Origin: Fidelibacterota bacterium | Lineage (GTDB): Bacteria; Fidelibacterota; Marinisomatia; SCGC-AAA003-L08; JACNLC01 | Assembly: GCA_013204025.1 (NCBI GenBank) | Contig: JABMOW010000074.1 | Location: forward strand, 1-30,085 | Direction: 5' to 3' | Length of the DNA: 30,085 nucleotides | In this document: piece by piece, positions 1-30,085 of the stretch | How the letters are laid out: each line of letters opens with the position of its first letter | Numbering within the stretch: the first letter of the stretch is position 1 | Position numbers and translations under genes: made by a program | Notes under the pieces: generated by a model | The model's input: only the letters and a program-made list of their open reading frames with translations | Databases searched by the model: none | What the model was told of the DNA's origin: nothing

Positions 1-290
1 CTTATACACAGGCTCTTAGCCTAAGAACAAGCCCTTCTCTTCCATCAATTTAAATCTAATTTGGGTATAAGAATTTTAGATGGTGACCTTTGGATTTCCA
101 TTTTCTCTCGGCTCTTTTAAGATACGAGAAGAATTAATCCAAAGGTAAGAGCTACGTTTCCTTTTCGCGCATCTTTCTGATACTCTAAGTTTTGTTTAAT
201 TTTATTTTGTTGACGATTGAACTGCCCAAAAAAGTCGTCCCATGTTTTAAGTTAGTAATATTGAAAAATGATGATCAATCCCCCACTCCC

Positions 291-400
291 GATGTCGTTC
301 TACCTGATGTGAGTAAGAAAACTTTATCAATTGAATTTTAACAAAACCGGGAAATATATAACTTAGAAGGTGGTCGAATTTATGGAGGCAGATCAGTGTT
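291..400 (+). repeat. Dispersed ~100-bp intergenic element, copy A (the others are at 2513-2630 and 27981-28075)
   Basis: By-eye alignment of the three intergenic stretches. Shared blocks are CGATGTC..TTTTACCTGATGTGA(A)G ... TTTTAACAAAAACCRGGAGAAGTGTAAYTTTGA. Copy A carries the TAnnTTTG-like octamer TAACTTAG. Confidence 0.55.
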
Positions 401-401
401 G

Positions 402-2096
402 TTAACCGTCAATAATGACATTGATAATCTGGATAATATCCAGAACATTAATATCACCGTTATCATCGTAATCCGCAGACCAGATCAGACAGAGTTCAGC
501 GTCCGTATCAACGCCGAGGATCAAATTAGTCACAATGACAAGGTCCAACACATTGAGTAATCCGTCGTTATTTACATCGCCTGGTGTCCAATAATTTTCA
601 CAACTGTCAAGTGCCATGCTTACTGCATGATAGGCATTTAGCCGTCCATACCCTGACTGTTCATCCCAGGCAGTCTCATATAGATCATCGGAGGTGAGCT
701 GCATGATATTACGGACCTCCTCCGGCGACATACTTGGGTTGACAGACAGGACCAAAGCGCCAATACCGGCAGCATGTGGACATGCCGCGGAGGTGCCGTT
801 AAAATAGGACATGTAGCCCCCATCCATGGTTGTGGTGTGCATTAAAACTCCAGGAGCCAAAAAATCAAGATGCGGTCCAAAATTACTACCCCATAAGTAT
901 TCACCGTCACAAGAGTTTGGATTCTTACGTTCATTGCAGGGGGACAAAGCACCCACGGCGATACAGTTGTCATAATTTGATGGATATGCCGGAATTCCGC
1001 TGTCGCCATTTCCTGTGGCTGCAAAGACAACCGTTCCATTATCCACCGCAGCGTTGATGGCACTATTAAAATACTCCAGATAAGATCCACCAGACAGACT
1101 CATACTGATGATCCGGGCACCATTATCAGTAGCCCAGGTCACACCATTCGCAATATCCGTAATGTCCCCGTAGGCATCAGAATTTAATATTTTGATAGGC
1201 ATGATTTGTGACTCCCAGGAGACTCCGGCAATGCCCTGATTATTATTTCCCAGAGCAGCGGCAATACCAGCACAGCCAGTTCCGTGTCCGTTATCATCTA
1301 ATGGGTAATGATCATTGTTTACGAAGTCATAGCCTGGAACCATCTTCCCGGAAAATTCAGGATGCCTCCCATCGATGCCAGTGTCCAGGATCGCGATGAT
1401 TATGTCCGCCTCACCCGTGGTAATATCCCAGGCCTGATCTGTGTCAGTATCACAATCTGGGACTCCAACATTTTGTTCACCCGCCTGACCAAAATTATCA
1501 TGGGCCCATTGATCACTATAGTATGGATCGTCAGGAACCATTGTCTGCCGGACCTGATAGTCAGGCTCAACAACAATAACCTCGTTATAATCCATTAGGT
1601 CATTGATTATTGAGCTGACGTCTACAGGTGAATCAAATATTACCAGATAGAATTGATGTAGCTGATGGGCAAAATGTCGTTCCGAGAAGTTCTGCCAGTC
1701 TTTGAACAATGGCTCTAAGCTTCTCGCACCCTGATTGCGAAGATAGGCATTGATTTTGAGGGGTGAGGCCAAGTTGAGCGCGTCACTCCGTCCTGGCATG
1801 GGTGCTATATCATCTTGAATTTTGATCACAATCCGATGGGCAGAGGCGGCATAGCCGTTGACCATTGTCACGGATTCCCGGGCTGTACCCATAACAAAAA
1901 AGATCATACTAATCATGGATAACAGAATTTTCTGCCGAGAGGATCTCTGATTAATTAAGAGTAATATTTTGGTCATCAAGACGATTTTACCTATTTTATA
2001 ATTCCTTAAAAGTGTATCTGAAATGATCTCACCTGAATAATTTAACGATTTGAACTGTTGATTTTGCAACAAAAGATGGACATCTTGATAAGTCAT
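402..2096 (-). CDS. Secreted subtilisin-like serine peptidase (S8 family) with two C-terminal dockerin-type Ca-binding repeats
   Basis: The ORF shows the catalytic triad contexts AILDTGID (Asp), HGTGCAGIAAALGNN (His) and GTSAACPHAAG (Ser). The C-terminus has GDVNNDGLLNVLD and DYDDNGDINVLD, matching the DxNxDGxxNxxD dockerin loop. The true start is probably the internal Met (MTKILLL.., about nt 1976), which gives a signal-peptide-like N-terminus (RSSRQKILLSMISMIFFVMGTA). Confidence 0.8.
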   Translation of the reverse strand: MTYQDVHLLLQNQQFKSLNYSGEIISDTLLRNYKIGKIVLMTKILLLINQRSSRQKILLSMISMIFFVMGTARESVTMVNGYAASAHRIVIKIQDDIAPMPGRSDALNLASPLKINAYLRNQGARSLEPLFKDWQNFSERHFAHQLHQFYLVIFDSPVDVSSIINDLMDYNEVIVVEPDYQVRQTMVPDDPYYSDQWAHDNFGQAGEQNVGVPDCDTDTDQAWDITTGEADIIIAILDTGIDGRHPEFSGKMVPGYDFVNNDHYPLDDNGHGTGCAGIAAALGNNNQGIAGVSWESQIMPIKILNSDAYGDITDIANGVTWATDNGARIISMSLSGGSYLEYFNSAINAAVDNGTVVFAATGNGDSGIPAYPSNYDNCIAVGALSPCNERKNPNSCDGEYLWGSNFGPHLDFLAPGVLMHTTTMDGGYMSYFNGTSAACPHAAGIGALVLSVNPSMSPEEVRNIMQLTSDDLYETAWDEQSGYGRLNAYHAVSMALDSCENYWTPGDVNNDGLLNVLDLVIVTNLILGVDTDAELCLIWSADYDDNGDINVLDIIQIINVIIDG

Positions 2097-2448
2097 ATTG
2101 CTTGTTTGTAAATTAGGTTTTCAAACTCTTCCGGCGATCTGAATCCAAACGCAGAATGTTTCCTGAACTGACCTTGCCCAAAGTTGTACCATGTAGTTAG
2201 TCATATTGAAAATGGAAGGAAGACTGCACATAACAGGTGATATCAATCTGTTTGACCCAGGGAAAACCTCATTTTAATCCACCGGGCATTTTTTGAGCAC
2301 AAAAAATTGCAAGTCCATTAATAACAACACCTCCAACTGTTATTAGGAACCAGTGCAGCAATGCGTGGAGGGCTTCGGCGTAGCCTACAGCGAGCCTTCC
2401 CTGCCCGGCGGCAGGCGGGAAGTCCTCTCCTCGGCACAACGAAATAAC

Positions 2449-2478
2449 GCCCTGTGAAGTATTTTTCACAGGGTTTTT
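2449..2478 (+). terminator. Rho-independent terminator-like hairpin (CCCTGTGAA-gtattt-TTCACAGGG followed by TTTTT) at the end of a GC-rich island
   Basis: A perfect 9-bp stem with a 6-nt loop and a T5 tract on the plus strand. The minus-strand reading has only a weak U-tract (GUUAUUUCG). Confidence 0.45.
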
Positions 2479-2512
2479 AATTTACCTCACCTAGCGGAAA
2501 TCCATATCGATA

Positions 2513-2630
2513 TCGATGTCCTGCTCTCGATGTCATTTTACCTGATGTGAAGCAAGAGAGTATTAAATTTTAACAAAAACCAGGAGAAGTGTAATTTTGA
2601 TGGTAGCCGAACCTATGGGGTAGGTCAGAG
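2513..2630 (+). repeat. Dispersed ~100-bp intergenic element, copy B
   Basis: Aligns with copies A and C. Contains TAATTTTG (TAnnTTTG-type -7-like motif) and an internal CGATGTC duplication. Confidence 0.55.
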
Positions 2631-2730
2631 AGTACATAATCTTCATTGTTCTTCACAACTTAAACCAGCTGAAATACTTTTCCCACCAGTTTATAATCTT
2701 ACACTATTTAACTAATAGTCAGATACCTGC

Positions 2731-3318
2731 TTATCGGAACAGATGAAACATATATCCTGAAATTATCACCAGTATACATCCAAAGATAAAATTATGTTTC
2801 AGAACGAATTCGTCGAATTGAAAATATAACTTATCAAAAATAAAAGACAATTTCCGTGTAGAAACCCAACGGTCGGTTTTTTGGAAAATCTTTTTAACTG
2901 CTGTAGGACGAAAGATCAATGTCAGCATCAAAACAATTCCAATCGACATGAATGTGATGATAATCCATTTTACTGATATTAGTACAATTTCTACTACAAC
3001 GCCATACTCATATTGATTCATTGATTTCTCAAATTCACCGATGTTTAAATTGTGATTATATATATACATGCATGCTGCAAATCCCACAAGTAGAATCCAG
3101 CCAAGCACCGTGTTGTATTTCATGAAATATTCAGTTGTTTCCCTTGGTACACCAAGAGGTCTGGTGAGGCGTCTGGTGGAGATCCATTGACTTAGATTTC
3201 GATTTAAGCTACCAATTAGATCCGGTTTAAGTATCAAGACCAGCCCCAAACATAAATTTAAAAATCCTGCGAAGGCTAAAAACCAGTCATTAAAATCCAT
3301 GAGAATTATCTTATACAT
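2731..3318 (-). CDS. Hypothetical membrane protein (about 4 TM segments) built from two homologous halves
   Basis: Hydrophobic segments are present. There is an internal duplication: ..LILKPDLIGSLNRNLSQWISTRRLTRP.. versus ..LIFRPTAVKKIFQKTDRWVSTRKLSFI.. It is the last gene downstream of gvpK on the same strand. Confidence 0.55.
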   Translation of the reverse strand: MYKIILMDFNDWFLAFAGFLNLCLGLVLILKPDLIGSLNRNLSQWISTRRLTRPLGVPRETTEYFMKYNTVLGWILLVGFAACMYIYNHNLNIGEFEKSMNQYEYGVVVEIVLISVKWIIITFMSIGIVLMLTLIFRPTAVKKIFQKTDRWVSTRKLSFIFDKLYFQFDEFVLKHNFIFGCILVIISGYMFHLFR

Positions 3319-3491
3319 CTTTTCCTCTGCATTTAATATTGTTGTTATTTATCGCATTATATCTATGGGTACAGATCATGTTTTAGAAATGATGAGTGGG
3401 ATTAACCGGGATATTATTTTAGAATAAAACCACCCATAGACACAGGTTCGCGGTTCCTGTATTGCTATCTTTTTATTTTAGTAAAATTGTT

Positions 3492-3836
3492 TTACATCAA
3501 ATTTCCCAACGGGCCGAGATTGATATTTAAATCTCTATCCGTAAGGTTAAAATGTTTTTTTAGCTCTTCCATTTTCATCTCCAGCTTCATCAGGGTTTCA
3601 CCTAATCTTTCGATTTCTTCTTCCGTTAATGATCCGCCATCAACTCTTCGCATGGCTTGTTTCTCAACTAGTTTACGGATGAGTTCAACGATGGTTAGTA
3701 CTAGTTTTGCCAGTCCTGAATCTGCATTCTCAGGGCTGAGCTCTAGTCTGGATTCTTCTTTGCTTGCTAGTTTTGCCATCTCTTCCGAAATCTCATCAAG
3801 CGAACCGGTATTAAATAGTATTTTATTTTCACTCAT
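3492..3836 (-). CDS. gvpK: Gas vesicle protein GvpK
   Basis: The GvpK-like translation (MSENKILFNTGSLDEISEEMAKLASKE...LAKLVLTIVELIRKLVEKQAMRRVDGG..TEEEIERLGETLMKLEMKMEEL) was recognised by eye. The ATG at 3834-3836 is preferred over the GTG at 3884, which would overlap the upstream gene by 40 nt. Confidence 0.75.
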   Translation of the reverse strand: MSENKILFNTGSLDEISEEMAKLASKEESRLELSPENADSGLAKLVLTIVELIRKLVEKQAMRRVDGGSLTEEEIERLGETLMKLEMKMEELKKHFNLTDRDLNINLGPLGNLM

Positions 3837-3844
3837 CGTACTGA

Positions 3845-4594
3845 TTATTTTATTGTGATATCTACAAAATTGTAGGGAGGCCACTGACCTGTTAAGACAA
3901 ATTTTAGCCCGGTGTATTGGATTTGTAATTCTTTAACTGCCTGAATTAATCCTTCTTTTTCATTCTTTTTCAGTAAAATAACTACATCGATAATAGTTGT
4001 TTCAGTTACCATTTTTTTAAATCTGTGAATTGAGTTCAATTGCGCTAGATGCGTTGTAATATTTTGAATAATTGCATCAATATGTGCTAACAGCGACTCT
4101 TCAAACCGGTGCTCTTTTAGTTTTTTATAGAGGTATTTACTATAAATTGATTTTTCAATGCCTTGTTCGAGTTCAATTGCAGGTTCAGTTTCTGATTTGT
4201 CTTTAAGTTCTGTCTTTAATTTTTCGGAATCACAGAAAACTTTTAAGCCGTATTCAACCTTATTTTCGACTTTCAGGAGATTGCACTGGATTTCATTATA
4301 GTTTCTTTCCAGCATTTTTTTAGTCGTATCGGTTGATTCCATCACAGAACCATACCGAACTGGAAGCAATGTAAATTGTTGGGCAAGGGTTTCAATTACC
4401 CCTGCATATTCAATTGCACTGGATTTATCAACAATTAAATCAGCTCTATTAACGTCGCTTACTACAGCTGCAATTTCGTCAAGCGTGACTACATATAAGT
4501 CCGTGTTCGATAAACCTTTTATTCCGGCCAACAGAGCATCTAATTTTTTAGTGTTCTTTTTTACGGATACTATGGAATAAATCATCATTTCCAT
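3845..4594 (-). CDS. gvpF: GvpF/GvpL-family gas vesicle assembly protein (paralog 5)
   Basis: The N-terminus reads ..IYSIVS....LYVVTLDEIAAVVSD. The C-terminus has the family hallmark ..VTGQWPPYNFVDITIK. Confidence 0.85.
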   Translation of the reverse strand: MEMMIYSIVSVKKNTKKLDALLAGIKGLSNTDLYVVTLDEIAAVVSDVNRADLIVDKSSAIEYAGVIETLAQQFTLLPVRYGSVMESTDTTKKMLERNYNEIQCNLLKVENKVEYGLKVFCDSEKLKTELKDKSETEPAIELEQGIEKSIYSKYLYKKLKEHRFEESLLAHIDAIIQNITTHLAQLNSIHRFKKMVTETTIIDVVILLKKNEKEGLIQAVKELQIQYTGLKFVLTGQWPPYNFVDITIK

Positions 4595-4596
4595 GA

Positions 4597-4800
4597 CTAA
4601 GTACTTATTGATCTTCCGGACTTTAGTTGCTCCATGGTTTCAACCGAACTTAACATTAATTTTACGCCCAAGTATACCAAATCAATATCTGCTACTGAAA
4701 TTACAATATCACCGGTGAGGATGACACCCTTGTTTAAAACTCTATCGAGTAATTCAAGGATGGTGATATCTTTTGACCGATCAATTACATTGTTGTTCAT
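4597..4800 (-). CDS. GvpA-family small hydrophobic protein (GvpM/GvpJ-like)
   Basis: The core ILELLDRVLNKGVILTGDIVISVADIDLVYLGVKLMLSSVETMEQ parallels the GvpA core [42 protein letters not shown]. Confidence 0.8.
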   Translation of the reverse strand: MNNNVIDRSKDITILELLDRVLNKGVILTGDIVISVADIDLVYLGVKLMLSSVETMEQLKSGRSIST

Positions 4801-5594
4801 TACTGTTTTTCTTTAATGGAGATAAAACTAAATGGCGGCCAAGGTCCGGTTGCTTCAATAATAAAGCAGAATTTTTCGTCTTTTTTTATCAGTTTGTCGA
4901 CTGTACTCTTAAAATCATTGACTCTGTTTTTACTTACAAGAAAGGTAGCATTGAGGATCATGGTATTCTCTGTTCCTGTAAATTCTTTCGGGAGCAGGTT
5001 ATTGAGTCGGGTTGATTCGCTCAGATTTTTAAATTCATCATAATATTCCTGTCCATAACTGTTATTAAGTCTGTTCATCTCAGTTTCGATTAGGTCTTCT
5101 TTTTTTCTTTTAAAAAGAAATGCTTTCCCGGGTGAACTTGCCATAATCTTTTTTTCCAGCGTAGCTGTTTCCTCGCTCAATTCGTCAATTTGTTCGCTCA
5201 ACACTTTACGATTACAGTAAATTTTAACCGACCATTCTTCCTTTCCCTGGATATTATGGAAATTTTCGATCAATGAGCTGGAATAATCTGTGATGAATTT
5301 TTTCAAACTGGTTTTAGTTTTATAGATAGTACCAAATTTAAAGGGGATCACAGTACCAGATTCCATAACCTTGCTGATCACCATGATATGCTCCCTCGCG
5401 TTGGATTCCACCCACAAAATATCTGAAATATTCTTTTTGAAGTTTTCTTCGGAGAATTCACTATTAGAAACATATTTAATAATTACATAAAAATTATCGA
5501 TCACAATGGATTTCAAGCCTTTGAACTCCATATTATGATTGAGTTGTGGAGGACTCTTTGTTATGCAATAAAGATATATCAAATCATTTATCAT
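4800..5594 (-). CDS. gvpF: GvpF/GvpL-family gas vesicle assembly protein (paralog 4)
   Basis: The N-terminus reads LIYLYCI..., and the C-terminus ends ..IIEATGPWPPFSFISIKEKQ. It overlaps its neighbours by 1 nt, which suggests translational coupling. Confidence 0.85.
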   Translation of the reverse strand: MINDLIYLYCITKSPPQLNHNMEFKGLKSIVIDNFYVIIKYVSNSEFSEENFKKNISDILWVESNAREHIMVISKVMESGTVIPFKFGTIYKTKTSLKKFITDYSSSLIENFHNIQGKEEWSVKIYCNRKVLSEQIDELSEETATLEKKIMASSPGKAFLFKRKKEDLIETEMNRLNNSYGQEYYDEFKNLSESTRLNNLLPKEFTGTENTMILNATFLVSKNRVNDFKSTVDKLIKKDEKFCFIIEATGPWPPFSFISIKEKQ

Positions 5595-5866
5595 TAATTA
5601 TCCGAACTATCCTTTCCTTCAAAGGAATTTAGTCTTTCGAAAGATGTAATTTCAAGTTTTTCATCTAATTCTACTTTGTAGAATAACCGCACTTGTTTTG
5701 GAGGTAAGTTCATTGATTTTAAGAAAGAATCATTTTCATATACTTCTGAAAAGGAGTTCCATATTTCATTTACTTTTTCAATTTTTATCACCGTTACATC
5801 AGAACAAATGATACTCTCTTTCAGAAACTTAACCACAGCTTTTTTTACATCGATGATATTACTCAT
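5594..5866 (-). CDS. Hypothetical small protein inside the gvp operon (possible uncharacterised gvp accessory protein)
   Basis: An open frame sits in an operon-conserved slot between gvpG and a gvpF/L paralog. The likely start is the internal Met (MSNIIDVKK..), because the longer ORF (to 5917) would overlap gvpG by 26 nt. No motif was recognised. Confidence 0.45.
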   Translation of the reverse strand: MSNIIDVKKAVVKFLKESIICSDVTVIKIEKVNEIWNSFSEVYENDSFLKSMNLPPKQVRLFYKVELDEKLEITSFERLNSFEGKDSSDN

Positions 5867-5891
5867 TTTTATCTCCAGTGAATAATTTGTT

Positions 5892-6119
5892 TCATTTCTC
5901 GGTACTGATATTTTCAAGCAATTGTAATAATTCGTCTTCTCTCTCGTCGTATTCTTCTACGTCAATTTCGTCCATCTCGAACTTCAATTGCAAAGCCATA
6001 AGTCGTTCTTTAATGGCGCCTTCATCAGACATTTCTTTCTCGATTACCTCATTGATTTTATTTCCAATAAAAATAATTCCTTTTAAAGGCGCTAGAAGTA
6101 TGTCATCGATTAAAAACAC
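5892..6119 (-). CDS. gvpG: Gas vesicle protein GvpG-like
   Basis: A 75-aa protein (MFLIDDILLAPLKGIIFIGNKINEVIEKEM...EEYDEREDELLQLLENI) resembling GvpG in size and composition. Its position between gvpF/L genes fits. Confidence 0.65.
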   Translation of the reverse strand: MFLIDDILLAPLKGIIFIGNKINEVIEKEMSDEGAIKERLMALQLKFEMDEIDVEEYDEREDELLQLLENISTEK

Positions 6120-6120
6120 A

Positions 6121-6915
6121 TCAAATTCCTTTCGTGTAAATTGTCAGATTAACAAAATTATATGGAGGCAATGTTCCTACGTATTTGAAGGTCATGAGAT
6201 GACCATATTTTTCATCCAAATTGTTCACCGCTTTGTCAAATGCAGGTTCTGATGTGTTTTTAATAAGGAAGGCGGCATTGAGGATCATCATTTCTCCATA
6301 GTTATCGTTCACCTTGACATCAACCGCATGCGGATTTAATTCAGAGAGAATATTGTTTCGATATGCCTCTCTCTCTTGTTCAAGCGCTTCGGCAACCATT
6401 TCACCAATTTTCATACGTTGATAATGGGTTTTATCTGCTGGCAGGTTCATCAGCTTTTCTTTTAATGACCTGATATCATCATATTTTTCAATGATGCTTT
6501 CATAAATTGCGGCTTCATGGGCAAGTATTTTGAGTCCTAATTCTTTTTTTCCATCCATCGTAATGAGAAGATCGTTGAATTTTTTATAATCCTTTTCGAG
6601 GATTCTCAGAATCCCGGCATCATCGTTGTGTTCTGATATAGTTGAAAAACGGATCGGTAGAACAGTAAACCGCTTCATCACCTCTTCAAGTACCAATTGA
6701 TGGGCGATCATATGAGCTCGTCTGGCCTTATATTGTATGATTGGTGAATTACTTACAACTGCACTGATATCTTTGTAATGGATTCCATAGACCTTATCAG
6801 ATCGATCTCCGATACCAATAGGGCCAAAGTCAATCGAATCTGCGTGCCTTATGATGCCATATATATACTTGCCTTCTTTGGGCGTTTCTTGCATGTTGCT
6901 CATAGTTAACATCAA
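6121..6915 (-). CDS. gvpF: GvpF/GvpL-family gas vesicle assembly protein (paralog 3)
   Basis: The N-terminus reads KYIYGIIRHADSIDFGPIGIG....ISAVVS. The C-terminus ends ..KYVGTLPPYNFVNLTIY. Confidence 0.85.
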   Translation of the reverse strand: MMLTMSNMQETPKEGKYIYGIIRHADSIDFGPIGIGDRSDKVYGIHYKDISAVVSNSPIIQYKARRAHMIAHQLVLEEVMKRFTVLPIRFSTISEHNDDAGILRILEKDYKKFNDLLITMDGKKELGLKILAHEAAIYESIIEKYDDIRSLKEKLMNLPADKTHYQRMKIGEMVAEALEQEREAYRNNILSELNPHAVDVKVNDNYGEMMILNAAFLIKNTSEPAFDKAVNNLDEKYGHLMTFKYVGTLPPYNFVNLTIYTKGI

Positions 6916-6925
6916 ATAAGTTTCA

Positions 6926-7699
6926 TTACAATTCCCACTTTTCGGGAAATATTTTCAGATCTATGAAATTATAAATCGGCAATGGAGCTGTATAAACAAA
7001 GTCGCTTCGGTCCTGGTATTTGATACCAAGATCTGCCATCATGTTATCAAGTTCAATCCCCCTTCCACTGTTCATAAGAATTGCCGTATTCATAAACATA
7101 GCATCTCCACTTGTTTTGTTATGTCTATAATCGAACACCGATCTTCTAAAGGCATCGATAATTTTTTCCGCTTCCACTACTTTCTTTTCAGCCAAAGCAT
7201 GTTCAATCAGTTCTCCGGTTTCAACTATTTTCAGCTTCCTTTTCTCCAGATCAGGCATTTTTTCGATTTTTACCTTGCTATTATGCAATTCAGCGTGTTC
7301 CTTGTCGATCTCCTTGTATATCATACTCATGTCTCTCCAGATTCCCTTTACATTGATTTCCACCTTATTTTCGAACTGCTTGAGCAATTCCATAAACTCG
7401 CTGTATCTGCGGTTAAGCAGGTTGCGAATTTCATCTGGAGTAGCGGCGATGGTACCAAACCTGATGGGGAGCATGCTTTCGAATTCCTTCATCACCGCTT
7501 CTAGAACCTTTTGGTGACTAATAATATTATCTGGGCTTACAACAAACTTGCCAAGCGGATGGTCACTCACCACCATACATAAACCATCGAAACCGATGGT
7601 AGAGACTAGGTCGCATCGCCCCCCAACTCCAATAGGGCCAAAATTGGTGTCATATTTTGTTGATATTATACAATATATATATTTACCATCCCGCTGCAT
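6926..7699 (-). CDS. gvpF: GvpF/GvpL-family gas vesicle assembly protein (paralog 2)
   Basis: The N-terminus reads KYIYCIISTKYDTNFGPIGVGG....LCMVVSD. The C-terminus ends ..VYTAPLPIYNFIDLKIF. Confidence 0.85.
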   Translation of the reverse strand: MQRDGKYIYCIISTKYDTNFGPIGVGGRCDLVSTIGFDGLCMVVSDHPLGKFVVSPDNIISHQKVLEAVMKEFESMLPIRFGTIAATPDEIRNLLNRRYSEFMELLKQFENKVEINVKGIWRDMSMIYKEIDKEHAELHNSKVKIEKMPDLEKRKLKIVETGELIEHALAEKKVVEAEKIIDAFRRSVFDYRHNKTSGDAMFMNTAILMNSGRGIELDNMMADLGIKYQDRSDFVYTAPLPIYNFIDLKIFPEKWEL

Positions 7700-7700
7700 A

Positions 7701-8741
7701 TTACTCCATTATTTTTACTAAAATCAAATTTTCAATTACTTTTTCCTTCGCAAGTGAAATATTATCATCATTTGAAGATTGTCTTATCGCTGCTGAATAA
7801 TTAATCAATGTACGATAGGCCATATTGATCTTGTTAAAGCTTTCTTTATCGCCATTTCTAGGATGCGCATCGGGATGAAATAATTTCGCTTTTTCCAGAT
7901 ACGCCTTTTTAATTTCTGATTCCGTTGTTTCATCCCCGAGTCTAAGCTCTATTATTGCCTGTAACACAATTTCCAGATTTAGCTCATTAACTTCAAGGGT
8001 GTAAAAACTATAACACGGTAGAGGTCCGACTAATTTGAAGTTCAACAAACCCTTGTATTCTTCATCAAGTTGGTCAACTATCTTTTCAAACAAACCCTGA
8101 TTGTTTATATTGATGAGAAACGCAGAGTTGGTTACCATTTCGTCATTCATTACTTGATGCGTTTTGATATCGAGACTGCATTGTGATAATGAATCCAGAA
8201 TATTGAATTCAGTTTTTGTGTTTTTTTCTTTTAATTTTGACTGAACCAACATCCCTATTTTCATCTGGTCAGCCTGCGAAAGTATATCTATTTTTTTCTG
8301 TATTTCATCTCTTAAAGATACGATTTCGGGATGTCCAGAAATTTCTTTAAGAATCTCCGGGAAATTGTCCCATGTGGCTGCCAAGTCAATTTCTGTCAGA
8401 TATTCAGTTTTCTTCAGAGTTGTGATAATTAATTCATAGCCATTGGCAAGTACTTTAATAACCTCTTGCTTTGATCCAACAACCGTATAAAACTTCATAG
8501 GGATAAGAGTGGAGGATCCTTTTAACTGGAGTGCTTCAATCGTTTTTTGATGATGAATCAATAAATACCCAAGCGACTTCTTGTTCAACTGATCAAGTTG
8601 GATATCCTCCGTGTCAGAGACTATAGCCAATATATTTTTAAAGCTGATGGTATAAAGCTCTGAATTTTCCAATAATCTTAACATATCCGTGTTGTGATTT
8701 TCCAACATAATACCGTAGATATAAATTTTATTTGTACTCAT
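7701..8741 (-). CDS. gvpF: GvpF/GvpL-family protein fused to a C-terminal DnaJ-type J-domain (HPD motif)
   Basis: The N-terminal ~255 aa are GvpF/L-like (KIYIYGIM..., ..KLVGPLPCYSFYTLEV). The C-terminal ~70 aa read ..SEIKKAYLEKAKLFHPDAHPRNGDKESFNKINMAYRTLINY, which has the helix II-HPD-helix III arrangement of a J-domain. Confidence 0.85.
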   Translation of the reverse strand: MSTNKIYIYGIMLENHNTDMLRLLENSELYTISFKNILAIVSDTEDIQLDQLNKKSLGYLLIHHQKTIEALQLKGSSTLIPMKFYTVVGSKQEVIKVLANGYELIITTLKKTEYLTEIDLAATWDNFPEILKEISGHPEIVSLRDEIQKKIDILSQADQMKIGMLVQSKLKEKNTKTEFNILDSLSQCSLDIKTHQVMNDEMVTNSAFLININNQGLFEKIVDQLDEEYKGLLNFKLVGPLPCYSFYTLEVNELNLEIVLQAIIELRLGDETTESEIKKAYLEKAKLFHPDAHPRNGDKESFNKINMAYRTLINYSAAIRQSSNDDNISLAKEKVIENLILVKIME

Positions 8742-8752
8742 GCGATGTGATC

Positions 8753-10906
8753 TTATTTCTTCTTTGCGTTTTGTGTTAATACCAGTTCGATCGCTTCTTC
8801 AAAATGTTTCGTCAGGATGATGATTTCTCCGGTAAGTTCAGATGACTTTCTACTTTCTTTTTCTATCAAAGCGCGAATTGCGAGCATGGCTGCTTTTTGG
8901 CAAATAAATTCGATATCTGATCCAGTTAAGCTATCTGTTTTCAGAGCTAGTTTTTTCAGATCTACTTTTTTATCAAGGGGTTTATTCTGGGTATGGATAC
9001 TGAATATTTTTTCCCTGGTAAATAAATCGGGCATAGGCAATTCAAAGATCAGATCGAACCTGCCACTTCTTAGTAAAGCCGGGTCAATTAAATCGATCCT
9101 ATTGGTTGCTGCCAGTACGATTACCCCTTTTAAGTCTTCAATGCCATCCATTTCAGTAAGGAACTGGCCGATCACACGTTCGATAACACCGGAACCGCCA
9201 TTATTGCGTCTGGGGGTAAGGCTGTCTATTTCGTCAAGGAACAAGATGCACGGTGATGCTTGTTTAGCCAATCTGAAGATCTCCCTTACTCCTTTTTCTG
9301 ATTCACCGATATAACGGCTCAAAATCTGTGGACCTTTTACGGAGATAAAATTAACTCCACTTTCACTTGCCAATGCTTTTGCAAGGTAGGTCTTACCTGT
9401 CCCGGGTTTTCCGTGAAGTATAATTCCTTTGGGTGGTTTGGTGGCGGTTTTTTTGAAAAGGTCGGCATATTTCAATGGCCATTCAACGGTTTCCATTAAA
9501 GCATTTTTGATGTCATCCAGACCACCAACATTTTCCCATTTAACATTGGGGATTTCCACAAATACTTCTCTGATGGCCGACGGTTCTACTTCTTTCATCG
9601 CATCAAGAAAATTATCCATGGTTACTTCAAGCGACATTAATAATTCGTATGGGATCTCTGCTATCTCGAAATTGATTTGAGGAAGTATTTTCCGCAAAGC
9701 AGTCATCGCAGCTTCGCGGGCTAAGGCTTCCAAATCCGCTCCCACAAAACCATGGGTGATTTCGGCCAGTTTTTCCATATCTACATCCATCGACAAGGGG
9801 ATACCCCGAGTATGGATATGAAGGATTTCCAGTCTGCCCTTTTTATCAGGAATGGAAATAGAAATTTCTCTATCGAACCGCCCAGGTCGTCTCAAAGCAG
9901 GATCTATGGAATTAGGAATATTGGTCGCGCCAATCACGATGACCTTACCCCTTGATTCCAGTCCGTCCATCAGCGACAACAGTTGAGCGACCACGCGTTT
10001 CTCCACCTGTTTCTCTCCGCCCATTTCTTCTCTCTTGGGCGCAATGGCATCAATTTCATCTATGAAAATAATGGAAGGCGCATGTGCCTGAGCCTCTTCA
10101 AAAATCTTACGGATTCTCCCTTCGCTCTCCCCATAAAATTTCCCCATGATCTCAGGGCCAGAAATGTTGATGAAATAGGCATCCGTTTCATGAGCCACAG
10201 CTCTAACGATGAGCGTTTTTCCGGTTCCCGGAGGACCATAAAGGAAAACTCCTTTGGGTGGCTGAACACCAAGTCGTTCGAAAATCTCAGGATATTTTAG
10301 CGGAAGTTCAATCATTTCTCTGATGCGTTGAACTTGGTTTCCAAGCCCCCCAATGTCCTCGTAGGAAACCTTACTTTTGCGTTTCCCGTCTTGCTTTGCC
10401 AATTCAAGCTGAATAATAGTATTTGGGTGTATTAATACAACGCCCTCGGGATTGATACCGGTTACAGTGTAATCAACTGAACGAGACCCAAACAGGACTG
10501 CTTTAATTCTATCGCCTTTTGTTACCGGAAGACCATTGATCAGCGAGCCAATGTACTTTGTGTCATCGGCTTTGTATAAAGAACCGGTTTTTGTATCAGA
10601 TTTGAGTTTTATTTTTGTCGCCTGGCGGCAAGTTGTTTTAATAATTTTTACTTTTTCATCGATCCCTGCCTGTGCATTTTCCCTGGTGATCCCGTCAATC
10701 TGAATGATACTCATATCTCTGTCATCAGGATAACATGGCATTATTCTTACAGGGGTAGCTCGTTTGCCTTCAATCACAACTACGTCGCCACTTTCCAAGC
10801 CGATCAATTTCATATCTTTTGGATCGATCCTGGCGATGGCTCTTCCAACATCCTTTACCAGGGCTTCTTTAACACGTAATATTATTTCATCTTTGATTTT
10901 TACCAT
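8753..10906 (-). CDS. cdc48: Cdc48/VCP/VAT-like double-ring AAA+ ATPase (N-domain plus D1 plus D2)
   Basis: The N-domain is Cdc48-like ([41 protein letters not shown]). There are two Walker A motifs ([16 protein letters not shown]) and two Walker B motifs ([20 protein letters not shown]). The protein is 717 aa. Confidence 0.9.
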
Positions 10907-10909
10907 GGT

Positions 10910-11830
10910 TTACGGTTTCTTTGGTTGATCTCCAAAAAGATACATACTCAATTTTTTCAATGCTTTCAGCCCTTTGATTTCTTCAGGAAACATGGGTACT
11001 TCAATCATATTCAAATTACTAAATATTTCACTAATCTGGCTCAAATATGGTAATTGGCTCGCCCTTCGCCTTTTACAAAAATCACAATCCTCAGAAACCA
11101 CTACATTGTTTACGATGATCTGTCTCGAAATGATTCCGGATTTACCAAGATCCGCTAATAGTCTGTCCGTTTCTATAATTGCCATCGCTTCGGGGATACA
11201 AACAGGGATAAATTCGCATTTGGAGTTATTTTTCAAGATGTTTTCGATCCTTTTAACCGTTTTTTTAAGGTTGAGTAAAAAGGTGTCTACCTTATCCTGC
11301 TTATATGAACCTGAAAAGCTGGTGACCATATAACGGTATTTCCATCTCATCTTGGCGGCAACTTTTATCCATGCATCCAATAATTTTGGAGATGAAATCA
11401 GTCGCAATGCGTGACCAGTGGGTGCGGTATCCACAACATATTTATCATACTCGCCTTCTTCAATAAAATCAATGATGGTTTTAAAACTCATCACCTCATC
11501 AATGCCGGGTATCGATAAGGTCAGCATCTCGTCGATGTCCTCATTGTCAAGATTTGTAGAAGTTTCCAGAAGTTTTTTAAGCTCGTTATGGTGTGCTGTT
11601 TTGAATACCGAAAGTGCCTCGTCAGCAACCACTTCTATAGCCGACAGGTTGTCTACACCATCAACCTTTACCACATTAAAACCAATTTGTTGTTCGAGAC
11701 AATCCGACACAGAATGAGCCGGATCGGTGGAGATGAGAAGCGTTCTGTGATTTTCAGACAACGCCAGCGCTGTGGTTAAAGCACAACTGGTTTTTCCAAC
11801 GCCACCCTTTCCTCCGAAAATGATGAGCTT
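10910..11830 (-). CDS. Get3/ArsA-family P-loop ATPase with a CxxC motif; the N-terminus and start codon are unresolved
   Basis: The ORF carries the ArsA/Get3 signature VVDTAPTGHALRL and a CDFC (CxxC) motif. The tracked ATG (11761) lies downstream of the P-loop. The frame stays open upstream to the TAG at 11882-11884 and encodes KLIIFGGKGGVGKTSCALTTALALSENHRT, but contains no ATG, GTG or TTG. The 5' end given here is therefore approximate. Confidence 0.8.
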   Translation of the reverse strand, partial: KLIIFGGKGGVGKTSCALTTALALSENHRTLLISTDPAHSVSDCLEQQIGFNVVKVDGVDNLSAIEVVADEALSVFKTAHHNELKKLLETSTNLDNEDIDEMLTLSIPGIDEVMSFKTIIDFIEEGEYDKYVVDTAPTGHALRLISSPKLLDAWIKVAAKMRWKYRYMVTSFSGSYKQDKVDTFLLNLKKTVKRIENILKNNSKCEFIPVCIPEAMAIIETDRLLADLGKSGIISRQIIVNNVVVSEDCDFCKRRRASQLPYLSQISEIFSNLNMIEVPMFPEEIKGLKALKKLSMYLFGDQPKKP

Positions 11831-11868
11831 TAGATCGTCGTTTCCTAATCCGGTAAGGGTCGTGTTTT

Positions 11869-12396
11869 TTATTTTGCTATCCTAATTTCAAGGATTCCAT
11901 TATTAAATTTGTGATTTAGGTTTTTACTTACGACTTTTACCGGAAGAAGCAGCTCTTTGCGGTATGTCCTATTATTGCTGACCGCCGAAATTTCAAGTAT
12001 ATCTTCTTTTAGGTCGATTTTAAGGTCAACTTCCTCTATTCCCGGCATTTCAGCAATGATGACGATCTCATTCTTTTCATCAAATATGTCGGTTATCGGC
12101 TCCCGTTCTTCATCCACTCTTGGTCCTTCGGGTGTTTTTTTTATGTTTCCGAAAGTCTCAACTTGTGGTTCACCTCCAACTGCCGTGTTGACGGTAAAGC
12201 CATAAATGCCTTTCATGCCTTTTTTGATATGATCAAAATTAATCTCACCTTCCTTGCTAATTCCCCCCTTTTCCTCGAGCTTCCCAGCAAGGTCAACTAA
12301 TTTTTCGATGCCTTTGAACAGACCGCCAAGTCCGAAAAGATCAGAATTGGCTTCGCCCTTTTTTTCTTTATTTTTTTCGTTTTCCATTTTAAACAT
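11869..12396 (-). CDS. gvpH: Hsp20/alpha-crystallin-domain protein (GvpH-like)
   Basis: The C-terminal alpha-crystallin domain reads ..ITDIFDEKNEIVIIAEMPGIEEVDLKIDLKEDILEISAV...YRKELLLPVKV....FNNGILEIRIAK. The N-terminus is Gly/Lys-rich. Confidence 0.75.
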   Translation of the reverse strand: MFKMENEKNKEKKGEANSDLFGLGGLFKGIEKLVDLAGKLEEKGGISKEGEINFDHIKKGMKGIYGFTVNTAVGGEPQVETFGNIKKTPEGPRVDEEREPITDIFDEKNEIVIIAEMPGIEEVDLKIDLKEDILEISAVSNNRTYRKELLLPVKVVSKNLNHKFNNGILEIRIAK

Positions 12397-12431
12397 GTTC
12401 CATTTTGTTAACAGATTTAAGGTTTTCTATA

Positions 12432-12731
12432 TTAAGATGGTTTACTGATAGTCTCAAGTTTTTCCAAGCGCGCCTCAATAGTTGACTGTTGCTGCATAAG
12501 CTCTTTTTCCCTGGCTTTCGTGGAAAGGTAGGTGTCTTCCTGCCACCAGTTAATCCCCATCTCCATGGCTTTATCCACCGAAGCCACCAGTAGCCTAATT
12601 TTAATGGTTAACAGGTCTATATCTGCTATCTGAATTTTTATATCACCAGCAATAACGATTCCTTTATCGAGAACTCTTTCAAGAATATCGGCAAGACCAG
12701 TGGCGTTAATTGAATGCATGGGTTCTGGCAT
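12432..12731 (-). CDS. gvpJ: GvpJ-like (GvpA family with a C-terminal extension)
   Basis: The GvpA-like core LADILERVLDKGIVIAGDIKIQIADIDLLTIKIRLLVASVDKAMEMG is followed by a ~35-aa charged, helical tail. Confidence 0.8.
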   Translation of the reverse strand: MPEPMHSINATGLADILERVLDKGIVIAGDIKIQIADIDLLTIKIRLLVASVDKAMEMGINWWQEDTYLSTKAREKELMQQQSTIEARLEKLETISKPS

Positions 12732-12748
12732 AGTGTATTCTTTTCTTG

Positions 12749-13063
12749 TTAATAATCTATCGACATAGTTTTAAAATCAGATTTCACTTCTTCCTGGTTC
12801 TTTTTATTTGACTTCTTAGTTTCAGGAATGCATATCTGTTTTGCTTTTTCGTTAGTAAATACTTGGATTTCCTTTAACCGGTTTTGAATAATCTCAAGTC
12901 TTTGTAAAATCCTGATCTCTTCACTTTGCAAACGGCTTCTTTCTTTTTCGAAGAGATACAGATTTATGAACTCTGAATCTTCCTTATTTGGAATACCGGA
13001 TTTGGCAGCATTTTTCATTGATTTAATGCTTTGAAGTCCTTTTATTGCACTTGAAATTGGCAT
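12749..13063 (-). CDS. Hypothetical coiled-coil protein inside the gvp operon
   Basis: A 104-aa ORF is tightly packed between gvpN and gvpJ. It is charged and helical (..EKERSRLQSEEIRILQRLEIIQNRLKEIQ..). No motif was recognised. Confidence 0.5.
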   Translation of the reverse strand: MPISSAIKGLQSIKSMKNAAKSGIPNKEDSEFINLYLFEKERSRLQSEEIRILQRLEIIQNRLKEIQVFTNEKAKQICIPETKKSNKKNQEEVKSDFKTMSIDY

Positions 13064-13075
13064 AATATTTCCGAT

Positions 13076-14020
13076 TTATTGAGGGTTTGATTTATTAGGT
13101 TTTAGAGTATTTTGATTTATTAATTCATCAACGATTAATTTCACCCTTTCCTGATTGGTTTTTGAGCCAATCCGGCTGGTTTCGGAAGTGAGAATATCCT
13201 GACAAATTTTTCGGAATAGATCTTTTGATTTTGATGGTGTTGTATTTAAAGTTGCCAGTGTTTTTGCAATCATGATGGAACCACGAATAGTCGGATCAAA
13301 TTCAGTTTTCCCTGACTCGCGTAAACCCCTGACAATTTTAACAATTATTTCAGTATCCTTTAGCGAAAGGTCGGATTTTGCCTTGGTAATCTGCAATTCG
13401 GTTTCAAAATCGAAATGATCGAGATCCATGGTAACCATCCTGTCGCGAAGAGCGTCCTGGGTTCGGTTAACCCCGGCATATTCTTCAGGATTTGACGTAA
13501 AGATTGCGCGAAATTCGGGATGCACCTTCATGTAATAATCCTCTTCGTTTGTAGCTGATGTACTCAGCATTCTCTCTTGAAGTATTGGTAGAAGGATATT
13601 ATTTGCTTCCGGGCGCGATCGGGTAAATTCGTCATAAATAAGGGTAAACCCGTTTTTAACAGCGATAGTCAAACGGTTATTCACCCACTGCTTTGACATA
13701 TTCTCTTCATACTTATGAACAGTATGAATAAACTTATCATCCAATTTTTTATATTTATACCCCTGTTCGCTACCAACTAAATCAGAAGTTTTATATTCGG
13801 CATCACCATGTATAATGACCGACGGTCTGCCTATTTTACTTGCCAGATGCATGGCGACTGTTGTTTTTCCGGTTCCCGATGGACCCCTGAAATGAACTGG
13901 GAATCCCGCTTTTATATAGGTTAGGCCACGGGCGGTAATGTCTTTTATATAATCAGTTTCTACAAAATTCGACATCGGTTTCAGCTCAAGTACGGTATTC
14001 ATTTCATTGTTATTGCTCAT
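13076..14020 (-). CDS. gvpN: Gas vesicle AAA+ ATPase GvpN
   Basis: The Walker A reads FRGPSGTGKTTVAMHLA. The size (314 aa) and single-AAA layout are typical of GvpN, and the genomic context fits. Confidence 0.9.
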   Translation of the reverse strand: MSNNNEMNTVLELKPMSNFVETDYIKDITARGLTYIKAGFPVHFRGPSGTGKTTVAMHLASKIGRPSVIIHGDAEYKTSDLVGSEQGYKYKKLDDKFIHTVHKYEENMSKQWVNNRLTIAVKNGFTLIYDEFTRSRPEANNILLPILQERMLSTSATNEEDYYMKVHPEFRAIFTSNPEEYAGVNRTQDALRDRMVTMDLDHFDFETELQITKAKSDLSLKDTEIIVKIVRGLRESGKTEFDPTIRGSIMIAKTLATLNTTPSKSKDLFRKICQDILTSETSRIGSKTNQERVKLIVDELINQNTLKPNKSNPQ

Positions 14021-14071
14021 GGTAGATGTTGTTGACCTCTTTCTTAGCAGGATATTATTTCTTGTTAATTA

Positions 14072-14260
14072 TTACATAAATTCTTGGTTGGACAATTGTT
14101 CAACTGTGCTTTTCCAGATGTCCCTTGCCTCTTCAATTTCTTTTGTTATCTGTTCCTTTGCAAGTAAATAAGCTTTTTTCTTGGCTTTAAACCGGATTAA
14201 TGCTTCTTGTCTTTTCAGTAAATTTTTCCTGATATTATTTACGGCATTATTCAATGTCAA
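14072..14260 (-). CDS. Hypothetical small helical protein (62 aa), translationally coupled to the zinc-finger gene
   Basis: There is a 4-nt ATGA overlap with the upstream ORF. The protein is basic and helical. No motif was recognised. Confidence 0.45.
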   Translation of the reverse strand: MTLNNAVNNIRKNLLKRQEALIRFKAKKKAYLLAKEQITKEIEEARDIWKSTVEQLSNQEFM

Positions 14261-14574
14261 TTACCTTTATATCCCTTACCACTACAACGTGTACAGGGCA
14301 AGCCATCGCTCTCTTTTCCATTTCCTTTGCATTTCGTACATTTTGTATTGCTCTCACAATTATTGCTCCCTTTCCCCCGACAAACTATGCACGGAACCCT
14401 GGCTCCAAGCGGGTTTCTGCCTGTACCCAAACAAAAAACGCATGTAACTGTCGACTCCCCTGCTTCAACCTGTCTTGTACCATCACAAACCAGACAAACT
14501 GACATCGGCGACAGTAAATCGAAAGGGTCTTTTCCGGTTCCACTACAATATGCGCATTTGATTACTTTTTTCAT
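14257..14574 (-). CDS. Stand-alone DnaJ-type cysteine-rich zinc-finger protein (6x CxxCxGxG)
   Basis: Six repeats are present: CAYCSGTG, CLVCDGTR, CVFCLGTG, CIVCRGKG, CTKCKGNG and CTRCSGKG. The protein has no J-domain and no other domain. Confidence 0.8.
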   Translation of the reverse strand: MKKVIKCAYCSGTGKDPFDLLSPMSVCLVCDGTRQVEAGESTVTCVFCLGTGRNPLGARVPCIVCRGKGSNNCESNTKCTKCKGNGKESDGLPCTRCSGKGYKGN

Positions 14575-14668
14575 GGTTTATGCTTTTTTCATAGTTTATA
14601 TATTTGAATGGATGGAAATTGCGGAGCCGATGTAACCAGTTTCATCGACTCCGCTTATGACCTGAATA

Positions 14669-16024
14669 TTATTTTAGCGGAAAGTAAATATTTTCAACTT
14701 TTTGGACTTTCCCTGCATTCAACAAGATTTTAGCTATAAATCCAAGTTTCATTCTGGTTTCTCCAAGGGGTTTTTCCATTTCCGAAATTTTCACACCTTT
14801 GGGATGTTTGTTGATATAATCAAGTATCTTATTTTCCAAAGTTTTCGGACTTGTTGGTTCTGGAGTGTTAACCAGGGGTTTAGGTTTAGCTGGAGTTTCA
14901 TTTGTTGCCATGAGAACTACGGGGTTTGGTTTGGTTTCAACAGGGATTTCCTTTGTTGGCATTGCTGCCACAGGCGGTTTTGGTTTAGCCGGAGTTTCCT
15001 CTGTTGCCATGAGAACTACGGGGTTTGGTTTGGTTTCAACAGGAGTTTCCTGAGTTTCCATTGCAGCCACAGGCACTTTTGGTTTGGTTTCTGCCGGAGT
15101 TTCCTTTTTTGCCTGATCCTTTACTACTTGCTTAGGCGATATAATAATGCCCATTTTTCTTATTTGAGATATAGAGTCTTGCATATTTTTCCATGTTGCA
15201 GTAGCCTCTCCTCTGTCTTTTGATAGATAACCAAGCATTCCATTAGTATATTTCTGAATTCCATTTACTTCATTACGAATTCCTTTAATAGCCCCATGTA
15301 TCCCGGTCATGATTGACCTGTATCCGCTAAGTCTTTCTGCTTCTCCAGTATCAAGGTCTTTTCTCAACTTTTGAGCCATTTGTTGGTTTTCTGTACTTAT
15401 TTCAGACAATTTTTTTTGAAACCCATTCAACAGGGTTTTGGTATATTCAACTCTTTCAGTCAGATTTTTACTTAATTCTGCTCTAAGCTCATCCGTCATT
15501 TCCATATGCTCATTCTCAAATCTTTTGAGCATATCGTTGGTGTTTTTGAAAATACTCAAAACCTCGTCGTTGATACTTTTAATATCATCGTTGATATTTT
15601 TCATGAGCGTACCAAATTCCTTCATCCGATTTTTTTCATTCCCCAATCTGTCAGCTTTTCCTTGTGCAAAAGATTTATTTAATTCGTCTGCCATTTGTTC
15701 TCTATTGGCAGCGAATTCATTGATCATATTTAAGGTGCAAGTTTGAATTGTCTTTACATCTTTCTGAATGGATGTGATCGTGCTATGGATATTCGTCATT
15801 AATTCATTGTAGGTGTTCAGGCGTTCTTTTTCATCACCTGCTAGGCCTTTTTTTAAGGCCATAGCATTGGCATTTATAACACTGGTCATTTTCTGGTGAT
15901 CTTTTCGAAAACCATCGAGGGTTTTCTGTACATCGCTTACAAGATCTTCATTTTCCTTGATTCGCTGTTTAAATGAAGCAAGTATGTCTTCACTCAAATT
16001 TTTCATTTCTGATGCTAATCCCAT
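14669..16024 (-). CDS. Repeat-rich helical protein, candidate GvpC-like gas-vesicle shell/scaffold protein, with a C-terminal winged-helix-like domain
   Basis: It contains ~60-aa degenerate helical repeats built around (D/G)x(K/A)(E/D)RL(N/S)xY(N/R)x(L/I)MT(N/G)IH(S/G)xI(T/K)xI(Q/R)x(D/E)V(K/N)xIQ, written with slashes for alternatives. Two and a half tandem 33-aa Pro/Lys-rich repeats follow (ETKPNPVVLMATEETPAKPKPPVAAM..). The C-terminal ~60 aa (..KILDYINKHPKGVKISEMEKPLGETRMKLGFIAKILLNAGKV) look like a winged helix. Confidence 0.7.
   Translation of the reverse strand: MGLASEMKNLSEDILASFKQRIKENEDLVSDVQKTLDGFRKDHQKMTSVINANAMALKKGLAGDEKERLNTYNELMTNIHSTITSIQKDVKTIQTCTLNMINEFAANREQMADELNKSFAQGKADRLGNEKNRMKEFGTLMKNINDDIKSINDEVLSIFKNTNDMLKRFENEHMEMTDELRAELSKNLTERVEYTKTLLNGFQKKLSEISTENQQMAQKLRKDLDTGEAERLSGYRSIMTGIHGAIKGIRNEVNGIQKYTNGMLGYLSKDRGEATATWKNMQDSISQIRKMGIIISPKQVVKDQAKKETPAETKPKVPVAAMETQETPVETKPNPVVLMATEETPAKPKPPVAAMPTKEIPVETKPNPVVLMATNETPAKPKPLVNTPEPTSPKTLENKILDYINKHPKGVKISEMEKPLGETRMKLGFIAKILLNAGKVQKVENIYFPLK
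14874..15094. repeat. 99-bp tandem repeat (x2.3) inside the CDS, encoding 33-aa Pro/Lys-rich units
   Basis: Units at 14874-14972 and 14973-15071 are nearly identical. A partial third unit follows. Confidence 0.8.
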
Positions 16025-16064
16025 TTTTTACTCCTATTTGTAAATAAATGTTTGTTTACTTTTG

Positions 16065-16667
16065 TTAGTTGATTTCTTTAATGATTTGATCTTTAATCGT
16101 TTTAATATCCTGAACCATAATGTCTTCGCCCCTTTTAAGTAAGCTTTCAAAGCATTCCGTCATTCGGTAGTGCATTTTCTGAAATTCTATAAAAGTCTTC
16201 ATGACTGATTCTTTGCTCATTTCCTGTTGTATTGAGATCTGAGAAAGTTGCTCTTTGATGATAGTAACTTTTCCGTTGGCGTCCGGTGACGTATTTATAT
16301 CCAACATGTTTTTCTTTAACGACTGGGCAGCTTCTTTCTGAACTTCGATAAAGCTTAAAAACTGTTCCTCAGCCTCTTTTTCCTTTGCGTCGAGTACGTC
16401 AAGAATCCCCGACATTATAATATTGTAATCTTTTTTACGCAGAGAACCATTTTTTGCCATGGTTTCACAAAGCTTGGAATTTAATATGTCTCTTTCCTTT
16501 TTTAGATCATTTAAGGAATTATGGACATTATCGAAAAGGAGGTGGGACGATTCCGCAATATACTCTGATGATTGGAAAGCAGTTTGAATTTTTTCTACCC
16601 TGGCCTCATATGAAGTTATAATGTTGTTAATAACGCTATTTATATTCAATTTAGGGAAAGTATCCAT
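16065..16667 (-). CDS. Helical protein paralogous to the repeat unit of the 451-aa protein (second GvpC-like candidate), directly downstream of gvpA
   Basis: ..SLRKKDYNIIMSGILDVLDAKEKE.. parallels ..ERLSGYRSIMTGIHGAIKGIRNEV.. The protein is 200 aa and mostly helical. Confidence 0.65.
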   Translation of the reverse strand: MDTFPKLNINSVINNIITSYEARVEKIQTAFQSSEYIAESSHLLFDNVHNSLNDLKKERDILNSKLCETMAKNGSLRKKDYNIIMSGILDVLDAKEKEAEEQFLSFIEVQKEAAQSLKKNMLDINTSPDANGKVTIIKEQLSQISIQQEMSKESVMKTFIEFQKMHYRMTECFESLLKRGEDIMVQDIKTIKDQIIKEIN

Positions 16668-16820
16668 TATTATATTATTTTCGTTATGATTGTACTTTTA
16701 GAGATTTTGGAATTTCTGGTAGTGAAAGTGATAATCTTGGTAAAACATGCTTTTGGAGAATTAACCTGAAAGAACCTGAAAGGACGTTTTAGCAAGAATC
16801 ACTATTTAACTACAAAAGCC

Positions 16821-17027
16821 TTATGCGGCTTTCGCGGTCAATCCTATTGCTTCGGCATACTTCAGGTATGTTTCAACAGATGCAACTACTATTCTTGCTT
16901 CGATTGCAAGAAGTTCGATACCTACTAATGAAACTCTAACCCATGCATCGACTACGACACCCTTATCAAGGATTCGGTCGATAACCTCTACGAGGCTGGA
17001 TGATCCGATGGTTTTTTCTACAGCCAT
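16821..17027 (-). CDS. gvpA: Major gas vesicle structural protein GvpA
   Basis: The sequence [62 protein letters not shown] is canonical for GvpA. A strong SD (AAGGAG) lies 7 nt upstream of the ATG. Confidence 0.95.
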
Positions 17028-17099
17028 TTGATGACTCCTTTTTTGATTTAATACCGCGCTTTAATTTGAGGGGCGGCTAACCTCTTTCACTTTAAGACA

Positions 17100-17117
17100 T
17101 GGCAATGATAATGCCGT
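17100..17117 (-). promoter_or_regulatory. Putative sigma-54 (-24/-12) promoter for gvpA
   Basis: The minus strand reads cGGCAttatcaTTGCc, i.e. GG-N10-GC with GGCA and TTGC elements. It lies about 75 nt upstream of the gvpA ATG. A sigma-54 enhancer-binding-protein gene is the next gene upstream. Confidence 0.45.
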
Positions 17118-17283
17118 AAAATGTTAGGAGAAAATAATAGCCCAGAATAATTGGCTAAAACCCGCTATTAGTTCTCTTAAAAAATATATTTAATATATTA
17201 TGGGAATGGATTTGGTTGAAATGATGATAAAAGGGGAAGGAGAAATAATTGAAATAATCGCACACATGTGCTGAAATAGGCTG

Positions 17284-18681
17284 TTACTTTTCGCTTTTAC
17301 AAATGGTGATGTCGTACTTTTTCATTTTTCGGATGAGGGCATCGCGAGTTATTCCAAGTTCATCAGCTGTTGCTTTTTGATTATATTTGCAGTTCTTTAA
17401 TACTTTTCGAATTGTTTTAATCTCTTGAATTCTCAGATTGGTTGAATCAACACGATCCTCTGATGAGGAGATATTATGCGGTTTTACCGGAAAGTCATTT
17501 ACCCGGAGTACGTTGCTTTTGCAAAGGATAATGGCTCTCTCAGTCATATTTTTCAATTCCCTGACATTTCCAGGAAAATCATATTTTACTAGTGCAGTAA
17601 TAGCTTCATTATCAAGCCGCATGCTAGGTTTATTAAATTGTGTTGCATAGAAATCAACAAAATGGATCAACAGGGGTTTGATGTCTTCAGGCCTATCCCT
17701 AAGTGCCGGGATATGTATATGTAGGGTATTGAGTCGGTGAAGCAAATCAAGCCTGAATTCTTTTTTCTCTACACTTTTTTGAATATCATGGTTTGTGGCA
17801 GAAATGATTCGGAAATCAGTCTTAATCGGTTTTGTTTCTCCCACCCTAGTGATCACTTTTTCTTCGGTGGCACGAAGAATTTTCGCCTGCAGATTAAAAG
17901 GCATGTCGGCAATTTCATCAAGGAACAAGGTTCCCTGATTACACACTTCAAAAAAGCCCATCTTATCGGAAATGGCACCGGTAAATGATCCTTTTTTATG
18001 GCCAAAAAATTCGCTTTCCAGAAGTGATTCAGTAATGGCACTGCTGTTAACGGCACAAAATATATTGTCTTTTTTTAAGCTTGAAAAATGTATAATTCTG
18101 GCAATATTCTCTTTTCCGGTCCCACTTTCTCCTGTGATCAGCACATTTGCATCTGGGTAATTTGCGGCAGTGATAGCTTGTTCGAATACCTCAAGAATCT
18201 GTGGGCTGACACCAATAAATTGCCGGTCGATTTTTTCTTCGAGGGTTTTTGAAATTAATGAGTTTTTTTCTTCCATCTGCTTCAATCTTCTTTGCATCTG
18301 AAGAAATTTTTGAGTACGCTTAATTGCAATCTGAATGTCGATATGCCTGAAAGGTTTACGCAAATAATCGAATGCTCCAAGCCTCATGGCTTTGATCACT
18401 GTATCCATATCGCCGTGAGCCGAAACGATGATAACCTCCATGGCAGGGAATTGAATTTTTACATCTTTTAAAATATCCAGGCCATTTATACCCGGCAACC
18501 GCACATCAAGGATGAGAAGGTCAATGTTATGACTTTTTAATAATTTTTGCGCCTCCTGCTCAGTATTTGCCTCAAATGCCACAAAGCCCGAATTCTGAAA
18601 TAATTCATGCAATTCTTCAGTAAATTGTTTTTCATCGTCCAGGATCAGGATCTCAAGTTTGTGTTGATTTTCCATACTCAT
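17284..18681 (-). CDS. Sigma-54-dependent response regulator (NtrC family: REC, AAA+ sigma-54 activator, Fis-type HTH)
   Basis: The REC domain has the Asp in LILDVRLPGINGLD. The Walker A reads GESGTGKE. A GSFTGA variant of the GAFTGA loop is present. The C-terminal HTH reads ..ATADELGITRDALIRKMKKY. It overlaps the kinase gene by 4 nt. Confidence 0.9.
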   Translation of the reverse strand: MSMENQHKLEILILDDEKQFTEELHELFQNSGFVAFEANTEQEAQKLLKSHNIDLLILDVRLPGINGLDILKDVKIQFPAMEVIIVSAHGDMDTVIKAMRLGAFDYLRKPFRHIDIQIAIKRTQKFLQMQRRLKQMEEKNSLISKTLEEKIDRQFIGVSPQILEVFEQAITAANYPDANVLITGESGTGKENIARIIHFSSLKKDNIFCAVNSSAITESLLESEFFGHKKGSFTGAISDKMGFFEVCNQGTLFLDEIADMPFNLQAKILRATEEKVITRVGETKPIKTDFRIISATNHDIQKSVEKKEFRLDLLHRLNTLHIHIPALRDRPEDIKPLLIHFVDFYATQFNKPSMRLDNEAITALVKYDFPGNVRELKNMTERAIILCKSNVLRVNDFPVKPHNISSSEDRVDSTNLRIQEIKTIRKVLKNCKYNQKATADELGITRDALIRKMKKYDITICKSEK

Positions 18682-21600
18682 TCTTTATTTTGTAAATTTA
18701 TAATTATATGAAAAGTTGAGCCATCAAATATATTGCTCGATACTTCTATTGTGCCATTCATCTCTTGTATTATCCGATATGAAATTGACAATCCAAGTCC
18801 AGTACCTTTCCCGGTATCCTTGGTTGTATAAAAAGGAAGCATAATATGTTCACTATCCTCTTCGCTGATGCCGGTACCATTATCGCTAATTTCAATAATA
18901 AGATCTTGGTCCTCCAGAAATGATCTAATCCCGACGAACATATCAAATTCCTCTGATAATTTGCCTTTCTTTTCAAGCAGCGCATCTTTGGCATTTGATA
19001 ACAGATTAAGGATAACCTGTTCAAATTTTATATTATTACCAATAATTAAAGGAATACTTTCTTCCAATTGTAGATTTAGACTGATGGCCAAATGTTTAAA
19101 TTGTTCCGATATCATCATGATAGTATTTTGGATACTTACATTAATATCAAAGGCTGTTAGAAGGTAATCATCGCGGCTTCTTGAAAATGCCTTGACGTGA
19201 TCTATGATGTTTCTTATCCGTGTAATATTTTCAAAAATTTTATTCGATTTTTTCTTTAGGTATTCTTTTTCGATTATTTCCTCTTTGGTAGCCTCGTATA
19301 AGACATTATCCATAACCATTGATATGATATTTAATGGCTGGTTAATTTCATGTGCAATGCCAGAGGCCATTTCTCCCAGACTGGCCATACGATCAGAGTG
19401 AATCTGCTTTATTTCCATTTTCTTGCGTTGGGAAATATCGCGGATAATAACCATGAATGCAATTGACTTTCCATCCGGGTCCTGAATTAAAGTAGAGTTG
19501 ATTTCACCTATAAGTGTCGATCGGTCTTGTTTTCTGAATTGTATTTCAATATTTTGTTCAAGCCCTTCATCCATTGTCTTTTCAATAAGCTTTTTTAACT
19601 TATTTCTTCCAGCAGATGGAACAAATTTGGAAAAATGTTTGCCCAGTAAGTCACTTCTGAAGTCGGCGCCAATTAATTCAAGCCCGATATCAGAAACCTC
19701 GATAATGATTCCTTTCATGTTGAATATTAAAATACCATCGGGAGAAGCATTTAGCATCGTTTTGTATTTCTCTTCGCTTACTTTTAGTGCGTGTTCTGCT
19801 ATTTTGCGTTCTGTGATGTCGCGTATAAATGCATAGTATCGTCCGCCCTCGGTCAGCACGAAATTAACACTGATCTCAATATTTATAGTTCTGCCGTCTT
19901 TACAACGATGTTGGGTCTCAAAGCGATCATAACCAAAATCTCTCACCAACTGTATGTGTGGTTCGATCTCTTCCGAGTTTTCCTGAATATCAACATCTTT
20001 GAAGCTCATTTTTAACAATTCTTCCCGGCTGTAGCCGATTAAATTGCAATAGGCATTGTTCACATCCAGAAAGCGTCCTTGAGAGTCCGACATAATGAAA
20101 CCATCCATCGCCGCTTTAATAATCGATCCATGCTCTTCCTCGGAATGCATGCGCTTGGTGATGTCTTCGAAAGTAGAGTATACTTGATATGCTTTCTTTT
20201 TTCCCGGGTTGAACAGAGGGATAGAATTAATATTTATCCAACGAGTTTCTTCAATTTTAGGATTAAATACTCCCATAATTGCATTGCTTACCGGTTTCCC
20301 TGTTTTTAAAGCCACCATGGCAGGGTGTGTATCTCCGGGAAAATCCGTGCCGTCCTCGTGGATGGATTTCCATCGTGGATCAGTAGAGGTGCGTCCTTGC
20401 ATCTGATCTAACGAAAGTCCCAGGATGTGCTCTGCCGAGGGATTTGCTGAAATTATCTTTCCCTTTTTATCTTGATGCACTACACCCTGGATCATGGTTT
20501 CAAACAAATTGCGAAATTTTATTTCGCTGTCCCTTCTTTCATTCTCAAATTGAATTCGTTGAGTGATATCTGATGAAATGCCTAACAAATATTCCGATTT
20601 CCCATATTTATCAAGGATAGGGATTTTTTGTGTCTGTAAAATTCTTATGCCTTTATTCTTGGTATGAATCGATTCTTCAGGCATATACGTCAGACCAGAT
20701 CCCTTTAATGTTTTCTTATCCTTTGAAGTAAAGAAATCAGCTTCTTTCTTAGTAAAAAAGTCATAATCATTTTTACCAAATAGTTCATCTCTCGAATAAC
20801 CAAGCAGTTCTTCGCCAGCTTTATTAAGGCGTACAAAGGTCAAATCTTTGGCATCTTTAAGGAAGATCATATCAGGAATATTTTCTATAATGGAGTCTAG
20901 AAGTAGATTAGTTCTTTTTAACTCATCCTCCATCTGCTTGCGCTGTGTGATGTCGTGAACAATACCATCAAAATATAAAATGGTCCCGGTATCGTCGTAT
21001 ACCACTTTCGCACTTTCGCTTACAAAAAGTTTCGTTCCGTCTTGCTTTATCCAGGCAGATTCAAATTCAAGTATTTGTCCATCTCTTTCAATTTTTCCCA
21101 TAAAAACTGAATGCTGATAATTGGGATCAAATCCTTCCTCTTCCAAATTACGATGTGCAAGTTCTTCAAACGAGGAAAAGCCCAGCATTTTTACCAAGGT
21201 TGGATTCGCCATCAGGATTCTACCATCTTGAGTAGTTCGATATAATCCGATTAAAGTATTTTCATAAACACTACGGAATCGTTTGTCACTGTCTTTTTGT
21301 TCCTTCTCCACTTGCTTGCGTTGGGTTATGTCAAGGTTAATGCCCACCCATTTCATTATTTTACCAGTATCATCCTTAATCGGTCTTCCGATAGCTAGAA
21401 CATTTCGATAGCTGCCGTCTTTTGCTCTGAATTGGTGTTCCTTCTCATAGTCTGCCCCAGTTTCGACACAACTGATCCAGTGATCTTTTGTCGGTTCAAC
21501 ATCCTCAGGTGGTAATAAACTCAGCCAGCCAAATTTTTGTATTTGTTCCATTGTCATACCGGTCATTTCAAGGAACGAAGAACTGCAATACGTACAATAG

Positions 21601-22874
21601 CCGGTGGCATCTGTAGTCCAGGCCCCATAGTCGATTGTCTCACCGAGAGTTCGATACTGCAATTCGCTCTGGATAAGTTCCTTCTCCGCTTGCTTGCGTT
21701 CGGTGATATTTTCCTGTATCACCACAACGTTTGTCACCTTGCCTTCAGGAGAAAATATTGGGAAAAATTTTATTTTAACAAAAATTTTATTATTGTTATA
21801 TGGTGAAATGTATTCTTGCTCGAGTACATCTATCTCATTCCCATTTAATGCTTCCCTAATATGTTTATCAACACCGTATTCAATATTTTGTGGTACAGTA
21901 AGCGCGTTTGTTCCAAGAATTAAATCTTTATCGGGAACAGCATAAAATTTCAGAAACGCTTCATTAACAACCAATAGAATGCCATTGTCATCCAACACAA
22001 AAGTGGAAAGCGGTGACTGCTGTATGAGACGTTCAAGGAACTCGCTTTTTCTTTTTACTTCCTCCTCCGCCTGCTTGCGATCGGTGATGTCTTTTGTAAA
22101 GCCAAGAAATCGTGTTTCCGAAAGTTTAATGGCTTCTACAGTCCACCATCGAGTGGTCCCGTTTTTATATTTGAACCGCATATCTGCTGTTGCTGCGCCG
22201 GTTTCACGTATTTTTTTGAATTGAACCGAGTCATCTTTTGACGATTCTTCCGTACTCATATCCGAGATTGACATTTTTAAAAGTTCATTTTTCGAATACC
22301 CGGTTATTCTGCATGCTGCTTCGTTCACTTCGATATATTTCCCGAGTTCATTTACAACAAAAACGCCATCAGGAGCATTATCAACGTAACTCCGATATTT
22401 TTCTTCACTCCTTACAAGGGCTTTGTTAATTCTGGTCAATTCGTCGGCAGATTTTTTCAGTGCCAACGCGTCCTTGACAATGATCTGTTTCTGTTCGAAT
22501 AGATTAAGAAATACTTCGATTTTACTTAGTAGAATATGATAGTTGACTGGTTTGAAGATATAATCGACTGCCCCGGAATTATACCCTTCAATCACACCAA
22601 TATCGTTGGGACCGGCTGCCGTAAGAAAAATGATTGGTACTTTATTATCGGATCTTTTTTCATTCATCTTTATCGCCAGTTCATAACCACTCATACTGGG
22701 CATCCGAACGTCGATGATTGCCAATGAAAGTTCAATTCCCTTAATTTTCTTCAGGGCTTCATACCCAGAACGCGCCGATATCAGATTAGCTTTTGTTTTC
22801 TTAAGGACTACTTCAAGAAAGGTCAGATTGGCTTCGGTGTCATCTACAATAAGTATGTTTGGTAGATAATCCAT
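18678..22874 (-). CDS. Hybrid sensor histidine kinase: N-terminal REC, multiple PAS/PAC domains, HisKA and HATPase_c (1398 aa)
   Basis: The N-terminal REC reads ILIVDDTEAN..AIIDVRMP. There are at least six PAS-like modules, each ending in ..DIT(Q/E)RK(Q/K)AE... The H-box reads GIAHEINQPLN, the N-box LNLLSNAKDAL, and the G-boxes ISDNGTGIS and GTGLGLSIS. Confidence 0.9.
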   Translation of the reverse strand: MDYLPNILIVDDTEANLTFLEVVLKKTKANLISARSGYEALKKIKGIELSLAIIDVRMPSMSGYELAIKMNEKRSDNKVPIIFLTAAGPNDIGVIEGYNSGAVDYIFKPVNYHILLSKIEVFLNLFEQKQIIVKDALALKKSADELTRINKALVRSEEKYRSYVDNAPDGVFVVNELGKYIEVNEAACRITGYSKNELLKMSISDMSTEESSKDDSVQFKKIRETGAATADMRFKYKNGTTRWWTVEAIKLSETRFLGFTKDITDRKQAEEEVKRKSEFLERLIQQSPLSTFVLDDNGILLVVNEAFLKFYAVPDKDLILGTNALTVPQNIEYGVDKHIREALNGNEIDVLEQEYISPYNNNKIFVKIKFFPIFSPEGKVTNVVVIQENITERKQAEKELIQSELQYRTLGETIDYGAWTTDATGYCTYCSSSFLEMTGMTMEQIQKFGWLSLLPPEDVEPTKDHWISCVETGADYEKEHQFRAKDGSYRNVLAIGRPIKDDTGKIMKWVGINLDITQRKQVEKEQKDSDKRFRSVYENTLIGLYRTTQDGRILMANPTLVKMLGFSSFEELAHRNLEEEGFDPNYQHSVFMGKIERDGQILEFESAWIKQDGTKLFVSESAKVVYDDTGTILYFDGIVHDITQRKQMEDELKRTNLLLDSIIENIPDMIFLKDAKDLTFVRLNKAGEELLGYSRDELFGKNDYDFFTKKEADFFTSKDKKTLKGSGLTYMPEESIHTKNKGIRILQTQKIPILDKYGKSEYLLGISSDITQRIQFENERRDSEIKFRNLFETMIQGVVHQDKKGKIISANPSAEHILGLSLDQMQGRTSTDPRWKSIHEDGTDFPGDTHPAMVALKTGKPVSNAIMGVFNPKIEETRWININSIPLFNPGKKKAYQVYSTFEDITKRMHSEEEHGSIIKAAMDGFIMSDSQGRFLDVNNAYCNLIGYSREELLKMSFKDVDIQENSEEIEPHIQLVRDFGYDRFETQHRCKDGRTINIEISVNFVLTEGGRYYAFIRDITERKIAEHALKVSEEKYKTMLNASPDGILIFNMKGIIIEVSDIGLELIGADFRSDLLGKHFSKFVPSAGRNKLKKLIEKTMDEGLEQNIEIQFRKQDRSTLIGEINSTLIQDPDGKSIAFMVIIRDISQRKKMEIKQIHSDRMASLGEMASGIAHEINQPLNIISMVMDNVLYEATKEEIIEKEYLKKKSNKIFENITRIRNIIDHVKAFSRSRDDYLLTAFDINVSIQNTIMMISEQFKHLAISLNLQLEESIPLIIGNNIKFEQVILNLLSNAKDALLEKKGKLSEEFDMFVGIRSFLEDQDLIIEISDNGTGISEEDSEHIMLPFYTTKDTGKGTGLGLSISYRIIQEMNGTIEVSSNIFDGSTFHIIINLQNKE

Positions 22875-23011
22875 TACAAATTAAATTCCCCATTTCTAAC
22901 TAAAATGCTTTTTATCTGTGGATAGTCAAAGCGATTGGACGTCTTCGACCTAAAAGTTGTGTTGTGTATCCATTGAAACATCGATCTAGCCAAGCGAGTC
23001 TGAAGTAAAAG

Positions 23012-23185
23012 AATTCAATTTACAGATATCTCTAATAGTCCGTACATGGTCTTTTGTAATGGGTTATTTTTGAATTTTTTGATGTAGTCCGCTGCTCCTA
23101 ACACTTTTCTAATTTGTCTTTCCATCAATAGTGCATCAGCAGGGTAATCTTCGAGAATTAAAATATGTATTATTTTTTCCATTGA
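23012..23185 (-). pseudogene. Orphan N-terminal fragment of a receiver (REC) domain (~57 aa)
   Basis: Translation of an unlisted short ORF gives MEKIIHILILEDYPADALLMERQIRKVLG.., which is the beta1-alpha1 region of a REC domain. It lacks the rest of the domain. It lies immediately downstream of repeat copy 1. Confidence 0.4.
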
Positions 23186-23221
23186 CCTTTATAATTAAAA
23201 TCTGTCATTAGACTCTCACAA

Positions 23222-23565
23222 GGTATCTTTGAAAATATGAGTTGAATTTTGAATCACTGACTCCAGAAATAACTCTGAAAAGTGTGTAATTTCAATATCC
23301 ACTCCAAGTAAAAAATACATAGACAGGTGGTTGCCAACAAACTCATATTGAAGGTCATTTTCATGTGGCTTTAACAAATTTCTGATATTTGTCCAATAAA
23401 AAATGATAGCAGGAGTTGGATACTCTTTCGTATAACTCCTGTATTTACAACGCTTTCAACGATAATAATATACTAGAGTATGTACTTTGAATAATTTCTT
23501 GTGTACTTTTACGTAATTGTTTTTCGATGTTCCGTCGAGCGAGAAGTGTACTTATAAAAACTGGG
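23222..23565. repeat. ~345-bp diverged direct repeat, copy 1 (~80% identity to 27607-27950); part of it encodes a degenerate HATPase_c N-box/G1-region fragment on the minus strand
   Basis: Direct by-eye alignment. The minus-strand translation ..NLLKPHENDLQYEFVGNHLSMYFLLGVDIEITHFSELFLESVIQNSTHIFKDTL* is conserved with copy 2 at the protein level. Confidence 0.7.
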
Positions 23566-23728
23566 GGTTGGGGTTTGTGTTAAAAAGTACGTTTAATATG
23601 TTGGGAATACATGCTTCTCGTTCCACAAAGATTTGGCCGTCCACAACATCTCCACAATAGAAAGCCACTGTGAATCCAAAATTTTGAAGTCGATTTTCAA
23701 TCTGAATATGCAAAATTCAGATGCGAAA

Positions 23729-26700
23729 TTATATGGGAATCCGTACAAAAAATGAATTGCCTTGAGAATTATTGGGCTCGACACCTACATCAGCGTGGTG
23801 GGCATCGGCTATTTTTTTCACGATTGCCAGACCAAGGCCCCCGCCTCCCTTTGACAATCCCTCAAGCTGAATTTTTCTTTTAAATACTTTATCCCTGAAT
23901 TTCTCTTCAATCGTTTGTCCAAGATCGTTCACCCGAATAGTGATGTGAGTACTAGATTTTTCTGCGATCAAAGTAATTGATTTCGCACTGCCACCATATT
24001 TAATGGCATTGCTGATGTAATTATCGAAAATTTCAGATATAATAGGATTAGCCCGGATTTCGATCTTTTCCTGAATCTGATTGTCTACAATAATTTGTTT
24101 TTATTGTAAAGTTCTTTTAAACCGTGAAAGGACCTCATGCACCATCAAGGATACATCAAGGTTTGTCAGCTCTATTTGATCCCCCACTTCGATTTTAGCC
24201 AGATTTGTGACATTGGTAATGATATGAAGGGATTGATCAATAGAGTCTTTCATGTATAACAATTCTTCGATATCAGAATGTGCATGCACAATCATTTCAG
24301 CAAAACCTTGAGCAGTTCCGATAGGATTTCTTAAATCATGGGTGATGATATCCAATAATAAATTCTTTAAATCATTTGATTTTTTCAACTCGTTTGTTCG
24401 CTGTAATACGATTTGTTCAAGTCGCTGATTCCGTCGCCGGATGTTGGTTAGTCTTCGACTAATTATATAAAAGAGAGAACTAAATACAAGTAGCAATCCG
24501 AAGACTCGAAATAATGCTGTCTGCCAGAATGGGGGCTTTATAAATATATTTATTCTGGCACCGGTATCATTCCATATACCGTCGTTATTAGAACCTGTTA
24601 CTTGAAATGTATAAGCACCGGGGTGAAGATTCATATATTTTGCAACGCGGCTGTTGCCTGCATTGACCCAATCTTTATCATACCCGACCAGGATATATCT
24701 ATATTTATTTTTTTCGGGAATTGAAAAATTCAGTGCAGAATAATGAATAGAAAATGCATTTTGTTGATATGTTAAATCAATCTTATCCAAATTTGTTATT
24801 ACATGGGGCAGAGGGGAATCAGAGCCTGGTTTCACACGCTCGTTGAAGATATAAAAATCTGTTAAAACGATTTTTGGTACAAATGGATTGATGTTGATTT
24901 CAGACGGTCTGAATGCATTGAATCCGTTGATACCACCAAAGTACATGACTCCTGATTTTGTTTTATATGCTGCACCCTGATTGAATTCATTACTTTGAAG
25001 TCCATCCCGATAATCAAAATTATGAAAGCTCAATTTATCAGGATCAAATTTTGACAAACCTGAATTAGTACTTAGCCATAGATTGTCTTCTGCGTCAGCC
25101 AGGATACCATAGACAACATTACTAGCCAGCCCATCATTAGTGGTAAAATATTTTTTCTTTTTTGATTCCAAATCATATTGAACGAGACCGTAACCGTGGG
25201 TACCGATCCATAATTTCCCCCGTGCGTCATTGTGAATCGTATATATATCTATCTGATTATCAAGTGGTAGATACCTGATAAAATGCTCAGATTCATAATC
25301 AAAACGGTTTATTTCGCCACCACTTGTACCAATCCAGAGTTCCCCGGAATTATCGCAATATATTGTACTAATATAATCACCACTTATACTATTTGTGTCG
25401 CTTGGGGAATATGTATAGTTATAGAAAGTATCCTTTATTGGATCGTATTTACTTAATCCCCCTCCATAGGATCCGAACCACATCGTTCCTGCCGAGTCGC
25501 GACAAATGGAAAAAACTCCGTCCAGCCCGAATGTTGATGAATCAGTCTCAACCATTTTGAAATGCCTGAACTCATCCAACTGGGGGTTATACAAGTCGAC
25601 ACCTTCGCCGAATCCTATCCATAAATTGCCGTTCAAGTCTTCACCAATAGCACCAATGCTGTTACTGGCAATACTGTTATTGTTATCAGGAATGTTCATC
25701 ATGTATGTAAAACTGTTGTTAGCTGGATCATATTTATTAACACCACCACCATCAGTCCCAATCAGGATTGCCCCGGAATTATCTTCAAAAATGTCATAGA
25801 TTGAATTATTATTCAACTGGTTTGAACCATTTGGAAAATAGAAGTGGTGGGGAAATTTGCGTTTTCCCGGATCATATTTATTCAATCCGCCAGAGCCGGT
25901 ACCGACCCAGATTACTCCAGCATTATCCTGATATATCGCGGGGATATAATTATCATTTATGGTGTTTGGATGTTCAGGATCATTTACCAAACGGGTAATT
26001 GTTCCGTTTCCAATATCAAGTCTATTTAGTCCATTATAGCTTCCAAACCACAAATTATTTGCGTTGTCCTCAAATATCGAAATTATTCCATTACCTGCCG
26101 TACTTTCAGTGTGTGGCAGGTCTTGCTGGTAAATTATCCTGTCGCCCGTTTTCGTATCCAGTTTTACCAGCCCTGAATTAGTGCCCAGCCAAAGAATCCC
26201 GCTGTCATCTACCATAAAAGTGTTTATTTCCGTATCAATCGAATCAATATTATTATTGATATTCAAATTATAATTAGTGAATTGACCTAATTCAGGATCA
26301 AAGCGACTCAGTCCATCATAAGTACAGATCCAGAGAAAACCATCAGCGCTTTCCGCTATTTTGAAAATATAATAAATCCAGCTGTCTATTGAATCACGGT
26401 TCGATCGTGCATAATGTTCAAATTGGTTTGTGTTGTGAATAAATTTATTAAGTCCTTCAGATGAACCAATCCAGATTGTGCCATCAGCACTCTCAATAAT
26501 TGAATAAATATAATTGTCGCTCAAACTAGTTGAATCACCGGGGGTATACCGAAAGTTTGTGAAACGTTCAAGGCCAGGATCATAAACAGCAATACCAGCA
26601 CCTTCAGTGCCAATCCACAATCTACCCTGACTGTCTTCGAAAATCGTGTTCACATAATTGGCCGAGATAGTGGTTGAATCTGCAGGATCGTGACGGAATA

Positions 26701-26908
26701 TTTTAATATTGTATCCGTCATACCGATTCAATCCGTCTTGGGTACCAATCCATAGGAAGCCATTGCTGTCCTGAATGATACAATTTACGGTGCTTTGGGA
26801 CAACCCATCCTTGATGGTAATGTGTTCAAATTCTGCCGATAGACCATTGTCAGCCGATAAAACCGACAGAATGATAAGGCTGCTGGTTAAGTATTTAATC
26901 TTTGTCAT
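23729..26908 (-). pseudogene. Beta-propeller (two-component-regulator propeller / Y_Y_Y) sensor histidine kinase, interrupted by an in-frame TAA (24101-24103) between HisKA and HATPase_c
   Basis: The 935-aa ORF has a signal peptide, WxGT-type propeller repeats, a TM segment (FGLLLVFSSLFYIISRRL) and an H-box (ITHDLRNPIGTA). After the TAA the same frame continues as KQIIVDNQIQEKIEIRANPIISEIFDNYISNAIKYGGSAKSITLIAEKSSTHITIRVNDLGQ..GGGGLGLAIVKKIADAHHADVGVEP... These are the N, G1 and G2 boxes. 24101 and 23729 are congruent mod 3. Confidence 0.75.
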
Positions 26909-27011
26909 AAATTGATAATTCCGGAAGTTTCTGACAGTGATTCCGGTAATCTTTCGGACACTTATTTTAGCTTCCTAAAACTTCATTGTCAAGTTGCCTG
27001 ATTACTCCGCT

Positions 27012-27807
27012 TTACCTTTTCCCCATTACTGCTTTGATCTTTTCTATCAAGTCTTTGGATACATAGGGTTTTTGGATAAAACCAGCCAGTCCTTTTCCTA
27101 CGAACTGCTGGGTAGCATCTTGCTCATTGTAGCCACTTGTGAGAATCACTTTTATATCGGGTTTTAGCTTGCGAATCTCGCGGAAAACCTGTATTCCATC
27201 CTTATGGGGCATGGTAAGATCTAATAGTACACCTACAATTTTATCTGCATGTTCTTTGAATATTTCAACTGCCTCATGACCATCATCTGCGGTTAACACA
27301 TCAAAGCTGAGTTTTTTAAGACATGTGTTGGCCAACGGTCAGGACGGCTTCCTCATCATCGGTAATCAAAAAGGTACCCTGTCCCTGCCACTCATTATCT
27401 TTCTAAAGAGAATTATCTGTGAGTGATTTGCTGCCATCAATATCTTCATACAGTGGGAATAATACTTTGAAAGTCGTTCCCTTGCCTTCTTCAGAATAGA
27501 TCTTGACCATCCCGTGATGCCCTCTTACAATGCCTAATACAGTAGATAAATCTAACCCTCTCTCTGTGAATTTAGTTGTGAAGAAGGGTTCAAAGATTTT
27601 TGCCATGGTATCTTTGGAAAAATGAATTGGATTTTGAATCGCTGATTCCAGAAATAACTCTGAATAGTGTGTAATTTCATTATTCACTCCAAATAAAAAA
27701 TACGTAGACAGAAGGTTGCCAACAAACTCATATCGAAGGTCATTTTCATGTGGTTTTAACAAATTTCCGTTATTTGTCAAATATAAATGGTAGCAAGATT
27801 TGGGCAC
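27012..27807 (-). pseudogene. Decayed C-terminal remnant of a hybrid histidine kinase (degenerate and partial HATPase_c plus REC), with an in-frame TAG and a frameshift
   Basis: 27403-27807 encodes a degenerate N-box/G1 region (VGNLLSTYFLFG...LFLESAIQNPIH) and then a genuine G2 region (KIFEPFFTTKFTERGLDLS..GKGTTFKVLFPL). A TAG at 27403-27405 is followed in frame by KDNEWQGQGTFLITDDEEAVLTV, which is the start of a REC domain. The rest of the REC (LKKLSFDVLTADDGHEAVEIF..DLTMPHKDG..) is in another frame, 27012-27335. Confidence 0.7.
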
Positions 27808-27950
27808 ACTTTCGTATAACTCATTTATTTACAACACCTTCTATAATTATCGTAAATTAGTGTATATACTTTGAATAATTTCTGGCATACCTATACGTCA
27901 CTTTTTTTCGATTTTCAGTCGAGAGAGCAGTGTCGTAAATATAAATGTAT
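27607..27950. repeat. ~345-bp diverged direct repeat, copy 2 (partner of 23222-23565)
   Basis: See copy 1. The shared left boundary is GGTATCTTTG. Homology runs about 150 bp beyond the coding part into AT-rich non-coding sequence. Confidence 0.7.
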
Positions 27951-27980
27951 AAATACCGATTTTAAGCTTATTTTGTCACT

Positions 27981-28075
27981 TCATGTCCTCTTATGTCACT
28001 TTATTGCGTAGTGTTTTACCAGATGTGAAGTTTATAATAACCGGGGAAAGTGTAACTTTGAAGATGTTTCGAACA
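27981..28075 (+). repeat. Dispersed ~100-bp intergenic element, copy C
   Basis: TCATGTCCTCTTATGTCACTTTAT..TTTTACCAGATGTGAAG..AACCGGGGAAAGTGTAACTTTGAAGATG aligns with copies A and B. It contains TAACTTTG (TAnnTTTG). Confidence 0.55.
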
Positions 28076-28474
28076 ATACGGCTAAGTCAAAGGACTTGCT
28101 AGAACTCAAATATTAAGTTCAACAAGTAAGATTATACACACCATCGCTCCATCAATACAGGGATAATAGTAACTTTTAGACAATCGTTATACAATTTTTT
28201 GGATACTTGTTTCGAAAAGATGTAGCTTTCACCTACCGTGACACACGAATCAAAATATATTGCTATACAGCCTGTCGAAAAAATTTTAATCCATTCCCTG
28301 GAAAATCAAGAGAAGCACCCTCCCACAATTCGAAACCGGAGATGGTGAAACATATGAAAATTGAAAGCTGGTCCACATTACATCCCTTTTTTAATACACA
28401 ATTACCGATAGATAGTTACAATCACAGCATAGATCAGGGACTATTATATTAAAGAGATGTAAAGGCAACTATAA

Positions 28475-29770
28475 TTGATACTCATGTTAACAGCCATGAG
28501 CCTACGGGAGTTTGCGGCAATTAAGAGTTTAGGTAAGATTTCTGCTCAAAACCTTGCTTTGATGGGTTTTTCTTTGATCATTACACTAACTGTAGCAGAA
28601 GTAGCATTACGTCTAATAGGTTGGATGCCGGGGCAGGTTAAATACAGCCAGTGGTTTCACCCTGTAAATTCTCTGCATTTAGTAGATGGATTTACTACGG
28701 ACACTAACGGCATTTTCAAAGTCGATACCTCAATTGCCCATATAGTTGGAAAGATTTGTAAATCCAGTCCCGATATCCTTAATTCCTCAACCTTTAATTC
28801 TGTAGAACAAAATATCATACCAGAGGTTTGGTTAGTTTATAATAATACTAACACAGGAAAAAACGAATTCCAAAACAGGATAAGAGGTATCAAAACTGGT
28901 CAACTAAAGGATTGCTTTGACAGTACTCTCATCCATTATCAGAACAACCCCATTAATGACGATGGGTTTTACAGCATCCCGTTTAGTACCCATTGTGGGA
29001 ATAGAACCAAGGTTCTGCTCCTTGGCGATTCATTCACATGGGGACATTCATCACTTGATAAAACAGGCAGTTTTTCAAATATACTTTTGGCTCGTGACTA
29101 TATTGTATATAATACAGGTGTAAGTGGTGCGGATGTAGCACAATACAAGCGAATCCTTGAAACGTATTTTGAGCAGATTGACCCAGATGTGGTGGTTGTA
29201 AATTTTTATATGGGTAATGATGTGGAATATTTTCATCGTATTCCACAGCAGGACTCGCCCATTTTGTACAATACAAATGCGGGTAACTTGTATAGTTTTC
29301 AGTATGGTGTTCAATACTCTACCATGGAAAGTACGTATGCCATGGTGGTTCATCATATGAACATTCCGGAAGTGACCGTGCTTAATAGGATGGCGGCTTC
29401 TACAGCCATGGGTACCATTGTCTGGAATTATCTTGTTCAGATAGGGGTATATGACCCTCAATTTGAGAACGTTCTTGATAGACCTGAAATTCCGTATTGT
29501 AATAATGAATTGGAGTGGATGTTAGAGTTTTGTAATAGGAACAAAACACAATTCATACTAAGCGTAATTCCAAACTTGAATAAAGGCAATCTTGACGGAG
29601 CATCAACCATACCTCATCTGTTTGACGGTATTCCGTATAATGCACCAGATATGAGTCCTGAACTGTATAAACAAGATGATCTTCACTTTAATGAAAAGGG
29701 GCACCTGTTTTATGCAAATTATCTTGAAAAACTTATTGAGGAAAAATATCCAAATGATCGTGCTAAATGA
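28475..29770 (+). CDS. Membrane-anchored SGNH/GDSL-family hydrolase
   Basis: The N-terminus has a TM segment (MGFSLIITLTVAEVALRLIGW). The SGNH blocks are LLLGDSFTWGHS (block I), VVVNFYMGNDVEY (block III, GxND) and DDLHFNEKGH (block V, DxxH). Confidence 0.75.
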   Translation: MILMLTAMSLREFAAIKSLGKISAQNLALMGFSLIITLTVAEVALRLIGWMPGQVKYSQWFHPVNSLHLVDGFTTDTNGIFKVDTSIAHIVGKICKSSPDILNSSTFNSVEQNIIPEVWLVYNNTNTGKNEFQNRIRGIKTGQLKDCFDSTLIHYQNNPINDDGFYSIPFSTHCGNRTKVLLLGDSFTWGHSSLDKTGSFSNILLARDYIVYNTGVSGADVAQYKRILETYFEQIDPDVVVVNFYMGNDVEYFHRIPQQDSPILYNTNAGNLYSFQYGVQYSTMESTYAMVVHHMNIPEVTVLNRMAASTAMGTIVWNYLVQIGVYDPQFENVLDRPEIPYCNNELEWMLEFCNRNKTQFILSVIPNLNKGNLDGASTIPHLFDGIPYNAPDMSPELYKQDDLHFNEKGHLFYANYLEKLIEEKYPNDRAK

Positions 29771-29964
29771 AAATCTCTATTGTCGGCTTTAGAATCGCGT
29801 ATGATTCTACCGAAATAACTATTAAATAAATTTGAAATTCAGGCAATTAATCCGACATTCAATTTAATAATATCATTTTTAATCTCTTCAGGTTAATTCC
29901 CCGCTGCTAGCGGCAGAGTAGTTCGTTGCAATAGATTATTTTTTCAACTATTTAATTATTCTTA

Positions 29965-30085
29965 TCACTCAAAATAATGATGTGTAATTAAATATCTTCC
30001 TGTTTCTTCAGCGGCTAATTTTATACCTTTATAATTCCAATGCCAATTCCCATTTATATATAAATCTTGTGGGCGGTCATTATTA
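29965..30085 (-). CDS. 3' end of an unidentified minus-strand gene running off the window edge (C-terminus ..NGNWHWNYKGIKLAAEETGRYLITHHYFE*)
   Basis: The frame is open to the window boundary, with a TGA at 29965-29967. Only 40 codons are visible. Confidence 0.3.
   Translation of the reverse strand, partial: NNDRPQDLYINGNWHWNYKGIKLAAEETGRYLITHHYFE

Follow-up and report, generated by a model that had tools for sequence, protein, structure and literature searches.

The gas-vesicle cluster and its gvpF-J gene

The window (the whole stretch of 30,085 nucleotides that was analyzed) holds a 21-gene gas-vesicle cluster on the minus strand. It begins with GvpA, two coiled-coil/repeat proteins, a six-motif zinc-finger protein, a 62-aa ORF, GvpN and a 104-aa ORF, continues with a GvpJ-like protein, Hsp20, a Get3/ArsA-family ATPase, a Cdc48-family AAA+ ATPase and a GvpF/L protein fused to a J-domain (GvpF-J), and goes on through two GvpF-like paralogs, GvpG, GvpO, a GvpL-like protein, a GvpS/M-like protein and a second GvpL-like protein to GvpK. 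GvpF-J is one of five GvpF/L proteins in the cluster, and GvpA, N, J, G, O and K are encoded on the same strand. The genes discussed below are:

16821-17027, minus strand: GvpA, the hydrophobic main shell protein, predicted as the most likely client (PF00741)
14257-14574, minus strand: DnaJ-type (CR-type) zinc-finger repeat protein, 105 aa, with six CxxCxGxG-like motifs
12432-12731, minus strand: GvpJ-like GvpA-family protein, a possible client (PF00741)
11869-12396, minus strand: Hsp20/alpha-crystallin small heat-shock protein (PF00011; NF041800 131 bits, under its cut-off of 140)
10910-11866, minus strand: single-domain Get3/TRC40/ArsA-family ATPase (TIGR00345 226.7 bits, cut-off 135)
8753-10906, minus strand: Cdc48-family double-ring AAA+ ATPase (TIGR01243 904 bits, cut-off 803; Pfam)
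7701-8741, minus strand: gvpF-J, 346 aa, ATG at 8741, stop codon 7701-7703
6926-7699, minus strand: GvpF-like paralog directly downstream of the fusion (Pfam, NCBIfam, synteny)
6121-6915, minus strand: GvpF-like paralog (Pfam, NCBIfam)
4800-5594, minus strand: GvpL-like paralog (Pfam, NCBIfam)
4597-4800, minus strand: GvpS/M-like GvpA-family protein, a possible client (PF00741)
3845-4594, minus strand: GvpL-like paralog (Pfam, NCBIfam)

The gvpF-J start codon lies 11 nt past the stop of the Cdc48-like gene, and the gvpF-J stop lies 1 nt before the start of the next gvpF/L gene. Read on the plus strand, 7701-8741 is riddled with stops; the peptide strings quoted in the initial annotation were all found in the 346-aa minus-strand translation. 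The P-loop of the Get3/ArsA-like ATPase is encoded upstream of the TTG start given in the ORF list, of which 10910-11866 are the bounds. A truncated gene with its P-loop deleted was considered here and rejected, the apparent loss reflecting the start-codon rule of the ORF listing and no real deletion.

Is this arrangement peculiar to the window? Synteny was scored in 27 related loci, each 19 kb or longer. The cluster is syntenic in all 27; Hsp20 is present in 27, the Get3-like gene is found in 25 and the zinc-finger gene in 22-23. The Cdc48-like gene is the immediate upstream neighbor of the fusion in 74/74 loci where a neighbor is visible on that side, and a GvpF paralog the immediate downstream neighbor in 76/76. 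The position of the fusion in this block of chaperone-type genes is thus strictly syntenic. One contig each from Omnitrophota and Phycisphaerae has the same gene order, and a Schekmanbacteria contig has part of it (Hsp20, fusion and GvpF paralog, with GvpG and GvpK further on). The Hsp20, Get3-like and Cdc48-like neighbors suggest a larger, dedicated proteostasis block. Downstream of gvpK the window encodes a 195-aa membrane ORF that is conserved in no related locus; other clusters have at this place a conserved protein of ~230 aa, unrelated to it. A description of the Polaribacter irgensii cluster lists ArsA homologs, hsp20 and five L/F paralogs and leaves a J-domain unmentioned (Castillo and Saier, PMC2963123).

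The fusion protein, its fold and its relatives

The initial annotation read the product as a GvpF/L sequence over residues ~1-255 with a J-domain at its C-terminus, and profile searches bear out both parts. The features of the protein are:

8001-8726, minus strand: GvpL_GvpF domain, residues 6-247 (Pfam PF06386, E 6.6e-44)
7773-7976, minus strand: J-domain helices I-III, residues 256-323
7800-7946, minus strand: Pfam DnaJ envelope (PF00226), residues 266-314
7869-7877, minus strand: HPD tripeptide, residues 289-291, in the helix II-III loop (from the translation and the secondary structure of the model)
7704-7772, minus strand: family-specific C-terminal tail, residues 324-346, with the conserved hydrophobic end ..ENLILVKI(K/M)E

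PF06386 scores 151.2 bits against a curated threshold of 23.6, and PF00226 scores 41.5 bits (E 1.5e-10; gathering score 27.8), the alignment covering positions 6-55 of the 63 in the profile. A Pfam scan at E<=1 found nothing else in GvpF-J, and specifically no G/F region, zinc finger or DnaJ C-terminal domain; the absence of these three from the same chain is what defines class C, and GvpF-J accordingly falls in that class. We classify it as a class-C J-protein with a GvpF client module or, equivalently, as a GvpF subfamily with a J-domain. Within GvpF/L it is GvpF-like, matching the NCBIfam cyanobacterial GvpF model at 70.9 bits, far under the equivalog cut-off of 350 for that model, with no GvpL match; TopJ is among its NCBIfam J-domain matches.

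Sequence searches of the PDB gave the same division. The N-terminal part matches GvpF (6l5d, 5.5e-15; 4qsg, 5.4e-12) and residues 270-314 match the J-domains of DNAJA1 (~3e-4), DnaJ2 and others. A profile built from the last 96 residues of 32 family members and run against solved chains had 55 matches, all of them J-domains and all confined to GvpF-J residues ~264-315, the best being human HSP40/DNAJB1 (1.2e-10).

AlphaFold models GvpF-J as a confident single chain. Helices span residues 256-265, 274-288 and 299-323, and the HPD lies in the loop between the second and third. Of the four-helix J fold that the initial annotation anticipated, helices I-III and the II-loop-III hairpin are present and the canonical helix IV is absent. 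The Pfam match likewise ends short of the helix IV position, and the terminal segment, which the full-length model shows as a beta-strand (340-345), becomes helical when the module is modeled alone. Foldseek with the whole chain recognized the two-domain alpha+beta fold known from crystallized GvpF (6l5d, 4qsg; E 4e-15 to 1e-13; target-normalized TM 0.75-0.76); against the PDB this search returned GvpF structures only and no match for the small J module. When residues 251-346 were modeled alone, the nearest solved structures were J-domains, at weak E-values (0.065 and up), and the module appeared as a minimal three-helix J fold nearest to Tim14/Tim16 and DNAJC27.

The same J extension occurs in all 240 homolog clusters listed (120 close and 120 from a profile search). 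The close clusters are 56-100% identical to the window's protein, nearly all are 345-346 aa long, and all have both Pfam domains. The profile search yielded 681 clusters at E<=1e-20, and the 120 of these that were listed all have both domains; named sources among them are Omnitrophica, Planctomycetota/Phycisphaerae, Schekmanbacteria and a source labeled 'Patescibacteria group'. A HMMER search of 1.84 billion representatives gave 147 matches at E<=1e-30, nearly all of 330-370 aa and with alignments that extend through the J region. In a scan of one genome per GTDB species, relatives are encoded in at least 153 species genomes, isolates included; 80 loci were retained, matching over ~residues 1-346, and almost all are from Bacteroidota (Bacteroidales, Prolixibacteraceae, Mariniphaga, Algoriphagus, Lentimicrobiaceae). 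One distant member comes from Dehalococcoidia, and the phyla with the fusion are Bacteroidota, Omnitrophota, Planctomycetota, Schekmanbacteria and Chloroflexota. The architecture is detectable by any Pfam scan and is already in public databases under generic names. Close clusters are named only 'GvpL/GvpF family gas vesicle protein' at NCBI and sometimes 'DnaJ-domain-containing protein' at JGI, and the public record of the window's own protein assigns it to a Candidatus Marinimicrobia MAG.

Across the 120 close clusters conservation is 100% for H289 and P290 and 99% for D291. Also strongly conserved are K278, Y281, K284, A285, F302, A308, Y309 and the terminal ..N-L-I-L-V-K-I-K-E. J-domains contact Hsp70 through a basic and aromatic surface of helix II and a Phe of helix III; of such positions K278, K279, Y281, K284, K286 and F302 are conserved here. 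At 282 and 283 the Bacteroidota clade and the window have Leu and Glu where the wider family mostly has Arg or Lys, so that the basic patch of helix II is thinner in this clade. Among 143 diverse representatives PF00226 is found in 133 and HPD in 130. The motif is degenerate (RPD, SRD, QSH, NTS and others) in 11 of the 143, all full-length, and the module can therefore persist without canonical Hsp70 activation.

The J region is conserved as much as the GvpF core, since identities to the window match in close relatives (61.8% and 60.4%, respectively) and in distant ones (32.6% and 31.8%). Single-pair dN/dS values for the 60-codon J region are too noisy to use (0.04-1.6), and omega was therefore pooled over 15 independent pairs. 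The pooled values are 0.14 (core), 0.20 (J region) and 0.25 (tail), which shows purifying selection on the J region.

Hsp70 genes in related operons and the proposed role

If GvpF-J works with an Hsp70, where is the partner encoded? A DnaK nucleotide-binding domain sequence served as tblastn query against the window and 83 loci. The search found no Hsp70 in the window and matched three loci, each time at the 3' end of the gvp cluster and in the same orientation. Because only 3 of 46 evaluable close loci carry an Hsp70, the association is a minority feature. The gene in one of the matched loci (L055) is complete, encoding 604 aa with a PF00012 score of 826 bits. Homologs of this protein at 79-100% identity form 78 clusters of ~595-615 aa, among them one from the isolate Flavobacterium sp. 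GSP27; canonical DnaKs of 637-645 aa appear only at 77-80%. Aligned with canonical DnaK, the short form shows 79% identity over 596 residues without a gap; all that it is missing is the disordered G/P/Q-rich tail, together with the terminal ..DEVTDVDFEEVKDK motif. From the length split and the universality of canonical DnaK we infer that those genomes encode the short Hsp70 in addition to a canonical DnaK.

All eight short Hsp70 genes whose placement was examined are in a gvp operon or at its end, and the five that were looked up for it are all in a gvp cluster containing a gvpF-J gene. In the Flavobacterium isolate hsp70 begins 4 nt past gvpK, and in two loci it separates the last gvpF/L from gvpK; the control, a canonical DnaK of 639 aa, has an unrelated neighborhood outside the gvp cluster. 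Fusion proteins from the Hsp70-bearing loci and from distant phyla have HPD at the J position in 11/11 cases. Judged by gene neighborhood, a gvp-linked Hsp70 is the pattern expected if the J-domain works with an Hsp70. At the HPD-contact motif (located with unreliable numbering) short and long Bacteroidota DnaKs both read AGEIAGL, so the motif does not discriminate between them.

Taken with the domain scores, the fold, the position and conservation of the HPD and the purifying selection, these operons support the proposal in the initial annotation that the GvpF/L-J fusion recruits Hsp70. We consider it likely that GvpF-J serves gas-vesicle biogenesis as a dedicated J-domain co-chaperone of class C (type III) and brings Hsp70 to GvpA-family proteins. 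The N-terminal GvpF-like domain would be the client- or assembly-binding module; by extrapolation from Halobacterium and Bacillus megaterium GvpF, it probably binds hydrophobic GvpA-family proteins (GvpA, the GvpJ-like and the GvpS/M-like protein). The C-terminal J-domain, using the HPD loop together with helix II, would dock on Hsp70 (DnaK) in its ATP-bound state and trigger ATP hydrolysis, upon which Hsp70 would clamp the client held by the GvpF module. The aggregation-prone shell protein would in this way be kept soluble, or be released or passed to GvpG, the Cdc48-like unfoldase or the growing vesicle. As there is no Hsp70 gene in the window, its GvpF-J would work with the housekeeping DnaK; the operon itself may supply the partner, as the tail-less paralog, in a minority of related clusters. 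In this scheme we infer the identity of the client, the stimulation of Hsp70 and the direction of the hand-off. The conserved terminal strand ..NLILVKIK.. may serve for docking or as a pseudo-substrate and in this way gate the J-domain.

A broader version, which we put forward tentatively and hold to be rather doubtful, is that gas-vesicle assembly depends on Hsp70 through an operon-encoded chaperone relay (Hsp20, Get3-like, Cdc48-like, zinc-finger protein, GvpF-J and, in about one cluster in ten, the tail-less Hsp70). On this view GvpF-type proteins in general would serve ATP-driven chaperones as client adaptors. What the fusion links covalently would, in Anabaena, B. megaterium and Halobacterium, be a non-covalent partnership of GvpF with Hsp70 that has been overlooked.

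Could the traffic run in the opposite direction, with Hsp70, the small heat-shock protein and the Cdc48-like unfoldase removing, recycling or exerting quality control over misassembled or collapsed GvpA? Auxilin, which recruits Hsc70 for clathrin uncoating, would be the model. The block does resemble a set of small heat-shock protein, Hsp70-J and AAA+ partners for disaggregation, and GvpA is extremely aggregation-prone (PMC9501494), but in published data GvpF acts at an early stage of assembly, as the primary binder of GvpA and a transient one (PMC11445434). The sequence fits assembly and clean-up of misassembled GvpA alike; we regard the clean-up role as unlikely.

The J-like module might instead be independent of Hsp70, a structural or docking element (for the Cdc48-like ATPase, say, or the vesicle surface) in which HPD is kept for some other reason. 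We know of no J-domain that acts on an AAA+ ATPase. The near-invariance of HPD in the clade and its presence in 130 of the 143 diverse members, unlike the situation in Tim16-type pseudo-J domains, and the recruitment of an Hsp70 paralog into the operon of related clusters make this quite unlikely.

The initial annotation also saw in GvpF-J and the zinc-finger gene a DnaJ split across two gvp genes. On such a reading the J-domain of the one and the zinc finger of the other would be halves of a type-I DnaJ that act in trans. Both genes are indeed found in 22-23 of the 27 long Bacteroidota loci and in clusters from Omnitrophota, Phycisphaerae (each with two copies of a six-motif protein) and Schekmanbacteria (one copy), and the zinc-finger protein weakly matches the DnaJ cysteine-rich region (PF00684 25.5 bits, TIGR02349 24.4 bits). 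The PF00684 score is, however, under the cut-off of 32.7, and the best PDB sequence matches are to Anti-TRAP (E 0.05). The protein has six motifs, one of them reading CxxCxGxR, which implies three Zn centers where DnaJ has four motifs and two centers. Neither protein has a G/F region or the DnaJ C-terminal substrate-binding and dimerization domain (no match to a G/F region or PF01556 in either, Pfam, E<=1). Seven genes intervene, in an order that is fixed across loci, with no signature of adjacency or fission, and in 4-5 of the 27 long loci the fusion occurs without a detectable zinc-finger gene. Co-occurrence does not mark the two as partners because the entire cluster is conserved. The split-DnaJ claim thus does not hold up, and we rate it very unlikely. 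On its sequence features the zinc-finger protein is a genuine component of the cluster, best likened to stand-alone DnaJ-like zinc-finger proteins.

That the ORF is a chimera, an assembly or frameshift error joining gvpF/L to an unrelated dnaJ fragment, has nothing in its favor except that the source is a metagenome-assembled contig, and it can be dismissed because the ~346-aa architecture recurs across clusters and species genomes, isolates included, while purifying selection spans the junction and the model is a confident single chain.

The preferred reading, GvpF-J as an Hsp70 co-chaperone for gas-vesicle biogenesis, bears on the function of GvpF. GvpF is known as the primary, transient binder of hydrophobic GvpA, from which GvpG displaces it; it has been proposed to be chaperone-like, possibly acting co-translationally, and GvpL binds GvpJ and GvpM (PMC11445434, PMC9501494, PMC6107691). 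GvpF is the only accessory gas-vesicle protein with crystal structures; these left the function unexplained and the chaperone-like proposal came without an energy source (PMC11445434). Hsp70 and DnaJ go unmentioned in this work on GvpF and GvpL (PMC11445434, PMC9501494, PMC10344784, PMC6107691), and in open-access full text, to which our literature search was confined (subscription literature being outside its scope), we found no description of a GvpF/L-J fusion or a gvp-linked Hsp70. The occurrence of the fusion in several phyla points to a role of Hsp70 in building gas vesicles. A widespread, ancient GvpF-J together with the operon Hsp70 offers a concrete mechanism, GvpF as an Hsp70 adaptor, which would sharpen the vague notion that GvpF is chaperone-like and bears on how hydrophobic GvpA may be kept soluble and fed to the vesicle. 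Cultured strains are available for study (Flavobacterium sp. GSP27 and LS1P28). There is also an engineering side: many gas-vesicle clusters fail in E. coli or mammalian cells (PMC10344784) and such clusters cause proteotoxic stress (PMC12848028), and compatibility between the J-protein and the host Hsp70 could be a hidden requirement of heterologous clusters.

Comparison with known systems

The closest known parallels to GvpF-J are class-C J-proteins, which steer the general Hsp70 to one specific assembly process. HscB (with IscU), Tim14 (Pam18), auxilin, DjlA and Mycoplasma TopJ all carry, as GvpF-J does, an HPD-containing J-domain on an unrelated targeting or client module, and like it they are without G/F, zinc-finger or DnaJ C-terminal domains. 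GvpF-J differs from them in that its targeting module has the GvpF/L fold, which we found described for no J-protein, in that its J-domain is C-terminal and followed by a conserved tail with a hydrophobic strand, and in its gas-vesicle operon setting.

With GvpF and GvpL themselves (Microcystis 4QSG, Anabaena 6L5D; Halobacterium, B. megaterium) the protein shares PF06386, the two-lobed alpha+beta fold and a gvp operon that also encodes further GvpF/L paralogs, GvpG and GvpK. The characterized members have ~230-280 aa and no J-domain, whereas GvpF-J has 346 aa and a J-domain. Type I DnaJ has the HPD J-domain in common with GvpF-J, whose operon also encodes a CxxCxGxG zinc-finger protein; GvpF-J, however, is without the G/F region, C-terminal domains I/II and dimerization domain of DnaJ, and the zinc finger is a separate protein.

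Stand-alone DnaJ-like zinc-finger proteins act as assembly holdases. The product of 14257-14574 resembles plant BSD2 and its relatives and Bacillus Anti-TRAP in being a small protein of CxxCxGxG repeats only, but it has six motifs and all its matches are under curated thresholds.

The gvp operon as a whole invites comparison with the IbpAB - DnaK/DnaJ - ClpB network. Here too an Hsp20 is grouped with a J-protein and a double-ring AAA+ ATPase, and some relatives add an Hsp70. Its AAA+ member is of the Cdc48 family and not ClpB/Hsp104, a Get3-like ATPase is added, and the set is embedded in, and presumably dedicated to, the operon of a single organelle.

Possible origins of the cluster, flanking fragments and an ORF with a non-canonical or lost start

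NCBI assigns the contig to Candidatus Marinimicrobia; the nearest relatives of its gas-vesicle (gvp) genes, by comparison, are in Bacteroidota MAGs. The figure for the GvpF-J fusion protein is 70%, and the means for GvpN and the Cdc48-like protein over 27 long loci (related loci of at least 19 kb) are 91% and 88%, respectively. None of the 27 has counterparts of the genes that flank the window cluster. Horizontal transfer or mis-binning could be the source of a Bacteroidota-like cluster in this contig. Among the flanking genes are two adjacent ORFs:
27012-27807, minus strand: ORFs of 134 aa and then 107 aa
The first has only the C-terminal portion of an HATPase_c domain and the second a receiver domain lacking the first ~14 profile positions; they look like pieces of a disrupted hybrid histidine kinase.

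Within the cluster, the listed start of one gene lies downstream of its P-loop:
10910-11866, minus strand: Get3/ArsA-like ORF
This ORF is listed with a TTG start at 11761 (283 aa), but upstream of this codon the frame continues open and encodes the P-loop (..LKLIIFGGKGGVGKT..). Because ACG occupies the site of the ortholog ATG, no canonical start precedes the P-loop. Possible explanations are use of a non-canonical start, an error in sequencing and loss of the start codon.

Regulators and other cluster proteins

Directly upstream of gvpA lie two overlapping regulatory genes:
17284-18681, minus strand: sigma-54-dependent response regulator (receiver, Sigma54_activat and HTH_8 domains)
18678-22874, minus strand: multi-PAS hybrid histidine kinase, 1398 aa
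Since the response regulator is conserved in 10 of the 27 long loci, and also adjoins the Omnitrophota cluster (L081), the data suggest that the gvp operon is under sigma-54 control. Downstream of gvpA is another conserved gene:
14669-16024, minus strand: coiled-coil protein, 451 aa
It is kept in 26/27 long loci (~55% identity), and its Pro/Thr/Lys-rich C-terminal region has near-exact repeats (..ETPVETKPNPVVLMAT.ETPAKPKP..). The protein may be a GvpC-like outer-surface protein.

In 27 loci from four phyla, the gvp cluster has, at the end with gvpK or hsp70, a conserved gene for a soluble protein of ~226-231 aa; these loci include:
L084 11819-12511; L086 9287-9976; L087 12422-13117
L055 14057-14740; L081 16211-16891; L082 (Phycisphaerae) 18154-18834
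Identity across its loci is 45-86%, with the conserved pattern MR.LIYVPIIH..AD.GS...KIYQDGM...GSKN...ILFIGA.H, and it has no match in Pfam. The window lacks this gene; there gvpK is followed by an unconserved, unrelated 195-aa membrane ORF (2731-3318).

Chaperone-related features

In related loci, all eight genes examined for an Hsp70 of ~600 aa lie within a GvpF-J-bearing gvp cluster or at its 3' end:
L055 14764-16578
L065 14973-16778
L047, from 13428
L084-L088, 10001-~11800
No such gene occurs in the window, and a control, the canonical 639-aa DnaK of locus L089, is not located in a gvp cluster. The gvp-linked protein has 79% identity to canonical Bacteroidota DnaK but has neither the latter's disordered C-terminal tail nor its ..DVDFEEVKDK motif.

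The HPD motif of GvpF-J is degenerate (RPD, SRD, RSD, NTS, QSH, QGH, QPD, YRS, KPA, QRS, QSN) in 11 full-length representatives (P0125, P0131, P0132, P0141, P0222, P0233, P0241, P0256, P0261, P0266, P0269), possibly pseudo-J lineages that keep the module without canonical Hsp70 activation. Beyond the J-domain is the extreme C-terminus:
7704-7730, minus strand: GvpF-J residues 338-346, ..NLILVKIME (family consensus NLILVKIKE)
It is a helix in the model of the isolated module and a beta-strand in that of the full-length chain. With lysines on either side of a hydrophobic core, its sequence is similar to a typical DnaK-binding peptide; a role in docking or as a pseudo-substrate is possible.

The cluster also encodes a zinc-finger protein, present as two diverged copies in each of the Omnitrophota and Phycisphaerae clusters:
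14257-14574, minus strand: zinc-finger protein
L081 ~3185-3508 and ~5435-5815
L082 1920-2285 and 4104-4538
L083 (Schekmanbacteria) 1093-1500
The protein has six CxxCxGxG-type motifs, predicted to form three Zn centres, whereas DnaJ has four such motifs.

Follow-up and report, generated by a model that had tools for sequence, protein, structure and literature searches.

The gvp clusters closest to the one described here were reported by Castillo & Saier in 2010, who described gvp operons, among them those of Polaribacter irgensii and Pelodictyon, that contain ArsA homologues and Hsp20 (PMC2963123). These clusters are of the same kind as ours, and the Cdc48 of P. irgensii (EAR13304.1) falls in the 75%-identity clade of the present analysis, but that study makes no mention of Cdc48, of a J-domain fusion or of a zinc-finger protein (PMC2963123). 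The gvp-linked ArsA homologues were described there as two-domain proteins of about 600 aa (PMC2963123), unlike the ArsA-family proteins of our locus and of all related loci, which are single-domain, ~317 aa long and Get3-like with a CxxC motif. In the published model of gas vesicle formation, GvpF binds and chaperones GvpA, GvpH prevents the aggregation of GvpM, and no ATPase other than GvpN is discussed, in agreement with the first-pass annotation of this DNA (PMC11445434, PMC6107691, PMC9501494).

Our operon shares the core genes gvpA, N, F/L, G, J/M/S and K with the Halobacterium p-vac, Anabaena, B. megaterium and Serratia systems, but unlike those four it has five GvpF/L paralogues. The papers searched on the four systems mention no Cdc48, Get3-type ATPase, J-domain or DnaJ-type zinc finger, and our search of the literature on gvp operons found no publication on Cdc48, on the fusion of GvpF/L with a J-domain (GvpF/L::J) or on the zinc finger. 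Of the five components, the papers searched thus covered two, ArsA and Hsp20, known since 2010. The gvp operon with a chaperone set is real, conserved and largely undescribed.

Organization and regulation of the operon

The window (the whole stretch of DNA analysed, 30,085 nucleotides of the Fidelibacterota contig JABMOW010000074.1) carries a single packed gvp operon of ~13.5 kb on its minus strand, at 3492-17027. The regulatory features and all genes other than the proteostasis set are as follows.

17284..18681, minus: NtrC-type sigma-54 response regulator (Pfam Response_reg, Sigma54_activat, HTH_8)
17102..17116, minus: sigma-54-type -24/-12 element CGGCATTATCATTGC, a consensus match only, 89 nt upstream of the gvpA start
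16821..17027, minus: gvpA, major shell protein, 68 aa (Pfam Gas_vesicle 59 bits)
16065..16667, minus: 200-aa conserved protein, family unknown (syntenic in 59 loci; no Pfam or NCBIfam match)
14669..16024, minus: 451-aa coiled-coil protein with internal repeats (weak coiled-coil matches only; syntenic in 59 loci)
14072..14260, minus: 62-aa conserved ORF (4-nt overlap with the zinc-finger gene; syntenic in 54 loci; no family match)
13076..14020, minus: gvpN, AAA+ (MoxR/AAA_5-type) ATPase (Pfam AAA_5 73 bits)
12749..13063, minus: 104-aa conserved protein, family unknown (syntenic in 65 loci; no family match in HMM searches)
12432..12731, minus: gvpJ-like GvpA-family protein, 99 aa (Pfam Gas_vesicle 62 bits)
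6926..7699, minus: GvpF/L paralogue (Pfam 167 bits)
6121..6915, minus: GvpF/L paralogue (Pfam 217 bits)
5892..6119, minus: gvpG (Pfam GvpG 68.8 bits)
5594..5917, minus: small conserved protein, weak GvpO-like match (18.5 bits, below the cutoff of 25; syntenic in 58 loci)
4800..5594, minus: GvpF/L paralogue (Pfam 169.5 bits)
4597..4800, minus: 67-aa GvpA-family protein, GvpM/S-like (Pfam Gas_vesicle 56.5 bits)
3845..4594, minus: GvpF/L paralogue (Pfam 153 bits)
3492..3884, minus: gvpK (Pfam GvpK 119 bits)

The canonical set is complete, with gvpA, gvpN, gvpJ, gvpG, gvpK, the 67-aa GvpA-family gene and five GvpF/L genes, the J-domain fusion included. The first-pass annotation had proposed such a full complement in one packed, same-strand array, and all the genes that it named do lie on the minus strand, at or adjoining 8753-14574, the GvpF/L::J gene just beyond this interval. 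As for the proposed overlaps of 1-4 nt, packing is indeed tight, with spacings of 1-35 nt at most other junctions, but the operon is not overlapping throughout. True overlaps occur at three junctions only: between the zinc-finger gene and the 62-aa ORF, between the GvpF/L gene at 4800-5594 and the 67-aa GvpA-family gene, and between the 107-aa ORF and that same GvpF/L gene. The gvpK gene likely starts further downstream, giving 114 aa (3492-3836), as called on an identical contig (L001).

Median identity to relatives is 98% for GvpA and 92% for GvpN, and falls to 47% for the GvpF/L paralogue at 3845-4594, which diverges most. The coiled-coil gene contains a 99-bp tandem repeat (14873-15085), and its product is a possible GvpC-like outer protein.

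A multi-PAS kinase and the NtrC-type regulator accompany the operon, and the regulator gene is syntenic with the cluster: 35 related loci have it upstream of gvpA. In 19 of 67 related loci, a GGCA-N7-TGC motif occurs in the 260 nt that precede gvpA, compared with 1.6% of random 260-nt windows. The operon is probably under sigma-54 control, and regulation of the Serratia gvp genes is likewise of the NtrC/sigma-54 type.

The proteostasis genes

The operon has five proteostasis genes as constant members.

14257..14574, minus: stand-alone DnaJ-type zinc-finger protein, 105 aa (six CxxCxGxG motifs)
11869..12396, minus: Hsp20/alpha-crystallin protein, 175 aa (Pfam HSP20 24.7 bits, cutoff 20.8)
10910..11863, minus: single-domain Get3/TRC40-type ArsA-family ATPase (ArsA_ATPase 231.7 bits, TIGR00345 260 bits)
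8753..10906, minus: Cdc48/VAT-type double-ring AAA+ unfoldase, 717 aa (TIGR01243 904 bits, cutoff 802.65)
7701..8741, minus: GvpF/L paralogue with a C-terminal J-domain, 346 aa (GvpL_GvpF 151 bits, DnaJ 41.5 bits)

All five had been named from the letters alone, and HMM searches bear out each domain call, the zinc finger scoring below the Pfam cutoff in the window. The Cdc48 protein matches CDC48_N, CDC48_2 and two AAA domains. Its best PDB match is Thermoplasma VAT (5g4f, E 6e-224), with p97 also among the best, and like these proteins it has an N domain (CDC48_N and CDC48_2), D1 and D2, as well as the aromatic pore loops of VAT in both rings (GKFYGES in D1, SRYIGES in D2). In 77 orthologues, both rings retain their Walker A/B motifs, Arg fingers and pore loops, and few proteins of the operon are more constrained than this one, whose median identity is 87%. 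Unlike archaeal VAT and p97, it has a bacterial host, and its C-terminus (...KQNATKK) is devoid of an HbYX-type, proteasome-docking tail; no proteasome partner is evident.

The ArsA-family ATPase resembles archaeal Get3/TRC40 proteins (3ug6, 3zq6) in its deviant Walker A (GKGGVGKT) and its switch II (DTAPTGH). It aligns over its full length with Methanocaldococcus jannaschii Get3 (3ug6, E 5.5e-53), its CDFC falling on the zinc-binding CxxC pair, and archaeal and fungal Get3 are its PDB matches. Unlike them, it is encoded in the operon of a cytoplasmic protein organelle. The proposal of a Get3-type targeting factor stands for the family; a targeting role is unsupported, since neither a tail-anchored client nor a Get1/2-like receptor is seen in the gvp cluster. 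In the window, the first ATG/GTG/TTG comes only after the P-loop, and ACG occupies the start position where 67 of 72 relatives have ATG. This particular gene has no canonical start codon and may be poorly expressed.

In the Hsp20 protein, the N-terminal ~100 aa are highly conserved and the C-terminal IXI tail is absent. It scores 131 bits against the NCBIfam archaeal Hsp20 model, below the cutoff of 140, and its best PDB match is 4rzk (E 7.6e-14). As for GvpF/L::J, its HPD motif is kept in 72 of 73 close orthologues and in every examined fusion of distant clades (loci with Cdc48 below 80% identity), and the J-domain is fused to GvpF/L in every clade. In studied systems, GvpL binds GvpJ and GvpM.

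The six CxxCxGxG motifs of the zinc-finger protein are conserved across 51 orthologues and presumably form three zinc sites. The window protein reaches 25.5 bits for DnaJ_CXXCXGXG (cutoff 32.7), and orthologues in two other loci (L122 and L145) are above it with 42-44 bits. Zinc-knuckle repeats without a J-domain recall plant BSD2, an assembly chaperone for Rubisco, and the Anti-TRAP fold; matches to Anti-TRAP are weak, as is that of the L145 orthologue to BSD2_CRD. However, it has six motifs instead of four, and sequence-level membership of these families is not established.

Conservation of the module across phyla

In reference genomes, the 80 homologues closest to this Cdc48, from Bacteroidota including Polaribacter, Ignavibacteria and Chlorobiaceae, all lie in the same syntenic gvp cluster with the common order gvpJ-Hsp20-ArsA-Cdc48-GvpF/L::J. 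The operon type is widespread across FCB-group bacteria (Fibrobacteres-Chlorobi-Bacteroidetes). Of the 43 metagenome loci with a Cdc48 sharing 60% or more identity with that of the window, 42 are gvp-linked (18/18 above 80% identity, 8/8 at 70-80%, 16/17 at 60-70%), and a GvpF/L paralogue directly follows Cdc48 in nearly all loci. Cdc48 and the J-fusion thus recur beside gvp genes across phyla, and this synteny supports the earlier suggestion that the chaperone genes are dedicated to gas vesicles, although it could stem in part from horizontal transfer of whole clusters.

The 60-70% clade, assigned to Deltaproteobacteria/Thermodesulfobacteriota MAGs from one named member, and a Poribacteria locus (Cdc48 59%) combine gvp genes with Hsp20, the zinc finger, Cdc48 and GvpF/L::J, without Get3. 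They represent independent cluster types. Since Get3 is missing from these divergent clusters, the conserved core consists of the zinc finger, Hsp20, Cdc48 and GvpF/L::J, the Get3-type gene being restricted to the FCB subtype. A neighbour-joining tree without support values unites the gvp-linked Cdc48s in one clade, which has 50-56% identity to the nearest other Cdc48s. In the next clade out, from Dadabacteria (at most 56% identity), 0 of 28 are gvp-linked.

A putative chaperone relay and its alternatives

We favour, with a probability of roughly 55%, a chaperone relay devoted to one kind of client, the very hydrophobic shell proteins of the GvpA family. The path of holding, targeting, Hsp70 recruitment and unfolding proposed in the first-pass annotation is an inference, and the order of steps in our relay is conjecture. 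The zinc-finger protein and Hsp20 would serve as ATP-independent holdases. GvpF/L::J would grip a GvpA/J/M-type client via its GvpF/L body, and its HPD J-domain would put host DnaK onto the bound client. The Cdc48 hexamer might thread and unfold off-pathway aggregates or mis-inserted subunits, or remove assembly factors from the growing vesicle, thereby sending monomers back to the pool. In the FCB subtype only, the Get3-type dimer could be an ATP-gated carrier for hydrophobic segments, serving soluble clients and not membrane targeting. GvpN would stay the vesicle-elongation ATPase.

In bi-chaperone disaggregation, a small Hsp holdase, a J-protein/Hsp70 pair and an Hsp100 threading motor (ClpB) act together. 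The gvp module similarly combines a holdase, an Hsp70-recruiting J-domain and a hexameric threading AAA+ motor; unlike the ClpB system, its motor is Cdc48, its J-domain sits on a client-specific adaptor, GvpF/L, and its genes are dedicated to one organelle. Counted against the relay were the absence of Get3 from the 60-70% clade together with the non-canonical Get3 start in the window, and the four model systems named above, which form vesicles without Cdc48, Get3 or the J-fusion; the module is therefore not universally required.

Cdc48/p97 enzymes typically pull subunits out of stable assemblies, a habit in keeping with the VAT and p97 matches. A module for disassembly or turnover, in which Cdc48 with Hsp20 and DnaK pulls GvpA from collapsed or surplus vesicles, is a tentative second reading, about one chance in five being too little to prefer it. 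Assembled GvpA shells are extremely stable, and the gvp reviews consulted mention no dedicated removal system (PMC9501494, PMC11445434). Sensory control through the NtrC-type regulator and the multi-PAS kinase would also suit it; recycling shell protein or lowering buoyancy would then amount to a regulated 'sink' switch. However, a biogenesis operon surrounds the genes on both sides, and they would be co-expressed with gvpA, gvpN and gvpF/L, which is odd for a purely antagonistic activity, and the J-domain is joined to an assembly factor; the sequence gives no separation from assembly quality control.

It is rather unlikely that Cdc48 and its partners are regulators, which would disable or unfold a regulator of transcription or assembly, or recycle the GvpF/L-GvpJ/M nucleation complex for new vesicles. 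The presence of haloarchaeal GvpD, an NTP-binding protein, leads to degradation of the activator GvpE (PMC9501494), and five GvpF/L paralogues, one right after Cdc48, fit a segregase acting on GvpF/L complexes. Nevertheless, we found no homology to GvpD or GvpE, and the holdase-type Hsp20 and zinc finger suit the bulk handling of hydrophobic clients better than they do a regulatory switch.

Lastly, an archaeal-flavoured island for general stress (Hsp20 and Cdc48, with or without Get3), inserted by chance into an ancestral gvp cluster, carried along since and devoid of a vesicle role, is very improbable: Cdc48, the Get3-type ATPase and Hsp20 do match archaeal families best, and in Pyrococcus an AAA+ gene neighbours hsp20 and is co-regulated with it by heat shock, but gene order persists in 80/80 and 42/43 loci of several phyla with varying flanking genes, the nearest never-gvp-linked Cdc48 clade (Dadabacteria) is merely 51-55% identical, Cdc48 is as constrained as GvpN, and every clade has the J-domain physically joined to a Gvp protein.

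Organization of the gas-vesicle operon

Five proteostasis genes, coding for a Cdc48, a Get3/ArsA-type ATPase, an Hsp20, a GvpF/L::J-domain fusion and a stand-alone DnaJ-type zinc-finger protein, were identified with intact motifs, and they are embedded in conserved fashion in gvp operons of several phyla. In the window, they belong to a single-strand array (3492-17027, minus strand) read from the ORF listing and from Pfam and NCBIfam scans. The array is a gas-vesicle cluster, as it comprises gvpA together with gvpN, gvpF/L, gvpG, gvpJ/M and gvpK genes, each above its Pfam cutoff. The first-pass annotation described tight packing with overlaps of 1-4 nt. The genes are indeed tightly packed, with intergenic gaps mostly of 1-35 nt, but true overlaps (1-4 nt) are found at three junctions only.

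The gas-vesicle operon and its upstream region, in transcription order
18678-22874, minus: 1398-aa multi-PAS hybrid kinase (receiver, about seven PAS domains, HisKA, HATPase)
17284-18681, minus: NtrC-type sigma-54 response regulator, upstream of gvpA
17102-17116, minus: sigma-54-type -24/-12-like element, 89 nt before gvpA
16821-17027, minus: gvpA, first gene of the operon
16065-16667, minus: conserved 200-aa protein, no family
14669-16024, minus: 451-aa coiled-coil/repeat protein
14257-14574, minus: zinc-finger protein, 105 aa
14072-14260, minus: 62-aa ORF, conserved, no family; 4-nt overlap with the zinc-finger gene
13076-14020, minus: gvpN
12749-13063, minus: conserved 104-aa protein, no family
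12432-12731, minus: gvpJ-like gene
11869-12396, minus: Hsp20
10910-11863, minus: Get3/ArsA-family ATPase
8753-10906, minus: Cdc48
7701-8741, minus: GvpF/L::J-domain fusion
6926-7699, minus: GvpF/L
6121-6915, minus: GvpF/L
5892-6119, minus: gvpG
5594-5917, minus: conserved 107-aa ORF, weak GvpO-like match (sub-threshold)
4800-5594, minus: GvpF/L
4597-4800, minus: 67-aa GvpA-family gene
3845-4594, minus: GvpF/L
3492-3884, minus: gvpK, last gene of the operon

The genes of the NtrC-type regulator and the hybrid kinase overlap by 4 nt. As for the putative sigma-54 element, it is pointed to by its position and by the enrichment of GGCA-N7-TGC upstream of gvpA in relatives (19/67, versus 1.6% of random 260-nt windows); the count of the motif across the whole window is not significant (11 matches versus 6 expected). 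The 451-aa coiled-coil protein is syntenic in relatives yet fast-evolving (median identity 56%), and it may be a GvpC-like outer scaffold. It contains a Pro/Thr/Lys-rich 99-bp tandem repeat (14873-15085, 2.2 copies) and about three longer N-terminal repeats. Elsewhere in the window are a subtilase gene (402-2096) and a Reg_prop/Y_Y_Y/HisKA sensor gene (24101-26908, minus). Upstream of the latter, two separate short ORFs (27012-27335 and 27403-27807, minus) code for a partial HATPase_c and a receiver domain and resemble pieces of a hybrid kinase gene that has been disrupted.

Features of the proteostasis proteins

The Cdc48 protein reaches 904 bits with TIGR01243 (cutoff 802.65) and consists of an N domain (double-psi barrel plus beta-clam) followed by two AAA modules (CDC48_N 85 bits, CDC48_2 39.9 bits, AAA twice), in agreement with its initial description as a double AAA+ protein of the Cdc48/VAT type, a putative hexameric, ATP-driven unfoldase. 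Among solved structures, Thermoplasma VAT is the closest, matching over the full length (E 6e-224), and p97 comes next. Both rings have intact Walker A/B motifs, arginine fingers and aromatic substrate-threading pore loops (GKFYGES and SRYIGES). The motifs of D1 (GPPGTGKT, IIFIDEID, GKFYGES, RRPGRFDR) and of D2 (GKPGTGKT, ILFLDEID, SRYIGES, LRSGRFD) are near-invariant in 77 orthologues, among which the N domain varies most. The C-terminus of the window protein (...TQNAKKK), like that of relatives (KQNATKK), lacks an HbYX-type motif for docking to the 20S proteasome. Database annotations call the gene 'CDC48 family AAA ATPase'; it is thus visible in databases, uninterpreted.

The ArsA-family protein is of the Get3 type rather than an arsenite pump, as proposed at first reading. 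It scores 260 bits with TIGR00345 (cutoff 135), has the deviant Walker A GKGGVGKT and the switch II motif DTAPTGH, and aligns end to end with archaeal (3ug6, 3zq6) and fungal Get3. Its CDFC motif falls on the zinc-binding CxxC of the dimer interface, which reads CDFC in M. jannaschii, CEFC in M. thermautotrophicus, and CEQC and CPQC in fungal Get3s. In the sequence alignment, the region where Get3 has its client-binding helical subdomain, with a hydrophobic groove, is collinear with archaeal Get3, with few gaps. An ArsA pump was rejected: the protein has a single domain of ~317 aa versus a tandem two-half architecture of ~580 aa, it scores 123 bits with the pump model TIGR04291 (cutoff 650), and E. 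coli ArsA aligns to it by its N-terminal half only. A pump would also be expected to have arsB, arsD or arsR neighbours, and no ars genes are in the window.

We found no gene for a Get1/2-like membrane receptor in the conserved cluster, and when the window translations were read by eye, none of the Gvp proteins was seen to end in a membrane anchor. The only membrane protein found, of 195 aa (2731-3318), was rejected as a Get3 partner because it is not conserved in relatives. The codon at 11861-11863 (minus) of the Get3 gene is ACG, where 67/72 relatives have an ATG start; the first ATG, GTG or TTG, at 11761, lies downstream of the P-loop. In one fetched relative locus, L046, an Ile codon (ATA/ATT/ATC) occupies the start position. 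The ACG might be a start-codon variant that initiates weakly or non-canonically, or it might stem from an error in assembly. An Hsp20::Get3 fusion or a frameshift was rejected, since in relatives the Hsp20 stop is immediately followed by a distinct gene with an ATG start.

That the next gene encodes an Hsp20 holds as well, its alpha-crystallin domain scoring 24.7 bits in Pfam (cutoff 20.8). The protein falls just short of the NCBIfam 'archaeal Hsp20' equivalog (131, cutoff 140), and its top PDB match is the small heat-shock protein 4rzk (E 7.6e-14). It ends with the last alpha-crystallin strand (...GILEIRIAK, profile position 87/102), and the C-terminal extension with the IXI/V oligomerisation motif is missing. 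Its N-terminal ~100 residues are strikingly conserved. For the predicted GvpF/L paralogue with a C-terminal J-domain, both parts were recovered above cutoff (GvpL_GvpF 151 bits; DnaJ 41.5 bits, cutoff 27.8). HPD is present in the window fusion, in 72/73 close orthologues and in all fusions examined from distant clades. No dnaK gene is found within the window. The stand-alone zinc-finger protein does have the six CxxCxGxG motifs announced, and these are conserved in orthologues; with 25.5 bits, it remains below the cutoff of DnaJ_CXXCXGXG (PF00684, 32.7), but its orthologues in two relative loci pass (L122, 42.1; L145, 43.7).

Conservation and spread of the cluster

A Cdc48 scan with one genome per species yielded 465 relatives, the best 80 of which (80-90% identical) were fetched with their flanks. 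According to tblastn with all window proteins, all of these best 80 of 465 have Cdc48 in the same cluster and in the same order (...gvpN, unknown, gvpJ, Hsp20, ArsA, Cdc48, GvpFL::J, GvpFL...). This synteny argues that the proteostasis genes are dedicated to gas vesicles rather than chance neighbours, as had been supposed. Hosts among the best 80 are Bacteroidales, Prolixibacteraceae and Lentimicrobiaceae MAGs, Ignavibacteria and Chlorobiaceae, and they include the cultured gas-vacuolate Polaribacter filamentus (ATCC 700397). Median identities to the window fall from 98% (gvpA) through 92% (gvpN), 87% (Cdc48), 80% (Hsp20), 77% (Get3), 66% (zinc finger) and 56% (J-fusion) to 47% (the most divergent GvpF/L paralogue). 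This places Cdc48 among the operon's most constrained proteins, and identities so widely spread speak against one recent transfer. Gene content varies in places: an extra GvpF/L + GvpJ/S + GvpK set is inserted between the 104-aa gene and gvpJ in L014, L033, L037, L040, L044, L150 and L157, gvpA is present in 2-3 tandem copies in L005, L024 and L028, and the copy number of the zinc-finger gene varies (L028, L148, L149).

A homologue search with Cdc48 remained in the same clade, all matches among those listed having at least 84% identity. In an all-against-all search of representatives, no other Cdc48 cluster was nearer than about 50-56% identity; as no representative is nearer than ~56%, the 50% cluster to which the clade belongs probably has a more distant sequence as its representative. 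The nearest outside Cdc48s are archaeal (Altiarchaeum, Asgard, haloarchaea, Bathyarchaeota, Thermoplasmatota) or belong to a Dadabacteria/Thermodesulfobacteriota group. A metagenome scan with the Dadabacteria Cdc48 as query gave 80 further loci, which we grouped by how similar their Cdc48 is to that of the window. In order of rising identity, the gvp-linked fraction is 0/28 at 56% or less, 5/9 at 56-60%, 16/17 at 60-70%, 8/8 at 70-80% and 18/18 above 80%. A clade at 75% includes Polaribacter irgensii 23-P. The clade at 60-70%, one locus of which (L151) was traced to Deltaproteobacteria/Thermodesulfobacteriota MAGs, has the same parts without Get3 in a different gvp layout (zinc finger, gvpN, GvpFL, Hsp20, Cdc48, GvpFL::J, second zinc-finger protein, mini-Hsp20); there, the 104-aa, 62-aa and 107-aa genes went undetected by tblastn. 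A Poribacteria locus (59%) likewise combines gvp genes with Cdc48, Hsp20, GvpFL::J and the zinc finger.

A neighbour-joining tree of 121 Cdc48 sequences, built without support values, unites all 15 gvp-linked Cdc48s in one clade. This clade contains two other tips only, a relative of the Poribacteria sequence and an Acidobacteriota sequence that has an Hsp20 gene and one GvpF/L-like gene next to it. In the same tree without support values, the sister of this clade is a Methanoperedens/Euryarchaeota clade. Among four contigs of the Methanoperedens type (L112-L115), two have gvp genes beside Cdc48, which makes the archaeal link a lead only, and a weak one. In L114 (9989-19700) and L115 (9977-21000), Cdc48 lies beside a divergently oriented gvp cluster including Hsp20; the Cdc48 cluster of L115 is named Euryarchaeota and Ca. 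Methanoperedens.

Possible roles in gas-vesicle formation

Part of the combination was known. Castillo and Saier reported arsA homologues and hsp20 in the gvp operons of Polaribacter irgensii, Pelodictyon luteolum, Geobacter uraniireducens, Anabaena/Nostoc and an acidobacterium, and they proposed an energising or chaperone role for them, without mention of Cdc48, J-domains or zinc fingers (2010, PMC2963123). The ArsAs they described have two domains and ~600 aa, unlike the single-domain protein of this cluster type. Theirs was the only relevant study in a search of openly available full-text literature, where no paper connected gas vesicles with Cdc48, Get3, J-domains or DnaJ zinc fingers; the lone mention of Cdc48 found in a gvp paper concerns a Ni-NTA contaminant. 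In recent reviews and a 2024 interaction study, chaperone-like parts fall to GvpF, GvpG and GvpH, and GvpN is the ATPase; in current models, the only chaperones are GvpF/G and the only ATPase is GvpN (PMC11445434). Apart from its ArsA/Hsp20 part, the combination is a conserved gvp variant undescribed in the searchable literature.

Comparative genomics supports a putative dedicated module, and the proteostasis genes very probably act in gas-vesicle formation or maintenance. We favour a client-specific chaperone relay for quality control and assembly, to which we assign a probability of about 0.55. The zinc finger and the tail-less Hsp20 would serve as ATP-independent holdase-type proteins, and the GvpF/L adaptor would, via its J-domain, bring host DnaK to a GvpA-family client. 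The threading Cdc48 motor would then unfold off-pathway or mis-inserted shell protein, or strip assembly factors. Only in the gvp clusters of the Fibrobacteres-Chlorobi-Bacteroidetes (FCB) group would hydrophobic segments have, in addition, a carrier of the Get3 type. The functional logic resembles that of the sHsp-Hsp70/J-ClpB disaggregation system, here with Cdc48 in the place of ClpB. The main rival, disassembly or recycling of collapsed vesicles, appears unlikely, and regulation, or a segregase activity directed at GvpF/L complexes, is less probable still. As for a hitch-hiking stress island, the synteny kept in the best 80 of 465 relatives makes it highly improbable.

It is tempting to go beyond the relay, tentatively and at somewhat less than even odds, to an organelle-specific proteostasis machine in several bacterial phyla. 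Built around an archaeal-related Cdc48, it would combine an adaptor-fused J-domain and, through it, host Hsp70 with a tail-less sHsp, a three-zinc finger and the FCB Get3-type carrier, would fold, insert, proofread or recycle the shell, and would possibly have been acquired with gvp genes from Methanoperedens-like archaea. If so, it would be the prokaryotic equivalent, for a protein-walled organelle, of the Hsp70-Get3-p97 network of eukaryotes. For the steps that keep the extremely hydrophobic GvpA in solution and bring it to, and into, the growing gas-filled shell, this natural and widely conserved cluster type offers testable candidates: an unfoldase, a GvpF/L-fused J-domain, two holdase-type proteins and a Get3-like carrier. 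It also provides a physiological context for a bacterial Cdc48 and for a Get3-type ATPase without an evident membrane-targeting partner. A passage in PMC12848028 names proteotoxic stress as limiting heterologous gas-vesicle expression for ultrasound reporters. The module is an obvious candidate for co-expression in heterologous gas-vesicle production.

Finally, the J-fusion (end at 7701-7730) has a short conserved hydrophobic strand after the J-domain, LILVKIK, to be set beside the Hsp20 C-terminus (11869-11900) without an IXI tail of its own. The beta4/beta8 groove of the sHsp, or the N domain of Cdc48, might be a docking site for this strand. In other clades, the terminal strand of the fusion reads FFLKIK, WLVVKP or VIVIKK.

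Follow-up and report, generated by a model that had tools for sequence, protein, structure and literature searches.

Gas vesicles are built from a 3-nm shell of GvpA, and models of how that shell is assembled and how ATP is spent on it are based on gene clusters whose only ATPase is GvpN. In haloarchaea, cyanobacteria, Bacillus megaterium, and Serratia, for example, GvpN is the sole AAA+ ATPase that the cluster encodes (PMC9501494). A contig from a Fidelibacterota bacterium (JABMOW010000074.1, assembly GCA_013204025.1), analyzed over its 30,085 nucleotides and referred to below as the window, carries a gas-vesicle (gvp) cluster with a second motor, a double-ring AAA+ ATPase of the Cdc48/VAT type. 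Is this protein part of the gas-vesicle machinery or a housekeeping enzyme located there by chance and, if the former, at what stage of the organelle's life would it act?

The gas-vesicle gene cluster

The cluster comprises 20 genes, all on the minus strand (as are the regulatory genes and the sigma-54-type element described with it), running from gvpA to gvpK with the Cdc48 gene mid-cluster. Upstream lie genes for a multi-PAS hybrid histidine kinase (18678..22874) and an NtrC-type sigma-54 activator of the response-regulator type (17284..18681). The cluster opens with the 68-aa major shell protein GvpA (16821..17027; PF00741), which is 97-100% identical in related loci, followed by a conserved 200-aa protein with no family match (16065..16667), a 451-aa repetitive coiled-coil, apolipoprotein-like protein that is a candidate GvpC analogue (14669..16024), and a 105-aa DnaJ-type zinc-finger protein (14257..14574) with a weak PF00684 match and six CXXCXGXG-like motifs read from the sequence. 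An "apolipoprotein" gene has also been noted in the gvp cluster of Prosthecochloris (PMC10158934). Next come GvpN itself, a canonical single-module MoxR-like AAA+ ATPase (13076..14020; AAA_5; TIGR02640 at 342 bits, cut-off 267), a conserved 104-aa protein with no Pfam or NCBIfam match and 30-73% identity in related loci (12749..13063), a GvpJ-like, GvpA-family protein of 99 aa (12432..12731; PF00741, 62 bits), and an Hsp20/alpha-crystallin small heat-shock protein (11869..12396; PF00011; NF041800, 131 bits) that is kept in all related loci.

The gene directly upstream of Cdc48 has a 317-aa reading frame for a single-domain Get3/ArsA/TRC40-type ATPase (10910..11863; ArsA_ATPase, 272 bits; TIGR00345, 227 bits) and encodes a P-loop (GGKGGVGKT) and a CXXC motif (CDFC). 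Its start codon here is ACG, in place of the ATG of its homologues, which begin MALTGLENNDLKLIIFGGKGGVGKT. The gene is missing from three related loci and disrupted in eight, and with the start-codon change seen here, any model requiring hand-off to Get3 cannot be general.

Only 3 nt separate the get3 stop from the Cdc48 ATG, and 11 nt separate the Cdc48 stop from the next gene, which encodes a GvpF/L protein fused to a C-terminal J-domain with its HPD motif present (7701..8741), a fusion kept in related loci. Four further members of the GvpL_GvpF family follow, namely paralogues 2 (6926..7699), 3 (6121..6915), 4 (4800..5594), and 5 (3845..4594), together with the 75-aa GvpG (5892..6119; PF05120, 68.8 bits), a 107-aa, weakly GvpO-like protein (5594..5917; PF05800 at 18.5 bits, below cut-off) that is kept in related loci, a 67-aa GvpS/M-like protein of the GvpA family (4597..4800), and GvpK (3492..3884; PF05121, 119 bits). 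A preliminary description of this DNA had the Cdc48 gene following a Get3-like gene and preceding five GvpF/L genes, and this order is correct, with all five found downstream. It had also put the gene beside gvpN: the two do share a cluster but are not adjacent, since the 2.2 kb between the upstream gvpN and Cdc48 contain four genes (for the 104-aa protein, GvpJ, Hsp20, and Get3). A search of the whole window against Rfam returned no family matches.

A VAT-like double-ring ATPase

The Cdc48 gene (8753..10906) is an intact reading frame of 717 aa with an ATG start, as first described, and its assignment as an N-D1-D2 segregase, a different kind of AAA+ protein from the MoxR-like GvpN, is correct. 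In Pfam, CDC48_N (PF02359) matches residues 10-91 at 85 bits (cut-off 35.1) and CDC48_2 (PF02933) residues 111-171 at 39.9 bits (cut-off 22.4), together with two AAA modules (PF00004; 311 bits combined) and two AAA_lid_3 domains (PF17862). The NCBIfam profile TIGR01243, "CDC48 family AAA ATPase", which is 733 positions long, aligns with residues 8-711 at 904 bits relative to a cut-off of 802.65. Among structures in the PDB, Thermoplasma VAT (5g4f) is the top relative, with 749 bits over residues 6-678, and human p97 and yeast Cdc48 score 631 and 610 bits, respectively. The protein thus divides into an N domain (residues 1-175; nt 10382-10906), D1 (residues 176-450; nt 9557-10381), D2 (residues 451-690; nt 8837-9556), and a short, basic C-tail (residues 691-717; nt 8756-8836).

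Each ring has its own Walker A (GPPGTGKT at residue 224 and GKPGTGKT at 499), Walker B (IIFIDEID at 279 and ILFLDEID at 554), sensor-1 (GATN at 326 and AATN at 599), and arginine-finger (SRH) motifs (RPGRFD at 340 and RSGRFD at 613), none of which varies across 28-77 members of the gvp-linked clade described below. The pore loops are aromatic in both rings (KFYGESE at 256 in D1 and RYIGESE at 531 in D2) and align with those of VAT. Judged from its sequence, this is an intact VAT-like N-D1-D2 protein in which both ATPase rings and their pore loops are predicted to be competent. An AlphaFold2 monomer model, built from an alignment of 28 sequences that are all at least 84% identical, was of low confidence (pLDDT 66, pTM 0.38) and was used for secondary-structure agreement alone; in a Foldseek search of the PDB, this low-confidence model retrieved p97/Cdc48 chains over ~715 columns (E 1e-67, TM 0.35).

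Other identities were also considered. An FtsH-like AAA protease, the different clade named in the preliminary description, does not fit: TIGR01241 reached 500.7 bits, short of its cut-off of 600, and did so through the AAA modules alone, and no protease domain accompanies them, Peptidase_M41 being absent from the listing of the 25 top-scoring Pfam families. PAN, ClpA, and anti-phage IteA were rejected because their NCBIfam models either scored below cut-off or matched through the generic AAA module alone. The GvpN model, TIGR02640, is matched instead by the separate gene at 13076-14020.

Conservation and distribution of the gvp-linked clade

Co-occurrence with gvp genes in other genomes had been proposed as a check on whether the arrangement is unique to this one, and it is not. 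Gvp synteny is identical in 79 of 80 genome loci anchored on Cdc48, the remaining contig being just 2.4 kb long. These loci are the best 80 of 465 species-level genome matches, and they represent different species-level genomes except for three MAGs that gave two loci each. Syntenic loci include those of the cultured, gas-vacuolate Polaribacter filamentus ATCC 700397, of Ignavibacteria, and of Chlorobiaceae. In the converse test, in which metagenome loci were anchored on gvpN and counted if they had at least 3 kb of downstream sequence, Cdc48 was found ~2.2 kb downstream in every case (45/45). The flanking intergenic gaps in 116 related loci have modal lengths of 3 and 11 nt, with 4-nt overlaps in some. 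Cdc48 is a fixed, operon-embedded part of a gvp cluster type that is common to Bacteroidota, Ignavibacteriota, and Chlorobiota. The source names of the related loci are those of stratified-lake and sea-ice organisms.

The proteins from these clusters form a clade of their own. Internal identity is 78-90%, and the next relatives among the matches listed reach at most ~56%; the nearest neighbors outside the clade are archaeal and bacterial VAT-like proteins at 50-56% identity. A long stem separates the clade from all others, and none of its members was seen outside a gvp cluster among the matches listed. The three nearest outgroups examined, from Dadabacteria, a marine bacterium, and an archaeon, lie in genomic contexts that are not gvp. 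Together with the synteny at both sets of anchored loci, these outgroup contexts mark the clade as gvp-dedicated rather than housekeeping. When the search was repeated with the most divergent member (Chlorobiaceae L079) as query, the top 120 matches consisted of the same clade at 78% identity or above plus one outlier at 55%, and no gvp-linked Cdc48 of intermediate identity bridging to other phyla appeared among those 120 matches listed.

The clade is under strong purifying selection, with dN/dS of 0.03-0.06 at dS of at least 1. Within-clade identity is 96% for D1, 85% for D2, and 79% for the N domain, and the N domain shares 28-36% identity with the outgroups. An N domain that is conserved in the clade and divergent from the outgroups fits recognition of a putative clade-specific partner or substrate. 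At the other end of the protein, the HbYX proteasome-docking tail is absent, with a penultimate tyrosine in 0 of 120 clade members; HbYX is present in 12 of 99 outgroup representatives. No protease is conserved within the gvp cluster across related loci. A subtilase gene in the window (402-2096) was considered as a protease partner and rejected, being conserved in no related locus.

Comparison with known systems

VAT, the VCP-like ATPase of Thermoplasma acidophilum, is, with archaeal Cdc48, the closest parallel. It has the same order of N domain (double-psi barrel plus beta-clam), D1, and D2, and it likewise needs no ubiquitin system; its pore loops read KYYG and KWVG as compared with KFYG and RYIG here, with an aromatic residue in both rings of both proteins. 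The present protein differs from VAT in having a bacterial host of the FCB group, in being encoded in an organelle-biogenesis operon rather than as a housekeeping gene, and in lacking the HbYX tail. Eukaryotic p97/VCP/Cdc48, which acts as a segregase, belongs to the same TIGR01243 family and aligns over the full length at ~44% identity. The D1 pore loop of p97 is non-aromatic, whereas that of the present protein is the aromatic KFYG; in addition, the long acidic C-tail of p97 is missing here, and the host has no ubiquitin or UBX adaptor system.

Two other double-ring systems invite comparison. The Cpa protein of actinobacteria is also a bacterial, Cdc48-family, double-ring ATPase, but it is a proteasome interactor (PMC6466877); the present clade, set apart from Cpa by description rather than by sequence, belongs to FCB bacteria, carries no motif for docking, and is associated with gas vesicles. 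The bi-chaperone system of small heat-shock proteins, DnaK-DnaJ, and ClpB offers a functional analogy alone, in that the operon combines an sHsp, a J-domain with HPD motif, a zinc finger, and a threading AAA+ motor. Unlike ClpB/Hsp104, this motor is a classic-clade Cdc48 with no M-domain (ClpA/ClpB models score ~33 bits), and the J-domain is fused to a client-binding GvpF/L protein.

Within the cluster, GvpN is a single-module MoxR/AAA_5 protein with neither N domain nor tandem ring, and Cdc48 accompanies rather than replaces it. It is the ATPase presumed to drive the growth of the shell or the turnover of subunits (PMC9501494). Of this cluster type, Castillo and Saier listed gvpNLFGJKM, hsp20, and arsA in 2010, leaving unmentioned the Cdc48 gene that follows arsA (PMC2963123); the neighboring ArsA and Hsp20 genes are all that had previously been noted in the literature searched. 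Their gvp-associated ArsA is a two-domain protein of ~600 aa, as opposed to the single-domain proteins of 317-334 aa here and in related loci. A literature search that covered subscription journals thinly turned up no connection between Cdc48/VCP and gas vesicles, so that an earlier mention is possible.

Proposed role and alternatives

The Cdc48 protein is very probably a functional component of the gas-vesicle system. A Cdc48 is not generally required for vesicles, as the well-studied producers assemble theirs with GvpN as the sole AAA+ ATPase of the cluster. The roles suggested in the preliminary description, namely recycling or disassembly of GvpA shells and extraction of misassembled GvpA or GvpJ, are plausible. 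Sequence and context fit both quality control during assembly and disassembly or recycling of the shell; the context, in which the gene is apparently co-transcribed with assembly genes and with those for Hsp20, the J-domain fusion, the zinc finger, and Get3, leans somewhat toward quality control and assembly. We therefore favor, tentatively, an assembly-phase quality-control unfoldase or disaggregase that would act independently of a proteasome and keep GvpA-family proteins, or GvpF/L complexes, competent for assembly. [quoted passage not shown]

In such a mechanism, Cdc48 would assemble as a hexamer whose clade-specific N domain recognizes a Gvp client, most likely a shell protein of the GvpA family (GvpA, GvpJ, or GvpS), either free or bound to GvpF/L. 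The hexamer would thread this client through its D1-D2 pore at the expense of ATP, and the output would be a released polypeptide rather than degradation, because there is neither an HbYX tail nor a conserved protease partner. During construction, very hydrophobic and aggregation-prone shell subunits might in this way be freed from off-pathway aggregates or dead-end complexes and handed back to the co-encoded Hsp20, GvpF/L-J fusion, zinc-finger protein, and Get3-like ATPase. The GvpF/L-J-domain fusion could recruit DnaK, and GvpN would then add the subunits to the growing shell.

The same motor might instead pull GvpA, the GvpC-like protein, or GvpJ/S from collapsed or intact vesicles, lowering buoyancy or recovering subunits after pressure collapse. 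Cdc48 and VAT are segregases that extract subunits from stable assemblies, VAT is the best match, and the hosts are depth-regulating organisms of stratified lakes and sea ice; subunits released without protease coupling could, moreover, be reusable, and the strong conservation is compatible with an essential function at any point in the life cycle of the organelle. Yet the gene sits amid an assembly operon and apparently shares the sigma-54 promoter of gvpA, whereas opposite regulation would be expected of an enzyme that takes vesicles apart; Hsp20, J-domain, zinc finger, and Get3 are neighbors typical for nascent or aggregated clients, and enzymatic disassembly of the shell has been shown in no known gas-vesicle system, all of which makes such a role somewhat unlikely. 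A combined scheme is likewise rather unlikely: a dedicated Cdc48 would extract GvpA-family subunits from the shell, collapsed envelopes, or aggregates, and the Get3-like, Hsp20, and J-domain-GvpF/L chaperones would re-target them to growing vesicles, an extract-and-re-insert cycle resembling the way eukaryotic AAA extractases and Get3 handle tail-anchored proteins. The substrate could also be the nucleation or assembly complex itself (five GvpF/L, GvpG, J, K, and S), dismantled in an NSF-like manner after each delivery cycle so that its factors turn over. The five GvpF/L paralogues are unusual, with one of them directly downstream and J-domain-fused, and the conserved, clade-specific N domain fits recognition of a folded partner; in haloarchaea, moreover, the accessory Gvp proteins associate in a complex, for which an ATPase that would "support subunit turnover in the complex" has been suggested (PMC9501494). 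That turnover role has already been put forward for GvpN, however, and pore loops that are aromatic in D1 and D2 alike suggest complete threading and unfolding of a substrate, not just the prying apart of complexes, so this reading is unlikely.

Far less probable is regulatory proteolysis, in which the unfoldase would control vesicle formation by passing a regulator or Gvp protein on to a protease whose gene lies outside the cluster. Archaeal Cdc48/VAT is able to deliver substrates to the 20S proteasome; 20S proteasomes are not known from bacteria of the FCB group. A possible analogue is the haloarchaeal NTPase GvpD, which sets off the breakdown of the activator GvpE (PMC9501494). The missing HbYX tail, the want of a conserved cluster protease, and the absence of the subtilase from related loci all speak against proteolysis. 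Finally, Cdc48 homologues outside the clade have housekeeping status and lie in non-gvp contexts, and a general-purpose copy could in principle have come to lie in the gvp region by chance; the same operon position in independently anchored loci from three phyla, the 3-11 nt gaps, the long stem, and the clade's confinement to gvp clusters among the matches listed make such hitch-hiking most improbable.

Significance

A second motor of well-understood mechanism, the substrate-threading Cdc48/VAT, is fixed in FCB-type gvp clusters, with relatives in 465 species-level genomes, and among its hosts are Bacteroidota, Ignavibacteria, and green sulfur bacteria of environmental importance. Its presence points to an unstudied, ATP-driven protein-remodeling step in the building or recycling of gas vesicles. 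It also indicates that a protein organelle of bacteria has recruited a "eukaryote/archaeon-style" segregase, with no proteasome involved. To our knowledge, vesicles are currently assumed to be lost only through collapse and dilution. If extraction and re-insertion did occur, shell subunits would be recyclable, FCB gas vesicles would be actively remodeled organelles, and this would be the first case in which a Cdc48-type segregase serves a protein organelle of prokaryotes as its dedicated task. In practical terms, expression of gas vesicles in heterologous hosts is held back by the aggregation and proteotoxicity of GvpA (PMC12848028), and the cluster-encoded proteostasis module of Cdc48, Hsp20, J-domain-GvpF/L, zinc finger, and Get3 is a candidate for improving acoustic-reporter gene constructs.

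Transcription signals

A sigma-54-type -24/-12 element, CGGCAT-N5-TTGCC, lies ~75 nt upstream of gvpA (17101..17116), and related loci have TGGCMC-N5-TTTGC/G at the equivalent site. It was found by reading the intergenic region and comparing loci; a scan of the whole window for the strict consensus TGGCAC-N5-TTGCW with up to two mismatches gave 11 matches against 11.2 expected, which is chance level, and a sigma-70 promoter scan was likewise uninformative (50 found, 47.5 expected). The gene for the NtrC-type activator adjoins the sigma-54-type element. Terminator-like matches within the cluster are weak and intragenic, and only the hairpin at the cluster end (2449-2474) looks real.

Cdc48 as a Fixed Member of the gvp Operon

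The 717-codon ORF running from its ATG start at 10906 to 8753 on the minus strand encodes a VAT-like unfoldase that is intact and under selection, and it belongs as a fixed component to the FCB-type gvp operon, the cluster kind found in Bacteroidota, Ignavibacteria, and Chlorobiaceae. In GTDB, sampled at one genome per species, 465 genomes encode a relative of this Cdc48. The best 80 loci of that scan (80-90% identical) are hosted by MAGs of the Bacteroidales, Prolixibacteraceae, and Lentimicrobiaceae, by Ignavibacteria and Chlorobiaceae, and by the cultured, gas-vacuolate Polaribacter filamentus ATCC 700397. When all proteins of the window were compared with these 80 loci by tblastn, the gene order was found to be kept in 79; the 80th is a 2.4-kb contig that holds Cdc48 alone. 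Since this first set had Cdc48 itself as its anchor, the converse test was run on 80 metagenome loci with GvpN as the query. Cdc48 was present ~2.2 kb downstream of gvpN in 45/45 loci reaching at least 3 kb past gvpN, and likewise in all 38 that reach at least 4.5 kb. Among 116 intact ORFs, the modal gap is 3 nt on the upstream side of Cdc48 and 11 nt on the downstream side, with 4-nt overlaps in some; the identical layout recurs in an Ignavibacteriae contig whose Pfam calls were precomputed, where get3 and cdc48 overlap by 4 nt. Wherever the contig permits reading, Cdc48 is intact in the related loci. The linkage to gvp genes is real, and the co-occurrence for which a preliminary description had proposed a check is seen from both anchors, contrary to its proviso that the gene might be unique to this genome and a housekeeping gene elsewhere.

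Three MAGs carry a complete Cdc48 within a gvp cluster on each of two separate contigs (loci L009/L011, L001/L037, and L032/L044), reflecting either two gvp clusters per genome or mixed strains in one bin. Genomes with two gvp clusters occur in haloarchaea and Serratia. In four other loci (L024, L045, L078, and L130), get3 and cdc48 are separated by an additional ~600-900 nt, versus the usual gap of 3-20 nt.

Domain Structure and Family Assignment

Public records label the gene "CDC48 family AAA ATPase". Pfam places CDC48_N at residues 10-91 and CDC48_2 at residues 111-171, together with two AAA modules (best stretch, 220-350) and two AAA_lid_3 domains, and the NCBIfam model TIGR01243 for the CDC48 family matches end to end at 904 bits (curated cut-off, 802.65 bits). 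Among all PDB sequences, VAT, the VCP-like ATPase of Thermoplasma, scores highest (5g4f; 749 bits over query residues 6-678), ahead of human p97 (631 bits) and yeast Cdc48 (610 bits). The motif set is complete in both rings, including Walker A (GPPGTGKT in one, GKPGTGKT in the other), Walker B (DEID in both), sensor-1 (GATN and AATN), arginine fingers (RPGRFD and RSGRFD), and pore loops (KFYGESE and RYIGESE). Every feature of CDC48-family membership that is open to sequence testing is present, and the full N-D1-D2 architecture read earlier from the sequence is borne out by the domains, the family score, the VAT match, and these motifs. A different AAA+ clade, such as an FtsH-like protein, had been considered; the NCBIfam identities FtsH, ClpA, and anti-phage IteA cover the generic AAA module only and score below their cut-offs. 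The proteasome-activating nucleotidase models (NF003069, 581 bits; TIGR01242, 560 bits) exceed their 500-bit cut-offs, yet match the AAA module only, and this identity was set aside because TIGR01243 scores far higher and spans the whole protein.

The gvp Locus

Cdc48 lies in a single gas-vesicle locus, all on the minus strand, that extends from 22874 down to ~3492. In order of transcription, it begins with a multi-PAS hybrid kinase, an NtrC-type sigma-54 activator, and gvpA, followed by genes for a 200-aa unknown protein, a 451-aa apolipoprotein-like coiled-coil protein, and a 105-aa DnaJ-type zinc-finger protein. Next are gvpN (TIGR02640, 342 bits), a gene for a 104-aa unknown protein, gvpJ, hsp20, the Get3/ArsA-type ATPase gene, and Cdc48, which starts 3 nt past the get3 stop and itself stops 11 nt ahead of the next gene. 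Beyond Cdc48 are a GvpF/L-J-domain fusion (HPD present), two GvpF/L genes, gvpG, a weakly GvpO-like gene, GvpF/L, a GvpS-like gene, GvpF/L, and gvpK. The earlier placement of Cdc48 after the Get3-like gene and before five GvpF/L genes is exact, and gvpN, described as lying beside it, does share the locus but lies upstream at a distance of 2.2 kb, with four intervening genes, rather than directly adjoining.

A gvp-Dedicated Clade

Within the gvp clade, protein identity is 78-90% (domain means of 96% for D1, 85% for D2, and 79% for N) and dN/dS is 0.03-0.06, with synonymous sites near saturation. When 1.84 billion cluster representatives were searched exhaustively with HMMER, no relative outside the clade exceeded ~56% identity. 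The nearest named relatives are from Altiarchaeum, Dadabacteria/Thermodesulfobacteriota, Kariarchaeaceae, and Halocalculus, and also Bathyarchaeota, Thermoplasmatota, Woesearchaeota, and Methanopyrus. In a neighbor-joining tree, which is indicative only, being built from identity distances without bootstrap, the gvp-linked sequences form one compact clade with a long stem, which branches within the VAT-like radiation beside the Dadabacteria group. The genomic surroundings of the three nearest outgroups examined (from Dadabacteria, an archaeon, and a marine bacterium) contain no gvp genes. Identity to outgroups is 56-67% for D1, 44-57% for D2, and 28-36% for the N domain; since the latter is far from the outgroups and conserved within the clade, the substrate- or adaptor-binding domain is the clade-specific part.

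The HbYX proteasome-docking tail is absent from all 120 gvp-clade members, versus 12 of 99 outgroup representatives that possess it, and this sets the clade apart from the archaeal Cdc48-20S subclass. The conserved C-terminus instead reads ...LVLKQNATKK. None of the related loci has the subtilase that lies downstream in the window, and coupling of Cdc48 to a protease is therefore unsupported.

Chaperone-Type Neighbors

The operon also codes for an sHsp, the J-domain fusion, the zinc-finger protein, and a Get3-like ATPase with a P-loop and CXXC motif. Together with a Cdc48 threading motor, these look like a complete client-handling module. In the fusion (7701-8741, minus strand), the J-domain is C-terminal and its HPD is intact (FHPDAHP); the fusion is kept in Bacteroidota, Ignavibacteria, and Chlorobiaceae clusters. 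GvpF has been reported to bind monomeric GvpA (PMC9501494), and the predicted J-domain would imply that DnaK/Hsp70 is brought to an assembly factor that binds GvpA. GvpA has an intrinsic tendency to aggregate and causes proteotoxicity if assembly factors are too few (PMC12848028). The 105-aa protein (14257-14574, minus strand) consists almost wholly of six CXXCXGXG-type zinc-finger motifs resembling the DnaJ central domain; it is found in most related clusters and missing, for example, from L013, L023, L032, L036, L050, L079 (Chlorobiaceae), and L080.

Get3 is not obligatory, because it is absent from three related loci (L013, L050, and L152; one of these lies on a complete chromosome), disrupted in eight, among them L059 of P. 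filamentus, and has ACG for ATG in the window. Here, the gene (10910-11863, minus strand) has ACG at 11861-11863, aligned to the ATG start of its homologues (MALTGLENNDLKLIIFGGKGGVGKT...); the P-loop is in frame and lies upstream of the first canonical start (TTG at 11761). The ACG may reflect use of a non-canonical start, an error in sequencing, or inactivation of the gene.

Possible Functions

We infer a gas-vesicle function for Cdc48 from its sequence and context. The protein would act as a proteasome-independent hexamer, its clade-specific N domain recognizing a Gvp client that is threaded through the pore, with DnaK recruited by the J-domain of the GvpF/L fusion. We tentatively favor an assembly-phase role in quality control, or as a disaggregase, acting on GvpA-family proteins or their GvpF/L complexes, because Cdc48 is apparently co-transcribed with assembly genes and placed among chaperone-type genes. 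Disassembly or recycling of the shell, as suggested in the preliminary description, is the main rival and a less likely role, and NSF-like recycling of the assembly-factor complex is rather improbable; the computations do not tell these two apart from quality control. Regulatory proteolysis via Cdc48, for which neither a docking tail nor a conserved neighboring protease was found, is very unlikely, and a hitch-hiking housekeeping gene, considered against 45/45 gvpN-anchored loci, is scarcely credible.

The Cdc48 gene is visible in public annotation, and its linkage to gas vesicles appears to be undescribed. Searches for literature tying gas vesicles to Cdc48, "transitional endoplasmic reticulum ATPase", or an unfoldase returned nothing relevant, although a mention in a subscription journal is possible, and the searchable gas-vesicle literature discusses no ATPase other than GvpN (PMC9501494). 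In the gvp clusters of Polaribacter irgensii and Pelodictyon luteolum, Castillo and Saier (2010; PMC2963123) pointed out hsp20 and homologues of arsA, with no mention of Cdc48, and a Prosthecochloris study (PMC10158934) mentions an apolipoprotein-like gene and no ATPase. Two things appear to be new: a clade of Cdc48/VAT proteins dedicated to a protein organelle of bacteria, and a type of gvp cluster with a second, threading ATPase.

Regulatory Elements and Other Features

A sigma-54-type -24/-12 element (CGGCAT-N5-TTGCC; 17101-17116, minus strand) lies ~75 nt upstream of gvpA, next to the NtrC-type activator gene, and relatives (L002, L004, L013, L019, L023, L038, and others) have TGGCMC-N5-TTTGC/G at the same position, which suggests that the operon may be under sigma-54/NtrC control. 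GvrA of Serratia reportedly exerts comparable control. A second conserved motif, AGAGGTAAnCCGTCCCTC ("aagaggttagccgcccctc" in the window; ~17069-17088, minus strand), lies at least ~40 nt ahead of the gvpA ATG and has no match in Rfam. It precedes gvpA in nearly every related locus sampled and also occurs between tandem gvpA copies, which points to an RNA or DNA element in the 5'-UTR and not to a promoter component.

Just beyond the last cluster genes, a strong bidirectional terminator-like hairpin (2449-2474; 11-bp stem, then a T-run) probably marks the 3' end of the transcription unit. Between it and gvpK is a gene (2731-3318) whose 195-aa product is predicted to span the membrane several times and is not conserved in related loci. 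The source MAG is labeled "Candidatus Marinimicrobia bacterium" by NCBI; the nearest relatives of Cdc48 and the rest of the cluster are from Bacteroidales and Prolixibacteraceae, and a Reg_prop/Y_Y_Y hybrid sensor, a gene typical of Bacteroidota, flanks the locus at 24101-26908. The contig may be mis-binned or mislabeled.

Finally, two conserved proteins (16065-16667, 200 aa; 12749-13063, 104 aa) match no family. The 451-aa coiled-coil protein (14669-16024, minus strand) has weak apolipophorin-like matches and contains roughly three internal repeats, each ~35 aa long, as well as a Pro/Thr/Lys-rich segment present twice; it is likely a GvpC analogue, because it is placed after gvpA, the usual position of gvpC.

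Follow-up and report, generated by a model that had tools for sequence, protein, structure and literature searches.

An ACG codon at the conserved ATG start position of a stand-alone Get3/ArsA-family ATPase gene in a gas-vesicle cluster

Related gene pairs and the present locus

Homologues of arsA occur beside hsp20 and gvpN/L/F/J/K in gas-vesicle clusters of the Bacteroidetes/Chlorobi, as in Polaribacter irgensii and Pelodictyon luteolum (PMC2963123). The window analysed here (the whole stretch of 30,085 nucleotides of contig JABMOW010000074.1) resembles the systems of Castillo & Saier 2010 (PMC2963123) in that its ArsA gene adjoins Hsp20 within a gvp cluster. Unlike the gvp-linked ArsA proteins described there, which have two domains and about 600 aa, the family represented in the window is single-domain, 311–323 aa long and equipped with a Get3-like CxxC, and unlike its relatives in gvp clusters the window copy has ACG in place of ATG. 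A Get3/ArsA ATPase paired with an Hsp20-fold domain is also known from Get3d (PMC10248533; Pfam PF17886, ArsA_HSP20), but in Get3d the alpha-crystallin domain is C-terminal and covalently fused, whereas in all loci examined here Hsp20 is encoded by a gene of its own upstream of ArsA. The functional link between Hsp20 and Get3 suggested in the original prediction holds, the two genes being a conserved adjacent pair in gvp clusters (PMC2963123). The known Get3d fusion has the opposite order to the one proposed (PMC10248533).

Termination-reinitiation requires overlapping genes or very short distances (PMC10666635), and like translationally coupled pairs (PMC6728339, PMC10666635) the Hsp20 and ArsA genes are co-directional and lie 3–5 nt apart in about 143 loci. 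The pair thereby has the orientation and spacing of termination-reinitiation pairs, and coupling itself is putative. An ATAA overlap at 11872 is analogous to the ATGA overlaps of coupled pairs; most described pairs, however, have −4 or −1 overlaps and a canonical start, unlike the window. In E. coli, AUA, AUC, AUU and CUG initiate at 1–2% of AUG and other codons, including ACG, at 0.1–1%, and GFP initiated at ACG carried an N-terminal Met (bioRxiv 10.1101/063800). The candidate start in the window is likewise one base from AUG, and a sister lineage has ATA, but ACG falls outside the group of four better near-cognates.

The Hsp20–ArsA junction

Table 1. Features of the Hsp20–ArsA region, in coordinates of the window
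Feature	Position	Strand	Remarks
Hsp20 / GvpH-like small heat-shock gene	11869..12396	-	175 aa, ATG start, TAA stop 11871-11869; from the ORF list
Spacer AAAAC, Hsp20 stop to ancestral ArsA start position	11864..11868	-	5 nt
Get3/ArsA-family ATPase gene (stand-alone, gas-vesicle cluster)	10910..11863	-	317 codons from ACG, 320 from ATA; stop TAA 10912-10910
ACG codon at the family's conserved ATG start position	11861..11863	-	single T-to-C change, 11862
ATA, in-frame, three codons upstream of ACG	11870..11872	-	overlaps Hsp20 stop as ATAA; NCBI's start
TAG, in-frame, closing the ArsA frame upstream	11882..11884	-	
TTG, first canonical in-frame start-type codon	11759..11761	-	downstream of P-loop
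Cdc48-type double AAA+ ATPase gene	8753..10906	-	begins 3 nt after ArsA stop

The junction of the two genes (Table 1) has the sequence GCAAAATAAAAAACACG, in which Hsp20 ends in its zero frame as GCA AAA TAA. With codons beginning at 11872, 11869 and every third base thereafter, ArsA is set back by one base against Hsp20 and thus occupies the −1 frame. From the codon after the upstream TAG the ArsA frame is open and reads DSKIKNTTLTGLGNDDLKLIIFGGKGGVGKT on the minus strand, with no ATG, GTG or TTG between that TAG and the P-loop. In all these respects, and in noting that lengthening the A4 run by one A would join the Hsp20 and ArsA frames, the original prediction had read the letters correctly; the codon at 11761 that it took for the only ATG of the ORF is a TTG, and it is not the sole start-type codon either, a downstream GTG having been used by JGI. 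A stretch of 40 codons lacking a canonical start is by itself not unusual (chance about 0.15 at the base composition of the window). What matters is that part of the conserved ArsA domain lies upstream of the first canonical start, and a product beginning at this TTG would be devoid of the nucleotide-binding loop. From the Hsp20 stop to the ArsA start the distance is 5 nt for ACG, or a 2-nt overlap for ATA. The neighbouring gvp genes are all intact and have lengths typical of their families, and scanning the window for Rfam families and tRNAs gave no hits.

The upstream gene matches Pfam HSP20 above the curated cut-off (E = 2.7e-5) and NCBIfam Hsp20 at E = 2.6e-38 (131 bits, just below the 140-bit cut-off), with sub-threshold matches to GvpH and to ArsA_HSP20 (PF17886, E = 0.014). 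The ArsA product is a full-length match to Pfam ArsA_ATPase (PF02374, E = 7e-81, profile positions 2–303 of 305) and scores 260 bits against the 135-bit cut-off of TIGR00345 GET3_arsA_TRC40. It contains a deviant Walker A P-loop, GGKGGVGKT (11815–11789, aa 17–25), TDPAHS (11711–11728, aa 46–51), the switch II motif DTAPTGH (11411–11431, aa 145–151) and a Get3-type CxxC, CDFC (11075–11086, aa 260–263); the protein has a single domain and about 320 aa. The GKGGVGKT P-loop, TDPAHS and DTAPTGH are motifs that we take to define the Get3/ArsA/TRC40 family, and profile, motifs and CxxC (a putative zinc site) together argue for membership. The nearest solved structures are of the Get3 type (5zme, 3ug6, 3zq6). 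Assignment to the arsenical pump-driving ArsA proper was rejected, the TIGR04291 equivalog giving 123 bits against a cut-off of 650 bits and the protein having a single domain rather than two domains and about 580 aa.

Public gene calls disagree on the start. The NCBI annotation (NQU67392.1, P0121) has 320 aa beginning MKNTTLTGLG, with its first residue mapping to the ATA, and JGI called a 266-aa protein (P0008) from the GTG further downstream and no full-length gene. The truncated 266-aa call implies that the ATG is missing from the JGI scaffold as well. An exact look-up of P0008 gave no match to a second contig, and a look-up by the Hsp20 and GvpA/J proteins yielded only one further record, Logan contig L005, which is 100% identical to the window over 3342 bp, including the junction and the lengths of its A-runs, and which may come from the same reads.

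Start codons and layout in homologous loci

About 160 homologous gas-vesicle loci share one layout, in which the Hsp20 stop is followed by a spacer of 3–5 nt and a stand-alone ArsA of 311–323 aa starting MALxGL. The recovered loci come from MAGs of Bacteroidales, Prolixibacteraceae, Lentimicrobiaceae and Chlorobiaceae. Most related loci have an Hsp20 gene immediately in front of ArsA, and the order Hsp20-ArsA-Cdc48 of the window recurs in three of them (L001, L002 and L004). Spacers of 5 nt are the commonest (96 loci), followed by those of 4 nt (41 loci) and 3 nt (6 loci), and since these lengths give all three frame relations, the frame relation between Hsp20 and ArsA is not conserved. Aligning homologous loci had been proposed with the original prediction, and relatives indeed carry a separate, ATG-initiated, stand-alone ArsA.

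At the position of the window's ACG, 200/206 recovered homologues have ATG (118/120 proteins, 80/83 loci and 76/79 loci, the protein set and the locus sets overlapping); the loci without it are the window, its copy L005 and a lineage with ATA. The N-termini of 118 of the 120 closest proteins read MALxGLxNxDLKLIIFGGKGGVGKT, with MALxGL starting exactly 16 residues before GGKGGVGKT, and the window has TTLTGLGNDDLKLIIFGGKGGVGKT. Aligned at the DNA level to homologous two-gene loci with the same 5-nt spacer, the junction is gapless and ACG stands opposite ATG; the upstream ArsA codons keep the conserved residues and differ synonymously from those of relatives. We are highly confident that the lesion is a change of the conserved ATG to ACG by one T-to-C transition, a confidence that covers the whole of this description: a stand-alone ArsA gene, the ATG-to-ACG change and the normal family layout, with no indel, fusion or conserved frame relation. 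As such the altered start is an ordinary point-mutation curiosity.

The lineage with ATA at the homologous start (L013/L097-L099) is represented by four assemblies that differ by 0–1 SNP or indel, showing that a near-cognate codon at the ArsA start persists in nature. Non-ATG starts numbered 2/126 at ArsA and 0/223 at Cdc48 or GvpA/J in the same loci; this difference is not significant and an enrichment at ArsA is therefore not claimed. The N-termini of Cdc48 and GvpA/J shift by 1–3 codons among loci, always with an ATG nearby. Among the relatives recovered by genome and metagenome scans none exceeded about 85% aa identity, and no ATG-bearing sister strain came to light.

The alignments also bear on the suggestion that a homopolymer error hides a natural Hsp20-Get3 fusion. 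Judged from these sequence comparisons, the window ArsA is a separate gene, neither a hidden nor a frameshift fusion with the upstream Hsp20. A natural fusion gene was rejected on the gapless alignment to two-gene loci and on the short upstream extension of the ArsA frame, which in about 162 loci runs no further than 34 codons before it closes; the 120 closest proteins all have 336 aa or fewer, and the A-runs of L005 are identical to those of the window.

Proposed translation of ArsA from a near-cognate start

A codon one base from AUG occupies the family start, and the window has no canonical alternative that would preserve the domain. We put the chance that ArsA is still made, at reduced level and via a near-cognate start, at about even. 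The codon read by the initiator tRNA would be either the ACG at the ancestral site or the ATA at 11872–11870, and ribosomes ending Hsp20 0–5 nt away may assist by termination-reinitiation coupling; that terminated ribosomes restart at ACG or ATA is our own proposal and goes beyond what the cited papers show. ArsA would then have 317 or 320 aa and an N-terminal Met, with M(K)NTTLTGLGNDDLK or MTLTGLGNDDLK as candidate N-terminal peptides. The A-rich stretch formed by the Hsp20 C-terminus and stop doubles as an initiation region without Shine-Dalgarno sequence, as is typical of genes of the Bacteroidota-like kind, the host probably being such an SD-less, Bacteroidota-like organism. Relative to ACG the window has A at −3, −6 and −12, matching the positions at which A promotes initiation in SD-less Bacteroidetes (PMC6847099). 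Counting against this reading, SD-less Bacteroidota may rely still more on AUG than E. coli does; we found no near-cognate start-codon measurements in the literature for SD-less, Bacteroidota-like hosts. The AGGA located 7 nt upstream of the ATA was considered as a Shine-Dalgarno sequence and dismissed: it consists of conserved Hsp20 Arg-Ile codons, the ATA lineage has AGAA, and Bacteroidia ribosomes ignore SD (PMC6847099, PMC7797042).

Non-canonical initiation had been one of three options offered in the original prediction and comes closest to the present reading, although the codons named there (ATC/ATT of KLII) were the wrong ones, the candidates being ACG and ATA. That ACG sits exactly at the family's ATG position had gone unmentioned. 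Conversion of the ACG to AUG by C-to-U RNA editing, which takes place in plant organelles, was also considered, but we know of no such system in bacteria.

The main rival to near-cognate initiation is a recent null allele, in which the T-to-C change ended initiation and ArsA is no longer made, the gene being a very young pseudogene or dispensable in the cluster. We regard this as a real though somewhat doubtful possibility. It agrees with the low rank of ACG among non-canonical codons in E. coli (0.1–1% of AUG; bioRxiv 10.1101/063800), with the absence of SD help in Bacteroidota (PMC6847099) and with the missing full-length call by JGI. In the same 30-kb window an in-frame TAA splits a sensor kinase, separating HisKA from HATPase_c, so this genome does acquire inactivating substitutions, and the split gene borders on about 850 bp that are poor in ORFs. 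The ArsA ORF, however, has no stops or frameshifts, and it departs at just one of the columns that do not vary among 138 other unique sequences, which is within the normal range. Its dN/dS against the nearest relatives is 0.10–0.12, its terminal branch ranks 32/139 in length, and relative-rate comparisons with a Chlorobium outgroup (13:13, 10:18, 7:17, 13:13 and 11:10) show no acceleration; comparisons using L088 or L010 as outgroup for L087 or L001 were left out, these sequences being closer to the ingroup. The intact, family-typical gvp neighbours and the intact ORF that the parallel ATA lineage retains in four assemblies also speak against a null allele. These points are compatible with a recent event too, and an intact ORF with normal rates fits recent start loss and function equally well. 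The alternative that the C at 11862 is a consensus or sequencing error or a minor-allele artefact, the true codon being ATG, draws on the occurrence of ACG in one lineage only and on two available records that could share one read set. We consider such an error very unlikely: two assemblers returned the identical 3342 bp, the JGI gene call likewise implies an absent ATG, consensus substitution errors are rare with a very small chance of striking 11862, and the parallel ATA lineage attests to genuine start-codon variation in the ArsA family.

A shortened protein, initiated at the ATC/ATT of K-L-I-I (11824–11819) or at a downstream TTG or GTG, would profit from the place of AUC and AUU among the better near-cognates in E. 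coli (bioRxiv 10.1101/063800). It would, however, delete the conserved xLxGLxNxDLKL peptide, part of strand beta-1 and the start of the Pfam domain (matched from the K of KLIIF onwards), or, from TTG or GTG, the whole P-loop; as the window's upstream codons also keep conserved residues with synonymous differences from relatives, we find this reading hardly credible. Equally far-fetched is recoding, by which a −1 slip of tRNA-Lys on A-AAA next to TAA, or transcriptional slippage in the A-run, would yield some Hsp20-ArsA fusion. The −1 frame is open into ArsA, and A AAA ahead of a stop codon could in principle promote a shift (a 'shifty stop'; junction cassette GCAAAATAAAAAAC), which counts in favour of recoding. 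A programmed −1 site, as originally suggested, nevertheless finds no support: the zero frame lacks a canonical X XXY YYZ heptamer, leaving only a single-tRNA A-AAA slip beside the stop, and the 'slippery' stretch consists of conserved C-terminal Lys codons and the stop of Hsp20 (I-K-K-stop in relatives). Downstream of the junction a 100-nt stretch showed no significant stimulatory structure, its MFE of −20.8 kcal/mol comparing with an average of −18.0 for shuffled sequence (z = −1.07), and 30/200 shuffles folded equally well. The spacers of 3, 4 and 5 nt do not conserve the frame relation, relatives with longer A-runs have their own ATG nonetheless, a fused gene appears in none of the about 162 loci or 120 closest proteins, and known Get3-crystallin fusions show the opposite domain order (PMC10248533).

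For the statement as a whole, joining a stand-alone ArsA with its ATG changed to ACG to reduced translation from a near-cognate codon, the balance is likewise even. A broader proposal, which we regard as speculative and rather unlikely, is that in SD-less gas-vesicle operons of the Bacteroidota type ArsA would be translated mainly by ribosomes just off Hsp20 3–5 nt upstream, this coupling relaxing the need for AUG so that near-cognate starts (ACG here, ATA in L013/L097-L099) are kept as functional, expression-lowering variants. The importance of the finding lies mostly in annotation, where the mutated start explains why gene callers disagree (266 aa by JGI and 320 aa by NCBI). If the near-cognate start is functional, the locus would be a case of natural ACG or ATA initiation in an SD-less bacterium and would hint at coupled production of Hsp20 and Get3/ArsA for gas-vesicle assembly.

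The substituted start codon of the ArsA gene

The original prediction held that the Hsp20 gene ends at TAA 11871-11869 and that ArsA, in the -1 frame relative to it, is open from just past TAG 11884-11882 (DSKIKNTTLTGLGNDDLKLIIFGGKGGVGKT), with no in-frame ATG, GTG or TTG upstream of the P-loop, and all of this was borne out; the P-loop is at 11815-11789. The ATG placed at 11761 is in fact a TTG, nor is it the sole start-type codon of the ORF, where others are present. Given the base composition, 40 codons in a row without a canonical start have a probability of about 0.15 and are by themselves not unusual; the true anomaly is a conserved domain starting upstream of the first canonical start codon.

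A protein search returned thousands of homologues, the best 120 of which were stand-alone, 308-336 aa long and 76-86% identical, from Bacteroidales, Bacteroidota, Bacteroidia, Draconibacterium or Mariniphaga MAGs where a source was named. The N-terminus MALxGLxNxDLKLIIFGGKGGVGKT was found in 118 of these 120, with Met exactly 16 residues ahead of GGKGGVGKT; the window reads TTLTGLGNDDLKLIIFGGKGGVGKT there. DNA alignment of homologous loci over the junction was gapless, with two separate genes and an ArsA ATG, located 5 nt from the Hsp20 end in 4/4 fetched loci. The relatives read AGG ATA AAA AAA TAA / ATGTC / ATG GCA CTT and the window AGG ATA GCA AAA TAA / AAAAC / ACG ACC CTT (junction sequence GCAAAATAAAAAACACG). 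The window ACG (11863-11861) therefore occupies the family's ATG position, from which it differs by a single T-to-C change, and since an MTLTGL variant is found among relatives too, the window N-terminus is normal, start apart. The earlier observation is largely correct, yet simply explained by a single-base start-codon substitution in an ordinary separate gene.

In a census of species-representative genomes (80 loci) and metagenome contigs (80 loci), scored at each locus for the codon 16 positions ahead of the P-loop and for the upstream stop, ATG was the start in 80 and 76 loci. ACG was confined to the window and L005, a Logan contig, and ATA to one lineage (L013, L097, L098 and L099). The exact Hsp20 and GvpA/J proteins occurred on one other record only, the Logan assembly of SRR28106102 (L005), which is 100% identical to the window across 3342 bp, ACG and A4/A6 runs included. 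This excludes an assembler artefact, but L005 may stem from the same reads as the window and is not independent sequencing. On JGI's own 30,208-bp scaffold version the gene was called from a GTG as a shortened product of 266 aa, implying that the ATG is absent there also. In the NCBI annotation of the window, a contig of 30,085 bp, ArsA (NQU67392.1, 320 aa, N-terminus MKNTTLTGLG) starts at ATA 11872-11870, overlapping the Hsp20 stop as ATAA, and the public record therefore already uses a non-canonical codon where a normal start is lacking.

The surrounding gas-vesicle cluster

The ArsA region is part of a large gas-vesicle (gvp) cluster on the minus strand, which has an unusual wealth of chaperone-type components (J-domain GvpF/L, zinc-finger-like ORF, Hsp20, Get3/ArsA and Cdc48), with Hsp20, Get3/ArsA and Cdc48 forming one run with spacers of 5 nt and 3 nt. 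The ArsA-Cdc48 junction, tight in other loci, is interrupted in the homologous locus L003 by a small gene (1470-1766) with 23S_rRNA_IVP/bAvd-like Pfam matches.

Features of the gvp cluster and ATA codons at the ArsA start position of homologous loci
Feature	Position	Strand	Remark
105-aa ORF	14257-14574	-	sub-threshold matches to DnaJ-type CXXCXGXG zinc-finger repeats
GvpN-type AAA+	14020-13076	-	
Small ORF	13063-12749	-	
GvpA/J	12731-12432	-	
Hsp20/GvpH-like gene	12396-11869	-	
ArsA/Get3-like gene	between Hsp20/GvpH-like and Cdc48-type genes	-	
Cdc48-type AAA+	10906-8753	-	
GvpF/L paralogues		-	at least 5, one fused to J domain (next row)
GvpF/L protein	7701-8741	-	C-terminal DnaJ (J) domain
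ORF with listed TTG start	6915	-	ATG directly after (TTG ATG TTA); true start probably ATG 6912
ORF with listed TTG start	5917-5915	-	107 aa
ATA, L013	2994-2996		5 nt past Hsp20 TAA
ATA, L097	875-877		5 nt past Hsp20 TAA
ATA, L098 and L099	1494-1496		5 nt past Hsp20 TAA

Homologues of arsA beside hsp20 in Bacteroidetes/Chlorobi gvp clusters were described in 2010 (PMC2963123). Judged by profile and nearest structures, the window ArsA is a Get3/TRC40-type single-domain ATPase, not an arsenite pump subunit. A Get3 with a fused alpha-crystallin domain is known as Get3d (PMC10248533); there the domain is C-terminal, whereas in the window a separate Hsp20 gene lies upstream of ArsA. The window Hsp20 matched Pfam ArsA_HSP20 and GvpH below threshold only. 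The NCBI label of the contig is Candidatus Marinimicrobia, and the close ArsA homologues bearing a taxon name (64-86% identity), like the recovered syntenic gvp loci, are all from Bacteroidales, Prolixibacteraceae, Lentimicrobiaceae or Chlorobiaceae MAGs, a mismatch that could reflect mis-binning or lateral transfer of the gvp cluster.

Fusion and frameshifting at the junction

A hidden Hsp20-ArsA fusion, as had been proposed, is rejected by the gapless junction alignment and by the sampled loci, in none of which the ArsA frame was open for more than 34 codons upstream, so that no fusion occurs anywhere among them. The conserved C-terminus of Hsp20 (…EIRIKK-stop) accounts for the A-run, and most relatives have a longer one (A7) yet their own ATG. 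Between Hsp20 stop and ArsA start, 96 loci had a spacer of 5 nt, 41 loci one of 4 nt and 6 loci one of 3 nt, while a few had 7-12 nt, and all three frame relations therefore occur. With this relation not conserved, no fusion, no canonical slippery heptamer at the junction and a 101-nt stretch starting at the junction that folds no better than shuffles (z = -1.07), the suggested programmed -1 slippage fails and recoding is without support. Nothing but a single-tRNA A-AAA slip beside the stop can be envisaged, and trace-level recoding here is a formal possibility.

Null allele or low-level translation

The main rival to low-level ArsA translation is a young null allele, and its prior is lifted because the window carries a second point lesion. 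In a hybrid sensor kinase (23729-26908, minus strand), an in-frame TAA (24101-24103) cuts off a Reg_prop/Y_Y_Y/HisKA part (24104-26908) from 123 same-frame codons with HATPase_c (Pfam E = 3.9e-16), and the kinase gene is probably a nonsense-mutated pseudogene. The adjoining ~850 bp (22875-23728) hold short ORFs only; one, 23015-23182 (MEKIIHILILEDYPADALLMERQIRKVL…), resembles a response-regulator receiver domain reduced to an N-terminal stub, had no Pfam match and may be a gene remnant. Non-ATG starts showed no significant enrichment at ArsA over the genes around it. The window ArsA itself is not decaying, as far as these tests tell: the GGKGGVGKT, TDPAHS, DTAPTGH and CDFC motifs are all found, comparison with the nearest relatives gives a dN/dS of 0.10-0.12, the terminal branch has rank 32 among 139, relative-rate tests that took a Chlorobium outgroup gave balanced counts (13:13, 10:18, 7:17, 13:13, 11:10), and one deviation was seen at columns invariant in the 138 other unique sequences, where 16/139 sequences have at least one. 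These results are compatible with continued function and with recent start loss alike.

Non-canonical initiation, put forward originally for ATC or ATT, is plausible at ACG or ATA instead. In the window, upstream regions are for the most part rich in A and SD-like motifs are few, matching the SD-independent initiation of Bacteroidetes, in which A at -3, -6, -12 and -13 promotes initiation (PMC6847099); A is found at -3, -6 and -12 of the window ACG. In E. coli, initiation reaches 1-2% of the AUG level at AUA, AUC, AUU and CUG and 0.1-1% at the other codons, ACG among them, and GFP initiated at ACG bore an N-terminal Met (bioRxiv 10.1101/063800). Termination-reinitiation coupling needs overlaps or very short distances, and the products of coupled gene pairs often interact (PMC10666635). 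Given this context, these near-cognate rates and short-distance coupling, we infer that low-level synthesis of ArsA would continue from ACG or ATA 11872, possibly aided by ribosomes ending on Hsp20. The ATA lineage, made up of one MAG and three contigs from JGI metagenomes with 99.92-100% identity to each other and 0-1 SNP or indel between them, keeps the ORF intact with no canonical in-frame ArsA start upstream in any of the four, and this parallel lends some support to continued translation of ArsA.

Follow-up and report, generated by a model that had tools for sequence, protein, structure and literature searches.

ORF451, a probable strongly diverged GvpC-family protein, and its helical partner ORF200 are encoded as a conserved pair downstream of gvpA

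GvpC determines the strength and width of gas vesicles and is the main engineering handle for acoustic reporter genes and for vesicle surface display. The cyanobacterial protein (PF01304; TIGR02641, gvpC_cyan_rpt) is encoded just 3′ of gvpA and contains all-alpha amphipathic repeats, its length being 193 aa in Anabaena. The residues Leu4, Leu12, Arg19, Gln26, Leu30, and Phe33 of GvpC were found by mutagenesis to be required for stabilisation (PMC9994262). The GvpC of haloarchaea (Halobacterium salinarum) was described as containing N-terminal helical repeats that vary in length (32-40 aa), with a compact domain at the C-terminus joined through an extended linker (PMC10903477, PMC9372576).

The window, that is the whole stretch of 30,085 nucleotides that was analysed, was found to contain a complete gas-vesicle cluster in which gvpA is followed by ORF200 and then by ORF451 (Table 1). 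Both reading frames had been placed here by a preliminary description, and they were recovered on the minus strand at the same positions with gvpA directly upstream. The order gvpA-ORF200-ORF451-zinc finger-gvpN was found in all related loci for which enough sequence was available, including about 80 Bacteroidales lake MAGs as well as more distant clusters, and the same synteny was found in the distant members P0296, P0348, P0359, P0317, and P0302. The genes of ORF200 and ORF451 are a conserved pair. No second GvpC candidate was found elsewhere in the window by Pfam/NCBIfam-type scans of its proteins.

Table 1. Positions in the window of the genes, protein domains, repeat cores and nucleic acid elements discussed in the text.
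Feature	Position	Strand	Evidence
gvpA, major gas-vesicle shell protein, 68 aa	16821..17027	-	PF00741 59 bits; NF006874 133.5 bits
ORF200, conserved all-helical partner, 200 aa	16065..16667	-	open reading frame
ORF451, probable divergent GvpC-family protein, 451 aa	14669..16024	-	open reading frame
ORF451 aa 1-291, amphipathic alpha-helical repeat domain	15152..16024	-	AF2 helices 2-123, 129-172, 178-291
GvpC-type repeat core 1, aa 27-46, DLVSDVQKTLDGFRKDHQKM	15887..15946	-	fam33 HMM 27.0 bits
GvpC-type repeat core 2, aa 99-119	15668..15730	-	fam33 HMM 16.7 bits
GvpC-type repeat core 3, aa 158-185	15470..15553	-	fam33 HMM 17.8 bits
GvpC-type repeat core 4, aa 196-225, the 33-aa insertion in unit 3	15350..15439	-	fam33 HMM 11.4 bits
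Degenerate repeat core 5, aa 253-271, weak	15212..15268	-	fam33 HMM -0.4 bits; self-hhalign alignment with earlier units
ORF451 aa 292-392, disordered V/K/E/P/A/T-rich spacer	14849..15151	-	AF2 pLDDT 33-41, no secondary structure
Imperfect 99-bp tandem repeat inside the spacer	14873..15085	-	TRF period 99, 2.2 copies, 87% matches
ORF451 aa 393-451, winged-helix domain	14669..14848	-	AF2 pLDDT ~94; H396-405, H413-420, H424-436, E440-443, E446-449
Hairpin just 3′ of the ORF451 stop codon	14621..14654	-	folding vs shuffles
Sigma-54-type -24/-12 element 5′ of gvpA	17102..17115	-	GGCATTATCATTGC, GGCA-N6-TTGC pattern match

ORF451 was found to contain three parts, an amphipathic repeat helix of 291 aa followed by a disordered spacer and a C-terminal winged helix. 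The internal repeats of the helix gave off-diagonal self-hhalign matches with E-values of 6.6e-21 to 4e-17, the repeat unit being ~65 aa long with an extra insertion of 33 aa in the third unit, seen as a 33-residue gap in the same alignment. Five cores were located with an HMM of the 33-mer (fam33), with 67 bits in total for ORF451 vs 4 bits for the reversed sequence, which agrees with the about five degenerate helical repeats of ~60 aa reported beforehand. The spacing between the cores was found to be 65, 65, 40, and 58 aa, each 33-mer being retained only in part, with only its first ~20-28 positions recognisable. The position of Arg19 was occupied by H43, R108, H173, and R271, and the equivalents of Gln26 and Leu30 were not kept in core 1. 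A sharp periodicity of 3.60 residues, well above shuffles, was found over 285 aa in both conservation and hydrophobicity, and one conserved hydrophobic face runs along the whole helix.

The homologs of ORF451 were grouped into 472 clusters, with 883 representatives at the 50% level, and all sequences of the family come from MAGs of uncultured organisms; a look-up of the exact 451-aa sequence in independent assemblies returned no record. Across the wider family a period of 33 aa was the most frequent (19 of 83 representatives), and the periods found were 33, 40, 51, 56, 58, 65, and 69 aa. A repeat length commensurate with the GvpA lattice was also considered, 65 aa corresponding here to about 8 GvpA subunits and 18 helical turns, and was dropped as evidence because the periods of the family show no clear lattice multiple.

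ORF451 itself reached the threshold of no GvpC model. Neither it nor any of its 120 closest homologs contained a match to PF01304 or TIGR02641 at E<=1, a custom GvpC-repeat HMM gave -0.9 bits for ORF451 and at most 4.9 bits in this set, and the direct hhalign comparison with GvpC reached a probability of only 27%. The argument for homology is a transitive chain, leading from the ORF451 family to a 33-mer subgroup (A5), which occupies the same gene position and contains clean 33-aa helical repeats, and from there to genuine GvpC, taken as PF01304-positive sequences. In the first link, the alignment of the ORF451 family (A1) matched A5 in hhalign with an E-value of 2.5e-49 over the full length, of 2.3e-30 for the helix by itself, and of 8.7e-21 once the first 60 aa were removed. 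In the second link, A5 matched genuine GvpC with a probability of 86.6-88% (E 3-4.5e-6; reversed controls 0.3-0.37) over 106-107 collinear columns from the N-terminus, a link of moderate strength, the GvpC set comprising only seven closely related sequences and the repeats inflating summed scores. An HMM of true GvpC repeats placed 19 of 152 family representatives above the highest score among 3040 shuffles (11.2 bits), with reversed sequences at 4.4 bits or less, and gave 43 bits for the member P0317, whose top match was the curated NCBIfam model TIGR02641 (GvpC repeat; 19.6 bits vs a cutoff of 18.8). The 33-mer consensus of A5 was found to share with GvpC all of the residues listed above as required for stabilisation.

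The preliminary description had regarded the protein as an analog rather than a homolog of GvpC. Members with canonical 33-aa helical repeats link the family to cyanobacterial GvpC, which suggests that remote homology is the better reading, and ORF451 is probably a strongly diverged, so far unannotated member of the GvpC family. The synteny beside gvpA, the amphipathic repeat helix and the link to genuine GvpC thus support the earlier proposal of GvpC-type helical-repeat proteins in the gvpC position. Membership of an unrelated family had been raised as the alternative outcome; Pfam/NCBIfam scans of ORF451 and ORF200 returned only sub-threshold unrelated helical families (Baculo_PEP_C, ApoLp-III, DUF948, and PhaP_Bmeg), and the subgroup matched GvpC. 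Like cyanobacterial GvpC, ORF451 is encoded just 3′ of gvpA, contains all-alpha amphipathic repeats, and belongs to a family with 33 aa as its basic repeat and with an N-terminal non-repeat segment that aligns collinearly. Unlike it, ORF451 contains cores parted by family-specific segments of ~32 aa, which gives the ~65-aa super-repeat, is more than twice as long as the Anabaena protein, carries in addition a disordered spacer of 100 aa followed by a winged helix, and is always paired with the helical ORF200.

Every member of the family was found to be labelled as a hypothetical protein or with a spurious automatic name, and a literature search found no description of the family. The annotation gap would concern a large branch of GvpC, with no fewer than 883 clusters at the 50% identity level, which is widespread among Bacteroidales of anoxic lakes and among clusters whose gene context resembles that of sulfate reducers, and which varies in repeat spacing, spacer length and the added winged helix. 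Such a branch would widen the known range of the GvpC family, would account for the stand-in of GvpC in these clusters, and would give natural variants with which vesicle mechanics could be tuned or cargo attached.

The product of gvpA was found to align without gaps over 68 aa with GvpA of Anabaena flos-aquae (PDB 8GBS), the alpha2 segment being identical, Glu52 and Glu59 included. The GvpA docking surface for GvpC, the alpha2 helix, is conserved here, which is a further likeness to the cyanobacterial system. We infer that the ~291-residue amphipathic helix, with five GvpC-type cores and family-specific segments between them, would lie on the outer vesicle wall along the GvpA ribs in contact with the exposed alpha2 helices, spanning roughly 34-36 GvpA subunits, which it would tie together and so stiffen. 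The PEVK-like spacer may keep the C-terminal winged helix off the wall. In haloarchaeal GvpC the globular C-terminal domain binds GvpN, GvpO, and further Gvp proteins and allows GvpC to associate with itself, and by analogy the winged helix may be a module for such interactions. ORF200 would be an obligate helical partner, binding either ORF451 or the shell.

The GvpC-like 33-aa periodicity of ORF451 sits in the helical domain and not in the Pro-rich linker. The Pro/Lys-rich 33-mers, described before as linker rather than helix, are part of a hypervariable PEVK-like spacer and are unrelated to the GvpC periodicity. Among 98 close homologs the spacer was found to be 31-100 aa long (median 47.5) with a net charge near zero, and the spacers of other homologs contained independent tandem repeats. 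The 99-bp tandem repeat is present, but not in two and a half exact copies; its best 99-nt window is identical at 88 of 99 positions, with a nested sub-period of ~51 bp. The copies differ at ~11% of positions, so that the duplication is neither perfect, as had been stated, nor very recent, and the same divergence argues against an assembly artefact. The tuning of vesicle width or strength by the copy number of this repeat is unlikely. In cyanobacteria, the width and strength of the vesicles correlate with how many helical repeats are present (PMC9372576).

The homologs of ORF200 were grouped into 584 clusters, all of them unnamed, and were always placed between gvpA and an ORF451 homolog. Distant versions were found in L083 (E 5.6e-22) and L087 (E 3.4e-9), and in one lineage (P0359) ORF200 was found to be fused to an ORF451-like protein. 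The AF2 model contained three long helices (pLDDT 79, pTM 0.59), for which Foldseek gave no specific fold, only generic long-helix bundles such as BAR domains and designed bundles (E at least 0.055). The supposed paralogy of ORF200 with ORF451 is weak: BLASTP between the two gave an E-value of 0.04 or worse, and hhalign of ORF200 against ORF451 or A5 gave a weak profile similarity (probability 50-54%, E 1.3-1.6e-4) over 60-66 columns in two regions. ORF200 did not match the fam33 HMM, and its comparison with GvpC gave an E-value of 0.61. It may be a distant paralog of ORF451, as the profiles weakly indicate.

The three-part plan of ORF451 resembles haloarchaeal GvpC in described architecture, the haloarchaeal C-terminal domain containing a zinc-finger motif whereas ORF451 contains a winged helix. 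The latter fold, anticipated for the last ~60 aa, was borne out by an H-H-H-beta-beta topology and by Foldseek matches to the winged helices of Zalpha, IclR, MarR, and O-methyltransferase (TM 0.8-0.9 on the target, rmsd 0.8-1.5 Å), with SelB also among the closest nucleic-acid-binding structures. The C-termini of the family gave weak Pfam matches to MarR_2, HTH_IclR, RPA_C, and EutK_C, and a PDB sequence search with the profile of the domain returned nothing even at E 10. A Zalpha-like function was considered on account of the top fold matches and was rejected, the Asn and Tyr of helix 3 that contact Z-DNA being presumably not conserved, and the domain was treated as a generic winged helix. 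To our knowledge a winged helix is without precedent in GvpC, and it could point to a different primary role.

Such a role would be that of an organelle tether or titratable regulator like PhaF, PhaM, and PhaR, with the helix on the vesicle and the winged helix or a basic AKP-rich tail on DNA, so that vesicles would be positioned and partitioned by anchorage to the nucleoid, or gvp transcription coupled to how much vesicle surface is free. This reading is considered unlikely. The winged helix is confidently predicted, with nucleic-acid-binding proteins as its closest structures, and is basic in this genome (net charge +6, pI 9.8), but it is mildly basic or neutral family-wide (mean net charge +1.6 in close and +0.6 in distant homologs, mean pI 7.5-8.4); the fold also serves protein-protein contacts or dimerisation, as in the O-methyltransferase matches, and the Z-DNA contacts presumably absent here also speak against it. 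Lys/Ala/Pro-rich basic tails resembling those of histone H1 and PhaF were found instead of the winged helix in P0326, P0333, and P0389, whereas the spacer in this lineage is charge-neutral and not histone-like. The helical domain gave weak recurrent matches to amphipathic surface coats (apolipoproteins, ApoLp-III, and the phasin PhaP_Bmeg). Phasin-type proteins (PhaF, PhaP, and PhaR) are possible counterparts, combining an amphipathic surface-binding helix with a module of nucleic-acid-binding type; ORF451 shows no significant sequence relationship to them, all matches lying below curated cutoffs, and a gas vesicle is a protein shell and not a polyester granule. A protein that is GvpC and tether in one, its repeat helix coating the vesicle and its springy spacer with the winged helix (or, in some relatives, a basic AKP tail) linking vesicles to one another, to the nucleoid or to ATPases of assembly, is doubtful to a similar degree. 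If true, it would provide gas vesicles with a built-in means of positioning and partitioning, or would let gvp expression respond to the vesicle surface by feedback, much as PhaF, PhaM, and PhaR do on PHA granules.

The cluster was found to be unusually rich in chaperone-like genes, encoding Hsp20, an ArsA/Get3-like ATPase, a CDC48-like AAA protein, a GvpF-DnaJ fusion, and a DnaJ-type zinc-finger protein, the gene of the last directly following ORF451. Together with the binding of assembly factors by the C-terminal domain of haloarchaeal GvpC (PMC9372576), this would fit ORF451 and ORF200 as transient assembly factors that coat GvpA or act as its chaperones while vesicles nucleate and grow, scaffold- or holdase-like, and are absent from mature vesicles. 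That reading is quite improbable, however: a stoichiometric lattice binder would better account for the long repeat helix with its single face and for the sequence link to GvpC, and the gene adjoins gvpA in a promoter-proximal position, as expected for an abundant structural product.

A dedicated transcription factor of the gvp operon, in which the coiled coil would only oligomerise and the winged helix bind DNA, has the presence of that domain and the haloarchaeal precedent of the cluster-encoded regulators GvpD and GvpE (PMC10903477) in its favour and is nevertheless very improbable, as ~290 residues of variable-copy repeats and a hypervariable spacer of 31-100 aa are atypical of a regulator, as are the members without a winged helix and the match to GvpC repeats, and the cluster already encodes a PAS histidine kinase and a sigma-54 enhancer-binding response regulator.

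The sigma-54-type element (Table 1) was the sole GGCA-N6-TTGC match in the window and was found ~75 nt 5′ of the gvpA ATG, downstream of the response regulator gene; it is kept only partially in related loci. The hairpin that follows ORF451 contained no clear U-tract, and its 12-bp stem (-22.4 kcal/mol, z = -4.5) was not equalled in stability by any of 200 shuffles; it is possibly a terminator or a processing site.

A complete gvp cluster was found in the window, all on the minus strand (table), and the two unnamed genes directly after gvpA, ORF200 (200 aa) and ORF451 (451 aa), were present as in the preliminary description. The GvpC models were matched by no ORF of the window, and ORF451 gave no direct match to Pfam PF01304 or NCBIfam TIGR02641. 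Judged from its sequence, ORF451 is remotely homologous to GvpC, to which it is linked in two steps, the first strong and the second moderate, through a subgroup of its own family with 33-residue helical repeats.

Features of the gvp cluster, in the direction of transcription
Feature	Position	Strand	Remark
PAS histidine kinase	18678-22874	-	first in cluster
Sigma-54-dependent response regulator	17284-18681	-	
Sigma-54-type -24/-12 element GGCATTATCATTGC	17102-17115	-	about 75 nt upstream of gvpA; directly downstream of the regulator and kinase genes (17284-22874); sole such match in the window
gvpA	16821-17027	-	
ORF200	16065-16667	-	directly after gvpA
ORF451	14669-16024	-	after ORF200
99-bp tandem repeat	14873-15085		
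12-bp hairpin	14621-14654	-	directly 3' of the ORF451 stop codon
DnaJ-type CXXCXGXG zinc-finger protein, 105 aa	14257-14574	-	after ORF451
62-aa ORF, no family assignment	14072-14260	-	between zinc-finger gene and gvpN
gvpN	13076-14020	-	after zinc-finger gene
104-aa ORF, no family assignment	12749-13063	-	after gvpN; conserved in related loci
gvpJ-like gene, Hsp20, ArsA/Get3-like ATPase, CDC48-like AAA ATPase		-	after 104-aa ORF
GvpF-DnaJ fusion, four further GvpF/L paralogs, gvpK		-	last in cluster
Chaperone-like genes	7701-12396 and 14257-14574	-	
Five consecutive GvpF/L-family paralogs	3845-8741	-	one with fused J-domain

ORF451 was aligned with the 33-mer subgroup by hhalign at E 2.5e-49 over the full length, at 2.3e-30 with the helices only and at 8.7e-21 with the helices also lacking the first 60 residues. 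The 33-mer HMM of the subgroup was found to detect five cores in ORF451 (residues 27-46, 99-119, 158-185, 196-225 and, weakly, 253-271), totalling 67 bits versus 4 bits for the reversed sequence, and these cores appear to be interleaved with a second type of segment. The alignment of the subgroup was matched to that of genuine GvpC with a probability of 86.6-88% and E 3-4.5e-6 over 106-107 collinear columns from the N-terminus on, versus E 0.3-0.37 for the reversed-sequence controls. An HMM was built from the 33-residue repeats of seven genuine GvpC proteins, all PF01304-positive, and 19 of 152 family representatives were found above the maximum of 3040 composition-matched shuffles (11.2 bits), including P0317 (43.2 bits), P0329 (26.6), P0314 (24.1), P0324 (23.0) and P0302 (22.9); the reversed family sequences and the ORF200 family reached at most 4.4 and 2.0 bits, respectively. 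These alignments were ungapped and in register across two consecutive repeats. Among the models matching P0317, the curated NCBIfam GvpC repeat model ranked first (19.6 bits; trusted cutoff 18.8), and among those matching P0314 it ranked third (15.6 bits). The commonest helical repeat period in the wider family was 33 residues (19 of the 83 representatives whose repeats were clear), besides periods of 51, 58, 56, 40, 65 and 69.

The 33-mer consensus of the subgroup, V.DLskdV.kmLKGF.kdRKkMS.EQAKnLadF, was found to share Leu4, Leu12, Arg19, Gln26, Ala27, Leu30 and Phe33 with that of GvpC. The conserved binding face of GvpC consists of Leu4, Phe11, Leu12, Arg19, Leu30 and Phe33, which mutagenesis showed to be needed for stabilisation (Huber et al., PMC9994262). 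The preliminary observation was borne out in part, and the GvpC-type interpretation first given to ORF451 was right in spirit, whereas the wording 'analog rather than homolog' is contradicted by the two-step chain through the subgroup. On these sequence relations, ORF451 is most readily taken as a previously unannotated variant of the GvpC kind, with a putative function on the vesicle.

The GvpA of the window was found to align gap-free to that of Anabaena flos-aquae (PDB 8GBS), with an identical alpha2 segment containing Glu52 and Glu59, to which Arg19 and Gln26 of GvpC are bonded in the published docking model (PMC9994262). At 1.5 A per residue, the 291-residue helix of ORF451 would span about 436 A, a length that would equal 34-36 GvpA subunits given the spacing of 12.1-12.7 A in the literature.

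With an alignment of 60 homologs, AlphaFold2 predicted long helices in ORF451 spanning residues 2-123, 129-172 and 178-291. The internal helical repeats noticed earlier were recovered by profile self-comparison, with off-diagonal alignments at E 6.6e-21 to 4e-17; the unit was about 65 residues long, with an additional 33-residue insertion in the third unit. The stacked units were found to consist of two alternating half-units, L..F..(D/N)(H/R)..M...L and GE.ERL..Y..LM..IH..I..I..EV. Over 285 residues, the Fourier spectra of column conservation and of mean hydrophobicity each had one sharp peak, at 3.60 residues, with powers of 16.8 and 176 versus 4.5 and 64 at the 95th percentile of shuffles. 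A straight alpha helix therefore carries one conserved hydrophobic face from end to end, as would be expected if it lay on a regular surface.

Residues 292-392 were disordered in the model (pLDDT 33-41) and contain the 99-bp tandem repeat. The repeat was real, but not exact as first described: Tandem Repeats Finder gave 2.2 copies with 87% matches and a nested 51-bp period, and the best identity between copies in an offset scan was 88 of 99 bases, a divergence which argues against an assembly artefact. Among 98 close homologs the spacer was 31-100 residues long (median 47.5), that of ORF451 being the longest, and was rich in V, K, E, P and A and near charge-neutral, a composition resembling an entropic PEVK-type linker. 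Independent tandem repeats were found in the spacers of other homologs (e.g. VKETPVEV x6 in P0006), and therefore the spacer evolves by duplication. The Pro-rich 33-mers, whose length variation had been proposed to tune gas-vesicle width or strength, belong to this variable-length spacer, and an effect on shell stiffness is unlikely.

The winged-helix fold suggested for the ORF451 tail was borne out, as the C-terminal domain was modelled as a compact helix-helix-helix-strand-strand unit (pLDDT about 94) and was aligned by Foldseek against the PDB to the winged helices of Zalpha, IclR, MarR, SelB and O-methyltransferase dimerisation domains (TM-score on target 0.8-0.9, rmsd 0.8-1.5 A, probability 1.0); owing to the shortness of the domain, the E-values were no better than 0.025-0.2. 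In haloarchaeal GvpC, too, repeats are followed by an extended linker and a compact C-terminal domain, which there serves as the binding site for GvpN, GvpO and further Gvp proteins and for self-association (PMC10903477, PMC9372576); by this analogy, a protein-interaction role would be the default reading. A role in DNA binding or tethering is a less probable alternative: the winged helix of this ORF451 has a net charge of +6 and a pI of 9.8, compared with mean net charges of just +0.6 to +1.6 in the family, and a few relatives carry basic Lys/Ala/Pro-rich tails in its place. Three such proteins, P0326, P0333 and P0389, end in long basic repeats (e.g. PAPKPAAKK, APAVKKAEPVKV) that recall histone-H1-like or PhaF-like DNA-binding tails.

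ORF200 was modelled as three long helices (pLDDT 79, pTM 0.59) with no specific structural neighbour, and gave no match to the 33-mer HMM or to GvpC. Its proposed paralogy with ORF451 found similarity in two regions, but this was weak: residues 39-98 matched ORF451 residues 193-252 at E 1.3-1.6e-4, and residues 10-89 matched the N-terminus of the 33-mer subgroup at E 1.6e-4 with a common I..SY..R motif. ORF200 is only possibly a distant paralog, and was treated as an obligate partner. P0359 joins an ORF200-like N-terminal half (hhalign probability 97.8%, E 1e-12) and an ORF451-like C-terminal half in one fused protein, and ORF200 homologs also preceded the ORF451 homolog in distant clusters (E 5.6e-22, 3.4e-9); the two therefore form an old functional pair.

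Homologs of ORF451 and ORF200 formed 472 and 584 clusters, respectively (55-72% identity), all named hypothetical or bearing spurious automatic names. A scan with one genome per species gave 80 loci, all from MAGs and labelled nearly always Bacteroidales, Prolixibacteraceae or other Bacteroidota, and the order gvpA, ORF200 homolog, ORF451 homolog, zinc-finger gene, gvpN was conserved in all loci whose flanking sequence was long enough. When 1.84 billion representatives were searched with a profile, 883 members of the ORF451 family were obtained at E<=1e-3, of which 413 reached E<=1e-10; they are about 200 to 520 aa long, vary in repeat number and period and mostly keep the winged helix. The distant members looked up all lay directly after gvpA, including one with sulfate-reducer-like neighbours, except P0352, whose contig is too short to reach gvpA; P0317 and P0302 share the gene order of ORF451. 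In the cluster carrying P0302 (L088), the next gene (5476-5808, plus strand) encodes a 110-aa apparent miniature of the family, with N-terminal M.DLSE.I and C-terminal R..W..M and no linker or winged helix, in the slot that belongs to the zinc-finger gene in the window. The source MAG is labelled 'Candidatus Marinimicrobia bacterium' at NCBI (HQ510_05590), and the common synteny and every close relative of the two proteins were found in MAGs assigned to Bacteroidota, Bacteroidales or Prolixibacteraceae; mis-binning or mislabelling of the contig is possible.

The predicted -24/-12 element adjoining the response regulator and histidine kinase genes suggests that gas-vesicle formation is under sigma-54 control. 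Of 50 related loci, only 5 had the strict motif about 91-99 nt upstream of gvpA, with a sixth match at 166 nt, and 17 had the looser GG-N9-TGC, versus 3 of 50 shuffled controls. The hairpin after ORF451 was stable (-22.4 kcal/mol, z = -4.5) and lacked an evident U-tract; as a terminator or an mRNA-stabilising element, it may divide gvpA-ORF200-ORF451 from the downstream genes.

The zinc-finger gene was always found directly after the ORF451 homolog, followed in relatives by small genes of 30-61 aa called before gvpN. The slot of the 104-aa ORF is held by gvpO in other clusters. Usually two GvpF/L paralogs are described in model gvp clusters, versus five here. The cluster was also unusually rich in chaperone-like genes, comprising Hsp20, the ArsA/Get3-like ATPase, the CDC48-like double-AAA ATPase, the fusion of GvpF with a DnaJ J-domain, and the zinc-finger protein.

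Follow-up and report, generated by a model that had tools for sequence, protein, structure and literature searches.

The locus raises the question of what a sequence of about 330 nt, here termed X, is doing twice in direct orientation around a propeller kinase gene, and whether either copy encodes part of a protein. An earlier note on the window (the whole stretch of 30,085 nt that was analyzed) had described a direct repeat of ~345 bp and ~80% identity that marks two paralogous, decaying HATPase-REC genes and encodes a degenerate ATP lid conserved at the protein level. Local alignment of the two copies confirmed that the repeat is real and that the window holds these two copies only. X1 and X2 (331 and 330 nt) are 84% identical with one 1-nt indel (blastn E 3e-100), and their starts are 4385 bp apart. 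The sequence GGTATCTTTG, reported as their shared left boundary, was found as reported at 23222 and 27607. It lies inside both copies near the left end, and the limits of the repeat had to be revised, with the start 3 nt further left and the right end ~16 nt shorter. No homology between the copies was detected in the flanks on either side, and the ends of X are thus sharp. Each copy is located on the 5' side of a transcription unit of the minus strand, the two units being consecutive, which is where a regulatory module would be expected.

Positions of the repeat copies and of the features around them in the window
Feature	Coordinates	Strand	Remarks
Repeat copy 1 (X1)	23219..23549		spacer between propeller kinase and 55-codon ORF + PAS kinase
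Repeat copy 2 (X2)	27604..27933		on the minus strand, 5' flank plus ~60 initial codons of the frame entering the kinase remnant
55-codon ORF downstream of copy 1	23015..23182	-	REC identity not demonstrable
Propeller (Reg_prop/Y_Y_Y)-HisKA-HATPase kinase	23729..26908	-	between X1 and X2
HATPase_c C-terminal half, pseudogene	27406..27621	-	Pfam HATPase_c E 7.7e-09, CckA-like hybrid kinase
In-frame TAG, HATPase-REC linker	27403..27405	-	Asn at this position in closest homolog P0004
+1 frameshift site, receiver first helix	27320..27335	-	TVGQHM / LKKLSFDV, adjoining A6 run
Receiver (REC) domain, same pseudogene, two frames	27012..27402	-	Pfam Response_reg E 2.3e-19 for 27012-27335

Downstream of X2, the reported continuation into a genuine G2 region, followed by an in-frame TAG and a frameshifted REC domain, was borne out. 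The X2 frame runs into the C-terminal half of a HATPase_c domain, with protein residues 61-120 matching profile positions 47-110, and this part retains the end of the G1 box, the F box IFEPFFTTK, a degenerate G2 box (TERGLDL) and the G3 box GKGTTF. The family profile scored 102 bits against the X2 product, starting from residue 61, and tblastn matches of homologs begin at 27615-27621, so that the first 4-6 codons of the remnant (FSKDT, at the end of the G1 box) fall within the repeat. The stretch from the F box through G2, G3 and linker to REC is 68-80% identical to the CckA-like hybrid kinases P0002-P0004 (72-77% to P0002 and P0003 for the REC portion by tblastn), and 44 of the 48 near-invariant columns are retained. 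In the G2 box (GxGxGL), Glu and Asp have replaced Gly in two columns where 99-100% of homologs have it. The tblastn frame changes from -2 to -3 at the frameshift site; the REC profile match covers positions 15-111, and the first strand, which carries the acidic pocket (LITDDEE), lies in another frame, so that the receiver does not match as a whole domain in any single frame. The remnant is truncated at its 5' end, where unrelated sequence takes the place of everything N-terminal to the end of the G1 box. By these comparisons, 27406-27621 is a half domain that descends from the HATPase_c family and is no functional member of it, and the public gene calls at 27403-27762 (HATPase_c) and 27012-27299 (Response_reg) are pieces of one dead hybrid kinase. 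Stop usage at the 21 ORF ends in the window (17 TAA, 4 TGA, no TAG) is uninformative on TAG reassignment, and reassignment could not rescue the gene, because the frameshift breaks it anyway. The possibility that the remnant is a paralog of other kinases in the window was rejected, since they share only generic REC and HATPase similarity (24-35%).

The description of X1 as a second HATPase-REC remnant did not hold. No HATPase homology was detectable in copy 1, and the reading of these sequences as eroded C-terminal relics of hybrid kinases therefore stands for copy 2 only. The 55-codon ORF downstream of X1, which had been taken for an orphan REC N-terminus, matched nothing in Pfam at E<=10 or in PDB, and a search of 5.8 billion proteins returned only the ORF itself. 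Its score against the REC profile was 0.9 bits, which 88 of 1000 shuffled sequences equaled. The sole motif that we take to resemble the first REC strand is ILILEDYPAD, and calling the ORF a receiver domain is unsupported. The propeller kinase, counted by the earlier note among three disrupted two-component genes, is interrupted in the window by TAA at 24101-24103. The public contig Ga0335111_1435317 has GAA there, a one-base difference (A versus C at 24103), and its propeller kinase is intact with 1059 aa; a truncated product of 935 aa is absent from the record. The gene, a neighbor of gas-vesicle regulators, is best regarded as intact. Gene order in relatives gave no guide to the locus: the best relatives of the propeller kinase are at most 39% identical, and among homologs of the kinase remnant, P0004 lies at a contig end and P0002 in a different context.

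To assess the proposed N-box-to-G1 identity of the repeat peptide, we used a profile of this region built from the 40 closest kinases. The profile scored below 1 bit in every frame of X1, of X2 and of the flank upstream of each, and no HATPase signal was found upstream of FSKDT. In an anchored test, the X2 product scored 102.0 bits with its real N-terminus, 102.8 bits without it and 101.8 ± 1.3 bits with shuffled N-termini, 280 of 1000 shuffles matching the real one; residues 1-62 thus contribute nothing. Pfam at E<=10 gave no match for the peptide, and hhalign gave probabilities of only 0.2-0.4%. The weak alignment that hhalign did produce was to the G2 region instead (FVGNLLSTYFLFGV..EITHYSE versus FTGRGLGLSAVLGIV..IKVYSE); it had a probability of 0.2% and was treated as chance. 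The G1 position is occupied by SAIQNPIHF and SVIQNSTHIF in place of the DxGxG of GHKL / HATPase_c proteins, and an N-box with the Mg-binding Asn was not detectable by profile in the peptide. As a positive control, we examined two other loci with gene calls beginning near the G1 box; there, the N-terminal kinase part was readily recovered upstream in another frame. Many database proteins begin at the G1 Met, which gave rise to the idea of a family of ~200-aa proteins composed of half a HATPase and REC, but such a family is not supported by the two proteins examined, P0017 and P0045, each of which is a full-length kinase with a frameshift. On the evidence of the profiles, the likeness of NLLST to an N-box and of ESAIQN to a G1 box is a chance resemblance, of the kind that consensus motifs can produce in AT-rich open frames.

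The minus-strand peptides of both copies had been read correctly. Their conservation as protein was assessed by counting codon changes, since apparent protein conservation between DNA copies that are 89% identical is meaningless before synonymous and non-synonymous changes are counted. In the reported frame, 2 synonymous and 17 non-synonymous codon changes separate X1 from X2, with differences at the three codon positions of 6/10/4. The resulting dN/dS of 1.5-2.1 (NG86 1.47; LWL85 2.1) gives no sign of purifying selection and is not significantly greater than 1; a neutral simulation gave a mean of 4.2 synonymous codons, with P(<=2) = 0.17. The peptides are ~72% identical (44/61), near the ~75% that a back-of-envelope neutral estimate gives for 89% DNA identity. 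The substitutions between the copies thus look neutral-like, and the claim of protein-level conservation is not upheld.

Neither X nor its peptide had relatives in the collections searched. No relatives of the peptide were found among 5.8 billion clustered proteins, and a HMMER search of 1.84 billion representative proteins returned only the peptide itself, besides P0122-P0124, which were rejected as homologs since they are repetitive proteins whose short tandem-repeat matches had been summed. Peptide patterns did not retrieve X from metagenome or viral contigs, nor did a 27-mer from viral contigs or BLAST from plasmid and phage collections, and X was absent from 80 propeller-kinase loci; a 20-mer search of GTDB representatives gave only one 22-nt chance match in Kovacikia. 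The earlier note had suggested a search for more copies or intact parents; none occur in these collections, although further copies may exist in the rest of the source genome or in close relatives. Judged from sequence comparison, neither X1 nor X2 codes for the ATP lid of a kinase or for a conserved protein of any kind.

We consider it probable that X is non-functional and makes up the 5' end of a hybrid histidine-kinase gene that is truncated and in decay, and that its two copies are debris of local duplication or recombination subject to neutral drift. An older rearrangement would have fused X, an AT-rich flank with ~60 open codons, to the middle of the ATP-binding domain of a CckA-like kinase just past the G1 box, and the fusion would have removed the sensor, DHp, N-box and G1. 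The remnant would then have gained the TAG, the +1 frameshift and the G2-box glycine losses; the lesions are observed, and their order is the one that we infer. Later, a 331-bp piece comprising X and ~5 kinase-derived codons (KDT-L/M) may have been duplicated 4.4 kb downstream. This could have occurred by tandem duplication of a 4385-bp unit followed by loss of most of the second copy, or by a single crossover (Campbell-type) that inserted the kinase cassette at X; either route would fit. Both copies would since have drifted neutrally to their present identity.

Pure neutral drift after a single duplication does not predict the uneven identity along X, which is 89.7% in the kinase-proximal block (175 nt) and 78.2% in the upstream block (147 nt; Fisher p 0.005). 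This heterogeneity, unexplained by coding, is consistent with X being a duplicated cis-regulatory module (promoter and leader) of two consecutive minus-strand signaling units, namely the kinase remnant with the propeller kinase, and the 55-codon ORF with the PAS kinase and the sigma-54 activator upstream of gas-vesicle genes. The better-kept 3' ~180 nt would then be held by DNA- or RNA-level constraint. The position of both copies relative to these units agrees with such a role, as does a sigma-70-like TTCAAA-18-TATTAT/GATAAT that occupies equivalent positions in X1 (23491->23462) and X2 (27875->27846). However, these sites match the consensus at just 9 of 12 positions in AT-rich DNA, where 23 ± 5.5 chance sites are expected in the region, and the sigma-70-like consensus may not be the host's promoter type. 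The propeller kinase has its own far better match (11/12; 26992->26964), and the unit right behind copy 2 is a pseudogene. Folding z-scores of -0.2 to -1.3 for both strands of both copies indicate no stable or shared RNA fold, Rfam gave no family match (only U3 at E 0.56), and the 8-bp hairpin that X1 could form at 23410-23441 is disrupted in X2. We therefore regard a regulatory module as unlikely. It is a doubtful proposition that X, with non-coding constraint on its 3' ~180 nt, would bring the propeller-kinase unit under common control with the regulatory operon of the gas vesicles (PAS kinase and sigma-54 activator).

The sharp ends and the different flanks of each copy could also indicate that X derives from an uncharacterized mobile or recombination element, of which a fragment or end was inserted in the kinase gene and in the neighboring spacer. 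Kinase loci of the same family are rearranged elsewhere; in L003, HATPase-REC is inverted relative to dCache-HAMP and PAS, beside IS91-like fragments. On the other hand, X has no terminal inverted repeats, no target-site duplication was seen when its flanks were read by eye, and no transposase or integrase-like gene is among the domains adjoining either copy. With two copies in 30 kb and no match in the collections searched, X thus lacks the inverted repeats, target duplication and multiple copies of a transposable element or MITE. The last ~5 kinase-like codons are common to both copies, for which a copied junction is a better fit than two independent insertions, and we judge an inserted element to be quite improbable.

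X1 and X2 keep the reported frame open over 75-79 codons (P ~0.06-0.08 in sequence of equal composition simulated with a first-order Markov model), a hint of past coding or of weak constraint; in X1 it extends over 79 codons between the upstream stop at 23456 and the terminal TGA at 23216-23218. Together with a dN/dS above 1 and a conserved ATG in an alternative frame (MKMTF(N/D)MSLLAT...), this might suggest that X encodes small, fast-evolving paralogous proteins. Such proteins are highly improbable, given that the excess in dN/dS is not significant, that homologs are lacking, that the reported frame has only TTG and GTG starts and no conserved ATG, that the alternative frame is shortened to 21 codons in X2, and that the copy 2 frame is fused to a pseudogene. 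The resemblance of NLLST to the N-box NLLSNA, the LFLE and SKDT that flank the G1 position as in P0003 (LFLEISDTGTGMSKET) and the continuity of the open frame with the F box had suggested an ancestral, ATP-binding-deficient pseudo-kinase family with a degenerate, protein-conserved N-box-to-G1 region, but the earlier note had itself named a neutral-like dN/dS and the lack of homologs as outcomes against the protein reading, and both were found, along with no profile score (free or anchored), an hhalign probability below 0.5%, no DHp domain and no orthologs, which leaves that family scarcely credible.

The repeat and the decaying kinase look like ordinary genomic debris, of little importance beyond annotation. 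CckA-like hybrid kinases have a HisKA-HATPase_c-REC architecture in which a long lid insert separates the N-box from G1; the sequence that follows X2 resembles them over F box-G2-G3-linker-REC, whereas everything N-terminal to the end of G1 is missing, a TAG and a frameshift interrupt it, and two G2 glycines are lost. In the pseudo-histidine kinases DivL, the ChrS variant and PsmA, both the DHp and the catalytic domain are complete, and these proteins show conservation across species and demonstrated functions; known pseudo-histidine kinases keep the whole folded catalytic domain. With DivL (PMC4211667), the ChrS pseudokinase variant (PMC9491836) and PsmA (PMC12963549), the repeat shares only the idea of a kinase-like protein without catalytic motifs. 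In contrast to these, the X2 product has no DHp, N-terminal catalytic half, ortholog or purifying selection, and the repeat peptide shows neither a complete degenerate core nor orthologs under purifying selection. The locus differs from the scar of a single neutral duplication in that the conservation of X is uneven along its length, and it shares with the scars of dispersed segmental duplication or of unequal or Campbell-type recombination the absence of transposon features, the sharp ends, the neutral divergence and the two direct copies around a 4-kb block.

Two copies of a direct repeat, here termed X, are present at the locus, as the earlier note had claimed. They align over 331 nt at 84% identity with a single 1-nt indel (blastn E 3e-100), and their starts lie 4385 bp apart; their coordinates and those of neighboring features are collected in the table. 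A sensitive blastn search of the window revealed no third copy. Local alignment of the sequences flanking the two copies scored no better than shuffled sequences (P 0.81 and 0.43), thus X is sharply bounded. Identity within X is uneven, at 89.7% over the 175 nt nearest the kinase remnant that adjoins copy 2 vs. 78.2% over the 147 upstream nt (Fisher p 0.005). X is genuine, and as a dispersed duplication it is of an ordinary type.

Features of the locus and lesions of the kinase remnant (window positions)
Feature	Position	Strand	Remarks
Gas-vesicle-cluster protein, 451 aa	14669-16024	minus	ORF
Tandem repeat in the 451-aa protein	14873-15085		99-nt unit, 2.2 copies, 87% matches
Sigma-54 activator	17284-18681	minus	ahead of gas-vesicle cluster
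REC-PAS hybrid kinase	18678-22874	minus	ahead of gas-vesicle cluster
Direct repeats in the 1398-aa PAS kinase	20123-22091		31-43 nt, spacing ~378-384 nt
55-codon ORF beside copy 1	23015-23182	minus	
X, copy 1	23219-23549		
Propeller (Reg_prop/Y_Y_Y) kinase	23729-26908	minus	between X copies
TAA in propeller kinase	24101-24103	minus	window only
Sigma-70-type promoter match	26964-26992	minus	TTGACA-17-TAAAAT, 11/12
X, copy 2	27604-27933		
Start of kinase homology (FSKDT, end of G1 box)	27615-27621		4-6 codons within X
Remnant lesion: loss			everything N-terminal of G1
Remnant lesion: G2 box			one Gly replaced by Glu, another by Asp; 2 of only 4 departures at 48 near-invariant columns
Remnant lesion: TAG	27403-27405		Asn at same place in homolog P0004
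Remnant lesion: +1 frameshift			after TVGQHM, adjoining A6 run

The repeat had been described as conserved at the protein level in a minus-strand open frame, with a dN/dS comparison and a search for homologs named as the checks. In that frame, 19 codons differ between the copies, 2 of them synonymously and 17 non-synonymously, with 6, 10, and 4 differences at codon positions 1, 2, and 3, respectively. The resulting dN/dS exceeds 1, being 1.47 by the NG86 method and 2.1 by LWL85. When the same 20 substitutions were placed at random, a mean of 4.2 synonymous codons was obtained, and 2 or fewer occurred with a probability of 0.17. The peptides are ~72% identical, which by our estimate is roughly the neutral expectation at 89% DNA identity. 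In the two copies the open frame spans 79 and 75 codons, which is only marginally unusual for the composition (P 0.06-0.08), and upstream of the indel the two open stretches are not homologous in frame. All other frames on either strand contain stops, and none performed better. The claim of protein-level conservation is therefore refuted by the very measures proposed for it.

The X peptide had further been aligned to the N-box-to-G1 segment of a histidine kinase ATPase domain (HATPase_c). No evidence supported this assignment. The 40 closest homologs of sufficient length served to build a profile of the N-box-to-G1 half, and in no frame of either copy, nor of the flank upstream of each, did this profile reach 1 bit. 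Under an anchored whole-domain profile, the copy-2 ORF scored 102.0 bits and its C-terminal part alone 102.8 bits; shuffling residues 1-62 gave 101.8 ± 1.3 bits, with 280 of 1000 shuffles scoring as well as the real sequence. Likewise, hhalign assigned the peptide a probability of 0.2-0.4% of matching the kinase segment. As a positive control, we used two database proteins, P0017 and P0045, which start near the G1 box and have the missing N-box and DHp directly upstream in another frame. Both missing halves were recovered, confirming that the method detects a frameshifted N-terminal half where one is present. In the 134-aa copy-2 ORF, the Pfam HATPase_c match covers profile positions 47-110 and does not begin until residue 61.

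With the X peptide as query, a word-indexed search of 5.8 billion proteins yielded nothing beyond the gene call of the contig itself. That protein came up again when 1.84 billion representatives were searched exhaustively with HMMER, together with three highly repetitive proteins, which were rejected since each gave 5-24 short repeat matches summing to an inflated score. By these searches, the peptide belongs to no family. At the DNA level, X was not found in viral contigs, in plasmid and phage collections, in 80 loci with propeller-kinase relatives, or in the scanned metagenome contigs, a collection that evidently excludes the source contig. A 20-mer scan of GTDB representative genomes was also negative, its one 22-nt match being due to chance.

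A role for X as a regulatory module appears unlikely. A weak sigma-70-like match (9/12) occurs at the same place on the minus strand of both copies, but in DNA as AT-rich as this, chance should produce matches of this kind, and the near-consensus match directly upstream of the propeller kinase suggests that this gene has a promoter of its own. No Rfam family matched X, folding energies were unremarkable for either strand of each copy, and an 8-bp hairpin that copy 1 can form is disrupted in copy 2. Neither terminal inverted repeats at X nor, by eye, target duplications in its flanks were seen.

The window corresponds, in reverse complement, to positions 124-30208 of a 30,208-bp JGI metagenome contig (3300032524, Ga0335111_1435317), with one difference among the 21,408 bases compared (21.4 kb). 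At position 24103 the window has A and the public contig C, so that the minus strand reads TAA instead of GAA. The propeller kinase is intact in the public contig (1059 aa), and no public assembly records the truncated 935-aa product. Downstream of copy 1, a stop is followed by the 55-codon ORF, previously called an orphan REC N-terminal fragment. Its ILILEDYPAD motif is reminiscent of the first strand of a receiver. Pfam, PDB and database searches gave no match to the ORF, and against the REC profile it scored at the level of shuffled sequences. Since the propeller kinase is intact in the public contig and this ORF is unmatched, the three disrupted two-component genes reported earlier reduce to one certain pseudogene.

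The kinases, the activator and the two-component remnants, all on the minus strand, precede a gas-vesicle cluster on the contig. The tandem repeat of the 451-aa protein in this cluster corresponds to 33 amino acids, a period reminiscent of GvpC; Pfam searches of the protein gave weak coiled-coil-type matches only and none to Gas_vesicle_C. The periodic repeats of the PAS kinase probably represent the conserved DIT(E/Q)RKQ linker after successive PAS modules.

The neighbor of copy 2 is certainly a bona fide CckA-like hybrid-kinase remnant and a pseudogene. Downstream of X it comprises an F box, G2, G3, a linker, and a receiver domain. Identity of the remnant to the homologs P0002 and P0003 is 68%, and to P0004, which is partial, 80%. 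The peptides, the TAG, and the frameshifted receiver domain noted earlier were all found, and every lesion is also present in the public contig. This TAG is the sole in-frame TAG noticed in the window, where 21 long ORFs end in TAA (17), TGA (4), or TAG (0), a sample too small for a conclusion.

Among database proteins, several of ~200 aa with HATPase_c and REC that are annotated as "response regulator" or "CheY-like" begin at a G1-box Met. At two such loci (L085:3651-4600 and L086:3649-4603) a different frame immediately upstream encodes the remaining kinase part. The proteins of these two loci are therefore full-length hybrid kinases with a frameshift (or a mis-assembly) and do not form a family of their own. 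On the contig of P0002, the closest long homolog (L003:86-3825), HATPase-REC lies on the strand opposite to the dCache-HAMP and PAS genes beside it, which resemble its missing front half, with IS91/Y2-transposase fragments nearby; an inversion splitting a hybrid kinase is possible. In P0069, a homolog encoded on a 139-kb contig, a PAS fragment is fused straight to the lid region immediately ahead of G1, with DHp and the N-box left out; P0069 is a further kinase of the remnant's family with an internal deletion.

We infer that X, an AT-rich flank with an open stretch, was most likely first fused to the kinase gene midway through its ATP-binding domain. A 331-bp piece spanning the junction would later have been duplicated 4.4 kb downstream, either by tandem duplication of a 4385-bp unit followed by deletion, or by a single-crossover insertion leaving direct repeats around the inserted block, and the copies would have drifted afterwards. 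Both copies share KDT-(L/M) codons matching the kinase consensus K-x-T-(L/I), suggesting that the junction predates the duplication. This history does not account for the uneven conservation along X, for which gene conversion or non-coding constraint is possible.

In the pseudo-histidine kinases DivL, the ChrS variant, and PsmA, the kinase core is complete, and these proteins are conserved. The remnant is unlike such known cases (DivL, PMC4211667; ChrS variant, PMC9491836; PsmA, PMC12963549); it descends from the CckA-like hybrid kinases, yet is not a working member of that family.
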